Shown: positions 1 through 64,000 of the stretch, in pieces | Position numbering within the stretch: the first letter of the stretch is position 1 | Layout of the letters: the number at the start of each line of letters is the position of its first letter | Virus record (IMG/VR): IMGVR_UViG_2703718819_000006 | From: a virus | Lineage: Duplodnaviria; Heunggongvirae; Uroviricota; Caudoviricetes | Length of the DNA: 64,000 nt | Strand: one strand, 5' to 3' | The notes under the pieces: model-generated | The model's input: the letters and a program-made list of their open reading frames with translations, nothing else | The model's database searches: none | Told to the model about the DNA's origin: nothing | Program-made: the position numbers and the translations under genes

Positions 1-219
1 AGCACCACGCGTAAGTAGCTCTATATGCTTTGCTATTTCCATTTGAATCTGAAGCCGCTCATATAGAGGCATAGAATCACCTACTCGAACACCGAGGCGG
101 CTCATCAAACTTCCGACACCAGCATCCACGTAAGGGATTCCGTAATGTTTGTCGATATATTTAGCCAGGGTTGTTTTCCCACTGCCCTGAGCACCAGTGA
201 TCCCAATCCGGTAATCCAT
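1..219 (-). CDS. P-loop nucleotide/nucleoside kinase-like protein (partial; C-terminal part lies beyond the window edge)
   Basis: Minus-strand ORF running off the left edge; my translation starts MDYRIGITGAQGSGKTTLAKYI (Walker A). Its ATG overlaps the DHFR stop (TAATG). Confidence 0.5.
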   Translation of the reverse strand, partial: MDYRIGITGAQGSGKTTLAKYIDKHYGIPYVDAGVGSLMSRLGVRVGDSMPLYERLQIQMEIAKHIELLTRGA

Positions 220-695
220 TACGACCTTCTGTATACGATCTGCGAAAAGCCAGGCTCTTCCTCGCTGGCTCGTTGGGTATAAGCTGTTTCAACAGGCACA
301 AAGCCTAAATTACGCATCATGCTTGCCGGGAAGAATGCATCGGCGTTTGGCACATCAACGCCGATGTGGGAGAGCCAAATCTCTTCAACATGCGGCATGA
401 ATAGCGAGTAAATTTGTTCCCCGCCAATCACCCACACAGGCTCTGGTAATCGCAACACATCATCCACACCAGCAGGGTAGAATCCATTTGGTACAAAGCC
501 ATGAGAGCGCGTCAAAACGAGGTTATGACGCTCTGGAAGAGGGCGTTTGAGACTTTCCATCGTTTTACGCCCCATAACGACAGTGGCGTTTTTGGTGAGT
601 CTCTTAAATAGCTTCAGATCGGTAGAACAACGCCAGGGCAGTTCGTTCGCTATGCCGATCTCATAGTTACGGCCAACAGCAGCTATCATCTTCAT
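219..695 (-). CDS. folA: dihydrofolate reductase
   Basis: 158 aa; MKMIAAVGRNYEIGIANELPWR and VIGGEQIY match DHFR motifs as I recall them; adjacent to thymidylate synthase. Confidence 0.8.
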   Translation of the reverse strand: MKMIAAVGRNYEIGIANELPWRCSTDLKLFKRLTKNATVVMGRKTMESLKRPLPERHNLVLTRSHGFVPNGFYPAGVDDVLRLPEPVWVIGGEQIYSLFMPHVEEIWLSHIGVDVPNADAFFPASMMRNLGFVPVETAYTQRASEEEPGFSQIVYRRS

Positions 696-1105
696 TTGCT
701 CACCTCATAGATGACCGGTCTATGATGAGAGTCAGCTAAAGCGGCACGGAGTCGAGGATCGTGCACCAGCGCAGCGATAAGCAGATCGCCTTTATGCTCC
801 GCTAATGTGCGCTTAATATGCTTCTCATAACTAGTGCTATTCGGTACGAGGTGAAGCCAGTCGTAATCAACACCAAAATCTTTCAGCCATCGTTTAGTGG
901 GCGCTTCAAGAGTTTCAGAGCGGCTACTGATAAGCACCACTTCAGCCCCTGAGCGAGCAAAACCACGCAACATACGGCTGGTGGGGAAAATGAGTTCATC
1001 ACCGGCAATGAATTGGCCTGCATCCGAGTCAGATACAGATTTACGATGGCTGGTATTTGCCAGCACACCTTCAATTTCGCATAAGACATACATACCTCTT
1101 GCCAT
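692..1105 (-). CDS. hypothetical protein, possibly divergent HAD-like hydrolase
   Basis: Likely start at the internal Met (MARGMYVLCEIEGVL), 2 nt downstream of the thyA stop. Motif order resembles the HAD fold, but the canonical DxDG is replaced by EIEG. Confidence 0.35.
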   Translation of the reverse strand: MARGMYVLCEIEGVLANTSHRKSVSDSDAGQFIAGDELIFPTSRMLRGFARSGAEVVLISSRSETLEAPTKRWLKDFGVDYDWLHLVPNSTSYEKHIKRTLAEHKGDLLIAALVHDPRLRAALADSHHRPVIYEVSK

Positions 1106-1106
1106 A

Positions 1107-2237
1107 TCACACCGCCACTGGAACCTTGATCCACGGTAGAGGGGCATAGCCAAGAATAAGAATCTCGTCCCATTTGAAATCATCCAGCTCAGACCATTCA
1201 TTAGGGAATATAACGACCGGATCTGAATGCTCTGGAGCCTGTCGTTGCATTAGCTCACACACACCTTCCATGTGGTTGTTGTACAAATGCACGTCAAAGC
1301 CAAAATGCACAAATGCACCGGCCATGTGACCCGTAATCTTCGCGAGAAAATGAGTGAGAATGCCATAGCCAGCAATATTGAATGGCATACCAACAAAAGT
1401 GTCTACGCTACGCTGTACGAGGCAGGAGTTGAGGATGCGTTTGGGGATTCCAAGTTCATCCAGTTCAGTTTCAGTAACACTGCCGTCCATCTCCAGATCG
1501 TATAGCATCTTGGTGTAGATAGACTCATAACCGAGGCGACTGTGTTGAAGACCAATGTCAGTTGCCATCGTTAAACGGGTTTCAAAATCCAGTTCACGAC
1601 TCCACAAAGAGAAGACAAAGTGGCAAGGTGGCAGTTTCATATCCTCAAGCTCGCCTACGTTCCATGCGTTAAGCATGATGCGACGATCGGTAGGGTTCGT
1701 GCGCAGTGTATCGACAATACGCTGTAGCTGATCGATTTCACGGGACAGCACTACGCGATCTTCACTGATACCCAGGTATCCCTCGACTTTGTACCCGCGT
1801 TCACGGAAAGTAGCGATCTTGCTCAGATATTCACTATGGCTCACGATGCGGGTATCTTCCCATCGACGCCACTGCTTACCGTAAACCGGCCCCAAATCGC
1901 CATTCTCATCGGCCCATGCATCCCAAATCTTAACGCCGTTATCCTTGAGAAATTGGATGTTGCCCGTGCCTTTCAGATACCACTCAAGTTCGACAAGCAG
2001 TGGCTTAAGATTTACCGCCTTTCCAGAAATAAGCGGCACAGTCCCACCAGTAAGCATGTAGTAAGAGGGAACGTAGCAGGTGCTTAAAGTACCAGTGCCT
2101 GTGCGATCATCAGCCTGCACGCCGCTTTTAAGCACCGTCTCAATAACTTTTGCATACGATGCGTTTGTTACCTGACCGTTCGTATGCTCACGATTCAAAA
2201 GGAGTGACACAAAAACCTCACAAAGATAAGTAACCAC
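1107..2237 (-). CDS. thyA: thymidylate synthase (with two insertions relative to E. coli ThyA)
   Basis: DDRTGTGT, GPVYGKQWR, RRIMLNAWN, LPPCHFVF (catalytic Cys) and DVHLYNNH motifs. The longest ORF starts with GTG at 2237; a GTG at 2210 with a GAGG Shine-Dalgarno is an alternative start. Confidence 0.9.
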   Translation of the reverse strand: MVTYLCEVFVSLLLNREHTNGQVTNASYAKVIETVLKSGVQADDRTGTGTLSTCYVPSYYMLTGGTVPLISGKAVNLKPLLVELEWYLKGTGNIQFLKDNGVKIWDAWADENGDLGPVYGKQWRRWEDTRIVSHSEYLSKIATFRERGYKVEGYLGISEDRVVLSREIDQLQRIVDTLRTNPTDRRIMLNAWNVGELEDMKLPPCHFVFSLWSRELDFETRLTMATDIGLQHSRLGYESIYTKMLYDLEMDGSVTETELDELGIPKRILNSCLVQRSVDTFVGMPFNIAGYGILTHFLAKITGHMAGAFVHFGFDVHLYNNHMEGVCELMQRQAPEHSDPVVIFPNEWSELDDFKWDEILILGYAPLPWIKVPVAV

Positions 2238-2242
2238 TTATT
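2225..2242. promoter_or_regulatory. copy of recurrent GATAAGTA...TACTTATC palindrome
   Basis: GATAAGTAACCACTTATT at the thyA 5' end; one of about 17 similar intergenic copies. Confidence 0.3.
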
Positions 2243-2285
2243 CATTAAGTGAGTTTACATTTATTGAGGGAACAAGGCCAGATAG

Positions 2286-2312
2286 ATAAAAAAATGGTGG
2301 CCATAGGCCACC
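2286..2312 (-). terminator. rho-independent terminator after gene 2382..3251
   Basis: Perfect 7-bp stem GGTGGCC/GGCCACC with ATA loop, followed on the minus strand by a T-run. Confidence 0.6.
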
Positions 2313-2381
2313 AAAAACGAATAGTTGTTTCAGAAATTTAACGCGCCAGCGCAATATACACAGATAGATAACTACCTACAA

Positions 2382-3251
2382 TTATTTTTTGATCATTCCG
2401 TACATTGCTGAGGCTTTAGCTTGCTCAACAAAGGAGGATAAATCGACATCACTATAGGTTGGAGACTTCAGAATCTTTCCATCGGAAATTCGAAAACCGA
2501 TCATCTTATCGGTGCCATCAGCATGGCGAAATCCCAGGTCAGAAGAGTCGTATTTGCAGTTGGCCACAGCATGGCGACGCTCTTCGGCATCTGCAGGCCA
2601 TAATTTTGTCATGTTGGACCGATGAATTTCGCCAACCAGCTCGACGACATTGATACCGAGAAAATCAGCCAGTCGATAAGTCATCATGCACGCCACATAG
2701 ATTTTGTTCATTACACGGCGCAGTTCCTGAATCAGCTCAGAATCCTTAACAGTCTTCTTCTCAAGTTTATCTGCCAGCTCTTCGAGCATACATGACGCCT
2801 CACGAGCTTCCTGAAATGGCATTGCCATATCATCGAAAACAGTGTTACCAGGCACAAAAATTGTCTGCATAAAGCGATCAATGCTCTGTTCCTGCGTGTA
2901 ATAAGTCATGCCGGTAGAAATACCACCTTTGATGGCGACCATCGTACCAACACCAACGTATAAAAAGTCGGCCATTGCATCCAGCAGTTGCTCAATATCC
3001 CCATTCATTGCGGCTGGAATACCTTCCACTACAGCTTCTTCATGAATCAGGCTTGCACGGAGACGAAGCAGCTCTGGTGTCGGCATAACGCGTCTCGGAT
3101 GCTGGAAGAGTTCATGAAACTGATCGACCATCTTGTAAATACTTTCAGTGGCTACACCATGGCCTTCATGCAATTCATATGGTTCTGGCTTAAATCCAAT
3201 GAGTCGATCGGTGGCAAGTTTCAGGTGGTCAGTCAGTTTGGTAAAGTTCAT
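2382..3251 (-). CDS. putative MazG-like nucleoside triphosphate pyrophosphohydrolase (tandem all-alpha domains)
   Basis: 289 aa; two regions with an E-x-x-E ... E-x-x-D acidic pattern (IHEEAVVEG...IEQLLDAMAD; LEELADKLEKK...). Assignment by motif pattern only. Confidence 0.4.
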   Translation of the reverse strand: MNFTKLTDHLKLATDRLIGFKPEPYELHEGHGVATESIYKMVDQFHELFQHPRRVMPTPELLRLRASLIHEEAVVEGIPAAMNGDIEQLLDAMADFLYVGVGTMVAIKGGISTGMTYYTQEQSIDRFMQTIFVPGNTVFDDMAMPFQEAREASCMLEELADKLEKKTVKDSELIQELRRVMNKIYVACMMTYRLADFLGINVVELVGEIHRSNMTKLWPADAEERRHAVANCKYDSSDLGFRHADGTDKMIGFRISDGKILKSPTYSDVDLSSFVEQAKASAMYGMIKK

Positions 3252-3328
3252 GCTAGTTTTGTTCCTTCTTAATTCTTGTGATCCATTGTGGCCCAGCGTT
3301 GCCAGGCCACATAATGCTTTGTATCGGT

Positions 3329-4471
3329 TTACAGGTCTGCAAACTGGCTTAGAGAAGCCTTATCCACGGTAGAATCGATCTGACCTACCAGATATGTGCT
3401 TTGCTCTGCCTCTTGTGGTGCAATTTGCAGTGTGTCGGTTAACAACCACTTGTTCATCCAGACCAGCGGATCAGTGGTAACTTCTGGAAATAAAGCCTTC
3501 AGGCCAAGACGATTCATAGCCAGATTGGTGCGGTATTTTACATAGGTTTTGAGAATATCCGCGTTTAAACCAATCATCGAACCGTCTTTGAAGAGATAGT
3601 CGGCCCAGTTCATTTCTTGTTCGGCGACTGATTTCATGGTGTCGTAAATGACGTTTTCTTCATCAGCAGCAATCTCTTTCCACAATAAACCTTCGCGACC
3701 GGTACGCATGAAGCGGATCATGCGTTCAGTTCCTTCGCAATGCAGAGCTTCATCACGGGCAATAAAGCGCATAATTTTGGTGTTACCCTCAAGCAACTTC
3801 CGTTCACCAAAGGCAAACGTACATGCAAAACTTACGTAGAAACGGATCGCCTCAAGCGCATTAATGGACACCAACGTGCGGAAAAGCTGACGATGCAAAG
3901 GGTATGGCTCCCAGCCATATTCATTTACGTACAGACGCTCAAATTCCTTCTCACCTAACGACTGGCGCTCGCAGGTCATCCCATAAAGCCTGTCATATTC
4001 AGCAGAGATACTGATCGCTCGGTTGATGATTTCTTCATCCGTAACAATACCGTCAAAAACAATACTCGGATCGTCCACCATGCCACGAATAATGTGGGTG
4101 TAGCTGCGGCTATGGATAGTCTCAGAGAAAGACCACGTTTCAACCCACGTTTCCAGTTCAGGAATAGAGATAAGCGGCAGCAGCGTTGCATTTGGACTAC
4201 GTCCCTGAACTGAATCGAGTAACGTTTGATAACGGAGATTGCTCAGAAAAATGTGACGTTCGTGGTCCCGCAGCTTCGTGTTGAAGTCGATACGATCGCT
4301 CGAAATATCAACTTCTTCCGGCCGCCAGAAGAAAGACAATTGACGTTCAATCAACTTTTCAAAATCACGGTATTTTTGCTGATCGTAACGTGCCACGTTG
4401 ACAGATTGTCCGAGGAACATAGGCTCTTTGGTTGCATCATTAGCACCCAAACGGAACGTTGAATATGACAT
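3329..4471 (-). CDS. nrdB: ribonucleotide reductase class Ia beta subunit
   Basis: 380 aa; N-terminus [55 protein letters not shown] closely parallels E. coli NrdB as recalled. Confidence 0.95.
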
Positions 4472-4496
4472 GTGTTTTTCCTTTTTCTTTTTTGGT

Positions 4497-4517
4497 GCGT
4501 TTAAACAAGTTGTTATC
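4497..4517. promoter_or_regulatory. AACAAnTTGTT palindrome upstream of nrdB
   Basis: Minus-strand GATAACAACTTGTTTAAAC about 30 nt upstream of the nrdB ATG; similar sites at 18315-18332, 44135-44151, 47067-47084. Confidence 0.3.
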
Positions 4518-4577
4518 TTATGTGTTTAAACAAGGCTTACAAATCAAAGAGAAGGTGGGGATATCCCCCACCATATG

Positions 4578-6893
4578 TCAGATTTTGCAGGCTCCGTCGC
4601 ACTCATCTTCTGGCTCGACGGCTACAGCTTGCGTCAGTGGATTCTGCGGTTCGTCGTCATCACGCTTTCCTGCCCCATCTCTGGTGTTGTGGTAGTAAAG
4701 CGTTTTAACTCCCATCTTGTAGGCGAGAAGCAAATCTGACAGTAGCGTCATCATTGGGACTTTATCGCCTTCAAAGCGAGAAGGGTCATAGTTGGTATTG
4801 GCTGAAATAGCCTGGTCAAAGAACTTCTGGATGATCGCCACCTTTGTCAGATAGCCGCGGTTGTCCGGCATATCCCACAGGTATTCATACTGTTCCTTCA
4901 GTTTTTCAAACTCAGGCACGACCATCTTGACGATGCCGTCCTTAGAAGATTTCACTGACACCGGGCCACGAGGCGGTTCGATGCCGTTGGTGGAATTAGT
5001 GATCTGGCTGGAAGTCTCGCATGGCATTTGTGCCGTCAGTGTGGAGTTGCGAAGGCCGTATTTTGCAATACGTTCACGCAGTTCTTCCCACGGCATCTTT
5101 AACTCAAAGTTGGTTTCGCCACTTTCGTCTAATGAAGAACGGTAATGGTCGATCGGCAACTGACCAATTGCGTATTTGGTCTGCTCAAACCAGTCACACT
5201 CACCTTTTGCTTCAGCAAGTCGGCAGCTGGCATCAAGAAGGTAATACTGGATAGCTTCGAACGTTTCATGCACCAGTTTATTGCCAGCGGTATCAGAATA
5301 ACGAACGCCATTCTTTGCCAGGTAATAAGCAAAGTTGGTTACACCAATTCCCAAGCTACGACGAGCTTTGGCAGGCACTTCGGCTGCCTCCATCGGATAG
5401 TCTTGATAATCCAGTAACGAATCCAGTGCAGCAACGGCATAGAACGCCACCTCTTTAAGAGACTCCAGTGAACGGATGGCTCCGAGGTTAAAAGCGGATA
5501 AAGTGCATAGCGCGATCTCACCGTTCGGGTCGTCGGTAAATGCCAGTGGACGGGTGGGTAGGGTGATCTCCATACACAGGTTTGACTGGCGAACAGGTGC
5601 AAGAGCAGGAATGAAAGCGCCATGCTCATTAATATGATCGACGTTCGCAATATAAATTCGGCCCGTGGACGCTCGTTCCTGCATCAGAGATGAGAACAGC
5701 TCAATGGCAGGTACTGACTTCTTGCGAATTGAATCATCGGCTTCGTATTTATGGTACAGCTTTTCAAACAGCTCCTGGTCTGTGAAGAAGGCTTCGTACA
5801 TATCAGGCACATCATGCGGGCTGAACAGAGTGATGTTCTCGCTTCTGACGAGTCGACGGTACATTAGACGGTTACTCATGACGCCGTAATCAAGATGGCG
5901 AACGCGGTTTTCATCAATACCACGGTTATTTTTCACCACCAGCAGACTTTCAACTTCAAGATGCCAGATCGGGTAAAACGCTGTTGCTGCGCCACCACGA
6001 ACACCACCTTGCGAACAAGATTTAACAGCCGTCTGGAAATGCTTCAGGAATGGAATAACTCCAGTATGGGTGGCTTCACCATTGCGGATCTCGCTGCCCA
6101 GCGCACGGATACGGCCAAAACCAATACCAATTCCAGCACGACGTGAAACGTAGTCGATAATTGCGGCTGAAGCTGCACTAATCCCTTTCAGACTATCGCC
6201 AGACTCAATCAGCACACAACTGGAGAACTGACGGGTTGGAGTACGGACGCCGGCCATGATTGGTGTGGGCAGAGACAGTTTGAACGTACTTGTAACGTCA
6301 TAGAAACCTTTGACCATCTCCATACGTGTTTTGCCAGCGCAGTCGTCTTCCCAATTCTGGAACAGACACATGCCTACCAGCATATAGATATGTTGCGGTC
6401 CCTCATGAATCTCACCAGTAACACGGTTTTGAACGAGGTATTTGCTTTGCAACTGCACCGTAGCTGCATAGCCAAAAAGATCGTCACGTTTCGGCTTAAT
6501 GTAATTGCCGAGTTCTTCGATCTCTTCAAACGAATAATGTGTCAGCAAATCCTTGTCATAAACGCCCTTGTTAACGTTCTTGACAATGTGTTGGTAGAAG
6601 TTCGGATAGTCGTAACGACCGAAGGCATCTTTGCGGATTTTAAAAATGTTCAGGCGGGCAGCCACCTGTGAGTAATTTGGTGCTTCTGGTGAGATCAAAT
6701 CAGCGGCAGATTTAACCAAAGCCTCATGCAACTGGCTGGTGGTCATCCCATCAAAAATGCTGGCCGCAGCTCCCATTGCTACAGCGGATGCGCTTACACC
6801 ACGAATGCCTTCTACGCCATACATTACGACGCGGTTGTATTTTTCTTCGGATAACGGCTCTGTTTGGCCGTTACGTTTTACGATGCTTATCAT
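4578..6893 (-). CDS. nrdA: ribonucleotide reductase class Ia alpha subunit
   Basis: 771 aa; contains SLPTPIMAGVRTPTRQFSSCVLIE, KSCSQGGVRGGAATAFYPIWHLEVESLL, NLCMEI and C-terminal CDGACKI motifs of NrdA. Confidence 0.95.
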   Translation of the reverse strand: MISIVKRNGQTEPLSEEKYNRVVMYGVEGIRGVSASAVAMGAAASIFDGMTTSQLHEALVKSAADLISPEAPNYSQVAARLNIFKIRKDAFGRYDYPNFYQHIVKNVNKGVYDKDLLTHYSFEEIEELGNYIKPKRDDLFGYAATVQLQSKYLVQNRVTGEIHEGPQHIYMLVGMCLFQNWEDDCAGKTRMEMVKGFYDVTSTFKLSLPTPIMAGVRTPTRQFSSCVLIESGDSLKGISAASAAIIDYVSRRAGIGIGFGRIRALGSEIRNGEATHTGVIPFLKHFQTAVKSCSQGGVRGGAATAFYPIWHLEVESLLVVKNNRGIDENRVRHLDYGVMSNRLMYRRLVRSENITLFSPHDVPDMYEAFFTDQELFEKLYHKYEADDSIRKKSVPAIELFSSLMQERASTGRIYIANVDHINEHGAFIPALAPVRQSNLCMEITLPTRPLAFTDDPNGEIALCTLSAFNLGAIRSLESLKEVAFYAVAALDSLLDYQDYPMEAAEVPAKARRSLGIGVTNFAYYLAKNGVRYSDTAGNKLVHETFEAIQYYLLDASCRLAEAKGECDWFEQTKYAIGQLPIDHYRSSLDESGETNFELKMPWEELRERIAKYGLRNSTLTAQMPCETSSQITNSTNGIEPPRGPVSVKSSKDGIVKMVVPEFEKLKEQYEYLWDMPDNRGYLTKVAIIQKFFDQAISANTNYDPSRFEGDKVPMMTLLSDLLLAYKMGVKTLYYHNTRDGAGKRDDDEPQNPLTQAVAVEPEDECDGACKI

Positions 6894-6966
6894 GTATCAC
6901 CAAATAAAGAGGGCCACTAAATATAGTGGCTCATGTTAATAGATAAGCACTTACCTATCAATGAAA

Positions 6967-7536
6967 TCAAATGAGAGACTTAAGAACATCGCGCACCTGG
7001 CGGAACTGATCTGTTTGCATACCGGTATGGATGGCAGCCACCGCATCAGCCAAATGTTCGTTTTTGTTCACGAGAACATCCTGTCCAGATTGCTTACGAC
7101 GCAGCCACGGTGCTTTAGGGTGTTTTTTCGTAGCCCACTGGATAATCTCTTCTTTCGATGTAGTAAGTTTATTGCCGACAAAATGCTTGATTTCGTTTGG
7201 AGTAACCTGGATCAATGGCTTATCCACACACGCAAGTACACCGATACAAATACCGTAAGACGTCTGCGAACGAGAGTTTTGGCTCCCAACCGGTAGCTCA
7301 CAAAAAACCATATTTGCCTTATCAATGATTGGCTTCGCAACACGCCATATTTCACTGGCTCGGCGCAGATCGTCACTGTTCACACGAACGGTCTTTTTGT
7401 TACTCCCCGCTTTAGTCTCAACAAGAGTAAGGCCGTGAATCTCAAGTTCGTCCGTCTCAAGGTCTAAAGTGCCCACAGCAAGCCCAAAGTTGCTCATTGA
7501 GGGATCAACACCAACTACGCTGATTTTTTTACTCAT
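6967..7536 (-). CDS. RuvC-like Holliday junction resolvase
   Basis: 189 aa; N-terminus VVGVDPSMSNFGLAVG resembles the RuvC first strand (ILGIDPG...); C-terminal HLADAVAAIHTG. Confidence 0.6.
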   Translation of the reverse strand: MSKKISVVGVDPSMSNFGLAVGTLDLETDELEIHGLTLVETKAGSNKKTVRVNSDDLRRASEIWRVAKPIIDKANMVFCELPVGSQNSRSQTSYGICIGVLACVDKPLIQVTPNEIKHFVGNKLTTSKEEIIQWATKKHPKAPWLRRKQSGQDVLVNKNEHLADAVAAIHTGMQTDQFRQVRDVLKSLI

Positions 7537-7545
7537 ATAGTCTCC

Positions 7546-8289
7546 TTACCATGTTCCCCATATAGGGTTTTCCAATAATCTCGCCTCCAACGAATTGGCT
7601 ACTATTGCCGTTTGCAACGTTGGTTGGGGATAGTTTGCAAAGTCTGAATACTCATTTTCCTGCGTGACACGTTTATCTGCGGCATGTTTAACACCACTTG
7701 CTATGAAATGACGCATGATGCCCAACAGCCTCCGACTGTCTGCACTATCGTTTGCTAAAACATGAGGGAGCTGAAGTTCGATTTCTACCATTTCTCCATA
7801 CTTACCAACAAACTGTAGTTTGTCCGCACTGTACTTTTTATCCCTCCTTTGGATAAGGAAACCAGTAAAAGCATCACCTGGCGATGCCAAACTATCCACC
7901 CGCTTATTGGCAAGTCGAATAAGGTTCGTGAAAGCCATACAGTGATGCGCACCCATTCCCCCAAAGAACCCTTCGCTATTAATGTTAAGATCTTCAGTTT
8001 CATGGGATGCAATAAACCCAGGCCCGACGTTGGGAAGATATCCCCCCTCAACAAAAGGATTAATCAGGATCGGCGCAATACATCCAGGTGGTAGTGATTT
8101 CAAACTTTGCATCAATGGCGTCTCGGATATTAGACCAAGCAACGCGGCGAATTGTACTCCGTCAATATTGTTGCTGCCCCACAGAATACGTGGAGCCGCA
8201 CCATTGGAAGTATGCCCATTGATCAGTTTTATCGACTGCATCACTGCAAATACCTGCAAAAACTGCGAGCGGCTTAATTTAAACGACAT
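7546..8289 (-). CDS. hypothetical protein
   Basis: 247-aa ORF coupled to neighbours in the recombination cluster; no motif I can assign. Confidence 0.5.
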   Translation of the reverse strand: MSFKLSRSQFLQVFAVMQSIKLINGHTSNGAAPRILWGSNNIDGVQFAALLGLISETPLMQSLKSLPPGCIAPILINPFVEGGYLPNVGPGFIASHETEDLNINSEGFFGGMGAHHCMAFTNLIRLANKRVDSLASPGDAFTGFLIQRRDKKYSADKLQFVGKYGEMVEIELQLPHVLANDSADSRRLLGIMRHFIASGVKHAADKRVTQENEYSDFANYPQPTLQTAIVANSLEARLLENPIWGTW

Positions 8290-10195
8290 AGCTGCGCCCC
8301 TCTTTAACTTCCAGCGTAATAGTTTCCCGGAACCATGACTTCATCTCTTTATGGGAGATAATCAGCACAGTACCTCGCTCGCGAGCTTTGGACTCCAAAA
8401 TACCCATGAGGCGTTCAAGACCGGCTGTATCGAGTGCATCGTCAATTTCGTCGCCGATAAACAAATCGATGTTTTTACTCGCCCGGTTACTAACCAGATC
8501 CTGCAATGCCAAAGAACACGCAATGCGAACCTTCCGCTTCTCACCACCAGAGAGGGTCTGGAACGACTTACTTGAACCTTTCTTCTGCACACTAATGTTG
8601 AATTTGTCGCGATACTCACCTTTTTTAGTGACATCCATCGTCGACCACTCAGCAGTAATATTCCCGTCAGACAACGTATTGAGATACTCGGCAGTGCGTG
8701 TATTCAGGAAAGGCGTAACAGACGTCAAAATATGAGAACGCACCCCGGCAGGAGAGTAGACCTGACGAGCTTTTTCCAATAGCAACGTTTGTTCCTGAAT
8801 AGCCTTCAACTCATCTTTTAAGGACTTGAAGGTAGACTTACTGGATACCAGGTTATCTTCGTGTCTGGCGATAAGAGCAATAAACGGATTAATCTCTTTT
8901 GATATACGATCGACCTCAGTACGAGCACGAGTCACAAGAGACTCAATAGCAACAACCTCCTTCTCACGATGACGCAAAGATGAGAGTTGTTTCGTAAGCT
9001 CTTCAATCCGGGCAATGATAGCCGTTACATCAGGTGTCGTTTTAACAAGGGCAGACTCAATGCTTAACGCCTTCTCAAGATTCGTTTTGTGTTTAGCCAT
9101 TGCCTCTGCAAGTGTCTTCGCCTGACCAATTTCCTGACGTGCTTGTTCAATGAAATTCTCCTTCACCGTTGATAGATCTTCTTCGCAGTAGGCTTTGCCA
9201 CAAGTAGGGCATGGTGATCCCACTTTAGTACCAACCTCTTCTGCTTTGGTCTTAAAATTACGCGCGCGGTTCATTGCATCAGCCTGACTATTTTCTGTAG
9301 CGTTGATGCTTGCCCGAATATCAGTTATCGCACCACGAACTTTGAGCAACTTGGCGTCATGTTCTTCTTTTGAGGCTAACTTTTTGCGCTCACTTTCGAT
9401 TGCCTTCTCGGTATCACGGATCTGTTCGGGAAGAGTGCGGATCTCAAGTTCAACTTCCGTTAACTCAACTTCGGCACTGGCCAGCCCAGCCAGGGCATCG
9501 TCATAACGTTTAGAACGCTCTTGCTCCCATGATTCAGAGGAGGCTTTCGCTGACTCAATTTCTGACTGTGTTGCCTCAATGGTCGAGATTGTCGACTCCA
9601 ATTTGGTTTTAACCACATCCATACGTGCGGCAGCTGCATTAGCTCGCTCACGAGCAATAGCGTAGGCGCGTGTCAGTCTGTCAACGCCAGCGGCTTCTTC
9701 TACGATGGTTTTGAGGTTTTTGTCGGACATTCCAGGTAAATCTGGCATAGCTTCTTGGCTCGCATAGATGGAAGCCATGAAAACCTCTTTAGATGCACCG
9801 ATCAGACGCTCGACGAACTCTTGCGTCAGCGCATCTTTGCCTTTCGTCATATCGCCGTCTTCACCACGAACGATAAGCCGATTTTTGAACTCTTTGTGTT
9901 TACGGTGACGAATGATCGCATATCTCTTGCCTTCATCCTCGATGGTTACTGCAACACGACAGTTCTTTTCATGGTCGGTAGACAACACATCGTCACCCTT
10001 CACACCATGAGCTGTTTCGCCATAAAGACACCACATCAGGCTATTCATTAGCGTTGACTTTCCAGAGCCATTACTTGATGCGGAACTATCATCACTATTA
10101 ACACCCTGAATGAGTACTAAACCACGCTGATCTAACTCGACCTCCGCGCTGGCGATAGCCATAAAATTCTCAACCTGGAGCTTTAAAAACTTCAT
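8279..10195 (-). CDS. sbcC: SbcC/Rad50-like recombination ATPase
   Basis: 638 aa; N-terminal Walker A (GVNSDDSSASSNGSGKSTLMNSL), long central coiled-coil, C-terminal signature region (LSGGEKRKVRIACSLAL...FIGDEIDDALD). Confidence 0.85.
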   Translation of the reverse strand: MKFLKLQVENFMAIASAEVELDQRGLVLIQGVNSDDSSASSNGSGKSTLMNSLMWCLYGETAHGVKGDDVLSTDHEKNCRVAVTIEDEGKRYAIIRHRKHKEFKNRLIVRGEDGDMTKGKDALTQEFVERLIGASKEVFMASIYASQEAMPDLPGMSDKNLKTIVEEAAGVDRLTRAYAIARERANAAAARMDVVKTKLESTISTIEATQSEIESAKASSESWEQERSKRYDDALAGLASAEVELTEVELEIRTLPEQIRDTEKAIESERKKLASKEEHDAKLLKVRGAITDIRASINATENSQADAMNRARNFKTKAEEVGTKVGSPCPTCGKAYCEEDLSTVKENFIEQARQEIGQAKTLAEAMAKHKTNLEKALSIESALVKTTPDVTAIIARIEELTKQLSSLRHREKEVVAIESLVTRARTEVDRISKEINPFIALIARHEDNLVSSKSTFKSLKDELKAIQEQTLLLEKARQVYSPAGVRSHILTSVTPFLNTRTAEYLNTLSDGNITAEWSTMDVTKKGEYRDKFNISVQKKGSSKSFQTLSGGEKRKVRIACSLALQDLVSNRASKNIDLFIGDEIDDALDTAGLERLMGILESKARERGTVLIISHKEMKSWFRETITLEVKEGRSYVV

Positions 10196-10383
10196 ATAAC
10201 ACCTTTGATACCGTGTGTTAGCTTTTGACCTTCTTTCAATCTGAACTCCGTATGCGCCGGGAAGGATCTGCGCCTCAATACGCCTTTTCTGGTTAACCTT
10301 CCAAGATAAAACGCTACGGGATTTCCTTGTGGCGGGTAGGGCTTGTGAAACATCACCGTCTGGCCTCGTTCAAGTCTTTTCAT
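10192..10383 (-). CDS. possible small basic protein (63 aa)
   Basis: ATG-initiated ORF in the 229-bp spacer between sbcD and sbcC; its stop overlaps the sbcC start (ATGA). No clear Shine-Dalgarno. Confidence 0.2.
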   Translation of the reverse strand: MKRLERGQTVMFHKPYPPQGNPVAFYLGRLTRKGVLRRRSFPAHTEFRLKEGQKLTHGIKGVI

Positions 10384-10424
10384 CGTGATGGCAAAGTCTC
10401 GAAAGCTCCCATAACGACTTTGCC

Positions 10425-11510
10425 TCACACAGCCTCCGAACTCTCCGCTTCGGTGAGGATTTCCTGACACAAAATATCCAACTTGCTTAGATCAAATCCG
10501 CCGTCAGTATCGTGGACAATCTTGCAATAAGCAGATACCGACTCTCCCAGGCTATCGATTTTGCTGGTTTCCGTTGTGCTTGCTGTCCCTTCCATCATTG
10601 ATGACTTACGGATGAAGTTGCACACGACACCTTTTGCACCCATTGTTTTGAGGATGTTCTGGTACTTAATGCCTTCTTCATCGTTCTCAATTACGGCGCG
10701 GAAACGCACGTAGTTGCCGCGAATTTGGTCATCGGCAACATAATCTTCCAGGTTAATGAATTTAGGCGCACTGGTTTCGTAGTGACTGAAACTGCCGTCC
10801 GGGTTTACGATCATGTAACCAGCCAGAGATCCAACATCTCCCCAATTTTGATGGGTCAGCGCACCGACACTGATAACTCCAGGAATGACCTCTTTGTGGT
10901 TGTGGTAATGCCCACTAAGCACGAGACGAAAGCCGATATCCTTTAACTCCTGCGCATCGATACCGACGTCAGGCATTGTTGGAATGGCTTTGTTAATGGA
11001 TGTATGGATAACAACGTCATGATTATCACCTTCTACGCTCTTACGTAATGCTTTCAGATCGCTGATAAGCTCCGCATGATTGTTACGCCAGCTAATCAGG
11101 TGGACAGTCACATCACCAATTTTTATTGAGTGTGGGCGTTTGCCACATACGATTACCACGCCGATAGAACTCAGCGATGCTGCTGCGTTGGCGCTATATA
11201 CTGAATCGTTGGTTTCAAGATCGTGATTACCGGCCAGCATTACTACTGTCAGATCAAGCTCGTTGATAATCCACTTGTACGTTTCAGTTACGTAATGCAA
11301 AACAGAAGGGGACACAGTTCCTCGGACGTGAAATGTATCACCGGCAATCAGCATGTACTTACAACCGGCCTTCTTCATGGCGATGGCTGCTTCTTTCGTT
11401 GCTTCCAACTGTATTTCAAGTCTGGAGTTAAGCCCCTCAGCGTTCGTCGTGGAGAACGCATCCCATTTGTGGTAGTGGCAGTCAGAAATGACGCCGTATG
11501 GCAAAGTCAT
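10425..11510 (-). CDS. sbcD: SbcD/Mre11-like nuclease
   Basis: 361 aa; calcineurin-like phosphoesterase motifs (VISDCHYH, IAGDTFH, MLAGNHD, SGHYHNH). Confidence 0.85.
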   Translation of the reverse strand: MTLPYGVISDCHYHKWDAFSTTNAEGLNSRLEIQLEATKEAAIAMKKAGCKYMLIAGDTFHVRGTVSPSVLHYVTETYKWIINELDLTVVMLAGNHDLETNDSVYSANAAASLSSIGVVIVCGKRPHSIKIGDVTVHLISWRNNHAELISDLKALRKSVEGDNHDVVIHTSINKAIPTMPDVGIDAQELKDIGFRLVLSGHYHNHKEVIPGVISVGALTHQNWGDVGSLAGYMIVNPDGSFSHYETSAPKFINLEDYVADDQIRGNYVRFRAVIENDEEGIKYQNILKTMGAKGVVCNFIRKSSMMEGTASTTETSKIDSLGESVSAYCKIVHDTDGGFDLSKLDILCQEILTEAESSEAV

Positions 11511-11764
11511 GTGTTTTTCCTTTGTGGTTATTTTGATACAAATTTTAAGAGCAATGAGAAGGTAAACAACTATGCATAACGGTATGTTAGGAATGAAACG
11601 AGCGCATTAATATACAAAATTTATAAGTAAGTATATACCTATTTGTTGTGACGCAACTTTGCTTGTCTGTATGACTAAAAATAAGACAGGATCACTGTAG
11701 AACGCTATGAGAGCTATTTTGAGGGGGCGTAGATTCTATCTACGCCAATATACGATCTGGAGGG

Positions 11765-12409
11765 TTACAGCGCGTCAGTGGGCTTTTTACGCGCTGCGTT
11801 TATGCTTATGACGCCAGCTTTTGGACGTGGGTCAACAAGGTTAAGCTCTTCTTCACTGTGGTATTCGAGGTCGAACTCACGTTTTACATGTCTGATGTAG
11901 ATTGCGGTGAGTAGGCTATCTTTGGTCAAAAAGTGTCCGTAGGATTTGCGGATCACTTCTTCAACCTTCTCGATTTTCTCACCACCCATGCAGAGGTGAT
12001 TAAACCGGCTGTGTTTCCGCAACATCTCGTCAACTGGGCCTGAGTAAACCTTGTCTACTTTCCCAAAACGAATGATTTTTCCTGTATCTGCGGATACAAG
12101 GCAAATCAGTTTGTCTGGTGATAAACGATCTCGCCACGTCACACCTGAACGGAGTGTGTTGAAGTAGGGGGCATCCAATCCGATGATCGGTTTACGAAAT
12201 GCGAGCAATGGAACGTACCTAATACAACTATTCAAATGAAAGTTCACACCAGCCTTATCAAGTTTAATTCTGGTTTCGTAGATCGGGCACTTCGCCGCTA
12301 TACCGCAGATATCACAAAGTAACTTCTGCTTATTCAGGTTGGAATTTGATTCGATAGTGTAGGAGCCGTCCTCAAGACGACGAACCCAGCGCGTGCGTTT
12401 TAGATCCAT
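11765..12409 (-). CDS. hypothetical protein (Cys-containing, possible zinc-binding)
   Basis: 214-aa ORF with CDICGIAAKC; no family recognised. Confidence 0.45.
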   Translation of the reverse strand: MDLKRTRWVRRLEDGSYTIESNSNLNKQKLLCDICGIAAKCPIYETRIKLDKAGVNFHLNSCIRYVPLLAFRKPIIGLDAPYFNTLRSGVTWRDRLSPDKLICLVSADTGKIIRFGKVDKVYSGPVDEMLRKHSRFNHLCMGGEKIEKVEEVIRKSYGHFLTKDSLLTAIYIRHVKREFDLEYHSEEELNLVDPRPKAGVISINAARKKPTDAL

Positions 12410-12496
12410 AATCGTTTTTTCAGTAGTTATTGGCCGATGCTACGATAACTCATTAGGCATACCTTAATCTGCATTTGCCTGTTTACTTATCCCAGT

Positions 12497-12568
12497 TATC
12501 CACTGGATAGATCCAAATAAGAGATCCCAAGTAAGATCAAATAGAAGATCCAAAGAGATCCCCGATCG
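12497..12568. promoter_or_regulatory. DnaA-box-like site plus GATC cluster (origin-proximal module A)
   Basis: TTATCCACT at 12497-12505, then six GATC sites within about 60 bp (12510-12568) embedded in about 11-bp direct repeats. Confidence 0.5.
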
Positions 12569-12610
12569 CCTCTAGCCGTTGCGGTTACTGGTCTGAAAGG
12601 GTGTTGCCAT

Positions 12611-12710
12611 CCACTATGGAGAGCAAAGAAACCTCTGTAGAGAGCTGAATAACCGCTATGAAGAGTAAAACAACCACTCTGGAGAGCTGTATATATCCAC
12701 TGTAGAGAGT
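12611..12710. repeat. iteron array A (5 direct repeats, about 21-bp period)
   Basis: CCACTATGGAGAGC / CCTCTGTAGAGAGC / CCGCTATGAAGAGT / CCACTCTGGAGAGC / CCACTGTAGAGAGT starting at 12611, 12632, 12653, 12674, 12697. Confidence 0.7.
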
Positions 12711-12720
12711 AGAGCACATT

Positions 12721-12880
12721 GTCTTTTATGGATAACTTAATGACTTAATTCTTCATTAACATACTGATATACATAGATATATTTTAAACTCTACTCTTAG
12801 TCATGATTCTTATGTCCTTAAATATCCACAGAAGAGTAGAGTTACCTGTTCTTGAAATCCTCTGATTTTTATCCACAGGC
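12721..12880. promoter_or_regulatory. AT-rich spacer with perfect DnaA box (TTATCCACA at 12869-12877)
   Basis: Visibly AT-rich stretch between the two iteron modules; consensus DnaA box at its right edge and a near-consensus ATATCCACA at 12822-12830. Confidence 0.45.
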
Positions 12881-12991
12881 CCGATCCAGTAATTCAGATC
12901 ACAAAGAGAACCAAAGAGACCCATAAAGACCCAATAAGATCCCCGCCCACCTCAAACCGTTGTGCCATCTGCCTTCAGACATGATCGATAT

Positions 12992-13110
12992 CCACTATAG
13001 AGAGCGAATAATCCACTATAGGGAGCAAAGCAACCACTATAGAGAGGAGAAAAACCACTATAGACGGTAGGATAACCGCTGTGATGAGTGCTACTATCCA
13101 CTGTAATCAG
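12992..13110. repeat. iteron array B (6 direct repeats, 21-bp period) immediately upstream of rep
   Basis: CCACTATAGAGAG-type cores at 12992, 13013, 13034, 13055, 13076 (degenerate) and 13097; preceded by GATC sites at 12883, 12897, 12938, 12983. Confidence 0.75.
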
Positions 13111-13151
13111 CAAAGGCCACCAAAGCCGTCGAATAACAAGAGACATTTGGA

Positions 13152-14207
13152 ATGAGCGAAAACGGCAATAAAAACATAGCGATCGTTGAAGCATTTTCAG
13201 AAACAGATAAAAAGACAGGCGAAGTTGTTACGTTGGTTCCTAACACTAATAACACTGTTCAGCCTGTTGCTTTGATGCGTCTGGGCCTCTTCGTTCCGAC
13301 GCTGAAATCGACATCCAGAGGAAGAAAGGGGCAAATGGTCTCTATGGATGCCTCTGCTGAACTCAAACAGCTGTCTCTGGCAAAAGCCGAAGGGTACGAA
13401 GACATAAGGATCTCTGGCCTTCGGCTTGATATGGATAACGACTTTAAAACGTGGGTGGGAATAATCCACGCGTTTGCCAAACACAAGGTCGTTGGCGATA
13501 CTGTCACGTTGCCGTTCGTTGAGTTTGTAAGGCTGTGTGGCATTCCGACCGCCAGGTCATCAGCGAAGTTACGCAAACGCCTGGACAGTTCGCTAAGCCG
13601 TATTGCCACAAACACCATCTCGTTCCGTAGCAAAGGCTCTGATGAGTTTTACGTAACGCATCTTGTGCAAACGGCAAAATATAGTGTCAAGCACGATACG
13701 GTCGAACTGAAAGCAGATCCCAAGATTTTCGAACTCTACCAGTTCGACAAAAAGGTTCTTCTGCAACTCCGGGCTATAAACGAACTCTCAAGAAAAGAAT
13801 CCGCTCAGGCGCTTTATACTTTTATTGAAAGTTTGCCGCCTGATCCGGCACCAATATCACTAGCCCGTTTACGCGCCAGACTTAATCTGACAAGTCGCAC
13901 TATTACTCAGAATGCGACGGTAAGAAAGGCTATGGAACAGCTGCGAGAGATAGGATATCTCGATTACACGGAAGTTAAGCGCGGAAACTCGGTCTACTTC
14001 GTCATCCACTATAGGCGGCCAAAGTTACGCCAGGCACAAATATCAACAAAAATCGATAATGATGAGACGGAATATAGCCTCCCAGATGAGAATCAAGATG
14101 ACATTATCGACGTTGTGCCTGACGAAAAAGAAGGCAAAATGGTCATGTTGAGTAAAGAAGAACTGGCACTTCTCGAAGAGTTGCGCAAGGCAAAGACTCG
14201 CAAATAG
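13152..14207 (+). CDS. repA: iteron-binding replication initiator (RepA/RepE-like)
   Basis: 351-aa plus-strand ORF flanked on both sides by iteron arrays; the segment [13 protein letters not shown]...[14 protein letters not shown] parallels the RepE region AMRLYESLCQY...IVSLKIDWIIERYQL as I recall it. Confidence 0.65.
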
Positions 14208-14212
14208 CCCAA

Positions 14213-14690
14213 CCACTGTAGTTAGTAGTAAGGCTCACTATCCACTGTAGTGAGCCTTACTTATATCTGTAATTCGCTATCCACTATAGTGAGTATCGTT
14301 ATCTGTTGATAACCACTGTAGGCAGTAGAATGCAAATACTGAATTAAATGTTAGTGATCACTAACACTGATGAAACAAGGGCTGCGAGGTTAGTGGTCAC
14401 TGGGTATCTTGGAAAATTTACTGTCTATAGTGGTTGTTGTCGCCCTCATCTTTGAGCGTATCCACTGTGGCGAGTGGATATCCACTGAAAACAGCAAAGG
14501 CTTACTCACCATAGTGGATACCCGCTGGACATCTCACTCCAATACTCACCATAGTGGTTGTTTGATGCGAATGAAAGGCTGTCTACTCGCTACAGTGGTT
14601 AGCAGATATGTAGGAAGGTTTTGTTACTGACTACAGTGGATAATGAGCTGGATACGAATGCGGTGAGCAGACTACTCACCGCAGTGGTTG
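14213..14690. repeat. iteron array C downstream of rep (at least 10 copies, both orientations)
   Basis: Forward CCACT(G/A)TAG copies at 14213, 14244, 14279, 14311; inverted C(T/C)A(T/C)AGTGG copies at about 14417, 14495, 14535, 14588, 14629, 14682. Confidence 0.7.
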
Positions 14691-14729
14691 GTGCTATTAG
14701 TGTATTTTCTTCAACAGACCCCAAAGTGT

Positions 14730-14909
14730 TCAGGCTTTTGTAGTCAGTTTTCCTGTTTCTGGATCGTACATACGCCATTCACGCCGCTGGTGGACGATAT
14801 ACCCATCTTCACGTTCCAGACGCTCAAGAATGCCAGGCTGCTTGAAACCCTTAGCACGCCAGTAGCCGCTTGTTTTCTCGATTTCCAGACCTGCCAGTGT
14901 TAATGCCAT
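14730..14909 (-). CDS. small hypothetical protein (59 aa)
   Basis: My translation MALTLAGLEIEKTSGYWRAKGFKQPGILERLEREDGYIVHQRREWRMYDPETGKLTTKA; its ATG overlaps the stop of the upstream gene (TAATG). Below the ORF-track size cutoff. Confidence 0.3.
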   Translation of the reverse strand: MALTLAGLEIEKTSGYWRAKGFKQPGILERLEREDGYIVHQRREWRMYDPETGKLTTKA

Positions 14910-15244
14910 TATCCAACCTCCTTGCAGTCATCGAAAAGGTAGCTTTGCTGAGAAGCGTGAACGCCATAGAAGCCCTTGTATTTGTTGTATACGAAGTGGT
15001 CTTCTCCGACGCCGGTTAATTTGCCATTACGGTTTGTGAGATATGGGGATGACAACACTCGATCGTCACGCACAACATAGAACTGGTCGCCGCTGTCTAC
15101 GACCATCGCTCCATATGGTGCTTTTATGACGTCGGTAAGAGCGCCATTCTTAACGTCGGCTACAGACATTTCACACTGATAAACAGTGGTGTCGGCCACA
15201 ACGATCGAAGAAAGGAACAACAGCGCAAATGGGATGGCCTTCAT
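14909..15244 (-). CDS. secreted (signal-peptide) protein of unknown function
   Basis: 111 aa; N-terminus MKAIPFALLFLSSIVVA looks like a cleavable signal peptide; no lipobox Cys. Confidence 0.55.
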   Translation of the reverse strand: MKAIPFALLFLSSIVVADTTVYQCEMSVADVKNGALTDVIKAPYGAMVVDSGDQFYVVRDDRVLSSPYLTNRNGKLTGVGEDHFVYNKYKGFYGVHASQQSYLFDDCKEVG

Positions 15245-15420
15245 GCTGCCACCTCTTTGATTACATCAAATGCTGAATTAAATACGAGCACGATAGCCAA
15301 AGCGTTTATGACTACGTCGTTCACCGGGGAAAAGACTTTACGAATGACACCAGTGAAAATGCAGTCGATGACAAAAGCTATTGACACGATGAGTAACAAG
15401 TATTCAATAAAAATCTTCAT
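15241..15420 (-). CDS. small membrane protein (59 aa)
   Basis: My translation MKIFIEYLLLIVSIAFVIDCIFTGVIRKVFSPVNDVVINALAIVLVFNSAFDVIKEVAA has two hydrophobic segments; stop overlaps the downstream start (ATGA). Confidence 0.35.
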   Translation of the reverse strand: MKIFIEYLLLIVSIAFVIDCIFTGVIRKVFSPVNDVVINALAIVLVFNSAFDVIKEVAA

Positions 15421-15459
15421 GATAGGTAGATACTAACTTATATAAATTTTACTGTAAAC

Positions 15460-15735
15460 TCACTCAAAAGTGCTGATGCTTAAAATACGCTCAAGATGTG
15501 CGGCATCTTCATCACTGATTTGTTGAGTCTCTTCTACGTACCAACAGTTGCCGTTATGCCAACAAACACCATCATCATCAACCATCACTGAATCAGCGTC
15601 ATGACCTGTATATTCAACGAGAATACGCTGGATCAGTGCGTCAGTTTCTTCGTCGTTAAGGCCATCGGCTTTGACCATAAAAAGCGGAAACACGTCATAG
15701 ACAGTGCTGGTAACGATTCGAACTAAAACTCTCAT
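15460..15735 (-). CDS. hypothetical protein
   Basis: 91-aa acidic ORF in a co-oriented gene array. Confidence 0.45.
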   Translation of the reverse strand: MRVLVRIVTSTVYDVFPLFMVKADGLNDEETDALIQRILVEYTGHDADSVMVDDDGVCWHNGNCWYVEETQQISDEDAAHLERILSISTFE

Positions 15736-15790
15736 GTGTTTTTCCTTTTGTGGTTAGTGTTTACTTATTTTGTTAGTTATGAATAGGCGA

Positions 15791-16216
15791 TCAATCATCT
15801 TGTTTAGGGAAAAACTGTTCAATAACTCTGTCAACGGCTGTGTCTATATGGAGTAGATGCCACACAACCATATCTTTGCTCCCCATGCCTTGTGTGAATA
15901 TCACGTCATACTTACGCCATGCGCAGTGGAACCAATATGCTGAGTCATCAATTGGTAAATCCTCTCCCGCCTCTTTGAAGTATTTCAGCAGCATTGCTTG
16001 CTCTGCCGTTGGCGTTGGACCTATTTCCTGAGCGTACATACGGATAAATCGCTGCCAGTCTGTCTCGTCGGTGGTCGGATCTGGTGGATTCATTTCGGCG
16101 ATAGCGTTTCGTAGCTGATGCGCCCAATCAGGTTCAGGAAAGCCTTTTGATACTTCATCATCAATAACATCCAGAGCCGCGTTTGCGGCATCGTAGAGTT
16201 TCTTAATTGCTGCCAT
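15791..16216 (-). CDS. hypothetical protein
   Basis: 141-aa ORF; acidic, Trp-rich; no recognisable motif. Confidence 0.5.
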   Translation of the reverse strand: MAAIKKLYDAANAALDVIDDEVSKGFPEPDWAHQLRNAIAEMNPPDPTTDETDWQRFIRMYAQEIGPTPTAEQAMLLKYFKEAGEDLPIDDSAYWFHCAWRKYDVIFTQGMGSKDMVVWHLLHIDTAVDRVIEQFFPKQDD

Positions 16217-16277
16217 GTTTACTTCTCCTTATAAATAGGAAAATAATCACCTTTGAAAAAATAAAGCAAAGATATAT

Positions 16278-16667
16278 TCACTCCGATACAAGACGTTTAT
16301 ATGCTTCGATGTCTCGACGTGCTTCACCGAGTTTTCTTCTTAGGTCCATATTTTCTGATTCAAGTTTTTCAATGTTTTTTTGGTATCGGCCACGATGTTC
16401 TTCCCAGGCATCCTGATATGCCTTCATATATGTCGTATTAGCCTTTCTTTTTGCCTGACGAACCGCGTGGTGATTTTCTACAAACCAGTCAGGGTCGTTA
16501 AATGCTGCTCTTGCGCATTTATACCAATAATCGGTTGACTCTCTGTTTAACCAATGAATGGTGATAAATGGTAATCGAATAGACAGAATTTTTCGTTTGG
16601 AATCTCGCTCACCAAACATATGCCCTTTTTTTATCTTTAAACCGAACCCAGGTTGAATTAAAAGCAT
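16278..16667 (-). CDS. hypothetical protein with C-terminal coiled-coil
   Basis: 129-aa ORF (true start may be the internal MFGERD); C-terminal heptad-like region. Confidence 0.45.
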   Translation of the reverse strand: MLLIQPGFGLKIKKGHMFGERDSKRKILSIRLPFITIHWLNRESTDYWYKCARAAFNDPDWFVENHHAVRQAKRKANTTYMKAYQDAWEEHRGRYQKNIEKLESENMDLRRKLGEARRDIEAYKRLVSE

Positions 16668-16687
16668 TGTCAGTACCTCAGATGCAT

Positions 16688-17428
16688 TTATGGCAGTAAT
16701 TCTTTACCGCTTTCCATTTTGGTGATAGAGACAGTAGGATCATCGTTAATGCATGATTCTGTGCCTAATGCTGCTAACCCTTTACGCATAACCGTGCCCG
16801 CAACATACGCCTCAATCTCCGCCTTTCCAGATGAGACAATTTCATCCATTTGTTCCTGCATTAATTCGGTAGCAAAGCACAGATTTTCAGGAAGGTTAGC
16901 TACAGCAGATGCTAGTTTTCTATATAGTTCTTCAAGGTCACGTTTTCCAGCTCTTCCTTTTTTCACAAGTTCACCTAGCTCTGAAACTTGCTGATTAAGT
17001 CGATCAATCTCACTATTCGTAGCGGCCTTTATTTGATCGTTGAATTTTTGCCGAATACTTTTTTGCTCGGCAATATCATGAACTCTAATTGAGTCTCCAA
17101 TGGTTTTATATGAAATAGTGCATGGCACACCTTCGCCCACTCCAAAACTGCTAACCATAGCAGCCCATTGTGCCTGGCTAAGTCTAATTTCAACTAAAGG
17201 CCGTCTATTGCAACTTCTTTGTGGGCGGGTTCGTTCATTGTCTAAGGACAGTTCCGCCTCGTAAACGCCTATTTCAATATAGTCTCTATGTTCCAGTTCT
17301 GAATCAAATAGGCGAATGCCAGTTGTGCTAACACGGCTTGTTTTCACAAGACCGAACGCTGGATGTGTTTGAATTTTTTCCCCATGTTTATTAAGGGTCG
17401 TTTTTGGTTCTTCAATTTTTCTTTTCAC
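16688..17428 (-). CDS. hypothetical protein
   Basis: 246-aa ORF; no motif assigned. Confidence 0.5.
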   Translation of the reverse strand: MKRKIEEPKTTLNKHGEKIQTHPAFGLVKTSRVSTTGIRLFDSELEHRDYIEIGVYEAELSLDNERTRPQRSCNRRPLVEIRLSQAQWAAMVSSFGVGEGVPCTISYKTIGDSIRVHDIAEQKSIRQKFNDQIKAATNSEIDRLNQQVSELGELVKKGRAGKRDLEELYRKLASAVANLPENLCFATELMQEQMDEIVSSGKAEIEAYVAGTVMRKGLAALGTESCINDDPTVSITKMESGKELLP

Positions 17429-17474
17429 CTTATTAACCTCTATGCTTCATGCGTAAAGCTAAATGACAATTTTT

Positions 17475-18299
17475 TTAATATCCGGCGTATTCGTATTCTT
17501 CATTTAGACCGTATTCTTGTGGAGTGATACCAGGACAACATAACTCAAAGGCGAACTTGCGCCATTTGATTTTTTCTTCTGACGATTGTTTGTTATTCGC
17601 CGGTGCAATGTAGTCATATTCCCATTTGCCGTTGCGAAGTAAAATGAATCCGCAGTTATTGCCGAAGTCTTCGTCTGCATAACGTATTACAAACTCAAGG
17701 TGCGGGAACTTTCTAGCCATCGCTTGATAAATTGGTTTTGGCATAGACCAGGCTGTTTCAAAGCGAATCACCAACTCACCACCAGTTGCGGCATGTCTTG
17801 CAAGACGTTTTTTATAGATTCGTTTTGCATATGCTCGAACGTGTGTATGGCGGAAATTATGGCCGTACTTAATACGTGTAGGGATACGTTTTACGGGCAT
17901 TTCGATGTTGTAGGCATTCCATTTTGTTCCCCAATTAGCTCGCGACCAGTCAAACCATGAGTAATAGCCATAGCGACGATAATTCTCAAGCCGCATAAGA
18001 GCCTGCTCTTTGATTTTGCGAATTTCCTTGCGTGTCATTCCTGATTCACGCATAGCTAATTCGATCTGTTCTGGAGTCTTTAATTCACCGAACATGTGGT
18101 CGTAAACTGTTTCGCCCGCCATTGCAGAGGCCATGCGCCTGATATGATTGTTTTCTTCCATTTCTATACTTTTCGGACGTCTGCAAATGGTATTAAAGTC
18201 AATTAGACCTTTTTTGTTAGTTATGGCACGTATGAAATCTAAGCGTTGTTTATTTGTACCACCTATGACTCGGATTTCGTTTGTAATGTGGTTGGGCAT
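17475..18299 (-). CDS. hypothetical protein (Trp/Tyr-rich motif YSWFDWSRANWGTKWNAYN)
   Basis: 274-aa ORF; preceded by an AACAATTTGTT palindrome 20-40 bp upstream. Confidence 0.5.
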   Translation of the reverse strand: MPNHITNEIRVIGGTNKQRLDFIRAITNKKGLIDFNTICRRPKSIEMEENNHIRRMASAMAGETVYDHMFGELKTPEQIELAMRESGMTRKEIRKIKEQALMRLENYRRYGYYSWFDWSRANWGTKWNAYNIEMPVKRIPTRIKYGHNFRHTHVRAYAKRIYKKRLARHAATGGELVIRFETAWSMPKPIYQAMARKFPHLEFVIRYADEDFGNNCGFILLRNGKWEYDYIAPANNKQSSEEKIKWRKFAFELCCPGITPQEYGLNEEYEYAGY

Positions 18300-18350
18300 A
18301 ATTAACTTAACCTTTTAACAAATTGTTTTCTTGTGTGTGATAATAACGAG

Positions 18351-18376
18351 AATAAAACGGCGTCCAACTGGACGCC
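18351..18376 (-). terminator. rho-independent terminator after SPFH gene
   Basis: Stem GGCGTCC/GGACGCC with AACT loop, followed on the minus strand by GTTTTATT. Confidence 0.6.
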
Positions 18377-18394
18377 TGATCTTCTTAATGAGAG

Positions 18395-19225
18395 TTATTT
18401 CACTGTAATGAAAGGAGTGTTAGCCCCTTGAGTCATGTACTGCGGTAACTGGCCATTCCATTTATTGATGGCTTCCAGCTCCATAACGTTCGGGTTTTGA
18501 CGCAGAGCTTCACCGCGCAGACGAATGGCGTCGGCTTCTGCTTGCGCACGAGCACGGATAGCATCAGCTTCACCATTAGCCTGTTCACGTAGCATATTCG
18601 CCTCAGCTTTACGCTGTTCAACTTCCTGCTGACGTTGCAGAGTACGCTGGTTAGCCGTTACTTTGGCGTTGATAGATTCAATGACGGTTTTTGGGTAATC
18701 AGGCTTTCCAACCCATGACAGGCTCAGTACCTCAATACCAACCGGAGACATCTCTTTCTGAATATCTTTCAGTGCGTTGTCCAGCAATTGCGCCTTACCA
18801 CCGTCGATAAATGAGTCAGTGGTCATACGGCTGGCCAAACGGTTTAGAGAGTCGGCAATTTTCTGACGCAGATCTGATTCGGTGATATCGTCTACGCCTT
18901 TGCGATAGGTCTGGAACACCGTCGTTACCTTGTCACGATTAACCAGATACGCAACGCCAATTTTGTGACCAATAGCAGTACCGTCACTCATCTGGAATGT
19001 GAACGGCTCGTCGTAGGTCTTCATTTGTTTGAAGGTCGGGAATACGTAAAGTTCGGTGTTAAGACCTGTCCATTGGCGACCAACGCCAACCACTTCACCG
19101 ATCCCTTTGTCTTCACCTAATTTGTTTACTTTGATGCCAACGTATCCAGGCTCCACGCGATCACAGCCAGTAAGACCCATTGTGCAAATAGCCGCCAGAG
19201 CAACTGCAAGTAAACCTTTCTTCAT
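18395..19225 (-). CDS. SPFH/band-7 (HflK/C- or stomatin-like) lipoprotein
   Basis: 276 aa; signal peptide with lipobox (MGLTGC); SPFH-like core followed by an Ala/Glu/Arg/Gln-rich coiled-coil (RKAEANMLREQANGEADAIRARAQAEADAIR). Confidence 0.7.
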   Translation of the reverse strand: MKKGLLAVALAAICTMGLTGCDRVEPGYVGIKVNKLGEDKGIGEVVGVGRQWTGLNTELYVFPTFKQMKTYDEPFTFQMSDGTAIGHKIGVAYLVNRDKVTTVFQTYRKGVDDITESDLRQKIADSLNRLASRMTTDSFIDGGKAQLLDNALKDIQKEMSPVGIEVLSLSWVGKPDYPKTVIESINAKVTANQRTLQRQQEVEQRKAEANMLREQANGEADAIRARAQAEADAIRLRGEALRQNPNVMELEAINKWNGQLPQYMTQGANTPFITVK

Positions 19226-19228
19226 TAC

Positions 19229-19429
19229 TTATTTCCCCTTTGCTTTGATTAATGAGTTGATAAACTTACGACCAGCAATAAGACCGATTACAGGAGCACC
19301 AAAACCAACGATAACTCCAAACATGACGGCTAAATCACTCTTGGTAGAAATCAGCGACGGAACCAGTAATCCGTAGATGAGAGCCACTGAAAGGCCTGTG
19401 GCTACTGCCAATAGATAGATTTTGATCAT
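19229..19429 (-). CDS. small two-TM membrane protein (possible NfeD-like partner of the SPFH protein)
   Basis: 66 aa; two hydrophobic helices; directly upstream of and co-oriented with the SPFH gene. Confidence 0.45.
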   Translation of the reverse strand: MIKIYLLAVATGLSVALIYGLLVPSLISTKSDLAVMFGVIVGFGAPVIGLIAGRKFINSLIKAKGK

Positions 19430-19458
19430 GTGTTTTCCTATGTGGTTGTTATGTGAAA

Positions 19459-19487
19459 ATGATAAGTAAGTACTTATATATTTTCAA
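19459..19487 (-). promoter_or_regulatory. candidate sigma70-type promoter overlapping a GATAAGTA...TACTTATC palindrome
   Basis: On the minus strand: TTGAAA, 17-nt spacer, TATCAT, about 30 nt upstream of the AGGAAAA Shine-Dalgarno and ATG of gene 19229..19429. Confidence 0.35.
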
Positions 19488-19491
19488 GAAA

Positions 19492-19517
19492 TAAAAAAGG
19501 CGTCCTGTGGACGCCTT
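19492..19517 (-). terminator. rho-independent terminator after recA-like gene
   Basis: Stem AGGCGTCC/GGACGCCT with TGTG loop, followed on the minus strand by TTTTTTATTT. Confidence 0.65.
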
Positions 19518-19521
19518 GTGT

Positions 19522-21861
19522 TTACTCTTCTACTGACTCGGTGGGATTGTCTTTTGATCTCCGGTCGTCGATTGCCTGTAAAGCCGCAATGATTTCAGCT
19601 AGTGGCTTCTCCCGATACATCTCGACGATCTGTGATTTGGTGTATTTCTTGTCACCAATTTCTACTCGACCGCTGGCGTTCTTTGGCAGGTATCCTTCTT
19701 CCAGCATGTACTCGACGAGCGACTCGATAACGTCGAGGCCACGAGTAGGATCGAAGTAGAATTTCCAGGTGCATTTGCCATACGGTGGTGCAACTTTGTT
19801 TTTGATGCACTCTGCGCCTACGTCCTGGCCGATCTTCTCTTTCCCATCCTTCATCACCGATGCACCGAGACGGATGCGCACAGAAGCGTAAAACTTCGGT
19901 GAATCGCCGCCTGGAGACGTAGTAGGGTCGCCAAACATTACACCGATTTTTGTGCGAACCTGATTCAAGAAGATGATGCAGGCGTTGTATTTGCGTGCCC
20001 ACAAAGCCAGAGTAGGGAAGTTCGCACTCGTCGCACGAGCCAGCGCCGTATTGTCGTTCATGTTTAGCTGATCTTTGTCTTTGGCAGTGCCTTCAGCCAT
20101 CTTTTCGAACTTCTCGGCTTTGGAGTTCGGAACCATAGACGCAAGTGAGTCAGCCACGATACAGATAGGTGCTGATTCAGGAATAAGCTCTTCATCACGT
20201 ACCAATTTAAGAATTGTGCCGATCAACTCTACAGAGTCTTCGAAGGTATCAGGCTGCTTGTATACCCACTGACCGTCATCCTCATCTGCATTCAAACCAT
20301 TGGCTACAGCCAGGCCAACGTCAAAACTGTTTTCATGATCGAGGAATACCGCCAGACCATCTTGTTTTTGAGCGGAGATCATCGCTGCTGTTGCAAGGAA
20401 TGTGTTGTGGCTGATAATCCCGTTAGACCAGAAAGAGTGTGTTTCCGGCATCGCTACGTCGAACGTTGGTGCTTCACCTTCCTCAATAGCCACGACTTCG
20501 TCGTAGAACAAGTTAGAGCCAATTACCGCTGCCAGTTGTGCAAACAGATGCTCGTTAAAACGATTCTTTCTGCCAATGAAGGAGACATAGATTTCTCGCA
20601 GTTTGTCTATTCCGACACGATCGCCGCGGCCAATAACGTGGTCTACCAGAGCGTAGTCTTCACGGGTGGTCTTGGTGAGCGACTCGTAGAGTGATTTCAC
20701 TAAGCCGCTGATGTGCGGAACATAGCCTGAGTAAGTGCGGTCAAAACCAATGTCCCGTTTGGTTGCCACTGATAAACGTGCCGGAGATTCGAAACCAATC
20801 GTTGACAGAAAAAGGTCGTAATTAGAGCCACTGAATGACAGCCGGTAATATGTATTTTCATAACCCGCGACGTGTTTTTCAGAGATAGTTGACGTAATCC
20901 CCAGATTCAGGAGCATGAGGCGAATTTGCTGTAGCAGCAGCCCACTCGCGCTCACAACCTCAATGCAGCGACCATCATTGACGTGGCATTCCAGCTCAAA
21001 GTAGCCGCGAAGGAATGCAATTTGAGCCTCGCTATTGGCGCGACGCACACTCAACGGAACCTGCTTGCCAGCAGCTTTCTCATACTCCAGACCATATTCT
21101 TTAAAAAGCAGCGAACGCACCTCTTTGCTAAACAGCACATGGTCTTCCGAGCCGTTATGTTTTCTCGTAACTGGCATCTTGTCTGATACCAGCGAAATGA
21201 GGCGGTAGTACTCATCCTTGATGAAAGGATCTGTGTTAGAAAAATTCACTGAATTTTCAGAGGCCACGTATCCGTCAGCAATTAAATAGCCCATCAGTTT
21301 TGCGATATTGGCATCCAGGTGCTGATCGCCGAATTGATGTGTGCCAACCATTGAAGGAATCGTGTCGCCTACACTGATTTTTTCAGCATGTCGCCAGACG
21401 ACATTACCTAAGTCGTCAACCACACGGATTGGGTGACGGAACGTAGCCTCGATATAACCGCCTGATGCCAGCTTAATACGCTTGAATTTGCGACGGTTGT
21501 TCCATGTCAGGTGTGAGGTCTTCTCTATCACGCCATTTTCATTGATGAGTCCAACGTTATGCTCTACATCGCGAGTAGTGCATGTCGCTTTGTACCCTTC
21601 AATCTCAAACAACTCTTTCACTGTTACCATTCCACGCTCCGTCAGCAGCATGGTGTCTGCGGTAACACATTTCCCCGCGCTTGGAGGACCGAATACTTCT
21701 ACGATACGACCACATGGGAAACCGCCATCGTAACGACCGGAAATAGCTTTGTTTAACGGAGGAAAGCCTGTGTCAATCCAATGAGTTACTTTCTGAATTT
21801 CGTCGTTGCTACCGATTTTCTTTTTCAGAGCAAGTGCCAGTGCGGATTTTCCTTTTGCCAT
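19522..21861 (-). CDS. recA: RecA/UvsX-family recombinase interrupted by an intein
   Basis: 779 aa. Exteins (about 357 aa) carry GRIVEVFGPPSAGK|T and IIFLNQVRTKIGVMFGDPTTSPGGDSPKFYASVRIRL, closely paralleling E. coli RecA as recalled. Confidence 0.85.
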   Translation of the reverse strand: MAKGKSALALALKKKIGSNDEIQKVTHWIDTGFPPLNKAISGRYDGGFPCGRIVEVFGPPSAGKCVTADTMLLTERGMVTVKELFEIEGYKATCTTRDVEHNVGLINENGVIEKTSHLTWNNRRKFKRIKLASGGYIEATFRHPIRVVDDLGNVVWRHAEKISVGDTIPSMVGTHQFGDQHLDANIAKLMGYLIADGYVASENSVNFSNTDPFIKDEYYRLISLVSDKMPVTRKHNGSEDHVLFSKEVRSLLFKEYGLEYEKAAGKQVPLSVRRANSEAQIAFLRGYFELECHVNDGRCIEVVSASGLLLQQIRLMLLNLGITSTISEKHVAGYENTYYRLSFSGSNYDLFLSTIGFESPARLSVATKRDIGFDRTYSGYVPHISGLVKSLYESLTKTTREDYALVDHVIGRGDRVGIDKLREIYVSFIGRKNRFNEHLFAQLAAVIGSNLFYDEVVAIEEGEAPTFDVAMPETHSFWSNGIISHNTFLATAAMISAQKQDGLAVFLDHENSFDVGLAVANGLNADEDDGQWVYKQPDTFEDSVELIGTILKLVRDEELIPESAPICIVADSLASMVPNSKAEKFEKMAEGTAKDKDQLNMNDNTALARATSANFPTLALWARKYNACIIFLNQVRTKIGVMFGDPTTSPGGDSPKFYASVRIRLGASVMKDGKEKIGQDVGAECIKNKVAPPYGKCTWKFYFDPTRGLDVIESLVEYMLEEGYLPKNASGRVEIGDKKYTKSQIVEMYREKPLAEIIAALQAIDDRRSKDNPTESVEE
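20404..21669 (-). mobile_element. intein (about 422 aa) with LAGLIDADG homing-endonuclease domain, inserted in the RecA P-loop
   Basis: Starts with Cys right after GPPSAGK (CVTADTMLL...) and ends ...GIISHN followed by Thr (the extein T of GKT); internal LMGYLIADGY and FLRGYFELEC motifs. Confidence 0.75.
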
Positions 21862-21863
21862 GA

Positions 21864-22136
21864 TCAGGCTCCTTTTGTTTCGTTGATTCGTTTTAAAGCG
21901 GCGGATTCGTCGAATACAATCGCATCGTGGTTAAGGTGTTTGGATACACGAGCGAGGATTTTTACGATCTGCTCGCTGACTAATCCAAACTCGCGATCTG
22001 TCGCTTTCATTCCGGCAGTGCCTAGAATTGACGGCAGTGCGATGACAGCGTACTCACCGTGATAAAAGACAATCTCTTTTGCCAGTTGGGTAGGGGTGGT
22101 GGTAGCGCCATTAATAATCGATTTAAGCATTAGCAA
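21864..22136 (-). CDS. hypothetical protein
   Basis: 90-aa ORF between recA-like and flap endonuclease genes, overlapping the latter by 7 nt. Confidence 0.4.
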   Translation of the reverse strand: MLMLKSIINGATTTPTQLAKEIVFYHGEYAVIALPSILGTAGMKATDREFGLVSEQIVKILARVSKHLNHDAIVFDESAALKRINETKGA

Positions 22137-23074
22137 TACCTTTCGAATGGAAGAACAAACACTTCAAGGTCTTCAAGGAACGAACGGAAATTCAGCTCGT
22201 AGCACAGTTGCTCGAATGCTTTCACGTCACGATTGCCTTTGATTGTTTCGATTTCGGTAGGCGGAAACTTCGTCTCAATCAGGTTCATTAGCGTGATGTT
22301 TCTCTTGAACGCTTCGAGCATTCGACAGCCTGTTTTCTCGTTGAAGGCATTCTTCGCTAGTTTGTTGAAGGCGGTCTTATGACGCCCTTTATTAACCACG
22401 ATTGAGCCGTCGTTGATGCCGCGTACCATCGTTGCGACACTTCCCCATTCATGCAGCAGCTCTTTCGCACCGCCAGCACCAATGCCACCAACACCGCTAA
22501 TGTTGTCCGAGTTATCGCCTTGTAATGCTTTTGCTTCCAAAAATGCGCGAGGCGTGGCGAATCCTGTCAGCTCCGCAAATTGCTCAAAATTAACCTGCTT
22601 GTTTTTGGCGTCTTCACGCAGGCTTACCCAGCTTACGTTTTCGCGAACTAACTGAAGCCAGTCGCTATCGCCTGTTAACAGATAGATGTGTTCAACGGTT
22701 GGCTGCGGTGCCATGCGGGATACCAGCAGCCCGGCCAGATCATCCGCTTCTGCATCTTTTGCAATGATTTGGTTAACACCAAGCGCGGTCATCATTTTGA
22801 GGATGTATGGCTTCTGGATAGCAAAGCCTTCCTTCATCTTTTTCATATCAGGATCGTCGTCGCGATTTGCTTTGTAGTCCGGGTAAAAGTCGCGACGCTT
22901 GTCACTAAATCCATCCCAAAGAATCATAGGTCGGGCATGGAGGATGGAGGCATAACGACGGACGTTCTTAACAAAGCCGAAAGCAGCCTGTACTTCCATT
23001 TCGCCGTTGTGCAATTTGTCAGATTGTTGGTGGTAATAACCCAGGCTATTGCCATCTACGAAGAGATAATTCAC
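22130..23074 (-). CDS. 5'-3' exonuclease / flap endonuclease
   Basis: Motifs YLFVDGNSLGYY, AKDAEADD, LTGDSDWLQL, GVGGIGAGGAKELL. The longest ORF reaches 23125, but a terminator hairpin lies at 23090-23118; a GTG at 23074 with an AAGGAA Shine-Dalgarno is the likelier start. Confidence 0.85.
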   Translation of the reverse strand: MNYLFVDGNSLGYYHQQSDKLHNGEMEVQAAFGFVKNVRRYASILHARPMILWDGFSDKRRDFYPDYKANRDDDPDMKKMKEGFAIQKPYILKMMTALGVNQIIAKDAEADDLAGLLVSRMAPQPTVEHIYLLTGDSDWLQLVRENVSWVSLREDAKNKQVNFEQFAELTGFATPRAFLEAKALQGDNSDNISGVGGIGAGGAKELLHEWGSVATMVRGINDGSIVVNKGRHKTAFNKLAKNAFNEKTGCRMLEAFKRNITLMNLIETKFPPTEIETIKGNRDVKAFEQLCYELNFRSFLEDLEVFVLPFERYC

Positions 23075-23089
23075 CGGTACATTCCTTCC

Positions 23090-23118
23090 AAAAAGTAAGG
23101 CGTCCGTAGACGCCTTAC
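23090..23118 (-). terminator. rho-independent terminator after SSB gene
   Basis: 10-bp stem GTAAGGCGTC/GACGCCTTAC with 4-nt loop, followed on the minus strand by TTTTT. Confidence 0.65.
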
Positions 23119-23134
23119 TGGTCACGTAATGGGA

Positions 23135-24163
23135 TTACAGAGAGTCCAGCTCTCTCAGTAGATCATCCAGACCTTCATCTTCCACCGCAGATGCTGCGGC
23201 TACAGGTGTTGCTGCGACTGCTTCAGAGTCTTTGACTGATACAGCAACGGCAGCGGAACTTGCCTCTGGTTTAAATTCAGTTTCAACGGCACGGAGGATT
23301 TCTTCATCAACCAGACTGGTTGGTTCAGAAGCCGGTGTGTGCGCGGTTGCTACAGCCGTCGCTCCTTCTGTATGACCAGTGACAGAGCCAAATCCAGGTA
23401 GTGCCGCAGCCGATGTTTTCGCGGTTGAGGAAATTGCTGGTGCAGATGCTGCGGCAGTTGGTGCAGCGATGCCAATCAGACGACCCATAGTGCGAACTGT
23501 CGACAGAAGACGAGTTTCATCAGCCTGATTTGCGTATGCGATCAGATCATGCTGGGTGTTCCAGAATTTATCTTCGATATCGCCTTTGTAGACTTTACGC
23601 TTAGGCGAGACGTCATATTTGGTATCGCGACCAGAGCCAGTACGTTTAATCAGGAATGCGTAGCCTTCCTCTTTGCTCAGTGGATTGCCGATATCATCAG
23701 CGATGTCTTCGGTGATTGCTTTGCAGATATCATCGAATACAGTAGACGGCAGCTCGATTAACTGGCATTTCTCAGCATCTGCGAAATCCTCACGAGCAGA
23801 AAGAATGCCGTTGACCAGGTAGCGAGGAGTGGCACGCATTTGACCGATGCGTTCTTCCATTGCTTTGTTACCCTTGTGACGAGCGCGACCTTCCATCACC
23901 ATTTCGCATAGCTGACAAGCGCGACCGTGAGTATGTTGCTCACAAATATAAGCGTTGGTTGCTTCTTTACCTTCCTCGTTCTGATACTTAACGTAGTGCA
24001 TACCGAAAGTCTGGAAGAACTTACCGTTTGGGTCGTCTTTATTCGGGAAGATGCGGATATAGTTGACGCCGTCTTTTAAGCGAGTCAGATCAACGTTGTT
24101 ACCACGTTTGGCGGCAATGTCTTCACGAGTTTTGTTAAGCAAATCAAGTAATGTCTTAGACAT
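23135..24163 (-). CDS. single-stranded DNA-binding protein (T4 gp32-like)
   Basis: 342 aa; GVNYIRIFPNKDDPNGKFFQTFGMHYV parallels the gp32 segment as recalled; Cys/His cluster (CEQHTHGRACQLC); Ala/Ser-rich linker and acidic C-terminal tail (EDEGLDDLLRELDSL). Confidence 0.65.
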   Translation of the reverse strand: MSKTLLDLLNKTREDIAAKRGNNVDLTRLKDGVNYIRIFPNKDDPNGKFFQTFGMHYVKYQNEEGKEATNAYICEQHTHGRACQLCEMVMEGRARHKGNKAMEERIGQMRATPRYLVNGILSAREDFADAEKCQLIELPSTVFDDICKAITEDIADDIGNPLSKEEGYAFLIKRTGSGRDTKYDVSPKRKVYKGDIEDKFWNTQHDLIAYANQADETRLLSTVRTMGRLIGIAAPTAAASAPAISSTAKTSAAALPGFGSVTGHTEGATAVATAHTPASEPTSLVDEEILRAVETEFKPEASSAAVAVSVKDSEAVAATPVAAASAVEDEGLDDLLRELDSL

Positions 24164-24280
24164 GTGTTTCTCCTTGTTGTGATTTGGCCGATGGCGCTAT
24201 GCGCGTTGGGCTTTCGTTCATTCGTGGCTCTTTCGAGCTGTTAAATGATAGATCAGTGCTTACTTATTATCTATCAAAAA

Positions 24281-24712
24281 TCAACGGGGAGTAATAAAGC
24301 GTTCAGAGCCTAATCGCTCTAATTCAACGATGGCCATCTTTGACGCCTGAACGATCATGTCTCGGCGATGCGAAAAGGCGGCGACAGCATGTTTGTATAT
24401 GTCTGCGATGTGCCGTGCTTCATCCAACTTCTGCCTTTTAGACAGATACTGTGGGTTTGTTTTAACCTTAGCGTCCAGTACAGATTCGTTGAACTTAATG
24501 CCGTTCATACTCAAGTTCTTACGCTCTGTGTCGTATAGCTTTGCTTCAACAGCTTCAAGGTTAAGTTTTGCCTCTGCGACACTTCTTTCTGCATGAGCGA
24601 GTTTTGAGCCATACTCCATTAAAAGGCGGGGTTGTCTACGCCAGACTTCCTCCAGATTGTCTCGGTCAAACTCGAGATCAGACATTATTTTCTCGTAAAT
24701 ATCGGTGATCAT
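24281..24712 (-). CDS. hypothetical protein (possible recombination mediator; speculative)
   Basis: 143-aa ORF between SSB and polymerase; helical, no motif assigned. Confidence 0.45.
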   Translation of the reverse strand: MITDIYEKIMSDLEFDRDNLEEVWRRQPRLLMEYGSKLAHAERSVAEAKLNLEAVEAKLYDTERKNLSMNGIKFNESVLDAKVKTNPQYLSKRQKLDEARHIADIYKHAVAAFSHRRDMIVQASKMAIVELERLGSERFITPR

Positions 24713-24802
24713 GTGCTTTCCTTTTTACTTATCATCTTATATTGATTATATCATTGTGATGATAAGGCAAGGAGTTCGAGGATAGGGGATATGAGGGGAT
24801 AA

Positions 24803-24830
24803 GAGAAAACATGGCCATAGAGGCCATGTT
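24803..24830 (-). terminator. rho-independent terminator after polymerase gene
   Basis: Perfect 9-bp stem AACATGGCC/GGCCATGTT with 5-nt loop, followed on the minus strand by TTTTCTC. Confidence 0.65.
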
Positions 24831-24837
24831 TATGGGA

Positions 24838-27800
24838 TCACGACTTAATAGTTTCTGCTACGTCGGCTAATATCGCTTCTAGTCGTTCTCCCTCTTCAGG
24901 TCTGAAGTAAAGAATGTTGGGGTTAAACCCGTAAAAGACAGTAACGTCAAGGTCTGGAAGATACTCCTTCCTGCCGACCAAATCGGATGGCTTGTTTTTG
25001 TTGTTAAACAATGAAGTTGCCCGGCTGCCACACGTCAGCACATAGGTCGGACGCACCAGATTGATCTCTTCACGCATAAAGTCGGTGAACTGGCCGATCT
25101 CGTCTTTGGTGTAGTCCTTTTCTTTGTCTTTAACCTTCTTGCAAACGCCTGTGACATAGAGATCGCCCATGCGCAAATCCCCAGCCGTCAACAGCTTGGC
25201 CTTAAAATCGTCGTATCCGTTCTCCATAAAGTAACCGGTTCGAGCATCATTGCCGTTCGCATTGTCCAGAATGATCATGATTTTCGGCTTAATACCAATG
25301 CTGGGGCGGATTAGTTCATCACCTAAGCCCATTTCAGCCGCCATCCGCGTCATGAGTACGTTAATCTCAGCCGAACGTTTGGGGTTCATCTCAAACGGAC
25401 GTGAGGCTTTAACTGCGTCTATGACAAGGTTTCCCATCAATTCAGCCTGGTCGCGTAGGCGCTCTGGATCAGTTGCTGGCAGACTGCCTGGCTCGATGGA
25501 TGCAAACGCCCCTACTTTTTGCAGCGATTCGCGCACTCGACTATTACAGGCACGTTTCTCGACAGCTTCTTCGAATTGCGCAAGTGACTCGAATTTGCCA
25601 CCAACCTTTTCTCGCGCTCTCATGATGGCCTGGCAGCCATTCTCAGAACACCCCTTCACAGCAGAGAAGGGCGCATACAGCACCTGGCTGCCATCTTCAA
25701 GCGTGCGGATCTCAATTCGGTTAGATGACACGTTAACGTCTGGTGGCAATACGCGAATACCATAGGTCAGCGCATCTTTAACCAGCCCCTGGTGTTTATC
25801 TTCGCCAAGAATAGTGAGAGCAGCAGCGAAAAACTCTGCGGGATAATGAGTTTTCAACCACATAGATTGATAGCTGATTAAGGAGTAAGCAACAGAGTGT
25901 GATTTGTTGAACTGGTAGGCACCATTCTTTTCGAATGCGGTCCATATCTCCTTCGCTTTCATCTCTGATAGCCCTGGATGTGACGCTGTAACGCGTACTG
26001 CGTTTATAGGTAGTTTTGCGCCGTACTCAAGTGCCTCTTCGACAGTTTTCAGAGTTCCGTCTTCGCATTTAAAATGTTCCGCACGGTGAATGCGCTGTGT
26101 AGTGCCATCTTCCAGCTCAACGTCTATCCAGCCAGCTTGAGCCTGAACGATGAACTTCTCGCCCATGCTCTTCATTTTTTCCATGTCTTTTTTGCCGATC
26201 GCTTTACGAACGCCGTCAGCTTCAGCCATTGTGAAGCCAGCAAGCAATCGAGTCGCGTTCATCGTCTGTTCCTGATAGAGAATCACGCCATTTGTTTCTG
26301 CGGTAAGTTCATCAAGAACGGGGTGTAATGATTCCGGCGTCATAAAGCCTTTGGCTACAGAAACATAGTCATCCAACATGCCTGACTGAATTGGCCCCGG
26401 CCGGAAGAGCGCAGTCGTAGCAACAACCGTTTTAAAGCTCATTGGCTCAATTCCACCACCTAAATCTTTAAGCAGCTTGCGCATTGGGCCTGATTCAAGC
26501 TGGAAAACACCTTGAGTGTACCCAGCAGCAAAACCATCCAGCACCTTGCGATCTTCAAGAGAAATGGCATCAAGATTGATATCTTCACCTGTGTTCTCTT
26601 TTATGTAGCGTTTTGCACTATCGAGCAAATCGAGAGTTGCCAGACCAAGTACGTCCAGCTTAATTAGGCCCATAGCCTCGCAGTAACGCTTGTCAAATGC
26701 GATACAACGCGCGTCACCACGGCGTTCAACCGGTGTACGTTCTGTCAGAGGAACACCTGCTACGATCATCCCTGCCGCATGTCTACCAAAGCCACGCATA
26801 AGACTTTGTAACTTGCAGGCAGCATTGAATGCATCAGGGTATTTTGTCGCGTATTTGTCGAGACTTGCCAGTTGTTCGCGCAGCTCCTCCAATGGAAGGC
26901 TATCATCCTCGACGTTCTTCAGCTCTTTTGATACCGCCATATCTGCGGACTCCACACCATAAATACGAGCGGTATCACGTAGTGCAGAGGCTGCGCCCAG
27001 GTAGGTGAAGTTCGGAATGCCTGCAACGTAATCTTCGCCGTAGCGTTCATTCAGATACTCGATCACCTCATGGCGACGTGCCTGGCTGAAGTCCAAGTCC
27101 GCATCCGGCAAGTCGAGACGCTCAGGGTTGATGAAACGCTCAAACAGAAGACCGTGACGGATTGGGTCGACGTTGGTTATGCCTATGCACCACGCCACCA
27201 GAGAACCGGCAGAGGAACCACGACCAGGCCCGACAGGAATGCCAGTTTCACGACTGTGATTCATCAGATCGCGTACCATCAGGAAGTAACCACAAAATCC
27301 CAGGCGAGTCAGCGTGTCCATTTCGTACTTTAGCCGCTCAACATAAACCCTGTTCTCAGAAGCAGGTGGTGTGTAGCCAAACTCTTTTGTGGTAAGACGT
27401 TTACGCAGCCCTGCAACAGCCAGTTTCATCAGCGTTGCAGGTTCGTCGTCTGCCATCTTGGGCAGTGCTGGTGGCAATTCATGCCAGCGCCATGTGCAGG
27501 CATCGATAATGGAGTCCTGCGTTGTTGAGGCCATTGCAGCTGTTACCGGCACATCCATGCGAACGGAGAAGGCTTTAAGCGCCTCAAGGAGATGGCGACG
27601 ACCATTGATGGCGTTATCTCGCTGGTGGGGGATACGCAGACGATGCGGCTGGTCGATTTTTATGTTGTTCGTAACCATGTGCGCAATGTCTTTAATGTCT
27701 GCATCGTCGATCGATTCGTAATAAGCGGGATAGAACGCCACTGGCTCTATTTTCAATGCGCTGGCGACTTTCATCGCCCGGACGTTAATCTGGTCGTAGA

Positions 27801-28356
27801 ATGGGGTAGGGTGCGGATAAACCACACTATAGAAGTTGTCTTTTCCACCCGCTGTAATCAGTGAGCTTATGATTTTTGCAAAATCGTTGCGTTGGAACAC
27901 GCTACCGATGTCGGAAGTGAGCAGGATGATGTTGCCTTTGGCATATGTAGAAACCAACTGTTCGAGCGAGAGACGCGGTACAAAGTAGAACTGTTCTCGT
28001 GTGTTGGCCACCGTCATTAGTTCGCAGATGTCGCGATATCCTTGCTCATTTTTAATTAGAGCGGTAAACGAGTAGTTACGTCCTCGCTCTAATGATTCCA
28101 TACATCCCTTAGACTCTTTAGCAATTTTAGCCCGGTACTCGTATGTGGGATCATCAACGATATTTAGTTTCACACCACAAATAACCGCCATGTCGTCACC
28201 AGCGGCACGTTGTAGTGGAATAACGCTCGCAATATTCATGCTATCTGCTGAAATTACAGCGGTGTAGCCAGCTTCTCTGGCAATCTTCACCGCGTTTTCT
28301 GCTTTTAGAGCCGACTCCCCAAGTGAGAAGTCAGTTCGAACCATCAGTGCCTTCAT
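24838..28356 (-). CDS. dnaE: DNA polymerase III alpha-like replicative polymerase (DnaE family)
   Basis: 1172 aa; core motif [27 protein letters not shown] matches DnaE (GPGRGSGAGSLVAY...) as recalled; N-terminal PHP-like region appears to lack the usual His cluster. Confidence 0.9.
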   Translation of the reverse strand: [1172 protein letters not shown]

Positions 28357-28534
28357 GTGTTTTTACCTTTCTGGTTTTTTTGATTTTGTCATTGGGGAAG
28401 CCTACGAACTTCCCATGCATCGAAATCGCAACTTCTTTTGCTGATTGGTGACAATCGGGCTTGTCTGGACACACCAGACAAGCCTTACCAGTTTCAGAAG
28501 CAGCGATAAGAGAGCCGAAACATCCTTTACGCAC
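28331..28534 (-). CDS. possible small Cys-rich (zinc-ribbon-like) protein
   Basis: 67-aa ORF with CLVCPDKPDCH; overlaps the polymerase start by 26 nt. Confidence 0.25.
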   Translation of the reverse strand: MRKGCFGSLIAASETGKACLVCPDKPDCHQSAKEVAISMHGKFVGFPNDKIKKTRKVKTHEGTDGSN

Positions 28535-28536
28535 GA

Positions 28537-29772
28537 TTAACCAAATATTTTTTGAACAACTTCACGAGCCGCTTGTGCAGAAGCTGAAGGGAGTTTGTTA
28601 ATGAAAGAACGCTCAATACCTGTCACAAAGTCGCCTCGCATCATTCCAATCTTGGCCGACAACAAAAGTTCACGAGGGCCAATTGGCTGACTAATAAGGT
28701 GTTCTTCGTATCCATCGCGAACGATACCGGCAAACTTAACCATCTTTTCAGCGTATTCATCCACGATGCCTGCATTTATCAACATGTTGATCTCTGCGTC
28801 TTTGCTCATGTATTTCACATTCGAAACGATGCCAAAACGCGAAAAGTTCGCGGCGTTCTGGATGTTTGTACCCTGGTACAAGCCGGTTTCATCACCAGAT
28901 CCGTTCGTGTTGCCAGTGCCAATGAAAGCAAACCGTTCATGCGGAGTAATGCGACGCCATTCTGGAGTCGCCTCTTTGATGACCAACGCTTCACCTTCCA
29001 GCACTGGCTGATACACGCCAAGAATCTGTGGAAACGCAAAGTCGTATTCATCCGCGAGGTAAACCCAGCCATGCTTCATTGCGAGCGCAAGCAAGCCAGG
29101 CTCGAAATACGTAGAGCCATCACGCGCCAGAATTTGCCCCGTAACATGTGCCTCTTCCATTGATGCTGTATGTTGGGCACGGATCAACGGACGATTGAGC
29201 AAAGCACATAGCTGTGTAGGCAATGACGATTTGCCTGTTCCTGCATGACCCCACAAATAGCCAGGTATGCCAAGTTCAAGCATCATGAAAATGTCTTTGA
29301 TCAGTTCGAAGTCGCCATATACGTATCCCTTCTTCACTTCTGGAACGAACTCTGGAAACGGCGTATTGACGTTGACGCTAACCATGAGCGGCGTCCCACG
29401 TTTTGTTCCGAGTTCTTTCACCGTTACATTTAGCAGTTCGTGAGCTGCGACCAGATCTGTCTTGTACTCAACTGTGCCTGTGTAGCCTGGGCTACTGGTC
29501 ACGCCAGATGATTTGGCCATTTCGCTTTTTTGCTCGGCACGTTTAGCTTGAATTGCATCAAGTGCCTTTTTCGATAGCGTTGGCTCATCTGGAAACTGTG
29601 TTGTGTACATTTTCAGTACGGTGTCAGGATCGGCATCTTTTACTGACTCAGGAATGCCCTCGCAATTACCATTGGCTACATGGGACTTAAAATAGTGAAA
29701 TGATTTTCCGCACCACTTGCAAACAAGGTAATCAGAAGGATTTTTTTCATTTTGCAGTGCAGTAGTAGTCAT
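28537..29772 (-). CDS. AAA+ ATPase (MoxR/CobS-like) with N-terminal zinc ribbon
   Basis: 411 aa; N-terminal CKWCGKS...NGNCEG; Walker A GHAGTGKSS; Walker B VYLADEYDF. Confidence 0.75.
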   Translation of the reverse strand: MTTTALQNEKNPSDYLVCKWCGKSFHYFKSHVANGNCEGIPESVKDADPDTVLKMYTTQFPDEPTLSKKALDAIQAKRAEQKSEMAKSSGVTSSPGYTGTVEYKTDLVAAHELLNVTVKELGTKRGTPLMVSVNVNTPFPEFVPEVKKGYVYGDFELIKDIFMMLELGIPGYLWGHAGTGKSSLPTQLCALLNRPLIRAQHTASMEEAHVTGQILARDGSTYFEPGLLALAMKHGWVYLADEYDFAFPQILGVYQPVLEGEALVIKEATPEWRRITPHERFAFIGTGNTNGSGDETGLYQGTNIQNAANFSRFGIVSNVKYMSKDAEINMLINAGIVDEYAEKMVKFAGIVRDGYEEHLISQPIGPRELLLSAKIGMMRGDFVTGIERSFINKLPSASAQAAREVVQKIFG

Positions 29773-29867
29773 GCGTTTTTCCTTTGTTTTCTAATGAGCG
29801 TTCAACTTCTTATATAAATATATCATTAACTATCGTAAGTGGTTACTTATCATTAAGGCTGTTTTAT

Positions 29868-31976
29868 TCACTTCAAAATGATACGAGATAGTTCAGTAAC
29901 TACAGATGAACCAAGACTATCAACGCTCGTTACCAGGGCATGATTTGAGTAAAATCTCTCCGGTGCGTCAGTCATGATGCCAATTGCCATCAAATCAATG
30001 TCAGTCTGCGTTTCAATTTGCTTCGCAACCGAACGCAAATGAGCGTCAAAACCTCTCCCAACAGCCAACGGCGCGCCATCACTCAGAACAAGCATGATCT
30101 TCCTGTCCTCCATGCGACCGGAAAATAACGATGCAAGGCTGGCTATGCTTTCACCATCCACGTTATTAAGAAGTGGGAATGTGTAGCCTACGCACCCCAT
30201 ACGTGAGCGAACTTCGCGAGAATTTACCTTTTCATTCCAATTTTTGATGATAGGTAGCATTAAAGATTCAAAGCGAGAGAACTCATACTTGACAGCCTTA
30301 AGTTCTCCTGCCGCCATATGACTACCAAATGTAGTGAAGCCGGTGATAATGTTGGGAACATTTATTCGATCAAGGGCATCGGCGATGGTATATGCACTTG
30401 CAAGAGCCAATTGTATCGTTATACCACTCATTGAACCTGATAAATCAATCACTTGTTGAACACAGGCGTTAACGGCTTTAGATTCTTCTTTTTTACGAAA
30501 CACGCGATCATCATTCATTGCTAATCTGTAGATACTAGAACCATGAATGCGCCCCCGACGCTGGCCCGGTATAAACTGAACTCTGTTTCTGCTTGCTATT
30601 GCTCGCTCCAGATCTTTTGCCAGCGTCGACGAAACACCTGACGAAAGATGCTTTTCAATATATTTGTCGAAGAGCTGGTTGCCTTCAGGAACGATGCGAT
30701 AGCGGCTGATTGGATATCCTCCTAAATCAATATCGGAGAATGTTTTAATAAGCCGTTTGATATGGGCTTCTGCCTGATCAATCGAGCCGATGAAGTCGTA
30801 TGAGCGATTGTATGGTCTGTATTCGCTTTTCGAGCTTTCTGTTAACTCGCTTTTAATCGTTTCGGATAGCGCATCTTCTGTCATGCCTCCGACTTCATCT
30901 TCCATGCTATCCAACTCCTCTAAAGCCTCTTCCAGACTCATTTTTGACGGAGTTGGAATGTCTGAAGAGCCGTCTTCTGTCGATTTTCTTTTTTCGTGGT
31001 CAGTGGTAAATGATTCTGACGCCGCGTTATCAGAAGCACCAGAATCTGATACCTCTTTATCATTTTCTGTATCATCGAATATTGTTTCTGATGATTCAGA
31101 ATTATCTGAATCATCACTGTCGTTATTATCATGTTTGTGCTTACTGTGTGATTCTGATTTGATAGATTTGTGATTATCTACCGCTGAGGGTGTCTCATGA
31201 TCTTCGTTGTCTTCATTGTTTTCTCCAGAGGCATCCGTCTGGTCAGCGTCTGAAGGATCGGAAGTTTTTCCCGGAGCTGACTCCTTACCTTTGCTTTCAC
31301 TTTCAGTGTCTTTGAGGATCTTAGCTATGGTCGCAGCCACCTTTACACAATCCTCGGTGCAAGACATGTTACGCACGGCCACATCGATACCATGTTCTTT
31401 TAATAATGAAATTGGTTTCTCAATGACAGGCCAATATTCATCCATGAAATCTACGAACGGTGCTTGGCCATCCCAGGCTCTTACAACCGGACAGAGAAAG
31501 AAGTTTAGAAAAAGCGCGCGCTGATCTTTGCCACAATAAGCAATAGCCTCTGAAGCCTTTGGTTTAAAGACTTTTTCGATTATAAGGCGCTGAGTTGCCA
31601 TCAGATTACGTCTTGTTCCGTTAAAGACCTGACCCATTTTTCGCTCGATGAACACGTCTTCTAAGGCATTCCATAGCGACCAGGAAGGAACGCGTCCCTT
31701 TTCTCTCATTTTGTTGGACACACGAATATCGGTAAACAAAATGTGAGCAACCTCATGATCGAGAAATCCGCGCACAGCATTCATCAATGCCGGTGTTGCG
31801 TTATCCGGGATTGATGGGATGTTTACGAGAATTGGCTCTCCATCATCGTTATAGCGTACATAAGCGTCGTCCCCTCGTTCTGCAACAGGGATGTTTTTAC
31901 CTGAAAGGAGAGCGACTACTCGTTTTACACTGTCACGGAAGTCCTGAACCTCTTTGATGGAACGTTTTTTAGACAT
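29868..31976 (-). CDS. vWA-domain protein (CobT-like) with long acidic Ser/Asp/Glu-rich disordered region
   Basis: 702 aa; MIDAS-type DLSGSMSG and LVLSDGAP motifs in the C-terminal half; central region about 150 aa rich in D/E/S. Confidence 0.7.
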   Translation of the reverse strand: MSKKRSIKEVQDFRDSVKRVVALLSGKNIPVAERGDDAYVRYNDDGEPILVNIPSIPDNATPALMNAVRGFLDHEVAHILFTDIRVSNKMREKGRVPSWSLWNALEDVFIERKMGQVFNGTRRNLMATQRLIIEKVFKPKASEAIAYCGKDQRALFLNFFLCPVVRAWDGQAPFVDFMDEYWPVIEKPISLLKEHGIDVAVRNMSCTEDCVKVAATIAKILKDTESESKGKESAPGKTSDPSDADQTDASGENNEDNEDHETPSAVDNHKSIKSESHSKHKHDNNDSDDSDNSESSETIFDDTENDKEVSDSGASDNAASESFTTDHEKRKSTEDGSSDIPTPSKMSLEEALEELDSMEDEVGGMTEDALSETIKSELTESSKSEYRPYNRSYDFIGSIDQAEAHIKRLIKTFSDIDLGGYPISRYRIVPEGNQLFDKYIEKHLSSGVSSTLAKDLERAIASRNRVQFIPGQRRGRIHGSSIYRLAMNDDRVFRKKEESKAVNACVQQVIDLSGSMSGITIQLALASAYTIADALDRINVPNIITGFTTFGSHMAAGELKAVKYEFSRFESLMLPIIKNWNEKVNSREVRSRMGCVGYTFPLLNNVDGESIASLASLFSGRMEDRKIMLVLSDGAPLAVGRGFDAHLRSVAKQIETQTDIDLMAIGIMTDAPERFYSNHALVTSVDSLGSSVVTELSRIILK

Positions 31977-32074
31977 GGCTAATCCTTTGTTATGAAAACA
32001 AATTATTTACTAGTGTGTTTAATGTAGCACTGCGCGAACAGGGAACTAAGCCATTCGCGCAGGGAGAAGAGGGG

Positions 32075-32287
32075 TTAACAGATTCTGACGGCTAAAGACC
32101 CGGAGCCGATATTGAGAAGCGTGAAGCGTTTGTTGTTAAGTTCGAATATAAAGCCAGTTGTGTCATTCACACCAATCTGAATCTGCTCATTCGGTAGATC
32201 GGTGAGGATGTCAGCTACACACTCATCAGCTAATTTCTGTACGTGTCCGATCTCAAGAGCGATTAGGCTGGAAATAGTGGTGTTCAT
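32075..32287 (-). CDS. hypothetical protein
   Basis: 70-aa ORF, divergent from the XRE-like gene. Confidence 0.35.
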   Translation of the reverse strand: MNTTISSLIALEIGHVQKLADECVADILTDLPNEQIQIGVNDTTGFIFELNNKRFTLLNIGSGSLAVRIC

Positions 32288-32538
32288 TCAATCAATCCAT
32301 TCTAACTTATACTATGGTAAGGAATACTACTAAAATTTATATCAATACTGAATACATTCATATCATATGCAAGTTAATTTTCTTACCTGTTTTGGGCTAA
32401 TTTTTCTCCGTGCAATGGCCTTTAACCGGTCTTTTAAGTGCCTATCGAAAAAAATGATAATAGCTTTACAACCCTAACCTTTGATGTAATATCGGTAAGC
32501 ACTTACCAGAGAGAATTGAACGCGCAAAGGTTGTAACC

Positions 32539-32925
32539 ATGTCTGATAACAAGATTGAATTTATAGAAAGTCGCTATGCTGCTTTTATCGCAGGGCTGAT
32601 TGAATCCTCACCTATGAGTCAGGCCCAAATAGCCAGACTTATTGGTTATAAAAATGCCAACAACCTTTCTTTAATTAAAAGTGGCAAAATTCCTTTGCCT
32701 ATCGATAAGGTTCGTCCGTTGGCGCTGGCGCTGGGTATTGAGCCAAGTCGTCTTATGATGATGGTGCTGGAAGAACGCCAACCTGAACTCGCAGCATTTT
32801 TATACAAAGAAGGCACCGCTCCTCTTAACGAGGACGAAAAACAGGTTCTTGCTGCATATAACGAGCGATTCGGTAAAGAGAAAGGCGCATCACAAAAGGT
32901 TGTTGAGGCTATAAAGTCTCTATGA
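32539..32925 (+). CDS. XRE-family helix-turn-helix transcriptional regulator
   Basis: 128-aa plus-strand ORF; MSQAQIARLIGYKNANNLSLIKSGK resembles an HTH_XRE helix-turn-helix. Confidence 0.6.
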   Translation: MSDNKIEFIESRYAAFIAGLIESSPMSQAQIARLIGYKNANNLSLIKSGKIPLPIDKVRPLALALGIEPSRLMMMVLEERQPELAAFLYKEGTAPLNEDEKQVLAAYNERFGKEKGASQKVVEAIKSL

Positions 32926-34023
32926 AAAATTTACACGAATAAGCTCTGTTGATAGACGATCTCCCTTGAATTTGTGGTCAATTTCGTCTAAATCCGGTTG
33001 CTCTACGATTGATGCGATGTACGTCGAGAAACTTTCTAAGGCGTCTCGCATCTCGTCCATATAATCGTGCCGGTCGTAGACTCGATCTATCCCCTCAAGA
33101 CTGTGGTTCATGATTTTGCGTGATACCTCCTGGCTTATGCCTAATGCTGGGAAGTAACTACGCGCAGTACGGCGCAAGTCTCGGGGTGTAAATGGCTCAA
33201 GCTCCATCAGTTCTGGTCGTTCCAGAATACGACGTAATGCCTGGGCTATTGCCACTTTAGACATAGGAAGGTCTTTCCCGATTTTTTTATTCGAAGGCAC
33301 GAGCCACTGGCTGCCTTTACCGTATTCGAACAACTCTTCAATACATGTGCGCATTAATGTGCTTAAAGGCAGCGAATGCTCACGGGCAGATTTGTTCCTC
33401 TTGCCTTGATTCCAAACCCCATGCTTAAGATTGAACTCACTTTTTTTAGCCCGCAGTACTTCGTCAGGTCGTCTTGCGGATACAAGACACAGCCTGGCCG
33501 CCCATTTTGTACCAGCGCACACATTGAAGTAGTCCCATATATTCCAGAACACCCATACCTCTGCGTCGGTCAGCTTCCGCTCGCGAGGTGTTGGCTTTGC
33601 GCCACCGGCAACTTTGTTAAGTGACATATCGTTTAACGGTGACACGTCTATCATCCCCTGGAAGGCGCACCAGCTAAGGAACTGCTTCATCAGAGAGAAA
33701 ACGCGGCGGCCCATAACAATTTTGCCATCCAGTATTAGTGGGTTGACCAGTTGGTTCACCATGAACCTATTAATGTCACTTACTTTTACATCGGCAATGT
33801 GCGGCAAAACATGTATCAAAATACAATGAACAGCGATCTCTGGCCGACGTCTTGTTATCAGCAAAGATAAGCGAGTGAATAACATGAATGCGTCCGAGAA
33901 TCTCATGTCATTGCTGACCTGGGAGATCATAACGGCCTGCATTTGAGATGCTCTTTCGAGATACTCAATCGCCTCTTTTGAGGTGTTCTCCGCAGCGCGT
34001 GCTCTGTCAAAGCTATTTTTCAT
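32920..34023 (-). CDS. int: tyrosine recombinase (phage integrase family)
   Basis: 367 aa; box I-like LVSARRPDEV, box II-like FTPRDLRRTARS, C-terminal NHSLEGIDRVYDRHDY with candidate catalytic Tyr. Confidence 0.7.
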   Translation of the reverse strand: MKNSFDRARAAENTSKEAIEYLERASQMQAVMISQVSNDMRFSDAFMLFTRLSLLITRRRPEIAVHCILIHVLPHIADVKVSDINRFMVNQLVNPLILDGKIVMGRRVFSLMKQFLSWCAFQGMIDVSPLNDMSLNKVAGGAKPTPRERKLTDAEVWVFWNIWDYFNVCAGTKWAARLCLVSARRPDEVLRAKKSEFNLKHGVWNQGKRNKSAREHSLPLSTLMRTCIEELFEYGKGSQWLVPSNKKIGKDLPMSKVAIAQALRRILERPELMELEPFTPRDLRRTARSYFPALGISQEVSRKIMNHSLEGIDRVYDRHDYMDEMRDALESFSTYIASIVEQPDLDEIDHKFKGDRLSTELIRVNFS

Positions 34024-34182
34024 ATGACAATCACCGAGTTACGCCGATGCACTGTATAAGTAAACAGTATATTAGGCATAGATTCTTATAGGATCAAGAG
34101 TCAAAGTAACTCATTTTTAGTAATGATTCCATACATAGTAGGTATGGAATCATTTTAGGTCTAAAATTTAAATCTGTAATAT

Positions 34183-34368
34183 CTATAGAGAGGAATTGCA
34201 CGAAAACCGATAACCCTTTATAGCGAGGATTATTGGTTTATTTTTGTTATGGCGTCGTTGTTCCGCCGGGATTATCAAGTTCGATTTTGAGATTTTGATC
34301 AGAGCGTTGGCCCTGTGGGACACTGAAGCTATTACTTTTGGATCAGGAGGCGTGAAACTTTTCTGCAA
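34183..34368 (-). CDS. possible small protein
   Basis: 61-aa ORF overlapping the end of 34343..34759; weak. Confidence 0.2.
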   Translation of the reverse strand: MQKSFTPPDPKVIASVSHRANALIKISKSNLIIPAEQRRHNKNKPIILAIKGYRFSCNSSL

Positions 34369-34759
34369 CGTCTGAAAAAAACTTTAGCAACCTAGTATCT
34401 CTAGCAGACATGCGATCGTGAGCTGGAGTGACTAAACCCATCAGCAAATAACGGCCGCTCTCCCACATATGCTCGGTATAGATGAGATAGTGATCTGAGG
34501 TTCGATTGTAGTTTTCTTGCCTTGCAGTCCAAGTTAACTGGTAATGCAAATTTACATGAATATGTTGGACGTTAGCGTCAACGGCAAACGGAGGAAAGTC
34601 GAATGGCGCATCCCTACCGAGAAGGTTGGACGGCTTACCCGTGGATTTGTAGGTAATGAACTCAGTTTTGAGCTGACTTTCCAGATCAGGATAAACGACA
34701 AACGTGGGTTGAAAAAAATCAACCCACGTATCTTGACTGTATTCAGCCGTCAATGCCAT
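34343..34759 (-). CDS. hypothetical protein
   Basis: 138-aa ORF, start overlapped by the upstream gene (10 nt). Confidence 0.5.
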   Translation of the reverse strand: MALTAEYSQDTWVDFFQPTFVVYPDLESQLKTEFITYKSTGKPSNLLGRDAPFDFPPFAVDANVQHIHVNLHYQLTWTARQENYNRTSDHYLIYTEHMWESGRYLLMGLVTPAHDRMSARDTRLLKFFSDVAEKFHAS

Positions 34760-35298
34760 TTAGCCGCAGCCTTGTTGCCAGTCATCAATAGATGGTTCAT
34801 GGCAGAAAGGTTCACGCCAGACTCACGCACACAAGAGGTGCGAGTAATCTGATCAATCAGATTTAGATAATTTTTGGCGGCAATACTGACCATTTTAATA
34901 GCTTTAAAGAAGGCAAACTCTACAGCGTTTTTGTCGTAAGACAAAATGACGTCTTTTTCAGGTAACATCAAAACGAAAGATTCTGCGATACCGGCTACAT
35001 GAATAGTTTGATTCTTAATTTCTTCCGCTACATTGATAGCAGCAAAGAAGTCAGTATCAGCATAACGAGCAAGTTCAGCGCGGCTTGCGCGAAGTTCTGT
35101 CGCTAGCTCATTAAGGGCTGCTGTAAGATCACTGATGTCGGTTTTATTGACTCTAGCGCCCATCTCATAAACCCGCTCTACAATAGTAGGCTGACACGCA
35201 ACCGCTTTTGGTTGCGGCTGGATACTGGCAAGAACCAGTGCCACTGCTGCCTGTAAATGCTGGATTTTAAATTTCACGATAGACTCCATTGTCGTCAT
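34750..35298 (-). CDS. hypothetical protein
   Basis: 182-aa ORF, first gene of a two-gene overlapping pair. Confidence 0.5.
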   Translation of the reverse strand: MTTMESIVKFKIQHLQAAVALVLASIQPQPKAVACQPTIVERVYEMGARVNKTDISDLTAALNELATELRASRAELARYADTDFFAAINVAEEIKNQTIHVAGIAESFVLMLPEKDVILSYDKNAVEFAFFKAIKMVSIAAKNYLNLIDQITRTSCVRESGVNLSAMNHLLMTGNKAAAKWH

Positions 35299-35390
35299 TT
35301 CTCGACGAGGCGTAGCATTCTACTACTGAATCTAACTATAAGCTAAAAAAACTTGGTTGCATATGCGACTTAGACTGCAAAACACGAAAT

Positions 35391-35421
35391 GAAAAATTAA
35401 AGGCCGCTTTCACGGCCCTTT
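35391..35421 (-). terminator. rho-independent terminator after glutaredoxin gene
   Basis: Stem AAAGGCCG/CGGCCCTTT, followed on the minus strand by a T-rich run. Confidence 0.55.
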
Positions 35422-35425
35422 AAAG

Positions 35426-35671
35426 TCAAAGTGTGCTGACATGTGCTGCCAGTTCTGTGTATCCGCCAATCGGTTGACCATCGATCAGCACTTGGGGGAT
35501 AGTCTCTACCGGTTTACCAACAATTTCACTTAGTTTTTTCTTGTCGATACCGGCAGTGGTGATGTCTATGTACTCATAATCACCGTAGCCATGTCCCTTT
35601 AGTTGCTTCGCCAGCTCGACCGCACGTTTGCAGTATGAGCAGTTATCTCGTCCGTAGATAGTGATCGTCAT
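35426..35671 (-). CDS. grxA: glutaredoxin
   Basis: 81 aa; MTITIYGRDNCSYCKRA (CxxC active site) and VETIPQVLIDGQPIGGYTELAAHV parallel E. coli Grx1 as recalled. Confidence 0.85.
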   Translation of the reverse strand: MTITIYGRDNCSYCKRAVELAKQLKGHGYGDYEYIDITTAGIDKKKLSEIVGKPVETIPQVLIDGQPIGGYTELAAHVSTL

Positions 35672-36018
35672 TGCTTTGCCTCATGCCACTTTTGCTTCAG
35701 GAGATAGCCTTCCAGGGGCCAGATTTGATCGATAGCATCTTTTCGAGCGTACTCGCGACCAACATCAAAGTTGAAGATTTCTGGTCTTACGCACGCAGAT
35801 TTTCCCGTTACGGTATATCCATTTTTGAGAACCATAACGCAGAACGTTAAGAGTTTTAACGACTCATGACCTTTGTCGATATCTGTTTTTGAATTGTAAA
35901 CAGAGATGAAGTTATCCCCGTGGCTGGCATCATATGCAGTGAAATAATGTTCACTTTGAATGAGTTGTTCAATGTGTTCAGGGGTGACTTTTAGTGGTGT
36001 GTTCTCTTTGCTGGTCAT
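35668..36018 (-). CDS. hypothetical protein
   Basis: 116-aa ORF overlapping the glutaredoxin start by 4 nt. Confidence 0.5.
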   Translation of the reverse strand: MTSKENTPLKVTPEHIEQLIQSEHYFTAYDASHGDNFISVYNSKTDIDKGHESLKLLTFCVMVLKNGYTVTGKSACVRPEIFNFDVGREYARKDAIDQIWPLEGYLLKQKWHEAKQ

Positions 36019-36060
36019 TATTTCTTCCTACAAAGTTCGTAGACTTGACTCTTTCAGTTG

Positions 36061-36083
36061 CAAAAAAGGGGCCGAAGCCCCTT
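36061..36083 (-). terminator. rho-independent terminator downstream of tRNA cluster
   Basis: Stem AAGGGGC/GCCCCTT with CGAA loop, flanked by A-run and T-run (bidirectional-looking). Confidence 0.6.
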
Positions 36084-36159
36084 TGAATTTTGCGCTGAAA
36101 AAAGTGTTGCTAGGATGTTAGCAAGCTATGGTTAAGAACGTCTGCCGTAATTGTCTATC

Positions 36160-36235
36160 ACAGCGTTGAGCGGTCTGGTTTATGTTAGCGGAGTCTTAAT
36201 CTGGGTGATTAAAAGGCCAAACCGCTCAACGCTGT
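36160..36235. other. long hairpin (about 19-bp near-perfect inverted repeat, about 36-nt loop) 3' of tRNA-Ser
   Basis: CACAGCGTTGAGCGGTCTGG ... CCAAACCGCTCAACGCTGTG. Confidence 0.5.
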
Positions 36236-36238
36236 GTC

Positions 36239-36325
36239 TGGCGGAGAGTAATGGAATCGAACCATCATCGCTTGCGCAATGGGACGGTTTTCAAGACCGC
36301 TTGAGCACCATGCTCCCTACTCTCC
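36239..36325 (-). tRNA. tRNA-Ser (anticodon UGA), type II with long variable arm
   Basis: Hand-folded: acceptor GGAGAGT/ACTCTCC, anticodon loop CTTGAAA, T-arm GATGG-TTCGATT-CCATT, encoded CCA. Confidence 0.75.
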
Positions 36326-45970: not shown

Positions 45971-46008
45971 TGCATTGGCGCAATGTACGCGCCAATGCAT
46001 AATTTTTA
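45971..46008 (+). terminator. rho-independent terminator between convergent GIY-YIG and par genes
   Basis: 11-bp stem TGCATTGGCGC/GCGCCAATGCA with 7-nt loop, followed by TAATTTTT. Confidence 0.6.
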
Positions 46009-46365
46009 ACCTTTCTTCATCAACTCTCGTTTGATTTCATCGGTACGCATCGTGACATCGGCAGCGGTGATCGCCTCATTCAATTTCACGATGTCCTCGA
46101 TTTCCTGCGGTGACTTCTCTGCCAGATGGAAAATGGCTGCTCGAATCACGTCAGAACGAGTGAACTTCTCGAAGCGAGGGATGAACTTCATCATCTCCAG
46201 CAGTTCGAAGTATTCGTCCTCCAGTGACATTGTGCGGCTTTTAATTTTCTCTTTGCCACGAGTCGGGCGTCCCTGTGGTCTGACTGGTTGGCGCAAAGGA
46301 GTTGTGTTCTTAGCCGGTGCATCAGGCTCTTTGCGCTTTGCTAGGTCACCCATTTTCATGGACAT
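46006..46365 (-). CDS. small partition/centromere-binding protein (ParG/ParB-like)
   Basis: 119-aa ORF immediately downstream of and overlapping parA; basic Pro/Arg-rich N-terminus. Confidence 0.4.
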   Translation of the reverse strand: MSMKMGDLAKRKEPDAPAKNTTPLRQPVRPQGRPTRGKEKIKSRTMSLEDEYFELLEMMKFIPRFEKFTRSDVIRAAIFHLAEKSPQEIEDIVKLNEAITAADVTMRTDEIKRELMKKG

Positions 46366-47033
46366 TATTCTTCTTCCTCCAGACTCAACAGATAATCTAC
46401 AAATTCTTCAAACTCGGCTTCCGCCTTTTTGTCGCGCTCGCTACCGGTCATTTCAAAGATAGAACGACCAGACTCTTCCGCATCATCATAGACGTTGCGG
46501 TTATATAGATTGACTGGCGCAGACTCGATTCCAAACGTCTCAACAATCTCTTTAGCCGCCAGAATGCGAGACACTTGTGATGGCAAAGCCGGGCACTGGT
46601 TCATGACCGCGCGGACCTTCACTTTATCGTTTACATTGCGAACATTGTCGATAATAGGATCGATGTCACGTAAAGATTTCAAATCACGACGCTTAGGACG
46701 CAGCGGGATAATGATAACGTCAGCCATCAGCATCGCTTGTCGCTGAATTTCGGAGTCGAAGCCACCAGCATCTACCACTACAAACTCAGCTCTACCCTGA
46801 AGCGATTTTAGGTGCTTAATGATGTCATCCTGAACGTATGCAAAAGGAATCAGCTCAAGGTCTTCGTTCTGTCGACGGTCTTCACACCAGCTCGTTGTCG
46901 TGCGCTGAATATCTATATCGGTAATATAAACCTTCTTCTTCTTTTTGACTTTCAGGCAAACGGCAATTTGCTGGGCAACGGTGGATTTGCCAGGCCCGCC
47001 CTTTGTGCCGCCAACCACAAAGATCTTGGTCAT
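46365..47033 (-). CDS. parA: ParA-family partition ATPase (small type Ib)
   Basis: 222 aa; deviant Walker A KIFVVGGTKGGPGKST; ParA/MinD-like VVVDAGG. Confidence 0.8.
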   Translation of the reverse strand: MTKIFVVGGTKGGPGKSTVAQQIAVCLKVKKKKKVYITDIDIQRTTTSWCEDRRQNEDLELIPFAYVQDDIIKHLKSLQGRAEFVVVDAGGFDSEIQRQAMLMADVIIIPLRPKRRDLKSLRDIDPIIDNVRNVNDKVKVRAVMNQCPALPSQVSRILAAKEIVETFGIESAPVNLYNRNVYDDAEESGRSIFEMTGSERDKKAEAEFEEFVDYLLSLEEEE

Positions 47034-47351
47034 TGGAGAGTTCCCTTTGCGTATATAATTATCGTCTGAAACAACTTGTTTTCTTATATGTGATATAGCC
47101 TAAATGCCTACGGCTGCGGTGTAAAGGTTAAATGGTAGGTTGTGATTAACAATTGGCAAACATAGCTTGTATTTGTCTGTTGAAAAAAGTAACAATGACC
47201 TCTATATTACAAGTACGGTGATATGCCGTACACAATTTGATAATGCACACGTAATGGGCTATAGCCTTTTAAAGTAATTTTTGAGTCGAAAACTCAGTTT
47301 GAACAGAGGAGATTGATGGCCTTCCTACATCACGGCCATCAGGAGGAATAC

Positions 47352-47621
47352 ATGTCAGCACTAAAAAAGCAGCGCATCGATTTGAGATTAACCGATGACG
47401 ATAAAAGCATCATCGAGGAAGCTGCCGCAATGTCTAACCAGAGCATTACTCAGTTTATGGTTAGCAGTGCATCTGAACGTGCCGTGAAAGTTATAGAGCA
47501 ACACCGTAGACTAGTTCTGAATGAAGAATCCTGGAATCTGGTTATGGACGCTATAAGCAATCCTCCGGCACCGAACGACAAGCTGAAACGAGCTGCTGAT
47601 CGTCTGAAAAGCATGGAGTAG
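47352..47621 (+). CDS. antitoxin of GNAT-toxin TA system (DUF1778/TacA-like)
   Basis: Start placed at the ATG 6 nt after an AGGAGG Shine-Dalgarno (MSALKKQRIDLRLTDDDKSIIEEAA...); 8 nt upstream of the GNAT gene. Confidence 0.7.
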   Translation: MSALKKQRIDLRLTDDDKSIIEEAAAMSNQSITQFMVSSASERAVKVIEQHRRLVLNEESWNLVMDAISNPPAPNDKLKRAADRLKSME

Positions 47622-47628
47622 TTTACTC

Positions 47629-48150
47629 GTGGATAATATAAAGATAGAAATTTTCTCTGGAGAGAAAGATTATGATTTGAATGGTTTTGATTGCGGTGAA
47701 GAATCACTAAATGCCTTTTTAACCAACCACTTAAAAAGGCAGCATGAGGGAAAAATTCTTCGTGCTTATGTGCTTTGCACGAAAGAAGGCAGACCAAAAG
47801 TGTTAGGGTATTACACTTTGTCAGGTAGCTGCTTTGAAAAGGAGTCCTTACCTTCAAGAAGCCAGCAAAAGAAGGTACCTTATCGGAATGTTCCAAGTGT
47901 TACTTTGGGTAGGCTGGCTTTGGACAAGTCCCTTCAAGGTCAAGGATTTGGCTCAATGCTTGTAACACATGCAATGCGCGTTGTGTACAATGCATCTCTT
48001 GCTGTAGGCATTCATGGACTTTTCGTTGAGGCGTTAAATGACAAAGCCAAGGCGTTTTATAAAAGTTTAGACTTTATCCAGCTGGTTGGTAACAACGAGC
48101 GTTCTTTGTTCTATCCTACAAAATCTATCGAAAAATTGTTCGAAGAATAA
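47629..48150 (+). CDS. GNAT-family acetyltransferase toxin (TacT/AtaT-like)
   Basis: 173 aa; acetyl-CoA-binding QGQGFG motif; GTG start; paired with the upstream antitoxin. Confidence 0.75.
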   Translation: MDNIKIEIFSGEKDYDLNGFDCGEESLNAFLTNHLKRQHEGKILRAYVLCTKEGRPKVLGYYTLSGSCFEKESLPSRSQQKKVPYRNVPSVTLGRLALDKSLQGQGFGSMLVTHAMRVVYNASLAVGIHGLFVEALNDKAKAFYKSLDFIQLVGNNERSLFYPTKSIEKLFEE

Positions 48151-48181
48151 TGTACTCCCCTCAAGTGAGGGGAACTTCGCA

Positions 48182-48397
48182 TCACCAACCGCAAACTCTC
48201 TCTCCCATCGTATTGTGAAAAAGGATTTGGCGTTCGGTTTCTTCGGTCATCACATCATTATTGCTGATATAGATAGGCCCAGCTCCATCGCAGAACAATA
48301 CGCTGGCGGTTTGTGGTTTAATGACGCACCCACTTATCATACAACTCACGATGAACGGCAGAAGCATCTTTCTGACGTATTTTATTGCTCGTCTCAT
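48182..48397 (-). CDS. o-spanin-like outer-membrane lipoprotein
   Basis: 71-aa ORF with signal peptide and lipobox (IVSCMISGC), several Cys; overlaps the i-spanin-like gene out of frame, as in Rz/Rz1. Confidence 0.45.
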   Translation of the reverse strand: MRRAIKYVRKMLLPFIVSCMISGCVIKPQTASVLFCDGAGPIYISNNDVMTEETERQILFHNTMGERVCGW

Positions 48398-48569
48398 TCA
48401 CCACTTCCACTGTGCTTTGAAGTCGTTTTCTGTCTTCCTGTTTTGCCTTCTCTTCCATTGCTCGTCGCGCCGCATTCCCGCCCATCGTGTAAGCGCCGAC
48501 AAGAACGAAAAGAACGGCAGCCAGCGTAATCAAAGCAACTTTTAGCTTTGTCATCAGGCTGCCTAGCAT
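48318..48569 (-). CDS. i-spanin-like protein
   Basis: 83 aa; N-terminal TM (VALITLAAVLFVLVGAY) then charged helical periplasmic part. Confidence 0.45.
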   Translation of the reverse strand: MLGSLMTKLKVALITLAAVLFVLVGAYTMGGNAARRAMEEKAKQEDRKRLQSTVEVVNETSNKIRQKDASAVHRELYDKWVRH

Positions 48570-48570
48570 A

Positions 48571-49290
48571 TTAGACCATCCCTTTCTGGTGTTTTCTTAC
48601 CTGCGACCAGGCAATGAATCCGGCCACAACAATAGTGGCAATACCGAAGATGATGCGTACTGTATCCCCGCTAGAGATATGGCCTTGTGCCTTATCCATA
48701 GCAGCGGAAACCTGCGGCATAACATCGGCAAGCTGCGCCAGACCAATCCCTGCGGTAACAGTTGCGCCTGCGGTTTCTTTAGTTACAGGAACAGCCTTCA
48801 CGGTTTTCACCGGCTTAACGACGCCAGCTCGACGCAGACCTTCCTCAATAACTTCTGCCGCATACCAGGTGTTCAGCGTTTTTAGTGGACCTCGACCATT
48901 CTCGTGGCGAATGATTGCCTCAACCAAAGGTCGAAGGATGTCGTAATCATGCAGATCGATAATCATGTCTGCGGTTACACCAACGGCTTTAGACACCTCA
49001 TTAATGTAGGCGTCAGTGTTGTTTTCATTCGGCGGTGCCCAACGTTCAATAACTTCACGAATGGTATCGATACTTGAGCCGTCTTTTGCGCGACGTTTGT
49101 CGTGGTAGGTAATTAGAGTCACCGCCAGCGCACGAATCCCCCAAACAGGGTCTTTAAACGTGCAAAAGCGCGGTTCGTCTGGATTCGCAACTAGACCTTG
49201 CCACGGTGATCCTTTGTCAAGATTACCGGGGTTATTATTACGAATGCCTCTCGGAGTCTTCATCCTTGATCTCCTGTTATTGCAGTCCAT
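48571..49290 (-). CDS. lysis-associated protein, possible cell-wall hydrolase with C-terminal membrane anchor
   Basis: 239 aa; N-terminal conserved-looking domain (TPRGIRNNNPGNLDKGSPWQG...); C-terminal TM (IIFGIATIVVAGFIAW). Enzymatic class not established. Confidence 0.35.
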   Translation of the reverse strand: MDCNNRRSRMKTPRGIRNNNPGNLDKGSPWQGLVANPDEPRFCTFKDPVWGIRALAVTLITYHDKRRAKDGSSIDTIREVIERWAPPNENNTDAYINEVSKAVGVTADMIIDLHDYDILRPLVEAIIRHENGRGPLKTLNTWYAAEVIEEGLRRAGVVKPVKTVKAVPVTKETAGATVTAGIGLAQLADVMPQVSAAMDKAQGHISSGDTVRIIFGIATIVVAGFIAWSQVRKHQKGMV

Positions 49291-49621
49291 TTTTTACGCC
49301 ATACGCGGCTAACCCCAAAAGCAGTGCAGTGATAATGAACGACGTTATTTTAGAAACAATGCCGCCAAAGAACCCACTGGAGATGGAATCTAACCGGTTA
49401 AGGAGTTTGTCCAGATTGGAGTGTTGAATACTATGTTGCGCCGGGGTCATATCACCAAAGTAGGTTTTCAGCTGATCATTGACCTCCTGGCCAATTTCTT
49501 CACGTAGCTCTTTACCTAATTTGCCAACAACCTCCCGAGCAACGATCGCGGCGATACGCTCAACTTGCTCTGTTGTAACGCCCGCCATCTCGTTCGACAT
49601 GTTTCCTCCATGAAAAGTCAA
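49277..49621 (-). CDS. C-terminally membrane-anchored protein (possible holin or lysis regulator)
   Basis: 114 aa; single C-terminal TM (ITSFIITALLLGLAAYGV); first gene after the tail fibre. Confidence 0.35.
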   Translation of the reverse strand: MTFHGGNMSNEMAGVTTEQVERIAAIVAREVVGKLGKELREEIGQEVNDQLKTYFGDMTPAQHSIQHSNLDKLLNRLDSISSGFFGGIVSKITSFIITALLLGLAAYGVKNGLQ

Positions 49622-49737
49622 ATCGGGATGGCGGATTTATATCACATTTTACCCCTCAATTGATAGGTATGTACCTGCCTATTTATATTGCAAAACTAAT
49701 GAGGGCTTGGTTCTAAACTAATCCTCGTTGAAGTTAT

Positions 49738-52700
49738 TTATTCTTCACGTGAATTTAACTTCGTTTCAAGCTCCTCAACCCTTTTGGTCAATTGCTGAAT
49801 ATGATGAATGAGTGGTACAACCAAACGCTCATACATCACTCCTTCAGCGACCATACCATTTGAGGAAATATCTTCTGGAGAATCATTATTTGTTGGTTCA
49901 CGCCAATGGACATATTGCGGGGCAATCTCACCAACCTCTTCAGCAATAAGGCCGTAATACCCCCAATCCTTTCGGTCACCTCGACAAATTGAACGATACC
50001 AAACAGGTCTTAATGACAAAAGTTCATCAGCATATCGATCTTGTAATGTTTCAATATCCTTTTTATAGCGCCTTGAAGAGGTTGAACGCCAAACTGTATT
50101 GATACCTGGGTTTGGATCAATGTACATATTGGCACCGCTAGTAGTTGTGCCAATATCCCATATAGCAAACCCTCCACTACCGCCTGATTTGACAACCAGT
50201 GTTTCAGCAATAATATCCAGGTTGCCACTATAGCCTGTCAGTGATGATCTGCTTGCATAGGAACTTAGAAGGTTTGTTACCTCTGTTTTCGTGTAAGCAT
50301 TAAGGTTAGTCGCAGTCAAAGTTATATCGGCAGAGCCATCAAACGCCACACCAGCAATTTTCCTTGCTGTCTGCAATTTTGTGGCGGTTGCGGCATTACC
50401 AGTAGTGTTCTGATTACCAGTTGTATTCACACCAGGGATTGAATCCTTAGCGGTATATACCTGCGCCCACTCTGACCATGCCGCACCTGTGTAATCTCTT
50501 CGGGAGCGAATGAAAACCGGCGCATGTGCACCGCTCGTACCACTCCAGCCAATAAGCAACTCGCCCTCACCAGCAGCACTCGCACCTTTCATGTGCAATA
50601 CGTTGCCATACGTGGTCGGGTAGCTATTGTTGTACGCCTCATACATTTGAATGCCAGCAGTGCCTTGAGTAGAGCCGCTTAACGCCGTAACTCGGCCACG
50701 AGATACCAATGTATTAATGTTGATATCGCCTGAGCCATCAAACCTAACACCATTGATGTTTCTCGCTGTTTGCAACTTCGTAGCTGTTGAAGCATTACCG
50801 TTCAAACTACCATTTACGCCACCAGTCACATTTAGTCCATTACCAATAGACACAACACCGCTGGTATTGTTAATTGTAATCGGTCGCAAGCCGTTCCATG
50901 AACCTAACGTATCTCCTGATGCTGTTAGCATGAAATATGTGCTGCCGCCGTCATTACGGATAAAGAACCCAAAGCTACCGTAAGCAATGCGGAAACCATT
51001 TGCATATTTTGAAACGATCTCACCAGAAGATGTCAAACCTCCAGATAATGTACCACCGGTAAGAGGTAATGCACCAACGTCAGATGCAGTTGGTTTGTTT
51101 TTCGTGTTATATACTCTTCGCCATCCTGGAGAATAATCTGTGCCATTAAATACATAGATAAACTCCGCATTAGTGAGAGCACCAGAGACACTCGTCGTTG
51201 TGGCCGTTGTTATACGGATCGTATAATTGTTTGAGCTACTACCGTTATTAAATACCTCTATAACAGCTCCTGCCAATGGAATAACGCCACAACCAGTTTC
51301 ACTATTTGGTATGGTTGCACTATTGGCATAGGCCCACGCACATCGAGCAATCCATGACTTTGTGTTAAATGCTCCATTATTTTGCAATAACGTCACTAAC
51401 TGTGCTGTTGTTATTGCTCCGCCATTACTTCCTGTAGTTAACCAACCAGTAGGAGATGCCGGGCAACCTATATTTGCTGGCGACAAGGAAATATTTGCCG
51501 AGCCGTCAAACGACACCCCATTAATAGTACGCGCAGTCTGCAACTTCGTAGCAGTAGCCGCGTTGCCCGTTGTATTCTGATTACCAGTCGTATTAACACC
51601 TGGCAAATTAATATTCGCAGTACCATCAAAGCTCACGCCGCCGATAGTTCTTGCCGTCTGAAGTTTTGTAGCAGTTGCAGCATTACCAGTGGTGTTCTGA
51701 TTACCCGTAGTATTTACACCTGGAAGGTTGATATTTGCAGAACCGTCGAAACCAACTCCACCGATAGATCTTGCCGTCTGCAATTTCGTTGCTGTACTTG
51801 CATTACCATTTAATGTTCCGGTGATCCCACCAGTAACAGACAACGGACCTGAAACTGTTCCTCCGGTTGTTGGCAGTGCACCAATATCTAACGGCGTCGG
51901 TTTCTGATGTGTGCTATACATCGTATAAACAACACCATCGGTAGCGCTGGAAGGCTTACTCGCTGAATATGTAGGCGATGTATAAATAGAAACTGACGCA
52001 TTTGCAGTACAATCCCAATGGATGTTTACACTCGTCGCATAATTGCCAATCTCAACGTAAATATCATATGTATCGCCGGATGTGTTGATCCAGGCGAAAT
52101 TCGTTAATCCGACGGCTGTACGCTTCCACAAAGCACCTGTAATCCCTTTGGGGTTTCCATTGCCTGCTCGTAGAACCAGTTCTGAAATGCCTGCCTGATG
52201 TGGGGAGCCGACGTTGTAACCAGCGCCACCAATCAATGCGATGTAAACGATGGAACTCGCTTGTGGCATGGTAACCGTAGCCAGTTTGAACCACCCAGCC
52301 CCGCCAGAGAAAGACATCGTTACTGAATTTAAAGTACCAATATCTTTCGGCGTTAATGTGATATCCGCAGTCAGTGCTTTACCGTTAACTTTTCTGTTAG
52401 ATGGCACCCTGCTATTCGCATTGTCATTGGCTGCTTTAACTGCTTTTGGCGTTGCGGCCAGCGATTCACTGGTGCTGTCGACAGCACTGCTAAGTTTCAC
52501 AACACCTTTGGTGGTAAGGCTTGCGTCTTCCATCGCAACTGCATCGGCAATCTCTTCAGCACGATCAGCGGCAGCTTCCGCACGGGTCGCAGCGGATTCA
52601 GCAGCAGTTTTGCTCTGAGATGCAGCTGTCGCACTGCCTGCCGCCTCTGTTGCCTTTGTTGACGCTATCACAGCACTTCCAGCAGCCTCAGATGCTTGAC

Positions 52701-53580
52701 GTGCAGCCTCATCTTTTGAAGCAGAAGCAGAACTCTCTGATGAAGACGCAGAACTTGCAGATTCAGCAGCTGCGGCCATAGAGGAAGCCGCATTGTCTTC
52801 TGAAGCCTTTGCATTTAATTCAGATGACTTTGCTTCTAATGCATAATTTTTCGCAGTTGTTGCCTGATTTGTGGCCTCTATAGCTTTTTCATTAGCCGCA
52901 GCAGCTGCTGATGATGCGATAGCCTCCGATTGTGCAGCTGCTTCTTTTGCTAATTCTGCGTTCGTTTCAGATACCCTTGAAGCAGACTCACTCGCGCTAG
53001 CGGCACTTTGTGACGAAGCTGCAGCCTGTGCACTTTGAGACGCTTGAGAGGCTTTTTCTCCAGCGGTATTGGCGCTTTCTGCTGCTGCGGCAGCACTGGC
53101 CGCCGCCTCACGAGCTTTGTCGCCAGCAGCATCAATCGCGTCAGTGTTATTTTTATACCACTCAACGTTTTCGTTGTGCTCGTTGACGATCTGCATTAGC
53201 GGCTTAACGGTCACTTCTGTACCGTCTTCACGCTCGATTGTCACCTCATCCAGAGCAGTCAACCAACTGCGCATGGACTTGGAATCAGCTGACATACGCG
53301 ACATTAGCGCAGTAAAGCGCGCGCTAAACTGTGTTAAGTCGCCTTCATAGGTCGTAATGATTCGGCACGGAACTTCAGACTGAGTTTCGCCGGTATAAGG
53401 TTCTGAGAGAACAATATTCGTATCACTGGTTACACGCTTGATCTCATACAGCTTATTGTCGGGACCAATGACGATCATTCCCGGCAACACACCATTAGCT
53501 GTTACGTTCCAGGCTGTCCCAACCCCAACTAGAGTATTACTACCCTGTGTAAATGTGATAGTACCTTCCCTGTACCACAT
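49738..53580 (-). CDS. side tail fibre protein with C-terminal intramolecular-chaperone (peptidase S74-like) domain
   Basis: 1280 aa; Ala/Ser/Glu-rich coiled region; five copies of a GN(Q/A)(N/S)TTGNAATATKLQTAR...FDGSA repeat; C-terminus (NMYIDPN...SRRYKKDIETL...YGLIAEEV...) resembles the self-cleaving chaperone of T5 pb1 and endosialidases. Confidence 0.85.
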   Translation of the reverse strand: MWYREGTITFTQGSNTLVGVGTAWNVTANGVLPGMIVIGPDNKLYEIKRVTSDTNIVLSEPYTGETQSEVPCRIITTYEGDLTQFSARFTALMSRMSADSKSMRSWLTALDEVTIEREDGTEVTVKPLMQIVNEHNENVEWYKNNTDAIDAAGDKAREAAASAAAAAESANTAGEKASQASQSAQAAASSQSAASASESASRVSETNAELAKEAAAQSEAIASSAAAAANEKAIEATNQATTAKNYALEAKSSELNAKASEDNAASSMAAAAESASSASSSESSASASKDEAARQASEAAGSAVIASTKATEAAGSATAASQSKTAAESAATRAEAAADRAEEIADAVAMEDASLTTKGVVKLSSAVDSTSESLAATPKAVKAANDNANSRVPSNRKVNGKALTADITLTPKDIGTLNSVTMSFSGGAGWFKLATVTMPQASSIVYIALIGGAGYNVGSPHQAGISELVLRAGNGNPKGITGALWKRTAVGLTNFAWINTSGDTYDIYVEIGNYATSVNIHWDCTANASVSIYTSPTYSASKPSSATDGVVYTMYSTHQKPTPLDIGALPTTGGTVSGPLSVTGGITGTLNGNASTATKLQTARSIGGVGFDGSANINLPGVNTTGNQNTTGNAATATKLQTARTIGGVSFDGTANINLPGVNTTGNQNTTGNAATATKLQTARTINGVSFDGSANISLSPANIGCPASPTGWLTTGSNGGAITTAQLVTLLQNNGAFNTKSWIARCAWAYANSATIPNSETGCGVIPLAGAVIEVFNNGSSSNNYTIRITTATTTSVSGALTNAEFIYVFNGTDYSPGWRRVYNTKNKPTASDVGALPLTGGTLSGGLTSSGEIVSKYANGFRIAYGSFGFFIRNDGGSTYFMLTASGDTLGSWNGLRPITINNTSGVVSIGNGLNVTGGVNGSLNGNASTATKLQTARNINGVRFDGSGDININTLVSRGRVTALSGSTQGTAGIQMYEAYNNSYPTTYGNVLHMKGASAAGEGELLIGWSGTSGAHAPVFIRSRRDYTGAAWSEWAQVYTAKDSIPGVNTTGNQNTTGNAATATKLQTARKIAGVAFDGSADITLTATNLNAYTKTEVTNLLSSYASRSSLTGYSGNLDIIAETLVVKSGGSGGFAIWDIGTTTSGANMYIDPNPGINTVWRSTSSRRYKKDIETLQDRYADELLSLRPVWYRSICRGDRKDWGYYGLIAEEVGEIAPQYVHWREPTNNDSPEDISSNGMVAEGVMYERLVVPLIHHIQQLTKRVEELETKLNSREE

Positions 53581-53672
53581 GTTGAATATGCTCCTTGATT
53601 TGGTGGGCTATCCTTGCCCACCATAAAGTAAGTACCTACTTATTTTTACCGATGTAAATATTTTTTTCTACA

Positions 53673-56600
53673 TTACAGAAGGCCAATTCTTACTCGTAGG
53701 ACGTTGTTATCGTCATAAACGTCAATCCGCTGACCATTTATGACCAGTCGCCCATTACCTCCGCTATTACCGTTGATCTCAAGCGTTCCATTTTTGCCAA
53801 ACCGCCATCCAGATCTACCGCTAACAAAATTGGTAGATTGCAGATCACCTACCTTTGCATTGGTGATTGTACCATCCTTGATATACGCACCATTCATGTA
53901 AGCGATACTGTTTTCGATAACAAATGGCGTGGTGATCTGCCCGTTTACTGAGTTAACCAAACCAAATCTATCAGCCTGCACCAAAAACTGAGAAAGACCT
54001 GTTGTGTCAATTCCAAGAGCAATGCCTGCAACGTACTTCTGTCCTCCGCTAGTGGAGGTTTCCATTTTCAACGTATACGCAGTTGATACTTTTCTGTTTG
54101 TATCAGCAATAGCTGTCGCCTGCTGTTGAATTGTTGCACTATTTCCATTCACCTCAGCTCTAAGAGTATCAATTCGACCACCCAGAGCATTATCTGCCTG
54201 CGTTCTCGCTGTCGTTTCGGTTGTGACCGCCGCAGAAATGTTGGCTGCTGTTTGAGACTCTAAATTTGTGATTTGAGTCGCCAATGCAGCATCCTGCTCT
54301 GTACGTGTTTGCGTCTCAGTTGCAATCGCAGCTTTTATGTCGTCCTTATATTTGGAGGTTAGTGTGGTAATCCGCGATGATAATGCCGAGTCAGCATCAA
54401 CCCTGGCCTGTGCTTCAGTTGTTATATCTGCTCTAATATCATTCGTCGTCTGAGTTATTAAACTTGATAAATCTCTTGTTAAAGCCTCATCACCATCTGC
54501 TCGAGCAGTTGTCTCTCTGGCAATATACGCCTCGAGATCATTAGCTTTTGCTGTAAGAGATGTAATCTGGCTGGATAATGCGCTATCGGCATCCGTCCTT
54601 GCCTTTGTCTCTACAGCAACAGCTGCGGCAATATCAGTTCCGGTCTGCGCTCGCAGGCTGTTAATTTCTCTGGATAACGCCTCATCAGCACTTGCTCTTG
54701 CTTCCTGCTCTTGAGTAATGGCTGCTGATATATCATCGTCAACCCGTGCCCGGAGTTGGTTTATTTGTTGGGCTAAAGCAGAGTCCCCGTTTGCACGAGC
54801 CTCCTGCTCACTACGTATTGCAGCAGAAATATCATCATCAACTTTTGCCTGAAGTTGAGTGATCTGGCTTGCCAGCGCAGAATCTTCCGTTGCTCGTGCT
54901 TCTTGCTCCTCCCTAATTGCCGCTACGATATCGTCACTTACTTTTGACTCAAGCTGAGTGATCTGTGTTGTCAGAGCCTCATCAGCAGATGCACGAGCCT
55001 CCTGTTCTGTGCTAATCGCCGCGCTGATATCTCCTTCAAACTTAGATTGCAGCTGAGTTACACGGTTTGACAACGCTTCATCACCATCTACGCGCGCGGT
55101 AGATTCTTCCAGAATGCTACTCCTGATGTCTTCTTCAAGTTCAACACGAATCTCTTCAACCTTCGTAGCCATTGCAGACATATCATCAGCAAAGGTTTTC
55201 TGTGTTGTTGAGATCTTCGCGTTATTGACCATCTGCTTGTGCTGGTCTTCATCTTGACGAAGAGCCAGGTCAATATTTGTTTTGGCCAACGCCTCAATGT
55301 TCGTAGTAAGTTCTGCGCTGGCACGATCGACCTCTGCAACCGTCTTTTTCATTTCTTCAACGGCAGCGGAGCTTTCCTCTACCGTTGACTGCAACACTTC
55401 CAGTTGTTTAGCGTTTGCAGCATCACCTTCTACACGAGCCTCGCGCTCCTCAGCAATAAGAGCCGCAGCTTCGTTTCTTGCCGCACTTATCGCCTCGGCT
55501 GCGTTAGCAAGTGCAGTATCGTGTTCAGATACGGTGTTTTCGATTTCAACAATTGCAGCATTAGTAGCATCAATTTTTTCAAACGCTTCATTGACCTTAT
55601 CGATCGTTGCAGAAACCTCACCTCTAAGCTCGTTTTGCGCACTCTCCAAAGCATCGCTGCGCTCATTGAAGGTTATTTCAAAGTCCGCGATGTTGTCGCT
55701 GAACTGCTTTTCTAAGTCAGCTATATCTTCCTTAACGTTGTTTACCGTCCCCTCCAAAGATTCGACGCTCTGGTTGATATGATCATTTAACTCGTCAACT
55801 GCTTCTTGAGAGGCTTTGCTGTTGATGTCCTCAAGCAGAGCCTGACCAAGCTCAGACGATGTAATCTTACCTTCCAGGAACGACAATACATCGCGAGTTG
55901 TCGCCTCTGTACCCAAGTTTGAGTTCGGAGGACTTAACATGCCGCGCTTGTTCGATGCTCGAATCCAGTAATACCACGTTTCGCTATCCCCAAGACCAGC
56001 ATGTGTAAAGGTGGTGCTTGCAGACTCTGCGATCAGTGTCGCCATATCCAGATTGTTGGTCTGGGATGCGTAAACATTAATGTGATCAAGGTCTACCGAA
56101 TCTGGATTAATCCAATTCAGTATCACATTACGATAGTCTCCAACGGCCGTTAATGACGTTGGTGCATCAGGCGGTGTCATTGTGCCCAGCACCTGATAAA
56201 CGGTACTGATAATCTCTGTTTTTTTACCGTTGAATGAAACCGCATACAGTTGGAAGTCGTAGCGTCCATTCTCCGCGACATTAACGATTTCGTATTGCTC
56301 TTCGGTTACACGTGCCGATTGCCAGTTCGATACATTGTTTTCATCAGAACGTCGCCAACTGATCCAATACTCTGGAGATTTCCCTTCCCATGTTGCAGTC
56401 AGTTTTACTGACAGGTTGCCTGGGCTTGAGAGATAAGTCCCTTCGGTGATTTGCAAATTAGACGGCTTGGAGTAAGTCGGGTCCAATACCGTCGTATTCT
56501 GCGGGATAAGCGTTGCACCATTGTCAATCGCCTCATATTTAGACGGATTGTTCTCAACAGCGGTGATGTCAAAGCTACCCGGCGTTTCCCCCTGCGCGAT

Positions 56601-58406
56601 GTTAACGATGCGAACGCGCATAGGTTCGAGATCTGGTTCTGTAATTGTCCAGACACCGTTCAAAACAGGCGTTTCCGCTGACGACAGAGCTTTTGAAAAC
56701 GTAACCTTTGTTATGTTTTCGCCAGTTTCAAGAACATCGCGTTCAACGATTTTGCCTTCCTGATTCAATATCCGAATAAAGCTGCCGCTTTTAGCTAACG
56801 ACACAGGCGCATCGAGAGTGATGCTGTTTTTGGTAAACTCCACAATTCGACCGGAGTTACGTTTACCTGCACGATATTTGTTCTGAATCAGAACGGTTTC
56901 ACCGGGCATCAGAAATGAGGCGTCTAAACCGGCAGTAAATGTAATTACATCCGACTCCATTCTGGCGGTATACAAAAGCCACAAACCAACTCGGTGAGCC
57001 TGGCCTCGGCTTGTACATCCAAATGCTACGACTTCTGTTTTACGCTCACCATAACGGCGCATTGCGTCCTGATCTTCAACGTACTCGATGTTTTGCTTAT
57101 AACCGTCCTCCTTGTTGTTGTAGGTTACGAGCGCAACGGATGGGCGATCTTTACGCGCAGAACCTTTATAGGTAAACAGTCCATCTTTGACGTTGGAGTT
57201 GGTAAACATCATTACCGGATCTGATGGACTATCCTGCATGATGTTAACCATGCCACCAGCCCAAAACACCATACCGCGGAATGCACCGGCAATATCCTGA
57301 ATTAATCGGTATGCGTCCTGTCGACTGGTGATCTGCGTATTGATTGCAAAGCGTTTCTCTTTACCACCAAAGCCATCATCAACCTCTTCGTCACAATATC
57401 GACCGATCTGGTATAGCTGGCCGAGGTCAATCATAGATTCCGACACATACTGACCAAGGCCATATCGAGCATTGGTAAGCAAATCAAAGAGAATCCACGC
57501 AGGGTTTGAAGAAGACAACAGCTTAAAAGTGCCATCCCATACACCATCATAAGTGTTGCTTGCCTCGTTGTAGTTTGACGGCACGCGAATTTTTAATCCA
57601 CGCACCAAATACGAACGAGATGGCATGGTGCTACCAAATTGCTCAGAATTAACCTTCAGACCCACCAGCACAGAGTTTGGGTAGTTCATCGGTGTATCTA
57701 CAATCTCACCTATTGAGTCCACCCATGTATCGTTATAGAGATACTGGCTGCTGTTATCATCGGTAATACGGACTACACGAACCTTGTACGCGCGTCCAGG
57801 CTTAGGCAGCTTCAGCTCATAGCTACGGTAATAAACACCTGTCTTCTTTGCAGTTAGCTTAATGCCAACGCTTTTTTCACCTTCTGCGACCACATCTACA
57901 AATGTTGAGTCGCCATTTGCTATCTGGAACTTGTACTCAACGGTTGTACCGTTCGTGTCACCAGTTTTTTTATCTATGCTTCGCAAAGAAGGAAACTTCA
58001 TGATGACACGAACCCGATCAGCTTCATCGTTATCGATTGAAACCGTTACATAATGTGTTTTTTTTAACTGGATATTGACGGATTTAGGCGTTTCAACGAA
58101 ATCAAAGCCAGACATTGGAGTCTGGTCTTGCGAACCGTCGCGAAAATCCCATGTGATTCCGCTGAAGTTGGAGGAACCGTCTTCATTTACAATCGGCAGA
58201 TCGTCGATAAAAATAGATCTTGCGCCATTTACCAAGCCGCCAATTACCCCTTCCCCAAGAAGATCGAGGATAGCGGCCATTGCACGAGAATTTACGGTAT
58301 CGTCGGCTTCAACCGGTGTACGGCTAGAGCTTTTGCTGCTTTTTTTACCACCCGCACCTGCAATAAACAGCGGTAACTTTTTCTTCTTGAACTGTTCCAT
58401 GTTCAA
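53673..58406 (-). CDS. central tail fibre / host-specificity protein (lambda gpJ-like)
   Basis: 1577 aa; segments VNSEQFGS, RVPSNYN, GVWDGTFK, AFGCTSRGQAHRVGLWLL parallel lambda J as recalled; includes about 33-aa tandem coiled-coil repeats (EQEARAxADxAL). Confidence 0.85.
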   Translation of the reverse strand: MNMEQFKKKKLPLFIAGAGGKKSSKSSSRTPVEADDTVNSRAMAAILDLLGEGVIGGLVNGARSIFIDDLPIVNEDGSSNFSGITWDFRDGSQDQTPMSGFDFVETPKSVNIQLKKTHYVTVSIDNDEADRVRVIMKFPSLRSIDKKTGDTNGTTVEYKFQIANGDSTFVDVVAEGEKSVGIKLTAKKTGVYYRSYELKLPKPGRAYKVRVVRITDDNSSQYLYNDTWVDSIGEIVDTPMNYPNSVLVGLKVNSEQFGSTMPSRSYLVRGLKIRVPSNYNEASNTYDGVWDGTFKLLSSSNPAWILFDLLTNARYGLGQYVSESMIDLGQLYQIGRYCDEEVDDGFGGKEKRFAINTQITSRQDAYRLIQDIAGAFRGMVFWAGGMVNIMQDSPSDPVMMFTNSNVKDGLFTYKGSARKDRPSVALVTYNNKEDGYKQNIEYVEDQDAMRRYGERKTEVVAFGCTSRGQAHRVGLWLLYTARMESDVITFTAGLDASFLMPGETVLIQNKYRAGKRNSGRIVEFTKNSITLDAPVSLAKSGSFIRILNQEGKIVERDVLETGENITKVTFSKALSSAETPVLNGVWTITEPDLEPMRVRIVNIAQGETPGSFDITAVENNPSKYEAIDNGATLIPQNTTVLDPTYSKPSNLQITEGTYLSSPGNLSVKLTATWEGKSPEYWISWRRSDENNVSNWQSARVTEEQYEIVNVAENGRYDFQLYAVSFNGKKTEIISTVYQVLGTMTPPDAPTSLTAVGDYRNVILNWINPDSVDLDHINVYASQTNNLDMATLIAESASTTFTHAGLGDSETWYYWIRASNKRGMLSPPNSNLGTEATTRDVLSFLEGKITSSELGQALLEDINSKASQEAVDELNDHINQSVESLEGTVNNVKEDIADLEKQFSDNIADFEITFNERSDALESAQNELRGEVSATIDKVNEAFEKIDATNAAIVEIENTVSEHDTALANAAEAISAARNEAAALIAEEREARVEGDAANAKQLEVLQSTVEESSAAVEEMKKTVAEVDRASAELTTNIEALAKTNIDLALRQDEDQHKQMVNNAKISTTQKTFADDMSAMATKVEEIRVELEEDIRSSILEESTARVDGDEALSNRVTQLQSKFEGDISAAISTEQEARASADEALTTQITQLESKVSDDIVAAIREEQEARATEDSALASQITQLQAKVDDDISAAIRSEQEARANGDSALAQQINQLRARVDDDISAAITQEQEARASADEALSREINSLRAQTGTDIAAAVAVETKARTDADSALSSQITSLTAKANDLEAYIARETTARADGDEALTRDLSSLITQTTNDIRADITTEAQARVDADSALSSRITTLTSKYKDDIKAAIATETQTRTEQDAALATQITNLESQTAANISAAVTTETTARTQADNALGGRIDTLRAEVNGNSATIQQQATAIADTNRKVSTAYTLKMETSTSGGQKYVAGIALGIDTTGLSQFLVQADRFGLVNSVNGQITTPFVIENSIAYMNGAYIKDGTITNAKVGDLQSTNFVSGRSGWRFGKNGTLEINGNSGGNGRLVINGQRIDVYDDNNVLRVRIGLL

Positions 58407-58418
58407 AAAAATCCTTGT

Positions 58419-59012
58419 TTACATTAGCTGGTCAATCGTGATTGAAGAACTCACAACCTGTGAGCCAACCAGAATTTCCTCGCCATAGATAAGTTGTACT
58501 GGATTGCCCTGGTTTTCTGTATTTTGAGGGCCGTCGAAATAATATGAGTTCGAATTATCCGCTTGCCTCACACTTTCGTTAGTGGCTTGTGGCGATATGA
58601 TTTGTGATATACCGCCCATCATCAGTGACAAACCGAGAGGTGCTAAAGCAGGCATCATTACCGCCGATACAACCAACAAAGCGGCCCCTACTACCGTCTG
58701 AAACCACCCAAAAGCAGATCCGCCGCTCCCTCGCGGAACAGGGGTAATGCGTATTTTGGCAATGTTGTCAGACTGCCCCATCATCTGATATTCACTCTCG
58801 TCCACAGACCACTTGTGGCCCTGTTTATTGGTGATCTGGATGTGGTATCTGTCATAGGTTTTGATATTGCGCTTCATCCATGCTTTAAACCCAGGCTTGT
58901 TGGCCTCAATTAAATCCAGAGCCTGTTTTGTATTACGCACCTTTAGATGCCAGTGGCGGCCAAAATGTTTGGCCATAGGGCCGCCAAGCTGCACATGAAC
59001 TAACTCAGACAC
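58419..59012 (-). CDS. tail assembly protein (lambda gpI-like)
   Basis: 197 aa; Gly/Ala-rich hydrophobic middle and position between the K-like and J-like genes. Confidence 0.65.
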   Translation of the reverse strand: MSELVHVQLGGPMAKHFGRHWHLKVRNTKQALDLIEANKPGFKAWMKRNIKTYDRYHIQITNKQGHKWSVDESEYQMMGQSDNIAKIRITPVPRGSGGSAFGWFQTVVGAALLVVSAVMMPALAPLGLSLMMGGISQIISPQATNESVRQADNSNSYYFDGPQNTENQGNPVQLIYGEEILVGSQVVSSSITIDQLM

Positions 59013-59824
59013 GTCTCATCTCCCTTGAGCAAGTCTCTGTGACGCAAGTGATGCGTCGTATGTTTCTGATACATCCCGCCGTAATAAGCACGACAACTAA
59101 GGCGGTCGATCTGGTGATGAAGAATCATTCCATCGCCGATATAAACCGCACAGTGGTCAGGCATTTTTCCGTATTGGATAAAGAAGACGTCCCCACGTTG
59201 AGGTTCTGTTCCGGGCGCAAGCCGTACCAATCCTTCGTTTCGGTAGTTCTGATCGAGAATGTCGTTATCGCCGGTGTACCACGATGGAATATGCAGGTGT
59301 GCGTTCGGGTTTAGTTCGACGTTAAACTCACGCTTCAAATAGTCCCGACACAACATCCAGCAATCGAATACGCCAAATACATACGGTCTGCCCAGGTATG
59401 GCATTTCGAAACCATCAGGTGTGATCACATTCATCTCGCTAAAATGGAAAGGGGCGTCTCCCTCAACATTCTTGCGAATAGCCAGAATCATCCACGGAAC
59501 TTCCGTCGCTTCGCAGCCTGCACGATCGGCATCAGATGCTTCTGCTGATTCATCAGTATGTGAATGCCAGATTGCGATAACATCACCAGCATCCTCTGCC
59601 GCCATAATGTCGTCAACATGCATTACAAAAGTGCTCTGCGGGTTCTCCGAAACATTTCGCGCTTCCATAAAGCGATATTTGTCGCCATTAGTTCTCACCA
59701 GAAAGCCACACGCTTCATTAGGGTAGCGATTTATGGCGCAGAGATAGATTTGCTGCATAACATCAGAGCCAAGCTCAGGGATTGCTTTATTACCCATATC
59801 GCGTAGCTCCAATAAACCCGCCAA
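59000..59824 (-). CDS. tail assembly protein (lambda gpK-like; JAB/MPN plus NlpC/P60)
   Basis: 274 aa; JAMM-type motif IWHSHTDESAEASDAD in the N-terminal half; C-terminal Cys/His region. Confidence 0.8.
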   Translation of the reverse strand: MAGLLELRDMGNKAIPELGSDVMQQIYLCAINRYPNEACGFLVRTNGDKYRFMEARNVSENPQSTFVMHVDDIMAAEDAGDVIAIWHSHTDESAEASDADRAGCEATEVPWMILAIRKNVEGDAPFHFSEMNVITPDGFEMPYLGRPYVFGVFDCWMLCRDYLKREFNVELNPNAHLHIPSWYTGDNDILDQNYRNEGLVRLAPGTEPQRGDVFFIQYGKMPDHCAVYIGDGMILHHQIDRLSCRAYYGGMYQKHTTHHLRHRDLLKGDETCLS

Positions 59825-60521
59825 AATGGATCACTCCGTTGGCAAAATAATTCCGACGCGCATTACAGGCGTCATAACGTTTTGTGCAGTAATCAGCACC
59901 AGACATAGACGTCTGCTGGTTATTTTTGTCGAAATATGGACCGGTATAGCCGCATTCTGGCCCTCGGTATTTCCACGGGCAGGTGTTTTTAATGATCTGA
60001 CGATACGGCAGTTGCACCCCCATCAAATCGAACACACTGGACAATTCAAACTCGACAACCTGATGAGTTTCGAGAGTTTTCTGTTCGATAAACCACATTT
60101 CATCCGGGAAATGTTGGTTTGGATCTGCTGTTGGGTTGCCGTCTTTAAAATTAACGGCATCGAGGAAGCGAGCCAGCGTCATCTTGCGAATAATGCGGCA
60201 GCCAACCAGATCGTCGTTCGCCTGAACTTCCGCAGAGACGGTTCCGGCAAAGTTCGATACCTGAATTTTTGGACGTGGCAACGTTCCCTGGCCAGTTTTG
60301 TCAAAGCCTGATGCTTTGATTGGCCACGGCTCGTATGTCACTCCTTGCCAGACGACCGGTTGCATCAGTTCGTTTGTTCCGGCGTGGAAAAACAGCTCCC
60401 CCCCTGAAGTTGTGTTCGACATATCCAGTACGAACAACTCAATGAGTGCAGAGGGAGATAAGCTCTGAATATCAGCTTTAATTCCCATTGTTTCATCCTT
60501 GAAATAAGTAGGCGCTGACAT
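59790..60521 (-). CDS. minor tail protein (lambda gpL-like)
   Basis: 243 aa; VVWQGVTYEPWPI, RFLDAVNFKDGNPTADP and C-terminal Cys cluster (CPWKYRGPECGY...C) parallel lambda L as recalled. Confidence 0.75.
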   Translation of the reverse strand: MSAPTYFKDETMGIKADIQSLSPSALIELFVLDMSNTTSGGELFFHAGTNELMQPVVWQGVTYEPWPIKASGFDKTGQGTLPRPKIQVSNFAGTVSAEVQANDDLVGCRIIRKMTLARFLDAVNFKDGNPTADPNQHFPDEMWFIEQKTLETHQVVEFELSSVFDLMGVQLPYRQIIKNTCPWKYRGPECGYTGPYFDKNNQQTSMSGADYCTKRYDACNARRNYFANGVIHFGGFIGATRYG

Positions 60522-60570
60522 CCTGTCAGCGCCACAATGATAGTAAATTAGTACCTACTTATCCAGATAC

Positions 60571-60906
60571 TTAAGCCTCAAATACTTGTCTGAATGTAGC
60601 AGTTAAGACACAGTACCCCTGATATCGCTTGACCGTATGACTGTCGCATACAACTACAATCCGTTTTCCTCTTGGATTAACCCAATAGAACGACTCAACG
60701 CCTGCTCGCTCAGTCAGGAAGTCATCGATTGCATTAATTTCGTTGTATGATCTGGTAAAGGTTAACGACCATTCTTCTTTAATACGATTAAGACCTTGAG
60801 CCTGTCGCTGCTCGTAGTCATCACCAAAATTAAGTACCGTTACATTCGGTTTTACGCTTTTTTCAGATTCGTAATCTGGATACCAATTAAACGTTTGTCT
60901 TTCCAT
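60571..60906 (-). CDS. minor tail protein (lambda gpM-like)
   Basis: 111 aa; size, position between the tape measure and gpL, and loose similarity to lambda M. Confidence 0.6.
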   Translation of the reverse strand: MERQTFNWYPDYESEKSVKPNVTVLNFGDDYEQRQAQGLNRIKEEWSLTFTRSYNEINAIDDFLTERAGVESFYWVNPRGKRIVVVCDSHTVKRYQGYCVLTATFRQVFEA

Positions 60907-60948
60907 CTCACATCCTTGTGAGACTGCCCCGGTCGGGGCAGTCGATAG

Positions 60949-63900
60949 TTAGTTACGTTGAGTGTTTGGGTTGAGTGATCCGCCAGGGCGTTTCTCTTGA
61001 GCGATAGTCTCAAGCGCGATTGCTTTCATCCGTTGAGCGGCATTGTTCCATATGCTTTCTGTATCGCCGGATTCTGTCGTGCTACCGTCACTATGGACGT
61101 TGATCTCAATTGATACAGGAGAAAGAACATTTCCGCCTCCACTCATACCATCGGTACTGAGCGTTACAGGGATTGTTCGGCCATCAGGCAATGGAACATA
61201 CGCCTCATTCATAGAACCTTCCCCAAACAACGCTAATTGAGGCGAGTTAGCAATACCGCCTTTCTGGTATGCCCGAAGCGGGATCACGCCGTCTTTTCCG
61301 AATATTCCTCCATTTGCAAACTTCGGGATTGCAGGAATGCCTTTAGTTCCGTCAGCCACACTGCTGGTTGCGGTTTTAGCAGAGCTTGATGTCACGCTGT
61401 CGAAACCACCACCTGCCCATACTGAAACCAACCCAGATGCAACTGTCGCGCCGAAATTCAACCACTTATTACCAGAGCCGGAAGCATTAGCTCCAAGCAT
61501 TGCAAACGCGGCAGACAGAGCACCGGTAACAGAGCTGAGGTTCTGCATCGAGAAGATGGAATCCTTCACTGCTTTTGTCTCAGCATCTTTGGCTTCGGTG
61601 CTATCAAATAGCCCCGATACCCAGCTACCAATCGCATTTGTTGCTGTGCCAATTGCGCTGGTGGTCTGCTGTGTTGTTTGCCCCAATCCAGTTACCGAAC
61701 TGGACGTCTCCTTCGTGGCTTCTCCTACAGACTTGTCGCCGTTAACAGTGTTGCCCATTCGTACCCCTTGATTGGCAACGGCGGAAGCAACCCCGGTCAG
61801 CAAATTACCACTCTGTGAACTACCAGCAGCGGTGGTTCCCATCCCCAACATGTTCATTAGAGGCAGCGTGATCTGCGACTTCACGACCATATTGGTGATA
61901 TCTTTCAAAATGGACTGAGATAGGCTGGAGAAGCTCATCTTCCCGTTAATAACGAAATCAGTCAGGACATCAGTTAAGCCACTAAACAAATCAGTCCAGG
62001 TGCTTTCGATCTGCTCTGCCAGGTTTTCGTATTCCAGTGCCAACTTCTGCGTCGCAGTCCCCGTCTCTTTAATAAGCGCGGTATTGCCAGCAGCAATCAG
62101 TTGATTGATTTTCTTTGTATAAAGCGCCACAACTTTAGGATCAGACGCCTTATCACGAAGTTCTATCAACGCTTTGAGATTGCGGTTGTAGGTGTCTTCG
62201 AAATCAGCAACTTTATCTTCGCGAGACGGCGTATAGCCAGCACTAATAATGGAATCCGACTCCGGTGCCCAGGTGGAGATCATCTGCTCAACATTGCGGC
62301 GATTAAACATCTCGCGATATTCAGGTGTCGCATTTTTGAGGTCTTCAAGACGTTTTTTCGCCTTGTCGATCATCTCTTGAGTGATGAACTCGTTAGGAAC
62401 CGCATTAGCCAAATCTGTCAGCGATTTCGTTGTATCGCGAAGAGACTGATCAAACGATACCGTAGCCTTAGAGCTTTCACCCATTTGCCCCATAAGCTGA
62501 TCGGCTTTGTCCAGAGCCTTCTGGTATCCGGCTGCCAGTTTCTGTTGCGCTGCCTGTTCCTTCTTGGCCGCACGCTGCGAGGCGTTAGCTGATCGTTGGG
62601 CTGCTTTCTCGGCAGCTGCTGCATCCTGTTCACGAGCTTTAGTCAGTGCAGCAATGGCTGCGGCACGCTCTTCATCGCTCATTTTCTCCAGAGAGCTGGC
62701 GCTGGATGCTTTCTGCAAATTAAGCTGCGTCTTGAGTTGTTTAGGCCCAATAATCGGCTTACCTTCGAAGTCCATCATCGGAGTGCCGTCAGGCAAAGTA
62801 CGTTGATAAGTCGCAGAATCCATCTGGTTTCGCATATATTGCGCCAGCGCCTTCTGAGCAGCTTTATCAGTTGTACCTAACCCAAGAACAGTCCCCTGGT
62901 TTGACATTACGCCCTTACCAGTTTTGGCCGCGTTATCTCTCTCGAACTCTGCCTGAGTCAGCTCCTGAGCAACGGCTTCCAAATGCTCCTGATAACCACG
63001 AATACTGCCTTGCAGTTTCTGGATCTGCTCGGTATTTCCATCCTTTTTGGCTTTTTCAAGCTGATCATTAAGAGTCGCAATTTGCTTCTCGGTCGCATTC
63101 TTACGAGAAGAAAGTGAATCAACCAGTTTTTGCGCAGGCTCCAGATAGCTTTTGTTTACCGTTTCACGTAACGGTGCCAATAGCTTGTTCTTTTCGTCAT
63201 CTGAAAGTGAACCGTCATCATTGATTTTCTGGATCTTATCCAGAGCCTCTTGCCGGGCTTTCACGAATGTTGCCGCGAAAATCTGGTTTTCCGCTCGAAT
63301 TTTCTCAATCTGAGATTCGGCAGCCTCTTTAGCCAAACGCTTTGCTACAGCGCCGTCACCAAGAGCTATCGTGCCGGTTATCTTTTGATACTCCTCCTGA
63401 TTTTTTTTCAGGCGTGCTTCGATGTCAGCCTTCGACTCTTTGTGAGTAATAACACCGGCAGAGTTAGATACGTAATTAACACCCTCACCAGTTTTTAATG
63501 CTCGTTGATCAGCAAGAATCTGCTTTTCGAGCTTTTCTGCGCGGTCGGCCATTTGTGCACGTTTGGCCGCTGTCATCGCTTCTGGTATTTTCCTAATCTC
63601 GTCAACGACCTTTGAAGTTTCGCTGCGGAGCATGGTCATGTACGTGATTAGGCCAGCAACAGCTACAGTGGCAACTGTAAATGCTGCCCCTATAGGGTTT
63701 GCTGCAATGAACGCCGTTAATCCAGCAAAAGCGCCTTTAAGCCCCGTAATCGCCCCACGGATGGCGAAAATAAGAGAGGGGATCGGAGCCAGCCCCATAC
63801 GTGCCGCACGATTGAATCGAGTTACTGCTGTAGCGCCGAGGTTAAATGGAGTCTGTATGGCGGTCGCCATCGTGGCAAAGGTGCTAACCATCTGGCTCCC

Positions 63901-63960
63901 AGCGCCAACTACCCCCATGATCCCTGCTCGCATCAGTTTGAACGCAACCATCGCGGCCAC
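60949..63960 (-). CDS. tail tape measure protein
   Basis: 1003 aa; hydrophobic N-terminal segments, long helical Ala/Lys/Glu-rich central region, Gly/Ser-rich C-terminus; upstream of the M/L/K/I/J order. GTG start at 63960, in-frame stop upstream at 63982. Confidence 0.8.
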   Translation of the reverse strand: MAAMVAFKLMRAGIMGVVGAGSQMVSTFATMATAIQTPFNLGATAVTRFNRAARMGLAPIPSLIFAIRGAITGLKGAFAGLTAFIAANPIGAAFTVATVAVAGLITYMTMLRSETSKVVDEIRKIPEAMTAAKRAQMADRAEKLEKQILADQRALKTGEGVNYVSNSAGVITHKESKADIEARLKKNQEEYQKITGTIALGDGAVAKRLAKEAAESQIEKIRAENQIFAATFVKARQEALDKIQKINDDGSLSDDEKNKLLAPLRETVNKSYLEPAQKLVDSLSSRKNATEKQIATLNDQLEKAKKDGNTEQIQKLQGSIRGYQEHLEAVAQELTQAEFERDNAAKTGKGVMSNQGTVLGLGTTDKAAQKALAQYMRNQMDSATYQRTLPDGTPMMDFEGKPIIGPKQLKTQLNLQKASSASSLEKMSDEERAAAIAALTKAREQDAAAAEKAAQRSANASQRAAKKEQAAQQKLAAGYQKALDKADQLMGQMGESSKATVSFDQSLRDTTKSLTDLANAVPNEFITQEMIDKAKKRLEDLKNATPEYREMFNRRNVEQMISTWAPESDSIISAGYTPSREDKVADFEDTYNRNLKALIELRDKASDPKVVALYTKKINQLIAAGNTALIKETGTATQKLALEYENLAEQIESTWTDLFSGLTDVLTDFVINGKMSFSSLSQSILKDITNMVVKSQITLPLMNMLGMGTTAAGSSQSGNLLTGVASAVANQGVRMGNTVNGDKSVGEATKETSSSVTGLGQTTQQTTSAIGTATNAIGSWVSGLFDSTEAKDAETKAVKDSIFSMQNLSSVTGALSAAFAMLGANASGSGNKWLNFGATVASGLVSVWAGGGFDSVTSSSAKTATSSVADGTKGIPAIPKFANGGIFGKDGVIPLRAYQKGGIANSPQLALFGEGSMNEAYVPLPDGRTIPVTLSTDGMSGGGNVLSPVSIEINVHSDGSTTESGDTESIWNNAAQRMKAIALETIAQEKRPGGSLNPNTQRN

Positions 63961-64000
63961 GACCTTACCGAGAGTTCTTTGCTAACCATTGAGCAAGCTG

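Follow-up and report, generated by a model that had tools for sequence, protein, structure and literature searches.

A phage-type CobT/CobS pair in the replication operon of an SSU5-like phage-plasmid, distinct from cobaltochelatase

Results

The window, i.e. the whole 64,000-nucleotide stretch of viral DNA analysed here, represents an SSU5-like phage-plasmid whose DNA is 98.9% identical to that of Escherichia phage Cyrano; a 97.8%-identical phage, PhiR41_1, has E. coli K-12 MG1655 as its recorded host. The gene pair under study encodes a 702-aa CobT-like protein (29868–31976; Pfam CobT and CobT_C) and a 411-aa CobS-like MoxR-class AAA+ ATPase (28537–29772; Pfam AAA_5), both on the minus strand. 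As transcribed, the operon begins with a 70-aa ORF (32075–32287, minus strand; PHROG 2627, E = 5e−40), continues with the cobT-like gene, the cobS-like gene and a 67-aa ORF (28331–28534, minus strand; PHROG 6337, E = 3e−45), and finishes with a 1172-aa DnaE-type DNA polymerase III alpha subunit (24838–28356, minus strand; Pfam PHP, DNA_pol3_alpha, finger and HHH_6). DnaE is the last gene of the transcription unit, and a terminator-like hairpin with a 10-bp stem lies directly past its stop codon (24807–24831, minus strand). A sequence-only reading of this DNA had placed the pair directly downstream of the polymerase, which holds in plus-strand coordinates only; given their minus-strand orientation, the two genes are transcribed ahead of dnaE and are upstream of it. 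A repressor-like HTH gene (32539–32925, plus strand), a homologue of CYRAN_45 in the Cyrano annotation, is divergent from the operon.

Between the 70-aa ORF and the cobT-like gene lies a stable RNA hairpin (32030–32062, minus strand; 9–12-bp stem, no U tract) with a fold of −17.6 kcal/mol (z = −4.2), a possible attenuator or processing site. Shine-Dalgarno-like AAGGA motifs precede both start codons of the pair, ~10 nt ahead of the ATG in the case of cobT-like, and a promoter scan returned sites no more numerous than in shuffled sequence. The 67-aa ORF, present in 78/80 SSU5-like loci, begins 2 nt past the stop codon of cobS-like and shares 26 nt with the start of dnaE. It carries a true Cys4(+His) pattern (C5, C19, C22, C28 and H29 invariant), the cysteines being invariant across 22 sequence variants. 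Small ORFs (55–95 aa) also occurred upstream of CobT in 53/76 loci examined, distant relatives included; homology of the 70-aa ORF to those of the distant relatives was rejected (2.8 bits, not significant). Further neighbours of the pair, besides the repressor and DnaE, are integrase, SSB, exonuclease and RecA.

The CobS-like protein matched Pfam AAA_5 (E = 2e−15), PHROG 249 (E = 2e−106 over aa 11–410) and, over aa 141–411, CobS in PDB entry 9ujv (E = 5e−26). Its AF2 model (pLDDT 90) was closest to NorQ and CbbQ in Foldseek searches (E = 3e−15, TM 0.87–0.88). Mapping of invariant columns onto Brucella CobS delimited the AAA+ core (aa 141–411; 28540–29352, minus strand), in which Walker A (G175–S182, nt 29227–29250), Walker B (D241–E242), sensor 1 (N288), the Arg finger (R312) and sensor 2 (R367) are all invariant, corresponding to Brucella G71–S78, D141–E142, N186, R210 and R271, respectively. 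A family motif, R198-x-QHT-x3-EE-x-H209, is found in the same core. The remainder (aa 1–140; 29353–29772, minus strand) is an N-terminal extension that alignments did not recover in canonical CobS, the latter aligning only from its own residue 38. This extension (pLDDT 84–97) contains a predicted CCHH beta-beta-alpha zinc finger (aa 16–33, nt 29674–29727; C18, C21, H26 and H31), a helix region conserved as Y56..FPDxPxxS67 and a linker that varies. The CCHH motif was matched in 95/113 homologues; it is not the Cys4-type ribbon formerly ascribed to the ATPase, and the Cys4 pattern belongs to the separate 67-aa ORF. At its other end, the protein stops where the alignment reaches residue 315 of CobS (328 residues in all) and therefore has no counterpart of helix alpha10, the C-terminal helix with which canonical CobS binds CobT_N (interface residues 322–326). 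Because this helix is absent, the contact between CobS and CobT_N may differ in the phage pair.

The CobT-like protein aligned end to end with PHROG 1576 (E = 3e−300 over aa 5–702), matched Pfam CobT_C (E = 6.5e−83) and CobT (E = 1.4e−27) as well as CobT in the PDB, and was aligned to S. meliloti CobT by hhalign with 100% probability. Its AF2 model (pLDDT 78) has an N-domain (aa 1–222; 31311–31976, minus strand) built from a helix, a three-stranded sheet and a helical bundle. This is the secondary-structure order of the canonical CobT_N crystal structure, which has been described as peptidase-M48C-like. The N-domain is followed by an acidic D/E/S-rich linker (aa 223–385; 30822–31310, minus strand), identified by composition and with pLDDT <50. 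At 163 aa it slightly exceeds the ~150 aa of low complexity noticed earlier, with 31% D/E (12% elsewhere in the protein), 50% D/E/S and a net charge of −36; residues 233–338 are predicted to be disordered. Acidic, disordered linkers are typical of the family, canonical CobT included, and their length is hypervariable, the HExxH-to-MIDAS spacing ranging over 421–525 aa in SSU5-like proteins and 314–581 aa in others. Further downstream, hhalign placed aa 458–493 (30498–30605, minus strand; R458, G471, G475, D489, R491 and F493 family-invariant) on the 'shaft' of canonical CobT, which inserts into the CobS ring (preprint 10.64898/2026.07.21.739949). The C-terminal vWA domain (aa 494–702; 29871–30497, minus strand) has a complete MIDAS, all five residues (D511, S513 and S515, nt 30432–30446; N605; D633) being present and invariant. 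The ORF boundaries, Walker A (GHAGTGKSS) and the DLSGSMSG motif of the sequence-only reading all reappeared in the translated ORFs, and its pairing of a MoxR/CobS-like ATPase with a vWA/MIDAS partner is borne out by the Pfam, PDB and structure matches: the two genes are adjacent on the same strand and the MIDAS is intact.

We further investigated the occurrence of the pair across phages. It is already catalogued as a phage family, the viral cobST cluster (PHROG 249 and 1576), with which the window's pair shares both proteins, the T-then-S order, HExxH (kept by most members) and the replisome neighbourhood. This cluster includes cyanophage CobS with its 'peptidase', gp41/gp42 of Vibrio phage ICP2, haloarchaeal tailed viruses and ~110-kb siphophages of Rhizobium, Pseudomonas and Stenotrophomonas; in marine T4-like cyanophages, CobS with a 'peptidase'/CobT partner is among the core genes. 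CobT immediately preceded CobS in 148/148 viral loci, and DnaE lay downstream of the two in 130/131, which, together with the Cyrano annotation, agrees with the earlier placing of the pair in a replication operon. CobT and CobS are found just ahead of replisome genes in three phage lineages unrelated to each other, preceding the clamp and clamp loader in the T4-like cyanophage S-RIM14 and primase, helicase and PolA in the Vibrio podophage ICP2. The Gordonia phage versions are arranged S-then-T, and the CCHH finger is carried by CobS only in the DnaE-siphovirus/phage-plasmid lineage, being absent from cyanophage and ICP2 CobS. Against a link to replication, synteny among the DnaE-siphoviruses may be plain inheritance, the cross-lineage cases are only three, and DNA-metabolism genes tend to cluster in phages anyway.

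In total, 804 phage records had a CobS-like match, ~300 of which, at low identity and from Staphylococcus and Listeria phages, appear to be another MoxR protein; the CobT vWA domain was found in 116 phage records and a CobT-like gene in 1021 plasmid records. The Staphylococcus Kayvirus and Listeria AAA_5 matches (24–28% identity) were set aside accordingly: in phage 812, a CobT-like gene was not found, and HExxH and MIDAS motifs are both missing from Gp55, the large ORF upstream. An apparent CobS under a DnaE annotation in Xanthomonas phage JGB6 proved to be no fusion, the record being full of frameshifts. A scan with a single protein, P0100, returned one locus only. These counts and the literature (PMC8651126) uphold the earlier remark that phages carry such pairs with no settled function, and show that they do so widely. 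Our literature search for functional work on phage CobS/CobT, or on its copies in pHCM2 and pMT1, found none.

The N-domain of the CobT-like protein carries HEVAH at aa 74–78 (nt 31743–31757) and E106, D107 and E111, which are invariant in family alignments. H74, E75 and H78 lie on a predicted helix (62–81), E106 and E111 on another (100–117), and all five are invariant or nearly so; the N-domain hence displays the zincin signature of HExxH on a helix with a downstream Glu ligand. HExxH was present in 142/146 CobT-like representatives (50% identity), in 120/120 SSU5-like proteins and in 117/118 marine relatives. It also occurs in the versions from cyanophages, from ICP2 and from phages of Gordonia and Rhizobium. 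In 3/3 canonical CobTs it is replaced by D-S/A-x-A-L-R/Q. The N-domain is possibly a peptidase. Pfam searches at E up to 10 with the window protein and 25 diverse N-domains gave only PF06213 and no peptidase family, and phmmer and profile searches of PDB gave no peptidase match for the CobT-like protein. Because the motif is lost in the remaining 4/146 representatives and in Pseudomonas phage nickie, in which synteny is unchanged, catalysis cannot be indispensable everywhere.

That nickie and canonical CobT do without HExxH would fit a MoxR/vWA chaperone of the NorQ/NorD, CbbQ/CbbO or CoxD/CoxE kind, which matures its client without proteolysis and in which HExxH is only metal-binding or structural. 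It would insert or exchange a metal in, or reactivate, a phage DNA-metabolism enzyme, for example RNR at its di-iron beta subunit or DnaE at its PHP domain. NorQ, NorD and CbbQ are the closest solved structures, and the phage encodes metal-dependent replication enzymes. However, polymerases of three different types accompany the pair, so the PHP domain of DnaE cannot be the general client, and in Cyrano the pair does not neighbour nrdAB. In addition, the near-invariance of the two His, the Glu between them and the two downstream Glu among ~30%-identical proteins suggests more than a structural role. We regard a maturation chaperone as unlikely.

Neither protein scored as a cobaltochelatase subunit. 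The NCBIfam equivalog for CobS (TIGR01650) gave 87 bits versus a cut-off of 558.55 and that for CobT (TIGR01651) 75.5 bits versus 759.05, i.e. the cut-offs were missed 6- to 10-fold. No CobN-sized or B12 gene was found in the element or in the complete homologous phage genome, and the phage has a class Ia RNR (NrdAB), which is B12-independent. Going by the literature, E. coli has no CobN and does not produce hydrogenobyrinic acid a,c-diamide, the substrate; ~30 heterologous genes, cobN included, had to be added for B12 synthesis (PMC6249242). Salmonella relies on CbiK in the anaerobic route (PMC7242693). Membership of the pair in cobaltochelatase was rejected on the equivalog scores, the gene context and the host; a cobalamin pathway context, which the sequence-only reading had named among the findings that would overturn it, was looked for and is not there. 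For archaeal and cyanobacterial viruses, it has been hypothesised in print that viral CobST docks onto host CobN as a bona fide chelatase motor and boosts cobalamin synthesis for phage replication (PMC8651126). CobN is present in many hosts of other cobST-carrying viruses, the homology to CobS and CobT is clear, and MIDAS and shaft are conserved. For the window's pair, this explanation is nonetheless highly improbable given the scores, the element and host without CobN and the class Ia RNR, to which are added an altered CobT_N surface, with HExxH kept, and the missing CobS helix that binds CobT_N.

Published RNA-seq places CYRAN_47, CYRAN_48 and CYRAN_49 at the floor in the lysogen (7.8, 6.7 and 10.1 normalised reads) versus ~96 for the repressor. 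It also shows far greater induction of CYRAN_46 than of CYRAN_47, in keeping with a possible attenuator or processing site at the hairpin ahead of the cobT-like gene. The genes of the pair are silent in the plasmid (lysogenic) state. This speaks against a function for the phage-plasmid in its lysogenic state, be it copy-number control, partition or stability, as does the same pair in strictly lytic phages (T4-like cyanophages, ICP2 and nickie) and the location of RepA and ParAB elsewhere in the element, away from the pair. The element does replicate as a plasmid, and plasmid records with a CobT-like gene are numerous, but we consider a plasmid-state function scarcely credible.

A hint of a conflict system in the sequence-only reading found no backing in PADLOC-DB, where the CobS-like protein and the 67-aa ORF had no match. 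The sole match was a borderline DrmE hit (E = 0.0013) to aa 340–533 of the CobT-like protein, from the acidic tract into the ordered middle, and identity of the pair as a defence system was rejected. The pair could still serve host takeover or counter-defence, with the MIDAS capturing a host protein (defence or nucleoid) that the AAA+ ring and zincin inactivate early in infection. Consistent with this, the pair stands at the early/replication gene boundary in ICP2 and first in the derepressed operon here, is broadly spread over phages of unrelated hosts and has a hypervariable linker. However, its functional surfaces are highly conserved from cyanobacterial to enterobacterial hosts, which argues against an arms-race target, and there was no match to a known anti-defence family, a putative AcrIIA26 motif match being weak and short. 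Such a role appears rather improbable.

Discussion

The CobT/CobS pair of this phage-plasmid is a phage-type machine and no cobaltochelatase. On balance, we favour its being a remodeller of the lytic replication programme, possibly with protease activity. By homology to the Brucella CobST structures, six CobS-like subunits would assemble into a MoxR-class AAA+ ring that holds the CobT-like adaptor by its conserved shaft and moves this shaft at the expense of ATP. The adaptor would offer its complete MIDAS and zincin-like N-domain on the long acidic tether, and a protein client other than CobN would be captured between the two CobT domains, remodelled and possibly cleaved. Peptidase activity, the client and the replication link are what we infer for the phage pair itself. 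The pair would act at the onset of phage DNA replication, because its members are the first large genes of a repressor-controlled lytic operon that ends with DnaE and is silent in the lysogen.

As in Brucella melitensis CobSTN (PDB 9ujv, 9uka), the genes are adjacent, the AAA+ core retains all catalytic residues and CobT consists of an N-domain, a disordered acidic linker, a shaft and a vWA domain with a five-residue MIDAS. The phage pair departs from the canonical one in its T-then-S order (S. meliloti, Pandoraea and Cereibacter are S-then-T), in the 140-aa CCHH-finger domain and missing helix alpha10 of CobS, in the HExxH kept by CobT_N and in the lack of a CobN or B12 context. NorQ/NorD and CbbQ/CbbO, the best structural matches, likewise combine a MoxR-class ring with a MIDAS adaptor, and in these systems and in Midasin (Rea1; UBL clients) the MIDAS binds an acidic residue of the client and transmits ATP-driven force. 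Identity to all three is 15–20%, and they have neither an HExxH zincin N-domain nor a zinc finger on the ATPase. FtsH, and Cdc48/p97 with Wss1 or SPRTN, share the logic of an AAA+ motor with HExxH by analogy only, no homology having been detected.

A more specific form of the favoured remodeller would be an ATP-driven, MIDAS-targeted metalloprotease. Canonical CobT_N and CobT_C sandwich CobN; in the phage pair, the ring would pull the shaft and the HExxH N-domain would cut a MIDAS-held client, so that a protein bound to DNA or associated with the replisome is cleared or processed as phage replication begins. We know of no MoxR-clade member that threads its substrates, and we hold this form to be doubtful, with roughly one chance in a handful. 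Were it true, cobaltochelatase CobT would descend from such a machine as a pseudo-peptidase, CobN having replaced the substrate.

CobS and CobT in viruses are routinely counted as vitamin-B12 'auxiliary metabolic genes'. The E. coli phage-plasmid pair offers a tractable system for this old functional question: in an MG1655 host, CobN and the corrin substrate are both missing, which rules out the B12 explanation, and genetic work is straightforward. The testable alternative rests on the kept zincin motif and on the co-travel of the pair with replisome genes in three lineages. If this alternative is true, many 'cobalamin AMG' annotations in viromes would be wrong.

Position of the CobS/CobT-like pair within a phage-plasmid replication operon

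Over the 4 kb around the pair, identity was 98.9% to Escherichia phage Cyrano (OV696614.1), which is the pLF82 phage-plasmid carried by E. coli LF82. It was 97.6-98.7% to three further phage records from E. coli and 75% to phage SSU5 of Salmonella, which identifies the window as an SSU5-like phage-plasmid. The operon genes around the pair, and the hairpins between them, all lie on the minus strand, with a repressor-like gene divergent from them (32539-32925, plus strand). In order of transcription, these are a 70-aa ORF (32075-32287), a stable hairpin without a U tract (32030-32062; -17.6 kcal/mol, z -4.2), the CobT-like gene (29868-31976; 702 aa), the CobS-like gene (28537-29772; 411 aa), a 67-aa ORF with a GTG start (28331-28534; PHROG 6337), DnaE (24838-28356) and a hairpin with a 10-bp stem (24831-24807). 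Past the latter follow a UvsY-like gene, a gp32-type SSB, a 5'-3' exonuclease and an intein-containing RecA. The sequence-only reading had correctly placed the pair in the replication operon, but had put it downstream of the polymerase; on the minus strand it is transcribed upstream of DnaE.

A Shine-Dalgarno-like AAGGA was present at both cobT-like and cobS-like. The 67-aa ORF starts 2 nt past the CobS-like stop, overlaps the DnaE gene by 26 nt and appears translationally coupled to both. A sigma-70-region-2-like gene often occupies this space among relatives and, in distant ones, is accompanied by a ~170-aa protein. In published LF82 RNA-seq, CYRAN_46, the upstream 70-aa ORF, reached log2 ~10.8 inside macrophages versus only ~5.9 for the CobT-like gene, which, with the hairpin at 32030-32062 between them, suggests attenuation or processing at that site.

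The RecA/UvsX-like recombinase (19522-21861, minus strand; 779 aa) is split by an intein that contains a LAGLIDADG homing-endonuclease domain; an Ectothiorhodospira relative likewise has an intein-bearing RecA, and the SSU5 gene is uninterrupted (1077 nt, ~358 aa). The UvsY-like gene and dnaE are separated by ~125 bp in the window (24712-24838), by a hicA/hicB toxin-antitoxin insertion in Cyrano (locus L001:6573-8551) and by other genes in SSU5; the junction is an apparent hotspot of accessory cargo. DnaE of the window matched only PHP, pol3_alpha, finger and HHH_6 in Pfam, and that of distant relatives (loci L083, L085, L087 and L088) matched a UDG (uracil-DNA glycosylase) domain. Four tRNA genes occur at 36239-37218 (minus strand; Ser-TGA, Thr-TGT, Tyr-GTA, Asn-GTT), with three annotated in the inspected region of the Cyrano record (Ser, Thr, Asn).

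Architecture of the ATPase and its vWA partner

Both ORFs, the Walker A motif GHAGTGKSS, the DLSGSMSG motif and the acidic tract were found in the sequence as first described. The proposed identity of the two proteins, a MoxR/CobS-like ATPase and a vWA/MIDAS protein, was borne out by Pfam (AAA_5 in the CobS-like protein; CobT at aa 9-294 and CobT_C at aa 492-701 of the CobT-like protein) and by structure prediction, which gave a MoxR-type ATPase (AlphaFold, pLDDT 90) superposing on NorQ and CbbQ (TM 0.87-0.88) and a vWA domain in the CobT-like model. The best solved sequence relatives of the ATPase were cobaltochelatase CobS chains (E 5e-26; aa 141-411 aligned to residues 38-315 of the 328-residue canonical CobS). 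Walker A and B, sensor 1 N288, the arginine finger R312 and sensor 2 R367 were invariant among 78 homologues, and the catalytic residues align with the ATP-binding residues of Brucella CobS.

Compared with canonical CobS, the ATPase carries ~140 extra N-terminal residues with a CCHH finger and ends ~13 residues short of helix alpha10, which in Brucella CobS docks the CobT N-domain (preprint 10.64898/2026.07.21.739949). The finger, C18-x2-C21-x4-H26-x4-H31, lies on a predicted beta-hairpin and helix (pLDDT 84-97), and the exact C-x2-C-x4-H-x4-H pattern recurred in 95/113 CobS-like homologues. It replaces the Cys4 ribbon initially ascribed to the ATPase; it is the 67-aa ORF, a distinct gene, that has an invariant Cys4-His pattern (C5, C19, C22, C28 and H29 across 22 sequence variants).

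From N to C terminus, the CobT-like model comprises a helix, a three-stranded sheet, a helical bundle, a disordered linker, a helical middle and the vWA domain, and a profile of 48 diverse relatives aligned to S. meliloti CobT at a probability of 100%. Disorder was predicted at aa 233-338, and the anticipated acidic region was confirmed at aa 223-385 (31% D/E, 50% D/E/S, net charge -36); canonical CobT has an acidic disordered linker too. The five MIDAS residues (D511, S513, S515, N605, D633) were invariant. Invariant residues also occur in aa 458-493, which align to the canonical 'shaft', the element that enters the CobS ring upon nucleotide binding (preprint 10.64898/2026.07.21.739949).

Conservation of a zincin motif lost from canonical CobT

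Within the N-domain, D73-H74-E75-x-x-H78, E106, D107 and E111 were invariant among 48 representatives ~30% identical to each other. HExxH was present in 142/146 representatives (50%-identity clusters), in 120/120 SSU5-like proteins and 117/118 marine relatives, in the 'peptidase' of cyanophage S-RIM14 (HEVGH ... NVIEDARVE), and in Vibrio phage ICP2 gp41, Gordonia phage Minos gp82 and a Rhizobium phage protein. In contrast, canonical CobT has S, M and R at the aligned positions (S. meliloti 'GDSMALR'), and none of the three canonical proteins examined possessed HExxH. The Brucella CobT N-domain adopts a peptidase-M48C-like fold, binds the small subdomain of CobS and encloses CobN, near the MIDAS, between itself and the vWA domain (CobSTN structures, July 2026 preprint 10.64898/2026.07.21.739949). 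Given this fold and the contrasting motifs, the CobT-like N-domain seems to be the catalytically intact counterpart of a module present in the chelatase as a pseudo-peptidase. Pfam returned no peptidase family match to the N-domain.

The motif was missing from four of the 146 representatives. In the CobT of Pseudomonas phage nickie (contig L178:5841-7925) DSEISK replaces DHEVAH, while the CobT-CobS-x-DnaE order and the CCHH finger on CobS are kept despite the loss. Judged by sequence, this is a putative natural 'catalytic-dead' variant of use for comparison.

Separately, the N-domain profile matched the anti-CRISPR AcrIIA26 (PDB 9zq6_B) at nominal significance (E 9e-4, 22 bits) over aa 93-143 (window ~31548-31700), across the NxVEDxFIE...G..N motif; this similarity may be due to chance in an acidic segment.

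Association with replisome genes

Synteny was compared across 160 viral contigs. Half of these (80) were SSU5-like; the other 80 had 52-95% identity to a marine relative, which in turn shares ~47% identity with the window protein. The CobT-like gene was directly upstream of CobS in all 148 loci with enough flank, and DnaE followed on the same strand, 0.2-4 kb away, in 130/131. The same order was seen in metagenome and genome contigs, Rhizobium phage RHph_N2_6 and nickie. The 'peptidase' and CobS of the T4-like cyanophage S-RIM14 lie between gp46 and the sliding clamp/clamp-loader genes, and in the Vibrio cholerae podophage ICP2, genes for primase, helicase and a family A polymerase come after gp41 (CobT) and gp42 (CobS). 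Thus, the pair adjoins replisome genes in lineages using three different polymerase families, which is an association rather than proof.

Carriage on a phage-plasmid raises plasmid maintenance as a rival role. However, normalised reads in the LF82 lysogen (published RNA-seq) were near the floor of ~5 for the CobT-like, CobS-like and DnaE genes (CYRAN_47, 7.8; CYRAN_48, 6.7; CYRAN_49, 10.1) versus 96 for the repressor, so the pair belongs to a repressed lytic programme rather than to plasmid maintenance.

The pair is not a cobaltochelatase

SSU5 labels the pair 'porphyrin biosynthesis', and in OV696614.1 CYRAN_47 is a 'dimethylbenzimidazole phosphoribosyltransferase' and CYRAN_48 a 'cobalamin synthetase'. 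The Cyrano names appear to reflect a collision with the Salmonella names CobS/CobT for unrelated enzymes. Cobaltochelatase identity was rejected, as NCBIfam equivalog scores reached 87 bits where the cut-off is 559, and 75.5 bits where it is 759. A cobalamin-pathway context was likewise lacking, with no CobN-like gene or B12-dependent enzyme in the complete Cyrano genome; its RNR is class Ia NrdAB. B12 production in E. coli requires ~30 heterologous genes including cobN, cobS and cobT, and the CobNST substrate is not made by this host (PMC6249242); Salmonella uses the CbiK route (PMC7242693).

Canonical cobS-cobT of S. meliloti (L092) and Cereibacter azotoformans (L212), two alphaproteobacterial genera, adjoin bolA and a J-domain protein gene and are not next to cob genes.

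Distribution across phages and plasmids

CobS-like matches occurred in 804 phage records, mainly cyanophages plus ~110-kb siphophages of Klebsiella, Rhizobium, Pseudomonas and Stenotrophomonas; ~300 low-identity Staphylococcus/Listeria matches among them appear to be a different MoxR protein. The vWA domain matched 116 phage records (67 from Gordonia phages), and a structure search of viral proteins recovered the full CobT architecture in haloarchaeal tailed viruses, Gordonia phages and Thermus phage P74-26. A canonical CobT vWA-domain query matched 1021 plasmid records, of which ~10 were canonical CobTs and the rest, at <60% identity, were mostly enterobacterial and Acinetobacter.

The pattern GF[LIV]DHEV[AG]H on genome contigs (L179-L209) identified 31 species genomes, from Yersinia pestis to Magnetospirillum and Paracoccus, many on contigs of 96-118 kb. 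Contigs of this size with CobT-like genes came from Xenorhabdus, Morganella, Massilia, Phyllobacterium, Ancylobacter, Paracoccus, Magnetospirillum, Chitinibacter and others. Because the motif-bearing genes lie on such contigs, elements of SSU5-type phage-plasmid size may reach well past Enterobacterales.

Proposed role and implications

The viral cobST cluster has been described and proposed to hijack host CobN (PMC8651126). We found no functional study of the phage pair in the literature, in keeping with the sequence-only reading that such pairs occur in phages without a settled function. The pair is most economically read as a MoxR-type ring and MIDAS adaptor that would act mechanically, like CobST, NorQD or Midasin, on a client other than CobN, and would be expressed together with the phage replisome as lytic growth begins. 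The loss of HExxH in nickie argues that motor and adaptor function is the core; client cleavage or self-processing by the retained motif is plausible but unproven. Among the rivals, a non-proteolytic metal chaperone and, behind it, host takeover or counter-defence are less likely, and a B12 chelatase and plasmid maintenance are both improbable.

The pair itself was already catalogued, and the novelty here is modest. It consists of the comparison of intact with degenerate zincin motifs, the ATPase's CCHH finger and absent C-terminal helix, the counts that link the pair to replisome genes across lineages, and an E. coli phage-plasmid as a clean system for settling the function of the pair.

Follow-up and report, generated by a model that had tools for sequence, protein, structure and literature searches.

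The region studied here is the junction between the backbone and the cargo of an SSU5-like Escherichia coli phage-plasmid, a phage kept as a plasmid, which makes up the whole stretch of DNA analysed (the window, 64,000 nucleotides; IMG/VR record IMGVR_UViG_2703718819_000006). In the explanation that accounts best for the region, and which we consider probable rather than assured, a tyrosine recombinase acts on a palindrome upstream of its own gene to resolve multimers, and the slot beyond the palindrome holds an operon for a YafO-family toxin that is neutralised by a partner protein, here called A. The 33-bp lox-like candidate site is new; the kinds of element to which it and the toxin pair belong are known. 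Window positions 32300-34160 are 97-99% identical to Escherichia phages CMS-2020a and Cyrano. All four open reading frames (ORFs) outlined in an earlier, sequence-only reading of this DNA were found where it had placed them, including the 10-nt overlap of the 138-aa and 182-aa frames (34750-34759). The features are collected in Table 1.

Table 1. Positions of the genes, sites and candidate signals in the window
Feature	Position	Strand	Basis or remark
XRE-type helix-turn-helix regulator, 128 aa	32539..32925	+	ORF; PHROG_8 'transcriptional regulator', E=6.6e-12
Simple tyrosine recombinase, Cre/Xer-like architecture, 367 aa	32920..34023	-	PF00589; PHROG_1; alignment
Lox-like core site candidate, 33 bp	34122..34154	.	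AATGATTCCATAC-ATAGTAG-GTATGGAATCATT; direct reading and repeat search
Sigma-70-like promoter candidate for the recombinase gene	34152..34180	-	-35 ATTACA, -10 TAAAAT; consensus scan
YafO-family toxin, 138 aa	34343..34759	-	PF13957, E=2.7e-21; RelE/HigB fold
Partner gene A, probably 175 aa from GTG (182-aa maximal ORF to 35298)	34750..35277	-	conserved start
Promoter and 5' leader of the A-toxin operon	35278..35380	-	TATAGT and TAGAAT, -10-like hexamers; GCATATGC palindrome; GGAG
Exact 13-bp arm copy, half-site	28091..28103	+	AATGATTCCATACATC; inside DNA polymerase III alpha gene, antisense
Exact 13-bp arm copy with decayed second arm	37411..37423	-	ATCACATT GTATG-AATTA
Exact 13-bp arm copy	38423..38435	-	contains the ATG that starts a 50-aa ORF (38282-38434)
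Four tRNA genes (Ser, Thr, Tyr, Asn)	36239-37218	-	

The 367-aa protein had been read as a tyrosine recombinase, and this identity was borne out. The protein, which comprises a core-binding and a catalytic domain, matched PF00589 over residues 172-320 (E=4.3e-10; 40.1 bits, gathering cut-off 27.1) and the PHROG_1 integrase family (E=2.2e-46), with a weak Pfam match to Phage_int_M in addition. The loss of catalytic residues that the sequence-only reading had considered as a possible outcome was not seen: alignment with XerD and IntS placed R185, K211, R284, H307 and Y316 in the canonical columns, so that five of the six canonical residues, among them the nucleophile and both arginines, are kept. 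The one substitution is at a non-nucleophile position, where Arg281 replaces the first His of HxxR in every family member, and the catalytic residues including R281 were invariant in the nine members compared. No arm-binding domain was detected; the first ~90 residues of IntS aligned to a gap, and a Pfam search at E<=0.1 gave no match to DUF4102 or any other domain of this type. Neither the sequence nor the nine-member family profile matched any solved recombinase, Cre included.

The recombinase gene is convergent with that of the XRE-type regulator, which overlaps its 3' end by 6 nt. The homologue of this regulator in phage Cyrano is annotated as 'putative repressor', and its Pfam matches to HTH_19/HTH_3 lie below the gathering score. 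The pair recurred in 80/80 related IMG/VR loci, with the XRE gene adjoining the recombinase gene throughout and XRE identities ranging from 46 to 100%. Since both this arrangement and that of A and YafO recur elsewhere, the gene arrangement is not due to chance. In the SSU5 supergroup, tyrosine recombinases are persistent genes (PMC7969092), and the recombinase and its convergent XRE neighbour are backbone genes here.

The two most informative features of the region, a palindrome next to the recombinase gene and a variable slot that abuts it, had escaped the sequence-only reading. The palindrome consists of perfect 13-bp inverted arms around a 7-bp spacer (13-7-13) and lies 98 bp upstream of the recombinase ATG. 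It is present in 79 of the 80 related loci, the sole exception being truncated (79/79 intact loci), and its distance from the recombinase start stays within 76-132 bp even at 56-60% recombinase identity. The arms were invariant in 55 distinct sequence contexts; the flanks varied, and the spacer took nine forms, plus a tenth in two loci (L005/L006), giving at least ten. The most divergent locus had the three outer arm positions changed on both arms. The 108-kb Cyrano genome contains a single full palindrome and only five copies of its core 10-mer, none of them farther than 9 kb from the recombinase gene. Phage-plasmids of the SSU5 type are common in E. coli: the site with its flanks matched 252 of 5426 complete genomes at 504 places, every one on a plasmid, and no chromosome among the 5426 genomes carried it. 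The two BLAST places per positive genome presumably reflect one palindrome matched on both strands. Resistance genes are known to be spread by phage-plasmids (PMC9600943).

The palindrome is a previously undescribed recombinase-target-like element, with the target design of two inverted arms (11-14 bp) and a 6-8 bp spacer, and we interpret it as a lox-like multimer-resolution site. We infer that the recombinase acts on it and that the purpose is resolution. The substrate would thus be the 33-bp palindrome upstream of the enzyme's own gene, with two recombinase monomers binding the invariant 13-bp arms and strand exchange taking place across the 7-bp spacer. One site per monomer would become a pair of direct repeats in a plasmid dimer, and recombination between them would restore monomers, allowing partition to work. 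The putative -10 hexamer of the recombinase promoter, which comes from a sigma-70 scan that is weak alone (3 sites found versus 6.3 expected by chance), overlaps the right arm of the palindrome, so that the recombinase, once bound, would also repress its own gene. If true, the recombinase and its 33-bp site would account for the way in which these low-copy elements escape multimer catastrophe, and the palindrome would mark the exact position of accessory-gene turnover. Being unrelated in sequence to Cre, Flp and Xer, the recombinase would, together with its site, also be a candidate orthogonal recombination tool, should these readings hold, and the spacer variants found in nature hint that incompatibility classes are built in.

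The arrangement resembles Cre/loxP of P1, as well as Dre/rox, VCre/VloxP and Vika/vox, in that the element is likewise a plasmid prophage and the enzyme a simple recombinase without arm-binding domain. It also shares with Cre/loxP the single target per genome, the perfect 13-bp inverted arms and the short asymmetric spacer, and by analogy multimer resolution would be the expected role. In P1, Cre/loxP provides multimer resolution for the segregation of a low-copy plasmid (PMC7969092). Unlike Cre, however, the recombinase described here carries Arg for the HxxR His and a P4-integrase-like C-terminal motif, and has no detectable sequence similarity to the P1 enzyme; unlike loxP, the site has a spacer of 7 bp rather than 8, three isolated half-sites nearby and a cargo hotspot abutting it. 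In ResD/rfsF of F and Rsd/crs of the Salmonella virulence plasmid, the cis site lies immediately upstream of the recombinase gene, which allows autoregulation; the site described here occupies the same position, again on a low-copy plasmid. In rfsF and crs, accessory repeats adjoin the core; the present core has no such neighbours, its additional arm copies being kilobases away.

These extra copies are three conserved, isolated half-sites 2-6 kb from the palindrome, and a simple resolution model assigns them no role. Each keeps the arm distal to the palindrome. The half-site at 28091 has a counterpart at 47010 in Cyrano, the position of that at 37411 is conserved in a lineage of 72% identity and in many IMG/VR loci, and the position of that at 38423 is conserved in other lineages.

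On its other side, the palindrome adjoins a slot that is a cargo hotspot and that here holds the A-toxin pair. Between grx and the recombinase site, the slot was empty in 29 of 79 loci and elsewhere held at least 10 different gene sets. Homology with three relatives stopped at the outer edge of the palindrome (34154-34156), and in three independent comparisons the variable slot started directly beside it. Irrespective of the genes carried, a semi-conserved AGATTTAAA-type stretch persists on the palindrome's cargo side, and ~25-30 bp of semi-conserved, promoter-like sequence separates the palindrome from the true cargo. The far edge of the cargo is formed by the grx terminator and a diverged grx 3' end, and no second site or half-site was found there. 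The slot is similar to the hotspots of P2 and P4 in its fixed position between backbone genes (grx and the recombinase site) and in being either empty or filled with unrelated small gene sets, toxin-type modules among them. It differs from the P2/P4 defence hotspots in that PADLOC recognised no known defence system among the cargo tested.

Three other explanations of the recombinase and its palindrome were weighed against resolution. The sequence-only reading had called the enzyme a 'multimer-resolution or integration recombinase' and had seen in the tRNA cluster the context of an integration site. The first role suits the data better, while integration at a tRNA was not supported: that the recombinase is an integrase inserting the element into the host chromosome at a tRNA gene, with the cluster reflecting this, is very improbable. 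Its best database labels do read 'integrase', and its C-terminal motif YDRHDY...E.R resembles that of IntS and other P4-type integrases, whose targets are tRNA genes. However, the element is a plasmid prophage that was plasmid-borne in 252/252 site-positive E. coli genomes and chromosomal in none, and its recombinase lacks the N-terminal arm-binding domain. The tRNAs are encoded by complete genes on the element itself, which are also annotated in the Cyrano virion genome; they are the phage-plasmid's own genes and not an attachment site. No repeat was found that connects the recombinase region with a tRNA 3' end. Of the features of lambda- or P4-type integrases, neither an arm-binding domain was seen in the recombinase nor, in the survey of 5426 complete E. 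coli genomes, a chromosomal attB with integrated copies. An improbable alternative is gene capture, in which cargo would be swapped at the palindrome in an integron-like or cassette exchange and the half-sites would be decayed old junctions. It would account for the slot edge at the palindrome and for the varied or empty slots, for the discordance in one locus (L044) between recombinase (90% identity) and gene pair (99%), and for half-sites that keep the palindrome-distal arm, one of them (37411) retaining a decayed second arm. Yet an integron-type array of site-bounded cassettes was not found, as each element has a single full site and none at the far edge of the cargo; chromosomal copies of the A-toxin module have no palindrome site; the promoter-like stretch intervenes between palindrome and cargo; and homologous recombination between conserved flanks explains the mosaicism equally well. 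Unlikely, in our view, is a palindrome that serves as operator for a dimeric regulator of the recombinase promoter (XRE or another repressor), with the half-sites as further regulator sites, or as a hairpin that insulates the cargo. The overlap with the predicted -10, the constant linkage of the XRE gene to the recombinase gene and the arm copies at 28091, 37411 and 38423, which are easier to understand as binding sites than as recombination sites, speak for this reading, as does the fold of the palindrome as single-stranded DNA (-11.1 kcal/mol, z = -7.8). In contrast, its architecture of 13-bp arms with a spacer in the 6-8 bp class is that of loxP and FRT (13-8-13) and near that of dif (11-6-11), HTH-XRE operators are usually much shorter, and free variation of a spacer beside fixed arms is the behaviour of a strand-exchange region. 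Because the stem is invariant rather than co-varying, recognition by a protein is favoured and an RNA hairpin disfavoured; moreover, a terminator scan did not call the palindrome, and no T-run follows it on the cargo-transcribed strand. Operator and recombination-site roles of the palindrome are not mutually exclusive.

Turning to the cargo, the sequence-only reading had left the 138-aa protein with no assignable function. The profile searches it proposed for both proteins of the pair assigned this one to PF13957 and left A without a family match. A protein identical to the 138-aa toxin is already named YafO-family in public records. It shares 30% identity with K-12 YafO, including conserved GRD and IH motifs, and scored 52.7 bits against the YafO equivalog model NF007377 of NCBIfam, whose cut-off is 153. 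By these sequence comparisons it is a member of the YafO family, not an ortholog, and it is predicted to be a RelE-fold ribosome-dependent mRNA endonuclease.

The partner A probably starts at a GTG. When 15 upstream regions were aligned, the first ATG (35298) proved not to be conserved, whereas a GGAG Shine-Dalgarno sequence 6 nt before a G/TTG codon was, and the RefSeq annotation of a homologue gives 175 aa; together these make GTG 35277 the likely start (MKFKIQH). A, which is larger than its toxin (175-182 versus 138 aa), had no match in Pfam or NCBIfam (E<=0.1, only noise), PHROGs, PADLOC or PDB sequences. Its family is small: an exhaustive profile search yielded 24 representatives, and among 5.8 billion proteins only 39 clusters belong to it. 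The AF2 model is all helical (pLDDT 83.6), and a fold search returned generic helical-bundle matches, none of them informative; neither this search nor Pfam, NCBIfam, PHROGs and PADLOC revealed a recognisable DNA-binding or antitoxin domain.

The pairing of A with the toxin is strict, and the suggestion that the two genes are toxin-antitoxin-like was in the right direction. Wherever the gene downstream of an A-family member is readable and undecayed, it is a YafO gene, usually with a 10-nt overlap, as in 13/13 intact pairs extracted. Relatives of A at 19-29% identity are also paired with YafO. The pair was found in phage-plasmids, on an Enterobacter and a Pantoea plasmid, and on long contigs of Leclercia, Pseudescherichia and Erwinia. 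Decay of the module was one-sided: the toxin was deleted or truncated and A kept (S56 plasmid B/L050; Pseudescherichia P0022/L096/L097), A alone was never lost, and the sole toxin sequence without A was an N-terminally truncated fragment. The pair thus forms a two-gene operon, with the partner upstream and overlapping and both genes inherited as a unit, in the manner of type II toxin-antitoxin modules.

The E. coli YafN-YafO system of the dinB operon is similar in the Pfam family of its toxin and in gene order, the partner gene lying upstream of the toxin gene and overlapping or nearly abutting it. It differs in that the module here is mobile and outside an SOS operon, and in the partner: A is neither YafN nor Phd/YefM, is 175-182 rather than 97 aa long, and combines an all-helical model with a signal-peptide-like N-terminus. 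Leplae et al. (2011) described YafO toxins whose partners were unclassified and found no YafO toxin on a plasmid or phage (PMC3141249). The present pair shows that YafO-family toxins travel on both, with partners unrelated to YafN. We infer that A neutralises the toxin, and also how: in this mobile operon the toxin would cleave mRNA on the ribosome, and A, encoded upstream and translationally coupled, would keep it harmless, so that the module would serve the plasmid for addiction or abortive infection.

The N-terminus of A leaves some room for a different arrangement. By a home-made heuristic, 18/18 members tested had a positive n-region, an 11-residue hydrophobic core within the first ~30 residues (Kyte-Doolittle 1.8-2.7) and small residues at -3/-1, with AxA-type sites such as AVA|C. 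Such an N-terminus occurred in every A subfamily, including those with unrelated N-terminal sequences, and from the GTG start the predicted leader would have a typical 27 residues. A may therefore be truly exported or membrane-anchored and the pair not a classical type II module, a possibility that we regard as real but doubtful. In one version, removal of A from the cytoplasm by Sec would replace proteolysis as the source of antitoxin 'lability'; in another, A would be an envelope sensor or exclusion factor with a cytosolic RelE-fold effector, in abortive infection or superinfection exclusion. The lack of an antitoxin or DNA-binding domain in any library and of an informative fold match is consistent with this, as is the slot itself, a cargo hotspot resembling the defence hotspots of other temperate elements; in the literature searched, the phrases periplasmic, secreted or membrane-anchored antitoxin were not found in this sense. 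Being unlike YafN and having a signal-peptide-like N-terminus, A also fits a classical antitoxin poorly, since an exported protein would be unable to capture a cytosolic toxin as antitoxins usually do. Against export, the call is heuristic, and the N-terminal segment is more conserved in the enterobacterial subfamily than any other part of A, which is unusual for a signal peptide; AF2 models this segment as a confident helix (pLDDT 78-88). The cytoplasmic tail of a signal anchor would presumably be too short to hold the toxin. Furthermore, gene order, 10-nt coupling and toxin-first decay are exactly what a neutralising cytoplasmic antitoxin predicts. The more specific proposal that Sec export or an envelope position of A arms the toxin, with export or sensing as the labile-antitoxin principle in a slot beside a new lox-like site, is unlikely. 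Neutralisation of the toxin by A remains our preferred reading, and an A family with an export-like leader raises the testable question of how a YafO toxin is held in check.

Finally, the A-toxin operon has a conserved promoter and leader of its own. Its promoter region contains the GCATATGC palindrome, and A itself has no detected DNA-binding domain. Across 15 loci, ~100 bp upstream of A were conserved in phage-plasmid, plasmid and chromosomal copies, and sequences farther upstream were unrelated. This conservation across contexts indicates that the promoter travels with the A-toxin module.

The four open reading frames proposed in the sequence-only reading were all recovered, and the 10-nt overlap between the genes for the 138-aa and 182-aa proteins was real. 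Positions 32300-34160 were 97-99% identical to the Escherichia phages CMS-2020a and Cyrano, both ~108-kb SSU5-like elements, and the neighbouring genes (CobT-like, glutaredoxin, N4-gp49-like, DNA polymerase III alpha and the tRNA cluster) followed the Cyrano map gene for gene. SSU5-like elements are phage-plasmids, i.e. temperate phages maintained as plasmids; their persistent genes include tyrosine recombinases, and toxin-antitoxin systems are found in their shell genome (PMC7969092).

The recombinase matched PF00589 with a score over the curated cut-off. PDB sequence searches with the protein and with a profile of its nine-member family gave no meaningful match to solved structures, and it was therefore aligned with E. 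coli XerD and IntS. This showed that R185, K211, R284, H307 and Y316 occupy the canonical catalytic columns; these residues were invariant among family members down to 56% identity, and every member had arginine (R281) in place of the HxxR histidine. No counterpart of the N-terminal arm-binding domain of IntS was present, and the architecture is therefore two-domain, the same as in Cre and Xer and unlike that of the lambda and P4 integrases. The C-terminal YDRHDY...E.R resembles a motif of P4 integrases. In all 80 related IMG/VR loci retrieved, the XRE-type gene was convergent with the recombinase gene, with a 6-nt overlap.

Upstream of the recombinase gene lies a palindrome that the sequence-only reading had missed, in which perfect 13-bp inverted arms flank a 7-bp spacer. 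It was found in 79 of 80 related loci, the one exception being truncated, always 76-132 bp upstream of the recombinase gene. The arms were unchanged in 55 distinct sequence contexts, including those where recombinase identity was only 56-60%; the most divergent locus differed at the three outermost positions of both arms. Nine spacer forms were counted among those loci, and an element more distant still had a tenth. loxP, FRT and dif are built in the same way, from constant arms of this length and a 6-8 bp centre that is free to vary. Of 5426 complete E. coli genomes, 252 had the site; all occurrences were on plasmids and none on a chromosome. Each of these genomes gave two BLAST places, presumably one for either strand of a single palindrome. 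In its complete 108 kb, the Cyrano genome had just five copies of the 10-bp core: one in each arm of the palindrome and three standing alone, all <9 kb from the recombinase gene.

Our reading of these sequence data is that recombinase and palindrome would form a Cre/lox-like multimer-resolution system, with one site per plasmid at which the recombinase would resolve multimers. A sigma-70-like promoter candidate, weak evidence on its own, has a -10 element that overlaps the right arm; by way of this overlap, recombinase bound at the palindrome would repress its own gene. Among the papers that could be searched, literature searches for the site sequence and for a study of the SSU5 recombinase or of dimer resolution found no prior description. 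An intrinsic terminator was also considered for the palindrome and was rejected, since a terminator scan did not detect one there and the stem stayed fixed across loci rather than co-varying. At one locus (L074) the spacer was TTAATAG, exactly the common CTATTAA read in reverse complement, and gene order on either side was unchanged. Three substitutions in this near-palindromic sequence could account for it, as could a past inversion of the spacer.

Features of the recombinase, cargo and tRNA region, in window coordinates
Feature	Position	Strand	Remarks
XRE-type regulator gene	32539-32925	+	
Tyrosine recombinase gene	32920-34023	-	
Palindrome	34122-34154		AATGATTCCATAC-ATAGTAG-GTATGGAATCATT; 98 bp upstream of the recombinase start codon
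Isolated exact 13-bp arm copy	28091-28103	+	reads AATGATTCCATACATC; within the polymerase III alpha gene
Isolated exact 13-bp arm copy	37411-37423	-	reads AATGATTCCATACATC; decayed second arm retained
Isolated exact 13-bp arm copy	38423-38435	-	reads AATGATTCCATACATC; gives the start codon of a 50-aa ORF
YafO-family toxin gene	34343-34759	-	138 aa
Stem within toxin gene	34702-34729	-	ACGTGGGTTGA TTTTTT TCAACCCACGT
Gene of partner A	34750-35277	-	from the likely GTG start at 35277
25-nt inverted match	32364-32388 / 35341-35365		upstream of the XRE gene / in the A-toxin promoter
20-nt inverted repeat	36159-36178 / 36217-36236		ends 2 nt before the tRNA-Ser gene
tRNA genes	36239-37218		Ser, Thr, Tyr, Asn
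STnc100-like match	36303-36475		sub-threshold
Extra stretch relative to Cyrano	36326-36971		between tRNA-Ser and tRNA-Thr
tRNA-Tyr gene	37052-37138		additional relative to Cyrano

The chance expectation for exact 13-mer arm matches was about 0.002, against the three isolated copies seen. Their positions were conserved in lineages only ~72-78% identical around them, and all three were oriented toward the palindrome. The isolated copies have no role in the simple resolution model. The arm core TTGATTCCATACATC also occurred antisense within the recombinase gene, about +736 from the palindrome, at loci L047, L055-L077, L081, L085 and L087, that is, in lineages whose recombinase is 84-87% identical to that of the window and in one 56% locus (L087). 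There it encodes the conserved DVWNQG motif of the recombinase and may be a coding coincidence or a real site; the gene of the window had no exact match.

The tRNA cluster had been taken for an integration-site context in the sequence-only reading, and this part of its account failed. The recombinase lacks an arm-binding domain, the tRNA genes are intact and belong to the element itself, and the site is confined to plasmids, with no chromosomal copy or attB-like match among the 5426 complete E. coli genomes. A search for att-like repeats matching tRNA 3' ends found none near the tRNA genes, and none that would connect the recombinase region with the 3' end of any tRNA. Integration at these genes was rejected. 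The call of a recombinase, in contrast, was borne out by the PF00589 match and the catalytic residues, and the resolution role offered for it is probably correct.

Relative to Cyrano, whose tRNA genes for Ser, Thr and Asn adjoin one another, the tRNA-Ser and tRNA-Thr genes of the window are separated by ~640 additional bases, and a tRNA-Tyr gene is also present. In Rfam, the extra stretch matched the sRNA STnc100 below threshold (42.5 bits vs 47). The arms of the 20-nt inverted repeat in front of tRNA-Ser are 95% complementary and 38 nt apart.

Homology between the window and three relatives (one 97.6% and two 72% identical) ran from the left through the recombinase gene and ended at 34154-34156, the outer edge of the palindrome. 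Beyond it, ~25-30 bp of semi-conserved promoter-like sequence were followed by differing content. We tallied what lies in this slot, between palindrome and glutaredoxin gene, in 79 IMG/VR loci. The slot was empty in 29, with the end of the glutaredoxin gene 83-85 bp from the palindrome; 6 carried the same gene pair as the window and 7 a distant version of it (partner 37% and toxin 44% identical), and in 9 the slot encoded an unrelated 202-aa protein and, after it, a YafO-like toxin of a third kind. The remainder held other gene sets, among them a 178-189-aa protein with or without a ~100-aa opposite-strand partner, a 329-aa protein, an AraC-type regulator and a fimbrial subunit. The slot is an accessory-gene hotspot. 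No second site was found at the distal edge of the cargo, which argues against an integron-like mechanism.

Loci L045, L046, L081 and L023 had a second type of module in this slot. Its 202-aa protein had no family match, and a 9-nt gap separated the gene from the next one, which encodes a 136-137-aa YafO-family protein (PF13957, E=2.8e-22) only 25-29% identical to the toxin of the window. Homology between this 202-aa protein and the partner encoded upstream of the window's toxin, here called A, was rejected (hhalign probability 1.6%). A recurrent opposite-strand gene for a 157-189-aa protein of the Cyrano CYRAN_43 type (L028, L058, L067, L085 and L003 5992-6546) was often followed by an overlapping gene for an 88-168-aa protein. 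None of three such proteins scanned had a Pfam match, and these genes may be further two-gene accessory or defence candidates.

The 138-aa protein, previously described as having no assignable function, matched Pfam YafO_toxin across the whole domain in a profile search (E=2.7e-21), and an identical protein found on 137 contigs is already publicly labelled a YafO-family toxin. Identity to E. coli K-12 YafO is 30%, with the conserved GRD and IH motifs kept. Its score was far under the NCBIfam equivalog cut-off, indicating a family member and not a YafO ortholog. A PDB sequence search gave no meaningful match, and literature searches for YafO on phage-plasmids found no prior description. The coding region contains, 30-57 nt from its start, a perfect 11-bp stem closed by a 6-nt loop, and the RNA fold of the enclosing 42-nt segment was about -20 kcal/mol. 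A 4-7-bp core of this stem was kept in the close subfamily and absent from the distant one; it may damp toxin expression or be a by-product of conserved TW...PT codons.

For A, 182 aa is the maximal frame. An alignment of 15 upstream regions taken from different genomes showed no conservation of the first ATG but a conserved GGAG Shine-Dalgarno sequence, 6 nt ahead of a GTG/TTG codon; together with a RefSeq homologue of 175 aa, this points to GTG 35277 as the likely start. A had no match in Pfam, NCBIfam, PHROGs, PADLOC or PDB sequences, and PADLOC found no known defence system. The family comprised 39 clusters in 5.8 billion proteins, all from Enterobacterales where the source names an organism, and only 24 members turned up when 1.84 billion representatives were searched exhaustively with a profile. 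The AF2 model was confident and all helical (pLDDT 83.6), its fold matching only generic helical bundles, and nothing in these comparisons suggests a relation to YafN.

A followed by a YafO gene was found in phage-plasmids, an Enterobacter plasmid, a Pantoea plasmid and long contigs of Leclercia, Pseudescherichia and Erwinia, and the pairing extended to relatives of A only 19-29% identical. All 13 intact pairs extracted had the 10-nt overlap, with the toxin ATG within the final Lys-Trp codons of A, and a conserved ~100-bp promoter and leader travelled with the module everywhere. Decay of the pair is one-sided. A 433-bp deletion on S56 plasmid B takes out the toxin and A remains, in Pseudescherichia the toxin is deleted down to its final residues, which are fused to A, and the only toxin sequence found without A was an N-terminally truncated fragment; many toxin clusters were fragments. 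This pattern is expected if the toxin is harmful without A. Because of the recurrent pairing, the overlap, the shared promoter and leader and the one-sided decay, we read A and the toxin as a putative toxin-antidote pair. The earlier proposal of a toxin-antitoxin-like pair pointed in the right direction, and erred in leaving the toxin without a function. The record of Cyrano, the nearest annotated phage (OV696614; L103, L104), has further toxin-antitoxin-type genes elsewhere in the genome, namely KacT with an antitoxin, a RelE/ParE gene beside parA, and HicAB, so that the YafO module of the window would share such elements with other modules of the addiction type.

The main rival to this reading is that A is really exported, in which case it could not be a conventional cytoplasmic antitoxin. 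By a heuristic, not a trained predictor, the N-terminus of A resembled a Sec signal peptide in every subfamily despite unrelated N-terminal sequences, with a positive start, an 11-residue core of mean Kyte-Doolittle 1.8-2.7 and small residues at -3/-1; from the GTG start, the predicted leader of the window's A is MKFKIQHLQAAVALVLASIQPQPKAVA/C (27 residues). However, this segment is the best-conserved part of A in the enterobacterial subfamily, and AF2 gives it as a confident helix. We consider export unlikely on balance. A phrase search of the literature gave no precedent for exported antitoxins. A lipoprotein was rejected: AVA/C breaks the usual lipobox rules, with Lys at -4 and Gln within the hydrophobic region, and the family as a whole does not conserve the Cys.

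New here are a lox-like site with natural spacer variants, the cargo hotspot that adjoins this site, and the coupling of a YafO toxin to an orphan partner that resembles an exported protein; each belongs to a known kind of system.

The A promoter contains a palindrome, GCATATGC, conserved in most copies of the module. It also holds one side of the 25-nt inverted match (76%) containing CATATGCAA, whose other side lies upstream of the XRE gene; this match could be due to chance.

Follow-up and report, generated by a model that had tools for sequence, protein, structure and literature searches.

The DNA analysed here is a stretch of 64,000 nucleotides (the window), which at 46006-48150 carries two divergent operons separated by 318 bp. 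One encodes a small ParA and a protein of 119 amino acids that overlaps it; the other encodes an antitoxin and a GNAT toxin. All four open reading frames of the ORF list were found at the coordinates given in the original prediction, and the partition genes and the divergent toxin-antitoxin (TA) pair claimed there were confirmed in identity and orientation. A chance origin of this four-gene arrangement is excluded. The arrangement is an ordinary and already catalogued one, of the conventional partition-plus-addiction kind. The features of the locus, together with those elsewhere in the window that bear on it, are as follows.

12609-12711 and 12992-13064: 21-bp iterons upstream of RepA
13152-14207: Rep_3 RepA, preceded by the iterons
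32539-32925: HTH repressor, a candidate binder of the shared element at 47063-47095
32920-34023: tyrosine recombinase
45085-46007: slot A, the variable cargo flank of par beyond the partner gene
45186-45953, + strand: GIY-YIG protein of the PD-T4-3 anti-phage defence family (Pfam LEM-3_GIY-YIG, E 5.5e-7; PADLOC PD-T4-3, E 1.3e-23)
45968-46002: perfect inverted repeat (14-nt arms, 7-nt loop) where the GIY-YIG and partner genes converge (repeat search), likely a bidirectional terminator
46006-46365, - strand: 119-aa proposed partner of ParA, encoded directly downstream of it; no Pfam match; phrog_5111
46365-47033, - strand: ParA, 222 aa, a small HTH-less deviant-Walker-A ATPase, type Ib, ParF-like
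47063-47095, - strand: par copy of a shared promoter/operator-like element of about 33 nt, with the palindrome AAACAA-G-TTGTTT at 47069-47081
47096-47140, - strand: par-specific conserved upstream block with two TAGGC boxes 8 bp apart (on the + strand, GCCTA at 47098-47102 and 47106-47110)
47141-48184 (end approximate), + strand: slot B with the TA cassette, flanked by the par promoter region and the Rz/Rz1 lysis genes
47180-47208, + strand: sigma-70-like TA promoter (TTGAAA-17-TATATT, 10 of 12 matches)
47213-47231: palindrome GTACGG-N7-CCGTAC directly after the -10, read from the sequence
47352-47621, + strand: antitoxin, 89 aa, DUF1778/TacA family, of the AtaR/KacA ribbon-helix-helix (RHH) type
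47629-48150, + strand: GNAT toxin, 173 aa, GTG start, of the AtaT/KacT type
48154-48175: GC-rich hairpin where the toxin and Rz1 genes converge (predicted on the - strand, 9 pairs), likely a terminator

SSU5-type phage-plasmids, to which the window belongs, are common in clinical E. coli, Salmonella Typhi (pHCM2), Shigella and Klebsiella and carry resistance genes, and for these reasons their persistence matters. Here we separate backbone from cargo around par, correct a misleading label of the partner protein ("RelE/ParE toxin") and define a 63-bp candidate control and partition site upstream of parA. The conventional partition-plus-addiction picture is left unchanged by these findings.

Partition genes and the DNA upstream of parA

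ParA has the deviant Walker A motif K11-G-G-P-G-K16-S17 (residues 11-17), signature lysine included, and matches the MipZ, AAA_31, CbiA and ParA families of Pfam as well as phrog_164 ("ParA-like partition protein", E 4e-51). The nearest solved relative is ParF of TP228 (4dzz, E 1.2e-10), in which residues 8-189 align to residues 9-199 of ParA. The protein is 91% identical to SSU5_033 and scores 115.7 bits against the NCBIfam model ParA_partition, which is under the cutoff of 180. The motif and the ParA/ParF profile matches bear out the ParA that had been predicted. The label "MipZ", given to some orthologues in RefSeq, was rejected because it merely mirrors the top Pfam match.

The stop codon of parA and the start codon of the partner gene overlap by 1 nt (TAATG), in agreement with the overlap originally claimed. 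This overlap holds only for the reading of 119 aa; RefSeq reads the protein as 117 aa, starting at the third codon. ParA stands immediately upstream of the partner, with an overlap of 1-8 nt, in 10 of 10 distant species-representative loci (down to 35% partner identity), and the coupled start is favoured for that reason. Homologues of the partner are few (25 and 18 in two very large libraries), and phrog_5111 is a family of unknown function; judged from the sequences recovered, the partner is a member of a very small orphan family, always encoded directly behind ParA.

AF2 models of the partner (pLDDT 63-67) have residues 1-47 disordered and contain four helices. The N-terminal tail bears a conserved G-D-L-A-K motif and is followed by a basic linker; L8 is invariant and K10 nearly so, and R44, S47, E49, R70, D72 and R75 are invariant. 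The core (about residues 42-84) is probably a ribbon-helix-helix, followed by two C-terminal helices. This fold is hinted at by sub-threshold RHH_1 matches over residues 49-85 in two divergent family members (E 0.005 and 0.11) and by a match of the partner to aCcr1, an RHH protein. A ParG/RHH profile had been suggested as the check for the partner. Its RHH part came out as these sub-threshold matches, and its ParG part did not stand, since similarity to ParG could not be detected (hhalign probability 0.1 for each of the two alignments; the ParG query sequence was checked against 1P94). Fold searches with the partner returned no structural match, and nothing meaningful was obtained with 12 family members in Pfam at E <= 10 or with the partner in a PDB profile search. 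No ParB match was found in Pfam or NCBIfam, so that the partner lacks the combination of ParB/Srx domain and HTH that marks type Ia. By analogy, the partner is proposed to be the centromere-binding adaptor of ParA.

Upstream of parA, a core of 63 bp (47063-47125) shows a mean pairwise identity of 0.969 with 57 of 63 positions invariant, compared with 0.632 at the third codon positions of parA; it is conserved to the level of second codon positions. From its sequence, roughly half of this core is a promoter/operator-like element that is common to at least five operons. Because unrelated operons share this half, the conservation of the core need not reflect partition. The palindrome of the element lies 35 nt before the parA start. 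The element occurs in the window in five intergenic copies, all on one strand, the other four being at 4497-4529, 18310-18342, 31990-32022 and 44131-44163, with matching positions in SSU5 and Cyrano and none in shuffled sequences. Its palindrome is found at about a dozen sites per genome in uniform orientation, and the operons concerned include DNA-metabolism and early operons. No canonical -35/-10 pair could be fitted to the element by eye, and nothing relevant to the palindrome was present in the literature searched. Besides the HTH repressor listed above, a LexA-like S24 protein encoded outside the window is a further candidate binder. As a promoter/operator motif spread over the whole element, the shared sequence could serve to map the lysogeny regulon.

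The par-specific block (47096-47140) is the best candidate for the partition site, the par promoter or both, as far as can be inferred from its position and conservation, and TAGGCA within it is a possible -35. A generic repeat search at the locus gave no clear centromere repeat array of the type Ib kind and just short repeats at chance level. Sigma-70 promoter-like sites were not enriched (5 found, 4.0 +/- 1.8 expected), and no Rfam RNA family was found in the searched sequence.

Toxin-antitoxin cassette and variable flanks

The antitoxin ORF is listed as 47313-47621 (+) with a TTG start. The true start is almost certainly the ATG at 47352, which is preferred because the protein then aligns with KacA and AtaR from residue 1 and because a Shine-Dalgarno sequence (AGGAGG) lies 5 nt upstream. 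With the start so moved, the DUF1778-like antitoxin of the original prediction is upheld by PF08681 (TacA1, = DUF1778; E 8.6e-26) and by KacA (5zgn_A, E 6.6e-42), with which it shares 70 of 87 residues (80%), and the operator-reading residues R8, D10 and R12 are retained. The toxin gene begins after a gap of 7 nt. Its assignment as a GNAT toxin is likewise sustained, by Pfam Acetyltransf_1/7 and by matches to AtaT (6gts, E 8e-79, 119 of 172 residues identical, 69%) and KacT (5zgn_C, E 3.7e-74). The acetyl-CoA loop QGQGFG (residues 103-108) and Y144, equivalent to Y145 of KacT, are present. The TA promoter is kept in an allele of 89% identity, and in the Ec1585m1 allele the arms of the palindrome behind it are conserved and the spacer differs. 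This palindrome is a candidate operator for the antitoxin or the TA complex. The operator of KacAT is a palindrome across the transcription start (PMC6698736).

The cassette was present in 152 of 5426 E. coli genomes, exclusively on plasmids and on no chromosome, and is carried by about 58% of the E. coli relatives. It is missing from SSU5, PhiR41_1, pHCM2 and pSTM_Phi, and homologues occur on 285 conjugative plasmids. Homology of SSU5 and PhiR41_1 to the window resumes at 48185-48200, past the cassette. Further relatives have different cargo in slot B or have it empty; for the alternative cargo no PADLOC model matched, and Pfam was blank for most of it. By this comparison of sequences, the TA pair is exchangeable cargo and no fixed part of the kit. 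Slot A varies in the same way, the GIY-YIG gene being replaced by DUF2971 or different genes in Cyrano, SSU5 and others. Between the two slots lies the par block (46008-47140), a conserved backbone at whose ends the homology with relatives begins and stops. The inverted repeat at 45968-46002 is assigned to slot A, outside the par block, since this homology begins at 46008.

The phage-plasmid, its replicon and expression in a lysogen

Synteny and identity to genomes of the SSU5 group, together with phage structural and lysis genes, identify the window as part of an SSU5-type phage-plasmid of E. coli. The par/TA locus is 99.9% identical to circular, non-mobilizable E. coli plasmids of about 110 kb and about 97% identical to phage Cyrano (97-98% across phages Cyrano and CMS-2020a). 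The par block was found in 264 of 5426 complete E. coli genomes, in each case in plasmid records and at no chromosomal place; about 774 plasmid records contain it. According to the literature, Cyrano has been shown experimentally to be a plasmid of 5.5 copies that makes virions, and it is induced by ciprofloxacin (PMC9928086). The original prediction of a phage maintained extrachromosomally is supported by these records and data, in which the element is neither solely integrated nor strictly lytic. The extrachromosomal state was essentially known already, given the published account of Cyrano.

An iteron replicon and a tyrosine recombinase had also been claimed, and both are present. Every element named as part of a "complete plasmid stability kit" was therefore recovered, but completeness in the sense of a fixed set does not hold, as the TA pair is exchangeable cargo and the recombinase is lineage-specific. 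For the latter, no homologue was found in SSU5 over the range searched (13-103 kb), and its gene lies within a lineage-specific island; on this sequence evidence it is not core to the SSU5-type group, and for the same two reasons its role as a multimer resolvase is putative only. Outside the window, the same element encodes a MinD-like ATPase and two ParB-nuclease-domain proteins. In the annotation of SSU5 and Cyrano, the ParB-like genes adjoin genes for a UvsW helicase and an ABC-type ATPase near the genome end and have no ParA beside them.

Published transcript values for the Cyrano lysogen are 50 for ParA and 89 for the partner, at a background of about 10, and 592 for the antitoxin and 344 for the toxin (S1 Table, PMC9928086). 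One hour after macrophage entry, the TA transcripts have reached log2 ~15, up from ~8-9 in LB (PMC9928086).

Interpretation and comparison with known systems

The locus is best explained, with a probability of about 0.82, as a pair of distinct modules for the maintenance of an SSU5-type phage-plasmid, namely a backbone par operon (46008-47140) and an exchangeable TA cassette (47141 to about 48184). By analogy with type Ib systems, an ATP dimer of the ParF-like ParA would associate with the nucleoid. The folded core of the partner, probably an RHH dimer, would bind a site within the ultra-conserved 45-75 bp or so upstream of parA, which would also autoregulate the par operon, and the disordered tail with its G-D-L-A-K motif would stimulate the ATPase of ParA, so that about five plasmid copies would be distributed to both daughter cells. 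The TA cassette would act as a pair of the AtaR/AtaT (= KacA/KacT) type with its own promoter and palindromic operator. From the identity of 69-80% to characterised pairs, we infer that the toxin halts translation by acetylating charged tRNAs at their amino group. A labile antitoxin would neutralise the toxin and repress the TA operon, and cells that have lost the element would be arrested (post-segregational killing). The literature searched contained no measurement of stabilising activity and no experiment on par or TA function for any SSU5-type element.

A tentative alternative, with an appreciable minority of the probability, is that the TA pair serves primarily in stress or defence, through abortive infection against other phages or through growth arrest and persistence within host cells, instead of in plasmid addiction; its position in a cargo slot beside par would then be fortuitous. 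The slot of the cassette hosts varied unrelated cargo, a defence gene of the PD-T4-3 type occupies the opposite flank of par, and the very strong induction of the Cyrano TA transcripts in macrophages, together with the place of the pair among defence-type cargo, suggests roles beyond addiction. However, PADLOC has no defence model matching the antitoxin or the toxin, the allele is restricted to plasmids and absent from E. coli chromosomes, and plasmid-maintenance activity is documented for the GNAT-type GmvAT (PMC6519299). The two roles are mutually compatible. As to ParA, its real partner could be a ParB-nuclease-domain protein whose gene lies about 70 kb off, which would leave the 119-aa protein as only a transcription factor or with an unrelated role. 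This is quite improbable: genes annotated as "ParB" and "ParB-like nuclease domain" exist in SSU5 and Cyrano and the 119-aa protein has no recognised family, but small HTH-less ParAs (type Ib) usually pair with small adaptors encoded directly downstream, the adjacency and codon overlap of the two genes are kept in all ten distant loci, and the ParB-like genes keep company with the helicase and ATPase genes, not with ParA.

Two further readings concern the partner itself. In Cyrano it is annotated as a RelE/ParE-type toxin (CYRAN_29), and the database label is what speaks for this. None of the 12 family members matches a RelE/ParE family at E <= 10, nor does the partner in the PDB profile search; its predicted disordered tail and helices do not fit the RelE fold, and its gene is translationally coupled to ParA in a neighbourhood without an antitoxin-like gene. 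The label is thus unsupported and, on the profile and predicted-fold evidence, effectively refuted. Less far-fetched, though still unlikely, is binding of the partner to the shared AAACAA-N-TTGTTT instead of a site specific to par, which would make it a global regulator, give it dispersed centromeres, or both. The recurrence of the palindrome in the window and genome, its place before parA and its persistence there in relatives with just 52-61% partner identity are consistent with such binding. Against it, the Xenorhabdus/Photorhabdus/Morganella clade has the ParA-partner pair and lacks the palindrome upstream, other candidate binders exist in the HTH repressor and the LexA-like protein, and transcription of par in the Cyrano lysogen is 5-9 times background, whereas near-background levels are seen for the helicase, nrdB and CobT-like operons, which also have the element. 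This pattern is better fitted by a separate repressor on the shared element and a par-specific promoter. We give slightly less credence still to the partner as founder of a new class of partition adaptor recognising the palindrome common to parA and about a dozen operons. If this were true, one protein would couple partition, copy-state sensing and the silencing of phage replication genes; like omega or the SopB of N15, it would regulate globally and use dispersed centromeres.

The two-module reading can be set against known systems. The par operon shares with ParF-ParG-parH of TP228 a deviant-Walker-A ATPase of small size (about 200-220 aa) that lacks an N-terminal DNA-binding domain. As there, the gene directly downstream encodes a small protein, here with a predicted disordered N-terminal tail, and conserved cis DNA precedes the ATPase gene. 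It differs in that the partner is longer (119 aa; ParG, 76), has two extra C-terminal helices and shows no similarity to ParG that could be detected; an ACTC-type repeat array is not evident, and the par promoter includes an element common to phage DNA-metabolism operons. Omega of pSM19035 and the dispersed SopB sites of N15 are cases of an adaptor that regulates other operons and of sites scattered across a replicon; this precedent would suit the shared palindrome, but the Cyrano expression data argue against binding of the shared element by the partner. P1, a temperate phage, is maintained as a plasmid at low copy number through parABS and phd/doc, and its repressor operators are scattered over its genome. 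It resembles the present element as proposed here, a low-copy phage-plasmid with active partition and an addiction module, but its partition system is type Ia (a large HTH ParA and a ParB with a ParB/Srx domain), its toxin is of the Fic type, and the sequences are unrelated.

For the TA cassette, GmvAT is a GNAT-type pair that promotes vertical transmission of pINV in Shigella (PMC6519299). It likewise sits on a large low-copy plasmid beside partition systems, but pINV is a virulence plasmid without phage functions. AtaR-AtaT of E. coli O157:H7 and KacA-KacT of Klebsiella pneumoniae are the closest counterparts; AtaT acetylates several aminoacyl-tRNAs (PMC7595197). They agree with the window pair in gene order, in the catalytic Tyr and the operator-reading Arg and Asp residues, in a palindrome at the promoter and in sequence (the toxin is 69% identical to AtaT across 172 residues, and the antitoxin is 80% identical to KacA). 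The window pair differs in the GTG start of its toxin and in its long leader (~140 nt), and, while K. pneumoniae HS11286 and E. coli O157:H7 EDL933 were the strains in which KacAT and AtaRT were characterised, the window allele occurs on plasmids and phage-plasmids only.

Gene content and identity of the element

The original prediction described a ParA with an overlapping 119-aa partner, followed by a divergent DUF1778-like antitoxin and GNAT toxin; this observation is confirmed and its interpretation is supported. The open reading frames are as follows.

46006-46365, minus strand, partner protein, 119 aa
46365-47033, minus strand, ParA, 222 aa
47313-47621, plus strand, antitoxin as listed (start corrected to ATG 47352)
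47629-48150, plus strand, toxin, 173 aa, GTG start

The parA stop and the partner start have one base in common (TAATG). Profile searches matched the ParA and DUF1778/TacA1 families, and the toxin is close to AtaT and KacT.

The locus is 99.9% identical to circular, non-mobilizable E. coli plasmids of ~110 kb; it is 97-98% identical to phages Cyrano and CMS-2020a, and its par half shows 87% identity to Salmonella phage SSU5. The par block (46008-47140; both par genes and upstream DNA) occurs on about 774 PLSDB plasmids, spread over the Enterobacteriaceae, and in 264 of 5,426 complete E. coli genomes, always on plasmid records and never on the chromosome. Cyrano (pLF82) has been shown to exist as a plasmid, at 5.5 copies per cell; it produces siphovirus particles, and ciprofloxacin induces it 39-fold (PMC9928086). 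The elements of the SSU5 group are established phage-plasmids (PMC7969092; bioRxiv 10.1101/2025.09.12.675607). The central inference, that the window derives from an extrachromosomally maintained phage, is therefore right and already known.

Regarding the further claim of a complete stability kit, a RepA (Rep_3) with 21-bp iterons and a tyrosine recombinase are indeed present, but the recombinase is not part of the core. With the adjoining 128-aa gene it forms an island common to Cyrano (32539-34023; recombinase 99.5% identical), and no counterpart of either protein was found in the searched part of SSU5; the island is therefore lineage-specific. In the Cyrano lysogen, the gene corresponding to that for the 128-aa protein is expressed at about 10x above background (PMC9928086). 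The origin region upstream of repA (12509-13064) contains three more repeat sets besides the iterons; they are listed below, ahead of the two island genes.

12509-12561, repeats of about 12 bp, AGATCCAAA-type
12609-12711, 42-bp double unit
12902-12939, 10-bp repeats, CAAAGAGACC
32539-32925, plus strand, 128-aa protein, HTH 'putative repressor' in the Cyrano annotation
32920-34023, minus strand, tyrosine recombinase

Outside the window, SSU5-type elements carry a MinD-like ATPase adjoining a LexA-like S24 peptidase, and two ParB-nuclease-domain proteins adjoining ABC-type ATPases (11312-12839 and 27145-28493 of the Cyrano locus L018, corresponding to Cyrano 89.3-90.8 kb and 105.1-106.5 kb); these genes may constitute a second segregation-related or regulatory locus. 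Within the window, the RecA-like gene (19522-21861, minus strand; Pfam Intein_splicing, LAGLIDADG_3 and RecA) reaches 779 aa because it contains an intein with a LAGLIDADG homing-endonuclease domain. A 120-bp tandem repeat (51548-51808; 2.2 copies, 76% matches) lies within the 1280-aa tail-fibre gene and encodes repeated 'NTTGNQNTTGNAATATKLQTAR' peptide blocks.

ParA, its partner and the upstream DNA

ParA has a deviant Walker A box (K11-GGPG-K16-S) and matches the MipZ/AAA_31/CbiA/ParA families of Pfam as well as phrog_164, "ParA-like partition protein" (E 4e-51). Its nearest solved relative is ParF of TP228 (4dzz, E 1.2e-10, near end-to-end alignment); against NCBIfam ParA_partition it scores 115.7 bits, under the curated cutoff of 180 bits. 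Some orthologues are labelled 'division plane positioning ATPase MipZ' in RefSeq (e.g., 2860-3525 of L006, the locus of another relative), a label that looks wrong.

The strongest functional evidence on the partner is its genomic context. Its gene directly follows a ParA homologue, with an overlap of 1-8 nt, in 10/10 species-representative genomes, including those of Morganella, Photorhabdus and Xenorhabdus, in which the partner is only 35-42% identical. We conclude that it is a ParA adaptor. The family is tiny (25 matches in a library of 5.8 billion sequences; 18 representatives in a second library of 1.84 billion) and corresponds to phrog_5111, of unknown function; the Pfam search yielded no family. 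In family alignments, an N-terminal peptide (G-[DG]-L-x-K) is conserved, an acidic spacer varies, and a basic segment closes with (K/R)-S-R-T-x-S-(L/M)-E-D-E; the alignments also contain a (T/S)-R-S-D-V-x-R-A-A motif, of a type characteristic of helix 2 in ribbon-helix-helix (RHH) proteins. Sub-threshold RHH_1 matches (E 0.005 and 0.11) in two divergent members fall exactly over this last segment, and the window protein weakly matches the aCcr1 family, also of RHH type. In AlphaFold2 monomer models (pLDDT 63-67), residues 1-47 are predicted to be disordered and four helices follow; fold searches gave no match, and the profile comparison with ParG was negative. An RHH fold is a plausible prediction for the partner. 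The Cyrano annotation of the partner as "RelE/ParE putative toxin" (CYRAN_29; 3999-4358 of the Cyrano locus L001) found no support in family and PDB profile searches.

Backbone homology reaches just 107 bp past the parA start. Across ten relatives, pairwise identity in the core at 47063-47125 averages 0.969, with 57/63 positions invariant, as compared with 0.968 at second and 0.632 at third positions of parA codons. Its promoter-proximal half (47063-47095) is not unique to par. It is one of five intergenic copies in the window of a ~33-nt element, with a consensus of about TTACACAAACAAGAAAACAAnTTGTTTAAAG around the palindrome AAACAA-N-TTGTTT, all on the gene-sense strand.

4497-4529, minus strand, shared element
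18310-18342, minus strand, shared element
31990-32022, minus strand, shared element
44131-44163, minus strand, shared element
47063-47095, minus strand, shared element

The copies lie 16-35 nt ahead of the start codons of nrdB, a DUF1281-like gene, a CobT-like gene, the helicase-primase operon and parA. The element also occurs at matching positions in SSU5 and Cyrano, with about ten further copies in their early regions; shuffled sequence gave zero matches. It does not resemble a canonical sigma-70 promoter, the literature searched did not contain it, and it is putatively promoter/operator-like. Transcription of the par genes in the Cyrano lysogen is 5-9-fold over background (S1 Table), while other operons carrying the element are near the background of about 10 (helicase 21, nrdB 13, CobT-like 8) (PMC9928086); this suggests a silent or repressed state of the element during lysogeny and additional input at par. 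The distal half (47096-47140) is unique to par and carries two TAGGC boxes, spaced by 8 bp, as well as a possible -35; it is the leading candidate for both partition site and par promoter. The Xenorhabdus/Photorhabdus/Morganella clade retains the ParA-partner pair with different upstream DNA.

The toxin-antitoxin cassette

The antitoxin matches PF08681 (TacA1 = DUF1778; E 8.6e-26) and is identical to KacA (5zgn_A) at 70/87 positions; the toxin is identical to AtaT at 119/172, with KacT nearly as close. The true antitoxin start is probably ATG 47352 rather than TTG 47313. An in-frame ATG upstream (47316-47351, plus strand), preceded by a strong SD (GAGGAG), would lengthen the antitoxin by 12 residues (MAFLHHGHQEEY), as in the Cyrano annotation, and both starts have good ribosome-binding sites; the extension is missing from the divergent allele of Klebsiella grimontii and Citrobacter, and the upstream ATG is therefore probably not the main start.

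A sigma-70-like promoter (TTGAAA-17-TATATT, 47180-47208) is directly followed by the palindrome GTACGG-N7-CCGTAC (47213-47231), whose arms are retained, with a changed spacer, in an allele of 89% identity. The KacAT operator is a palindrome across the transcription start, read by KacA R8, D10 and R12 (PMC6698736); all three residues are found in the window antitoxin, and the arrangement in the window agrees with this published scheme. The toxin retains the acetyl-CoA loop and Y144, equivalent to KacT Y145. The GTG start of the toxin gene, along with a distant SD, would hold toxin translation under that of the antitoxin; attenuation by a GUG start was demonstrated for KacT4 (PMC9431474). AtaT acetylates several aminoacyl-tRNAs (PMC7595197).

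In the S1 Table rows covered, no locus of the Cyrano lysogen is transcribed more strongly than the TA operon (antitoxin 592, toxin 344), and the TA transcripts rise roughly 60-100-fold upon macrophage entry (PMC9928086). The GNAT-type pair GmvAT promotes inheritance of Shigella pINV (PMC6519299), a precedent by which the window pair may serve in addiction; a part in stress responses or defence is also conceivable. The cassette is carried by 152/5,426 E. coli genomes (~58% of par-block carriers), only on plasmids, and relatives with 68-70% nucleotide identity occur on 285 conjugative plasmids.

Backbone, cargo and known systems

Boundaries between backbone and cargo were drawn from pairwise BLAST against relatives. 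The conserved block at 46008-47140 has an exchangeable slot on each flank.

Slot A, 45085-46007, GIY-YIG gene in the window; DUF2971 or other genes in relatives
Slot B, 47141 to about 48184, TA pair in the window
Slot B in K. grimontii and Citrobacter, a second, more divergent DUF1778/GNAT allele
Slot B in SSU5, PhiR41_1, Enterobacter and Klebsiella, two unnamed genes
Slot B in pHCM2, one unnamed gene
Slot B in other Klebsiella elements, a helix-hairpin-helix protein or a 347-aa protein
Slot B in pSTM_Phi, nothing

The GIY-YIG protein (45186-45953, plus strand) matches the single-gene anti-phage defence family PD-T4-3 (PADLOC, E 1.3e-23); with this gene in the second variable slot, the par operon has a cargo hotspot on either side. 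A conserved two-gene unit (about 233-258 aa and 130-140 aa) occupies slot B in many relatives (6178-7334 of the SSU5 locus L002, SSU5_032/031; 6297-7472 of the PhiR41_1 locus L003; 3713-4839 of L011, from another relative). It had no match in Pfam or PADLOC and, because of its position, is a candidate undescribed defence or addiction pair.

Four points are modestly new: the adaptor is an orphan and is strictly coupled to ParA; backbone and cargo around par have been mapped; the 63-bp upstream core is highly constrained; and a promoter/operator-like motif recurs across the whole element. Near-identical public records already contain annotations of the par and TA genes, and a type Ib-like par operon with a GNAT-RHH toxin-antitoxin pair on a phage-plasmid is a known kind of arrangement.

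What the first reader, a model, noticed from the sequence alone, without database searches (positions are those of the whole stretch)
54150..55170. Tandem 33-aa (99-bp) coiled-coil repeats inserted in the gpJ-like protein
At least eight consecutive repeats of the type DDDISAAIxxEQEARAxADSALxxQIxxLxAK are present. They are absent from lambda J as I recall it, and the protein seems to lack the lambda-type C-terminal receptor-binding domain. The repeats may act as a length spacer, and copy-number variation could tune tip geometry.
Basis: partly seen in the sequence, partly recalled or inferred. Interest (0 to 1): 0.4.

Follow-up and report, generated by a model that had tools for sequence, protein, structure and literature searches.

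The report
Repeat-built helical shaft of phage tail fibre
The tail-tip protein of this E. coli phage-plasmid carries ten tandem 33-residue units that form a long helical shaft, related to the pyocin shaft recently shown to refold into a beta-prism to fire the tail, so it is a long new member of a known family.

Summary
Minus-strand gene 53673-58406 encodes a 1577-aa lambda-J-like central tail fibre of an SSU5-type phage-plasmid. Residues 1092-1420 (nt 54147-55133) are ten tandem 33-aa units, not eight, and one unit has 32 aa. Lag-33 identity is 0.48, against at most 0.18 in 2000 shuffles.

Compared with lambda J, residues 862-1421 are an insertion inside lambda's short alpha-helical shaft. The lambda-type C-terminal receptor-binding domain is absent.

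Array length is quantised, at 3 to 12 units in 44 distinct relatives. It is fixed at 10 in the closest lineage. The DNA units are only about 50% identical, so slippage-driven variation is unlikely.

The array is homologous to the coiled-coil shaft of F-type pyocin central fibres (E 3e-25). 2026 work showed that this shaft docks side fibres and switches from a trimeric coiled coil to a beta-prism on cell contact. Every unit here carries the published SxSxxMxxLxS motif twice, in opposite orientations, plus the Glu-Arg salt-bridge pair. The neighbouring side fibre's N-terminus matches the pyocin side-fibre domain that docks on the shaft (E 1e-4).

Verdict: a long, regular new member of a recently described kind. 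The spacer idea is partly right but probably incomplete.

The parts
53673..58406 (-). Gene for the J-like central tail fibre protein (1577 aa from TTG; probable ATG start at 58400)
   Evidence: ORF list. Pfam hits: FNIII-A_GpJ 104-238, Phage-tail_3 360-523, fn3 647-730, Phage_Tail_Tip 1425-1559. PHROG 'central tail fiber J'. PDB sequence hits to lambda J, F2 pyocin fibre and T1 gp33.
55824..58406 (-). Hub domains plus FNIII domains (aa 1-861), collinear with lambda J 2-835
   Evidence: BLASTP against lambda J; phmmer against PDB.
55134..55823 (-). Non-repetitive helical part of the shaft (aa 862-1091); proline-free, hydrophobic period 3.55
   Evidence: AF2 model helices at 868-1029 and 1040-1164; composition and periodicity.
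55377..55475 (-). Isolated extra repeat unit (aa 978-1010)
   Evidence: Repeat-HMM hit 110 aa upstream of the array, present in all close relatives.
54147..55133 (-). Array of ten tandem units (aa 1092-1420; 9 x 33 aa plus 1 x 32 aa)
   Evidence: lag-33 identity 0.476; motif hits at phases 5 and 20 of every unit.
54087..54146 (-). Degenerate eleventh unit (aa 1421-1440). It aligns to lambda J 841-861, the helix segment that becomes beta-sheet on LamB binding, and to F-pyocin residues ~1063-1083.
   Evidence: Alignments; register layout; PMC11101478. AF2 already predicts strands from aa 1413.
53730..54134 (-). Central straight fibre / beta-prism tip domain (Pfam PF09327, aa 1425-1559)
   Evidence: Pfam E 6e-41. 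Foldseek hits to lambda J 8xcj/8xci and SU10 7z4b.
53673..53729 (-). Short conserved C-terminal end (aa 1560-1577, ...LRVRIGLL) and stop codon; no lambda-type receptor-binding domain follows
   Evidence: The same ending occurs in T1 gp33 (9l9p) and phage DEV 9ze4.
49738..53580 (-). Side tail fibre gene (1280 aa) directly downstream
   Evidence: ORF list. Pfam Phage_fiber_2, Gp34_trimer and Peptidase_S74.
53260..53577 (-). [quoted passage not shown]
   Evidence: phmmer against PDB: 25ve_A residues 3-104, E 4.5e-4; profile search E 1e-4. Conserved at E 1e-40 to 1e-72 in most array-bearing relatives where the gene downstream of J was recovered, while the rest of the fibre varies.

Best explanation
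The ten units build most of an unusually long trimeric alpha-helical shaft. The shaft lies between the FNIII domains that close the tail tip and the distal beta-prism tip domain of the central tail fibre.

Resting virion (inferred): the shaft is a coiled coil with a roughly 11/3-residue hydrophobic period. Each unit adds nine helical turns, about 5 nm, so whole-unit gain or loss changes length without rotating the tip. The shaft probably also carries the docking site for the side fibres.

Firing (by homology with the F-type pyocin central fibre, not shown here): the shaft is probably metastable. Receptor contact would nucleate beta structure at the tip domain. The units would then zip, one beta-hairpin per unit, into a triangular beta-prism. 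This would shorten the fibre, pull the FNIII plug apart and open the tail.

Status of each step:
- Shown here: the repeat, its quantised copy number, its homology to the pyocin shaft, the motif content, a helical prediction, and the homology of the side-fibre N-terminus.
- Inferred: trimeric state, docking, and the fold switch.
For: Repeat and periodicity
- Ten units with lag-33 identity 0.476.
- VILMF periodicity of 3.65 residues, no proline and only 7 Gly in 329 aa.

Structure prediction
- The AF2 monomer model gives long helices over aa 868-1404 and strands from aa 1413. Mean pLDDT is 70.7.

Homology to solved proteins
- F2-pyocin fibre 25vf, E 3.4e-25, aligning units 6-10 plus the tip to residues 927-1193.
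- T1 gp33 (9l9p), E 3.4e-32, with its own near-identical 33-aa units.
- Every residue cited for the pyocin shaft in the three pyocin papers is present at that number in the aligned F2 fragment: D950, D951, D953, D954, G955, D961, A987, A995, A998, A1011, E1039, R1043, L1050, I1054. E1039-R1043 therefore corresponds to the invariant E10-R14 of the units.

Motif content
- The SxSxxMxxLxS motif of He et al. (PMC12874032) occurs reversed at phase 5 and forward at phase 20 in all ten units. That is 28 hits, against 5.3 +/- 2.1 in shuffles with a maximum of 15.
- The unit is mirror-symmetric in residue class about a turn-like xGD/xAD centre.

Lambda comparison
- Lambda J has a short helical shaft whose residues 841-861 become beta-sheet on LamB binding (PMC11101478). 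Window residues from 1422 align to lambda 841 onwards.

Side fibre
- Its N-terminus matches the F2-pyocin side fibre N-terminus (E 4.5e-4 and 1e-4). That domain docks on the shaft (PMC13455828; PMC12874032).

Copy number
- Array lengths in 44 distinct relatives are always n x 33 or n x 33 - 1 aa, with n = 3 to 12.
Against: - No trimer prediction was possible, so neither the coiled coil nor the beta-prism was modelled. The monomer model has moderate confidence and three breaks (1030-1039, 1165-1178, 1254-1257), which may be artefacts.
- With my HMM the pyocin shaft contains only one canonical unit and about two degenerate ones. Extending its behaviour to ten units is an extrapolation.
- He et al. 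predict that a 33- or 40-residue helical insert stays helical in two phages (TLS and Shlf1), so not all units need switch.
- The pyocin accessory tip proteins PyoF11/F12 have no counterpart between J and the side fibre here.
- The side-fibre match is weak. The AF2 model of that domain is poor (pLDDT 61) and its fold search was not decisive.
- One of the pyocin studies describes a mostly heptad register, not hendecads.
- The key fold-switch paper is a preprint.
Confidence: 0.6

Rival explanations
1. Static spacer only. The repeats form a rigid coiled-coil rod whose only role is to set the distance between tail tip and distal domain. Unit number adapts reach to the host's surface layers, and no refolding occurs.
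For: - The prediction is helical and the hydrophobic period is regular.
- Length is quantised at 3-12 units among lineages infecting different Enterobacterales.
- There is a weak positive correlation between unit number and side-fibre length (rho 0.42, p 0.016).
Against: - A plain spacer would not need conserved small residues at the six S positions, nor a mirror-symmetric motif with turn-like centres.
- The homologous pyocin shaft refolds, and mutants that block refolding are inactive (PMC12874032).
- Even lambda's short shaft partly converts to beta-sheet.
- Within the 10-unit lineage, side-fibre length varies from 272 to 1647 aa.
Confidence: 0.25
2. Constitutive beta fibre. In the virion the units are already folded as a beta-prism or beta-helix, and the helical prediction is an artefact of monomer modelling.
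For: - He et al. report that AF3 predicts a beta-prism for 30% of related phage fibres, and that AF2-multimer with deep alignments predicts only the prism.
- The motif fits beta-hairpins.
- AF2 already puts the last third of unit 10 in a strand.
Against: - The hydrophobic period is 3.65, not 2.
- The E10-R14-D18 i/i+4 ladder is invariant.
- The monomer AF2 model is helical.
- The pyocin pre-ejection state solved by three groups is a coiled coil.
Confidence: 0.1
3. Contingency locus. The tandem repeat changes copy number frequently by slippage or unequal recombination, giving rapid host-range switching.
For: Copy number differs between lineages in whole units. Units 3 and 4 are the most similar protein pair, at 76% aa identity (62% nt). 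The highest DNA identity is between units 2 and 3, at 68%.
Against: - Mean DNA identity between units is 50%, and the longest shared word is 15 nt.
- TRF finds no array.
- 28 loci of the nearest lineage have 10 units. In 162 E. coli plasmids one match covers at least 80% of the gene, and the listed top hits match 1-4732 in a single piece.
- Units are positionally orthologous between the window and phage Cyrano.
Confidence: 0.03

Closest known systems
Central fibre protein of F-type pyocins (P. aeruginosa PA0641; PDB 25vf/25vj/26ci; F7 pyocin of He et al. 2026)
   Same: - Same domain order: hub, FNIII, long trimeric helical shaft, PF09327 beta-prism tip.
- Significant sequence match over shaft plus tip (E 3.4e-25).
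- Same SxSxxMxxLxS motifs and Glu-Arg pair.
- Side-fibre gene downstream whose N-terminal domain is similar.
   Different: - The pyocin shaft is about 165-180 aa, with only one canonical and about two degenerate 33-aa units. Here the helical segment is about 580 aa with ten regular units.
- No PyoF11/F12-like tip proteins are encoded here.
- This is a DNA-injecting phage-plasmid, not a tailocin.
Phage T1 central fibre gp33 (PDB 9l9p; PMC11945409)
   Same: Best PDB sequence hit to the repeat-plus-tip region (E 3.4e-32). It contains 33-aa units (ALSREIDQLKAQIGDDIQASLTDIRE...) and the same ...LRVRIG C-terminal ending, with no lambda-type RBD.
   Different: T1 has fewer units, and two of them are nearly identical, suggesting recent duplication. 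Its central positions are hydrophobic instead of E/R/D. Its C-terminus 821-1172 was not resolved, so no structure exists for the repeats.
Lambda gpJ alpha-helical shaft and central straight fibre (PDB 8iyk, 8xci, 8xcj)
   Same: Hub, FNIII and PF09327 domains are collinear. Lambda's shaft residues 841-861 also convert to beta-sheet on receptor binding, and the fibre shortens from 29.7 to 13.2 nm.
   Different: Lambda's shaft is about 50 aa with no repeat unit. Lambda has a C-terminal Ig-like RBD (residues ~972-1132) that binds LamB, and this is absent here.
J proteins of other SSU5-type phage-plasmids (SSU5 gp20, Cyrano CYRAN_20, PhiR41_1, Y. pestis pMT1, Kluyvera, Xenorhabdus)
   Same: Same gene in the same L-K-I-J-fibre order, with the same unit and the same tip domain.
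   Different: Unit number differs: SSU5 5, PhiR41_1 9, Cyrano 10, pMT1 6, Xenorhabdus 12. Some, such as pMT1, add 140-168 aa after the tip domain.

Membership tests
Lambda-J-like tip attachment / central tail fibre protein (TipJ) | N-terminal hub domains (Pfam Phage-tail_3, FNIII-A_GpJ) collinear with lambda J | tested here: met
   Pfam E 7.5e-34 and 1.5e-29. Window 20-861 aligns to lambda J 2-835, E 2e-115.
Lambda-J-like tip attachment / central tail fibre protein (TipJ) | Central straight fibre domain (Pfam PF09327 Phage_Tail_Tip) | tested here: met
   aa 1425-1559, E 6.4e-41. Foldseek hit to lambda 8xcj, E 4e-7.
Lambda-J-like tip attachment / central tail fibre protein (TipJ) | Gene position after the L, K and I homologues and before the side fibre | tested here: met
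   Phage_tail_L at 59790-60521 and a JAB+NlpC/P60 K-like protein at 59000-59824. Annotated relatives show the L-K-I-J-fibre order.
Lambda-type receptor-binding C-terminus | About 160-aa C-terminal Ig-like RBD after the tip domain (Pfam PF12421 in lambda-like J) | tested here: not met
   Only 18 aa follow PF09327, and there is no PF12421 hit. The alignment to lambda stops at lambda residue 931-971. Some relatives do carry such an extension.
Fold-switching coiled-coil central fibres (F-pyocin type; He et al. 2026) | Sequence homology to the C-terminal ~400 aa of the F-pyocin central fibre | tested here: met
   phmmer E 3.4e-25 to 25vf_A residues 927-1193.
Fold-switching coiled-coil central fibres (F-pyocin type; He et al. 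2026) | Long helical, coiled-coil-prone segment between the FNIII domains and the beta-prism | tested here: met
   AF2 helices span 868-1404. Hydrophobic period is 3.65 with no proline. Trimeric packing itself was not modelled.
Fold-switching coiled-coil central fibres (F-pyocin type; He et al. 2026) | SxSxxMxxLxS motif in alternating orientation, with small residues at the S positions | tested here: met
   Reversed at phase 5 and forward at phase 20 in 10 of 10 units. 28 hits against 5.3 +/- 2.1 in shuffles.
Fold-switching coiled-coil central fibres (F-pyocin type; He et al. 2026) | Asp/Glu at M positions paired with Arg four residues away | tested here: met
   E10, R14 and D18 are invariant in all ten units. 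E10-R14 aligns with pyocin E1039-R1043.
Fold-switching coiled-coil central fibres (F-pyocin type; He et al. 2026) | [quoted passage not shown] | not testable with these tools
   Only monomer AF2 is available. It gave helices.
F-pyocin-type fibre complex | Side fibre with an N-terminal OB-like domain that docks on the shaft | tested here: inconclusive
   Sequence match of side fibre aa 2-107 to F2-pyocin side fibre 3-104, E 4.5e-4 and 1e-4. The AF2 model has pLDDT 61 and the fold search was not decisive. Docking itself was not tested.
F-pyocin-type fibre complex | Small tip proteins (PyoF11/PyoF12) encoded just after the central fibre gene | tested here: not met
   The J stop is at 53673 and the side fibre starts at 53580. 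No ORF lies between them.

The most novel reading that the evidence does not exclude
The 33-aa unit is a modular 'spring element': one beta-hairpin of a fold-switching shaft. Its copy number (3-12 in otherwise similar SSU5-type tails, up to about 20 recognisable units in metagenomic relatives) would then set the stroke length, about 4 nm of contraction per unit, and the stored energy of a non-contractile tail's firing mechanism. The natural unit series in these phage-plasmids would be a ready-made dose series for testing how non-contractile tails power envelope penetration.
Probability: 0.3. Interest if true: 0.6.

Novelty: new member of a known kind. Interest (0 to 1): 0.4.

Why it matters
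How non-contractile tails obtain the energy to open and breach the envelope is a long-standing question. The 2026 pyocin work proposes a coiled-coil-to-beta-prism switch and predicts it in many phages.

This locus shows that the switch region can be built from a strictly modular 33-aa unit. The residue pattern of the unit is mirror-symmetric, which suits a beta-hairpin. Copy number is quantised and differs 3-12-fold among closely related, cultivable phage-plasmids of E. coli, Salmonella, Yersinia pestis (pMT1), Klebsiella and others. That gives a tractable system for testing length and energy dependence.

It is also a practical annotation point. The 'extra' 560 aa in these J proteins is a shaft, not a receptor-binding domain.

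None of this changes the fact that the module itself belongs to a large, already recognised family.

Tried and rejected
- Tandem Repeats Finder on the DNA found nothing at period 99. The repeat is visible only at protein level or with loose DNA seeds.
- My first 33-aa register gave a false drop in identity after unit 6. The cause was one 32-aa unit, and this was corrected.
- A slippage or contingency-locus reading was rejected on DNA divergence and on invariance in the nearest lineage.
- AF2 on the C-terminal 748 aa gave helices of moderate confidence but could not address trimer states. Foldseek on that model matched only the tip domain.
- AF2 of the side-fibre N-terminus was poor (pLDDT 61). 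Its PDB fold search gave only weak small-beta-barrel hits, such as phage endosialidase N-termini and a Chi tail-tip chain. The pyocin side fibre did not appear among the hits, possibly because the fold library stops at April 2026.
- The supplement of He et al. is not held, so I could not check whether SSU5-like phages were among their 24 fibres. 'SSU5', 'repeat', 'heptad' and 'hendecad' do not occur in its main text.
- The genome-contig scan gave only 7 loci.
- The search for homologous proteins returned mostly fragments under 910 aa, so full-length relatives were taken from loci instead.
- A literature search for SSU5 virion morphology gave nothing usable.
- Co-variation of unit number with side-fibre length is weak and not corrected for phylogeny.
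Full report
**What is in the sequence**

The finding lies inside one long minus-strand ORF, 53673..58406, of 1577 aa counted from a TTG. Annotated homologues start at the ATG two codons later, so their numbering is mine minus 2.

Laid out in rows of 33 residues, the protein shows a clear tandem repeat. After correcting for one 32-aa unit, there are ten units at aa 1092-1420, which is nt 54147-55133.

- Columns E10, R14, D18, A20, L21 and L28 are invariant.
- D2, I3, A5 and A13 are conserved in 9 of 10 units, and I7 and I25 in 8 of 10.
- Mean pairwise identity is 46% at the amino-acid level and 50% at the nucleotide level. The nucleotide maximum is 68%, and the longest shared exact word is 15 nt.
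- Identity at lag 33 is 0.476. The best lag in any of 2000 shuffles reached 0.181.
- Tandem Repeats Finder sees no DNA array. The repeat finder recovers only short families spaced 96/99 nt.
- A single extra unit sits at aa 978-1010.
- No ORF of 80 aa or more lies on the opposite strand within the array.

**The protein and its context**

Pfam places four domains on the protein:

| Domain | Residues |
|---|---|
| FNIII-A_GpJ | 104-238 |
| Phage-tail_3 | 360-523 |
| fn3 | 647-730 |
| Phage_Tail_Tip (PF09327) | 1425-1559 |

PHROGs calls it 'central tail fiber J'. Upstream lie an L homologue and a K-like JAB/NlpC-P60 protein. Downstream lies a 1280-aa side fibre with a Peptidase_S74 chaperone end.

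The gene is 91-94% identical to genes on about 110-kb E. coli plasmids and in phages CMS-2020a and Cyrano. It is 78% identical, over its first 61%, to Salmonella phage SSU5. The window is therefore an SSU5-type phage-plasmid. The side-fibre N-terminus is 100% identical to E. coli proteins.

**Comparison with lambda J**

BLASTP aligns window 20-861 to lambda J 2-835, and window 1422-1510 to lambda 841-931. The repeat HMM finds no unit in lambda J. Residues 862-1421 (560 aa, of which 329 are the array) are therefore inserted relative to lambda.

Lambda J continues about 160 aa beyond the tip domain into its LamB-binding domain. The window protein ends 18 aa after PF09327 and has no PF12421 hit.

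The lambda literature adds context. Lambda J has a short alpha-helical shaft (residues 809-861) above a beta-sheet prism, the 'central straight fibre'. On LamB binding, residues 841-861 of that shaft turn into beta-sheet and the fibre shortens from 29.7 to 13.2 nm (PMC11101478). The insertion here sits in the middle of that shaft.

**Copy number in relatives**

I fetched 85 loci from viral and genome collections using the tip domain as query. I extracted the J ORF from each, and from the three annotated phage loci fetched earlier, and counted units with an HMM built from the ten units.

In 44 distinct arrays the length from the first unit to the tip domain is always n x 33 or n x 33 - 1 aa. 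The observed lengths are 99, 131/132, 164/165, 198, 230, 263, 296, 329, 362 and 395 aa, giving n = 3 to 12.

| Relative | Units |
|---|---|
| SSU5, Kluyvera | 5 |
| Y. pestis pMT1 | 6 |
| PhiR41_1 | 9 |
| Window, Cyrano | 10 |
| Xenorhabdus hominickii | 12 |

All 28 loci of the closest lineage have 10 units. In 162 E. coli plasmids one match covers at least 80% of the gene, and the listed top hits match 1-4732 in a single piece.

Units are positionally orthologous between the window and Cyrano. PhiR41_1 lacks one of the window's units 3 or 4, which are the most similar pair. Copy number therefore changes by whole units over evolutionary time. It is not unstable, and the DNA is too diverged for frequent slippage.

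Similarity to more distant relatives breaks off at nt ~2613-2657 (aa ~871-886) or at nt ~3257-3326 (aa ~1086-1109). These points are the start of the helical segment and the start of the array, so the gene is mosaic at domain borders.

**How widespread the module is**

A full HMMER scan of 1.84 billion cluster representatives with aa 1092-1577 found 3267 proteins at E <= 1e-3 and 239 at E <= 1e-30. Among the top hits, recognisable units number up to about 20-23 per protein, with contiguous runs of up to 13.

An alignment of 109 diverse homologues keeps the consensus AAIxxExxARxxADxALxxxIxxLxA several times over. The module is common, and ten units is long but not extreme.

**Solved relatives and the literature**

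Sequence search of the PDB with the repeat-plus-tip region gave the following hits.

- **Phage T1 gp33** (9l9p, E 3.4e-32). It has its own near-identical 33-aa units. Its C-terminus 821-1172 was not resolved (PMC11945409).
- **F2-pyocin central fibre** (25vf, E 3.4e-25). It aligns units 6-10 plus the tip to residues 927-1193.
- **Weaker hits.** These include 23gd gp24 and Pseudomonas phage DEV 9ze4. Lambda J (8iyk, 8xcj, 8jvm, 9wca) matches only the tip domain.

Three 2026 papers describe the pyocin fibre.

- He et al. (preprint PMC12874032) show that residues 921-1083 form a trimeric coiled coil in the pre-ejection state. On cell contact this becomes a triangular antiparallel beta-prism.
  - The tail tip opens and the tape-measure protein is ejected.
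  - Gln substitutions at buried small residues block killing without blocking assembly.
  - Each strand carries SxSxxMxxLxS, in the orientation of the strand.
  - Asp/Glu at M positions pair with Arg at +/-4, for example E1039-R1043.
  - AlphaFold predicts both states in 21 of 24 related phage fibres.
- Gu et al. (PMC13455828) and a third preprint (10.64898/2026.02.24.707460) show the same helical shaft. Three side-fibre trimers dock on an acidic kink (residues ~950-961) through their N-terminal OB-like domains and stems.

**Mapping those features onto the window**

The F2 fragment printed carries every residue cited in those papers at the stated numbers. The alignment therefore equates pyocin E1039-R1043 with the invariant E10-R14 of the units.

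- Scanning aa 1092-1420 for the motif gives 28 hits, against 5.3 +/- 2.1 in shuffles (maximum 15).
- The hits are strictly phased: reversed at phase 5 (A5-x-I7-x-x-E10-x-x-A13-x-A15) and forward at phase 20 (A20-x-S22-x-x-I25-x-x-L28-x-A30) in all ten units.
- The unit is mirror-symmetric in residue class about positions 17/18. Small residues sit at 5/30, 13/22 and 15/20. Hydrophobic residues sit at 3/32 and 7/28.
- The centre reads xGD or xAD, and is DGD or NGD in units 1, 4 and 7.

From this I infer that one unit corresponds to one beta-hairpin (two strands) of the prism. I also infer that the canonical part of the pyocin shaft (~985-1083) equals about three units, or six strands.

The segment just after the array (aa 1421-1440) looks like a degenerate eleventh unit. 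It aligns to lambda 841-861 and to pyocin ~1063-1083. AF2 already predicts strands from aa 1413, within the last unit. This fits the proposed 'seed' for switching.

**Structure prediction**

AF2 (monomer, 109-sequence alignment) on aa 830-1577 gave the following.

- Helices at 868-1029, 1040-1164, 1179-1253 and 1258-1404, followed by beta structure.
- Mean pLDDT 70.7 and pTM 0.27.

The hydrophobic (VILMF) periodicity is 3.65 residues in the array, close to 11/3, and 3.55 upstream. There are no prolines in the roughly 580 aa of the helical segment. Foldseek matched only the tip domain, to lambda J and to the SU10 tip fibre. Trimer states cannot be modelled with the tools available.

**Side fibre**

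Residues 2-107 of the downstream fibre match residues 3-104 of the F2-pyocin side fibre. The E-value is 4.5e-4 as a single sequence and 1e-4 as a profile, and this is the top hit in the whole PDB.

This N-terminal domain is conserved (E 1e-40 to 1e-72) in most array-bearing relatives where the gene downstream of J was recovered. The rest of the fibre varies from 272 to 1647 aa. That pattern fits a conserved docking partner.

The AF2 model of the domain is weak (pLDDT 61) and its fold search was not decisive. Docking on the shaft therefore remains an inference.

**Most likely mechanism**

Using standard geometry (about 0.15 nm rise per helical residue, about 0.48 nm between beta-strands), my estimates are as follows.

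- The array would be about 49 nm long as a helix, or about 5 nm per unit.
- The whole helical segment 862-1440 would be about 87 nm if continuous.
- As hairpins, the array would stack to about 10 nm.

The best-supported model has four elements:

1. A trimeric shaft that holds the three FNIII-2 domains together and carries the side fibres.
2. A distal beta-prism tip domain.
3. On receptor contact, propagation of beta structure up the shaft, unit by unit. This shortens the fibre and releases the FNIII plug, as seen in the pyocin and, in miniature, in lambda.
4. Whole-unit quantisation, which keeps both the helical phase (33 residues is nine turns at 11/3) and the hairpin parity.

I put about 0.85 on 'helical shaft homologous to the pyocin shaft', about 0.5 on side-fibre docking, and about 0.5-0.6 on the fold switch. 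Overall confidence is 0.6.

**Verdict on novelty**

The module belongs to a large family whose behaviour was described in 2026. I did not find three points stated in the papers I could read:

- the strictly modular 33-aa architecture;
- the mirror-symmetric unit;
- the quantised 3-12-unit series in SSU5-type phage-plasmids.

This is a new, long member of a known kind and is of moderate interest.

Noticed in passing
window 49738-53580 (-): The side tail fibre is a mosaic. It has a conserved N-terminal domain, then an Ala/Ser-rich low-complexity stretch (aa ~150-340). It also carries several copies of a GNQNTTGNAATATKLQTAR motif (Pfam Phage_fiber_2), a T4 gp34-type trimerisation domain and a C-terminal Peptidase_S74 intramolecular chaperone. 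In relatives the part after the N-terminal domain varies from 272 to 1647 aa.
   Followed up: partly
window 36239-37218 (-): A cluster of four tRNA genes (Ser-TGA, Thr-TGT, Tyr-GTA, Asn-GTT) lies on the phage-plasmid. Rfam confirms three of them.
   Followed up: no
window 55750-55790 and 55080-55150 (J aa ~871-886 and ~1086-1109): DNA similarity to more distant relatives (Klebsiella, PhiR41_1; SSU5, Yersinia, Enterobacter) breaks off exactly at the start of the helical segment or at the start of the repeat array. This suggests modular exchange of the distal part of J.
   Followed up: partly
J units 1, 4 and 7 (aa 1107-1109, 1206-1208, 1304-1306): Every third unit, and the isolated unit at 978-1010, has Gly at phase 17 (DGD/NGD/EGD). 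The other units have Ala, Glu or Gln there. This may be a three-unit super-period or a set of kink sites. The pyocin side-fibre docking site is an acidic Gly-containing kink.
   Followed up: no
loci L050, L053-L062, L085, L086 (e.g. Yersinia pestis pMT1): Some SSU5-type relatives with 3-6 units carry an extra 112-168 aa after the tip domain. Three database fragments with the repeats also have Pfam PF12421, the lambda-J C-terminal family. Both tip types therefore coexist in this phage-plasmid family.
   Followed up: partly
E. coli plasmids NZ_CP020118.1 and NZ_CP085184.1 (hits H20, H30): In some plasmids the J gene is interrupted by IS1 or IS1203. These are likely defective phage-plasmids that can no longer make tails.
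   Followed up: no
window 58400-58406: The ORF tool starts J at a TTG (MNMEQF...). Annotated homologues start at the ATG two codons downstream (1575 aa), so residue numbers differ by 2.
   Followed up: yes
PDB 23gd chain B ('Distal tail protein gp20', 199 aa): The second-best PDB hit of the side-fibre N-terminal domain is a protein deposited as a distal tail protein. It comes from the same entry whose J-like gp24 also matches the repeat region. This small N-terminal domain may be a shared attachment module.
   Followed up: no
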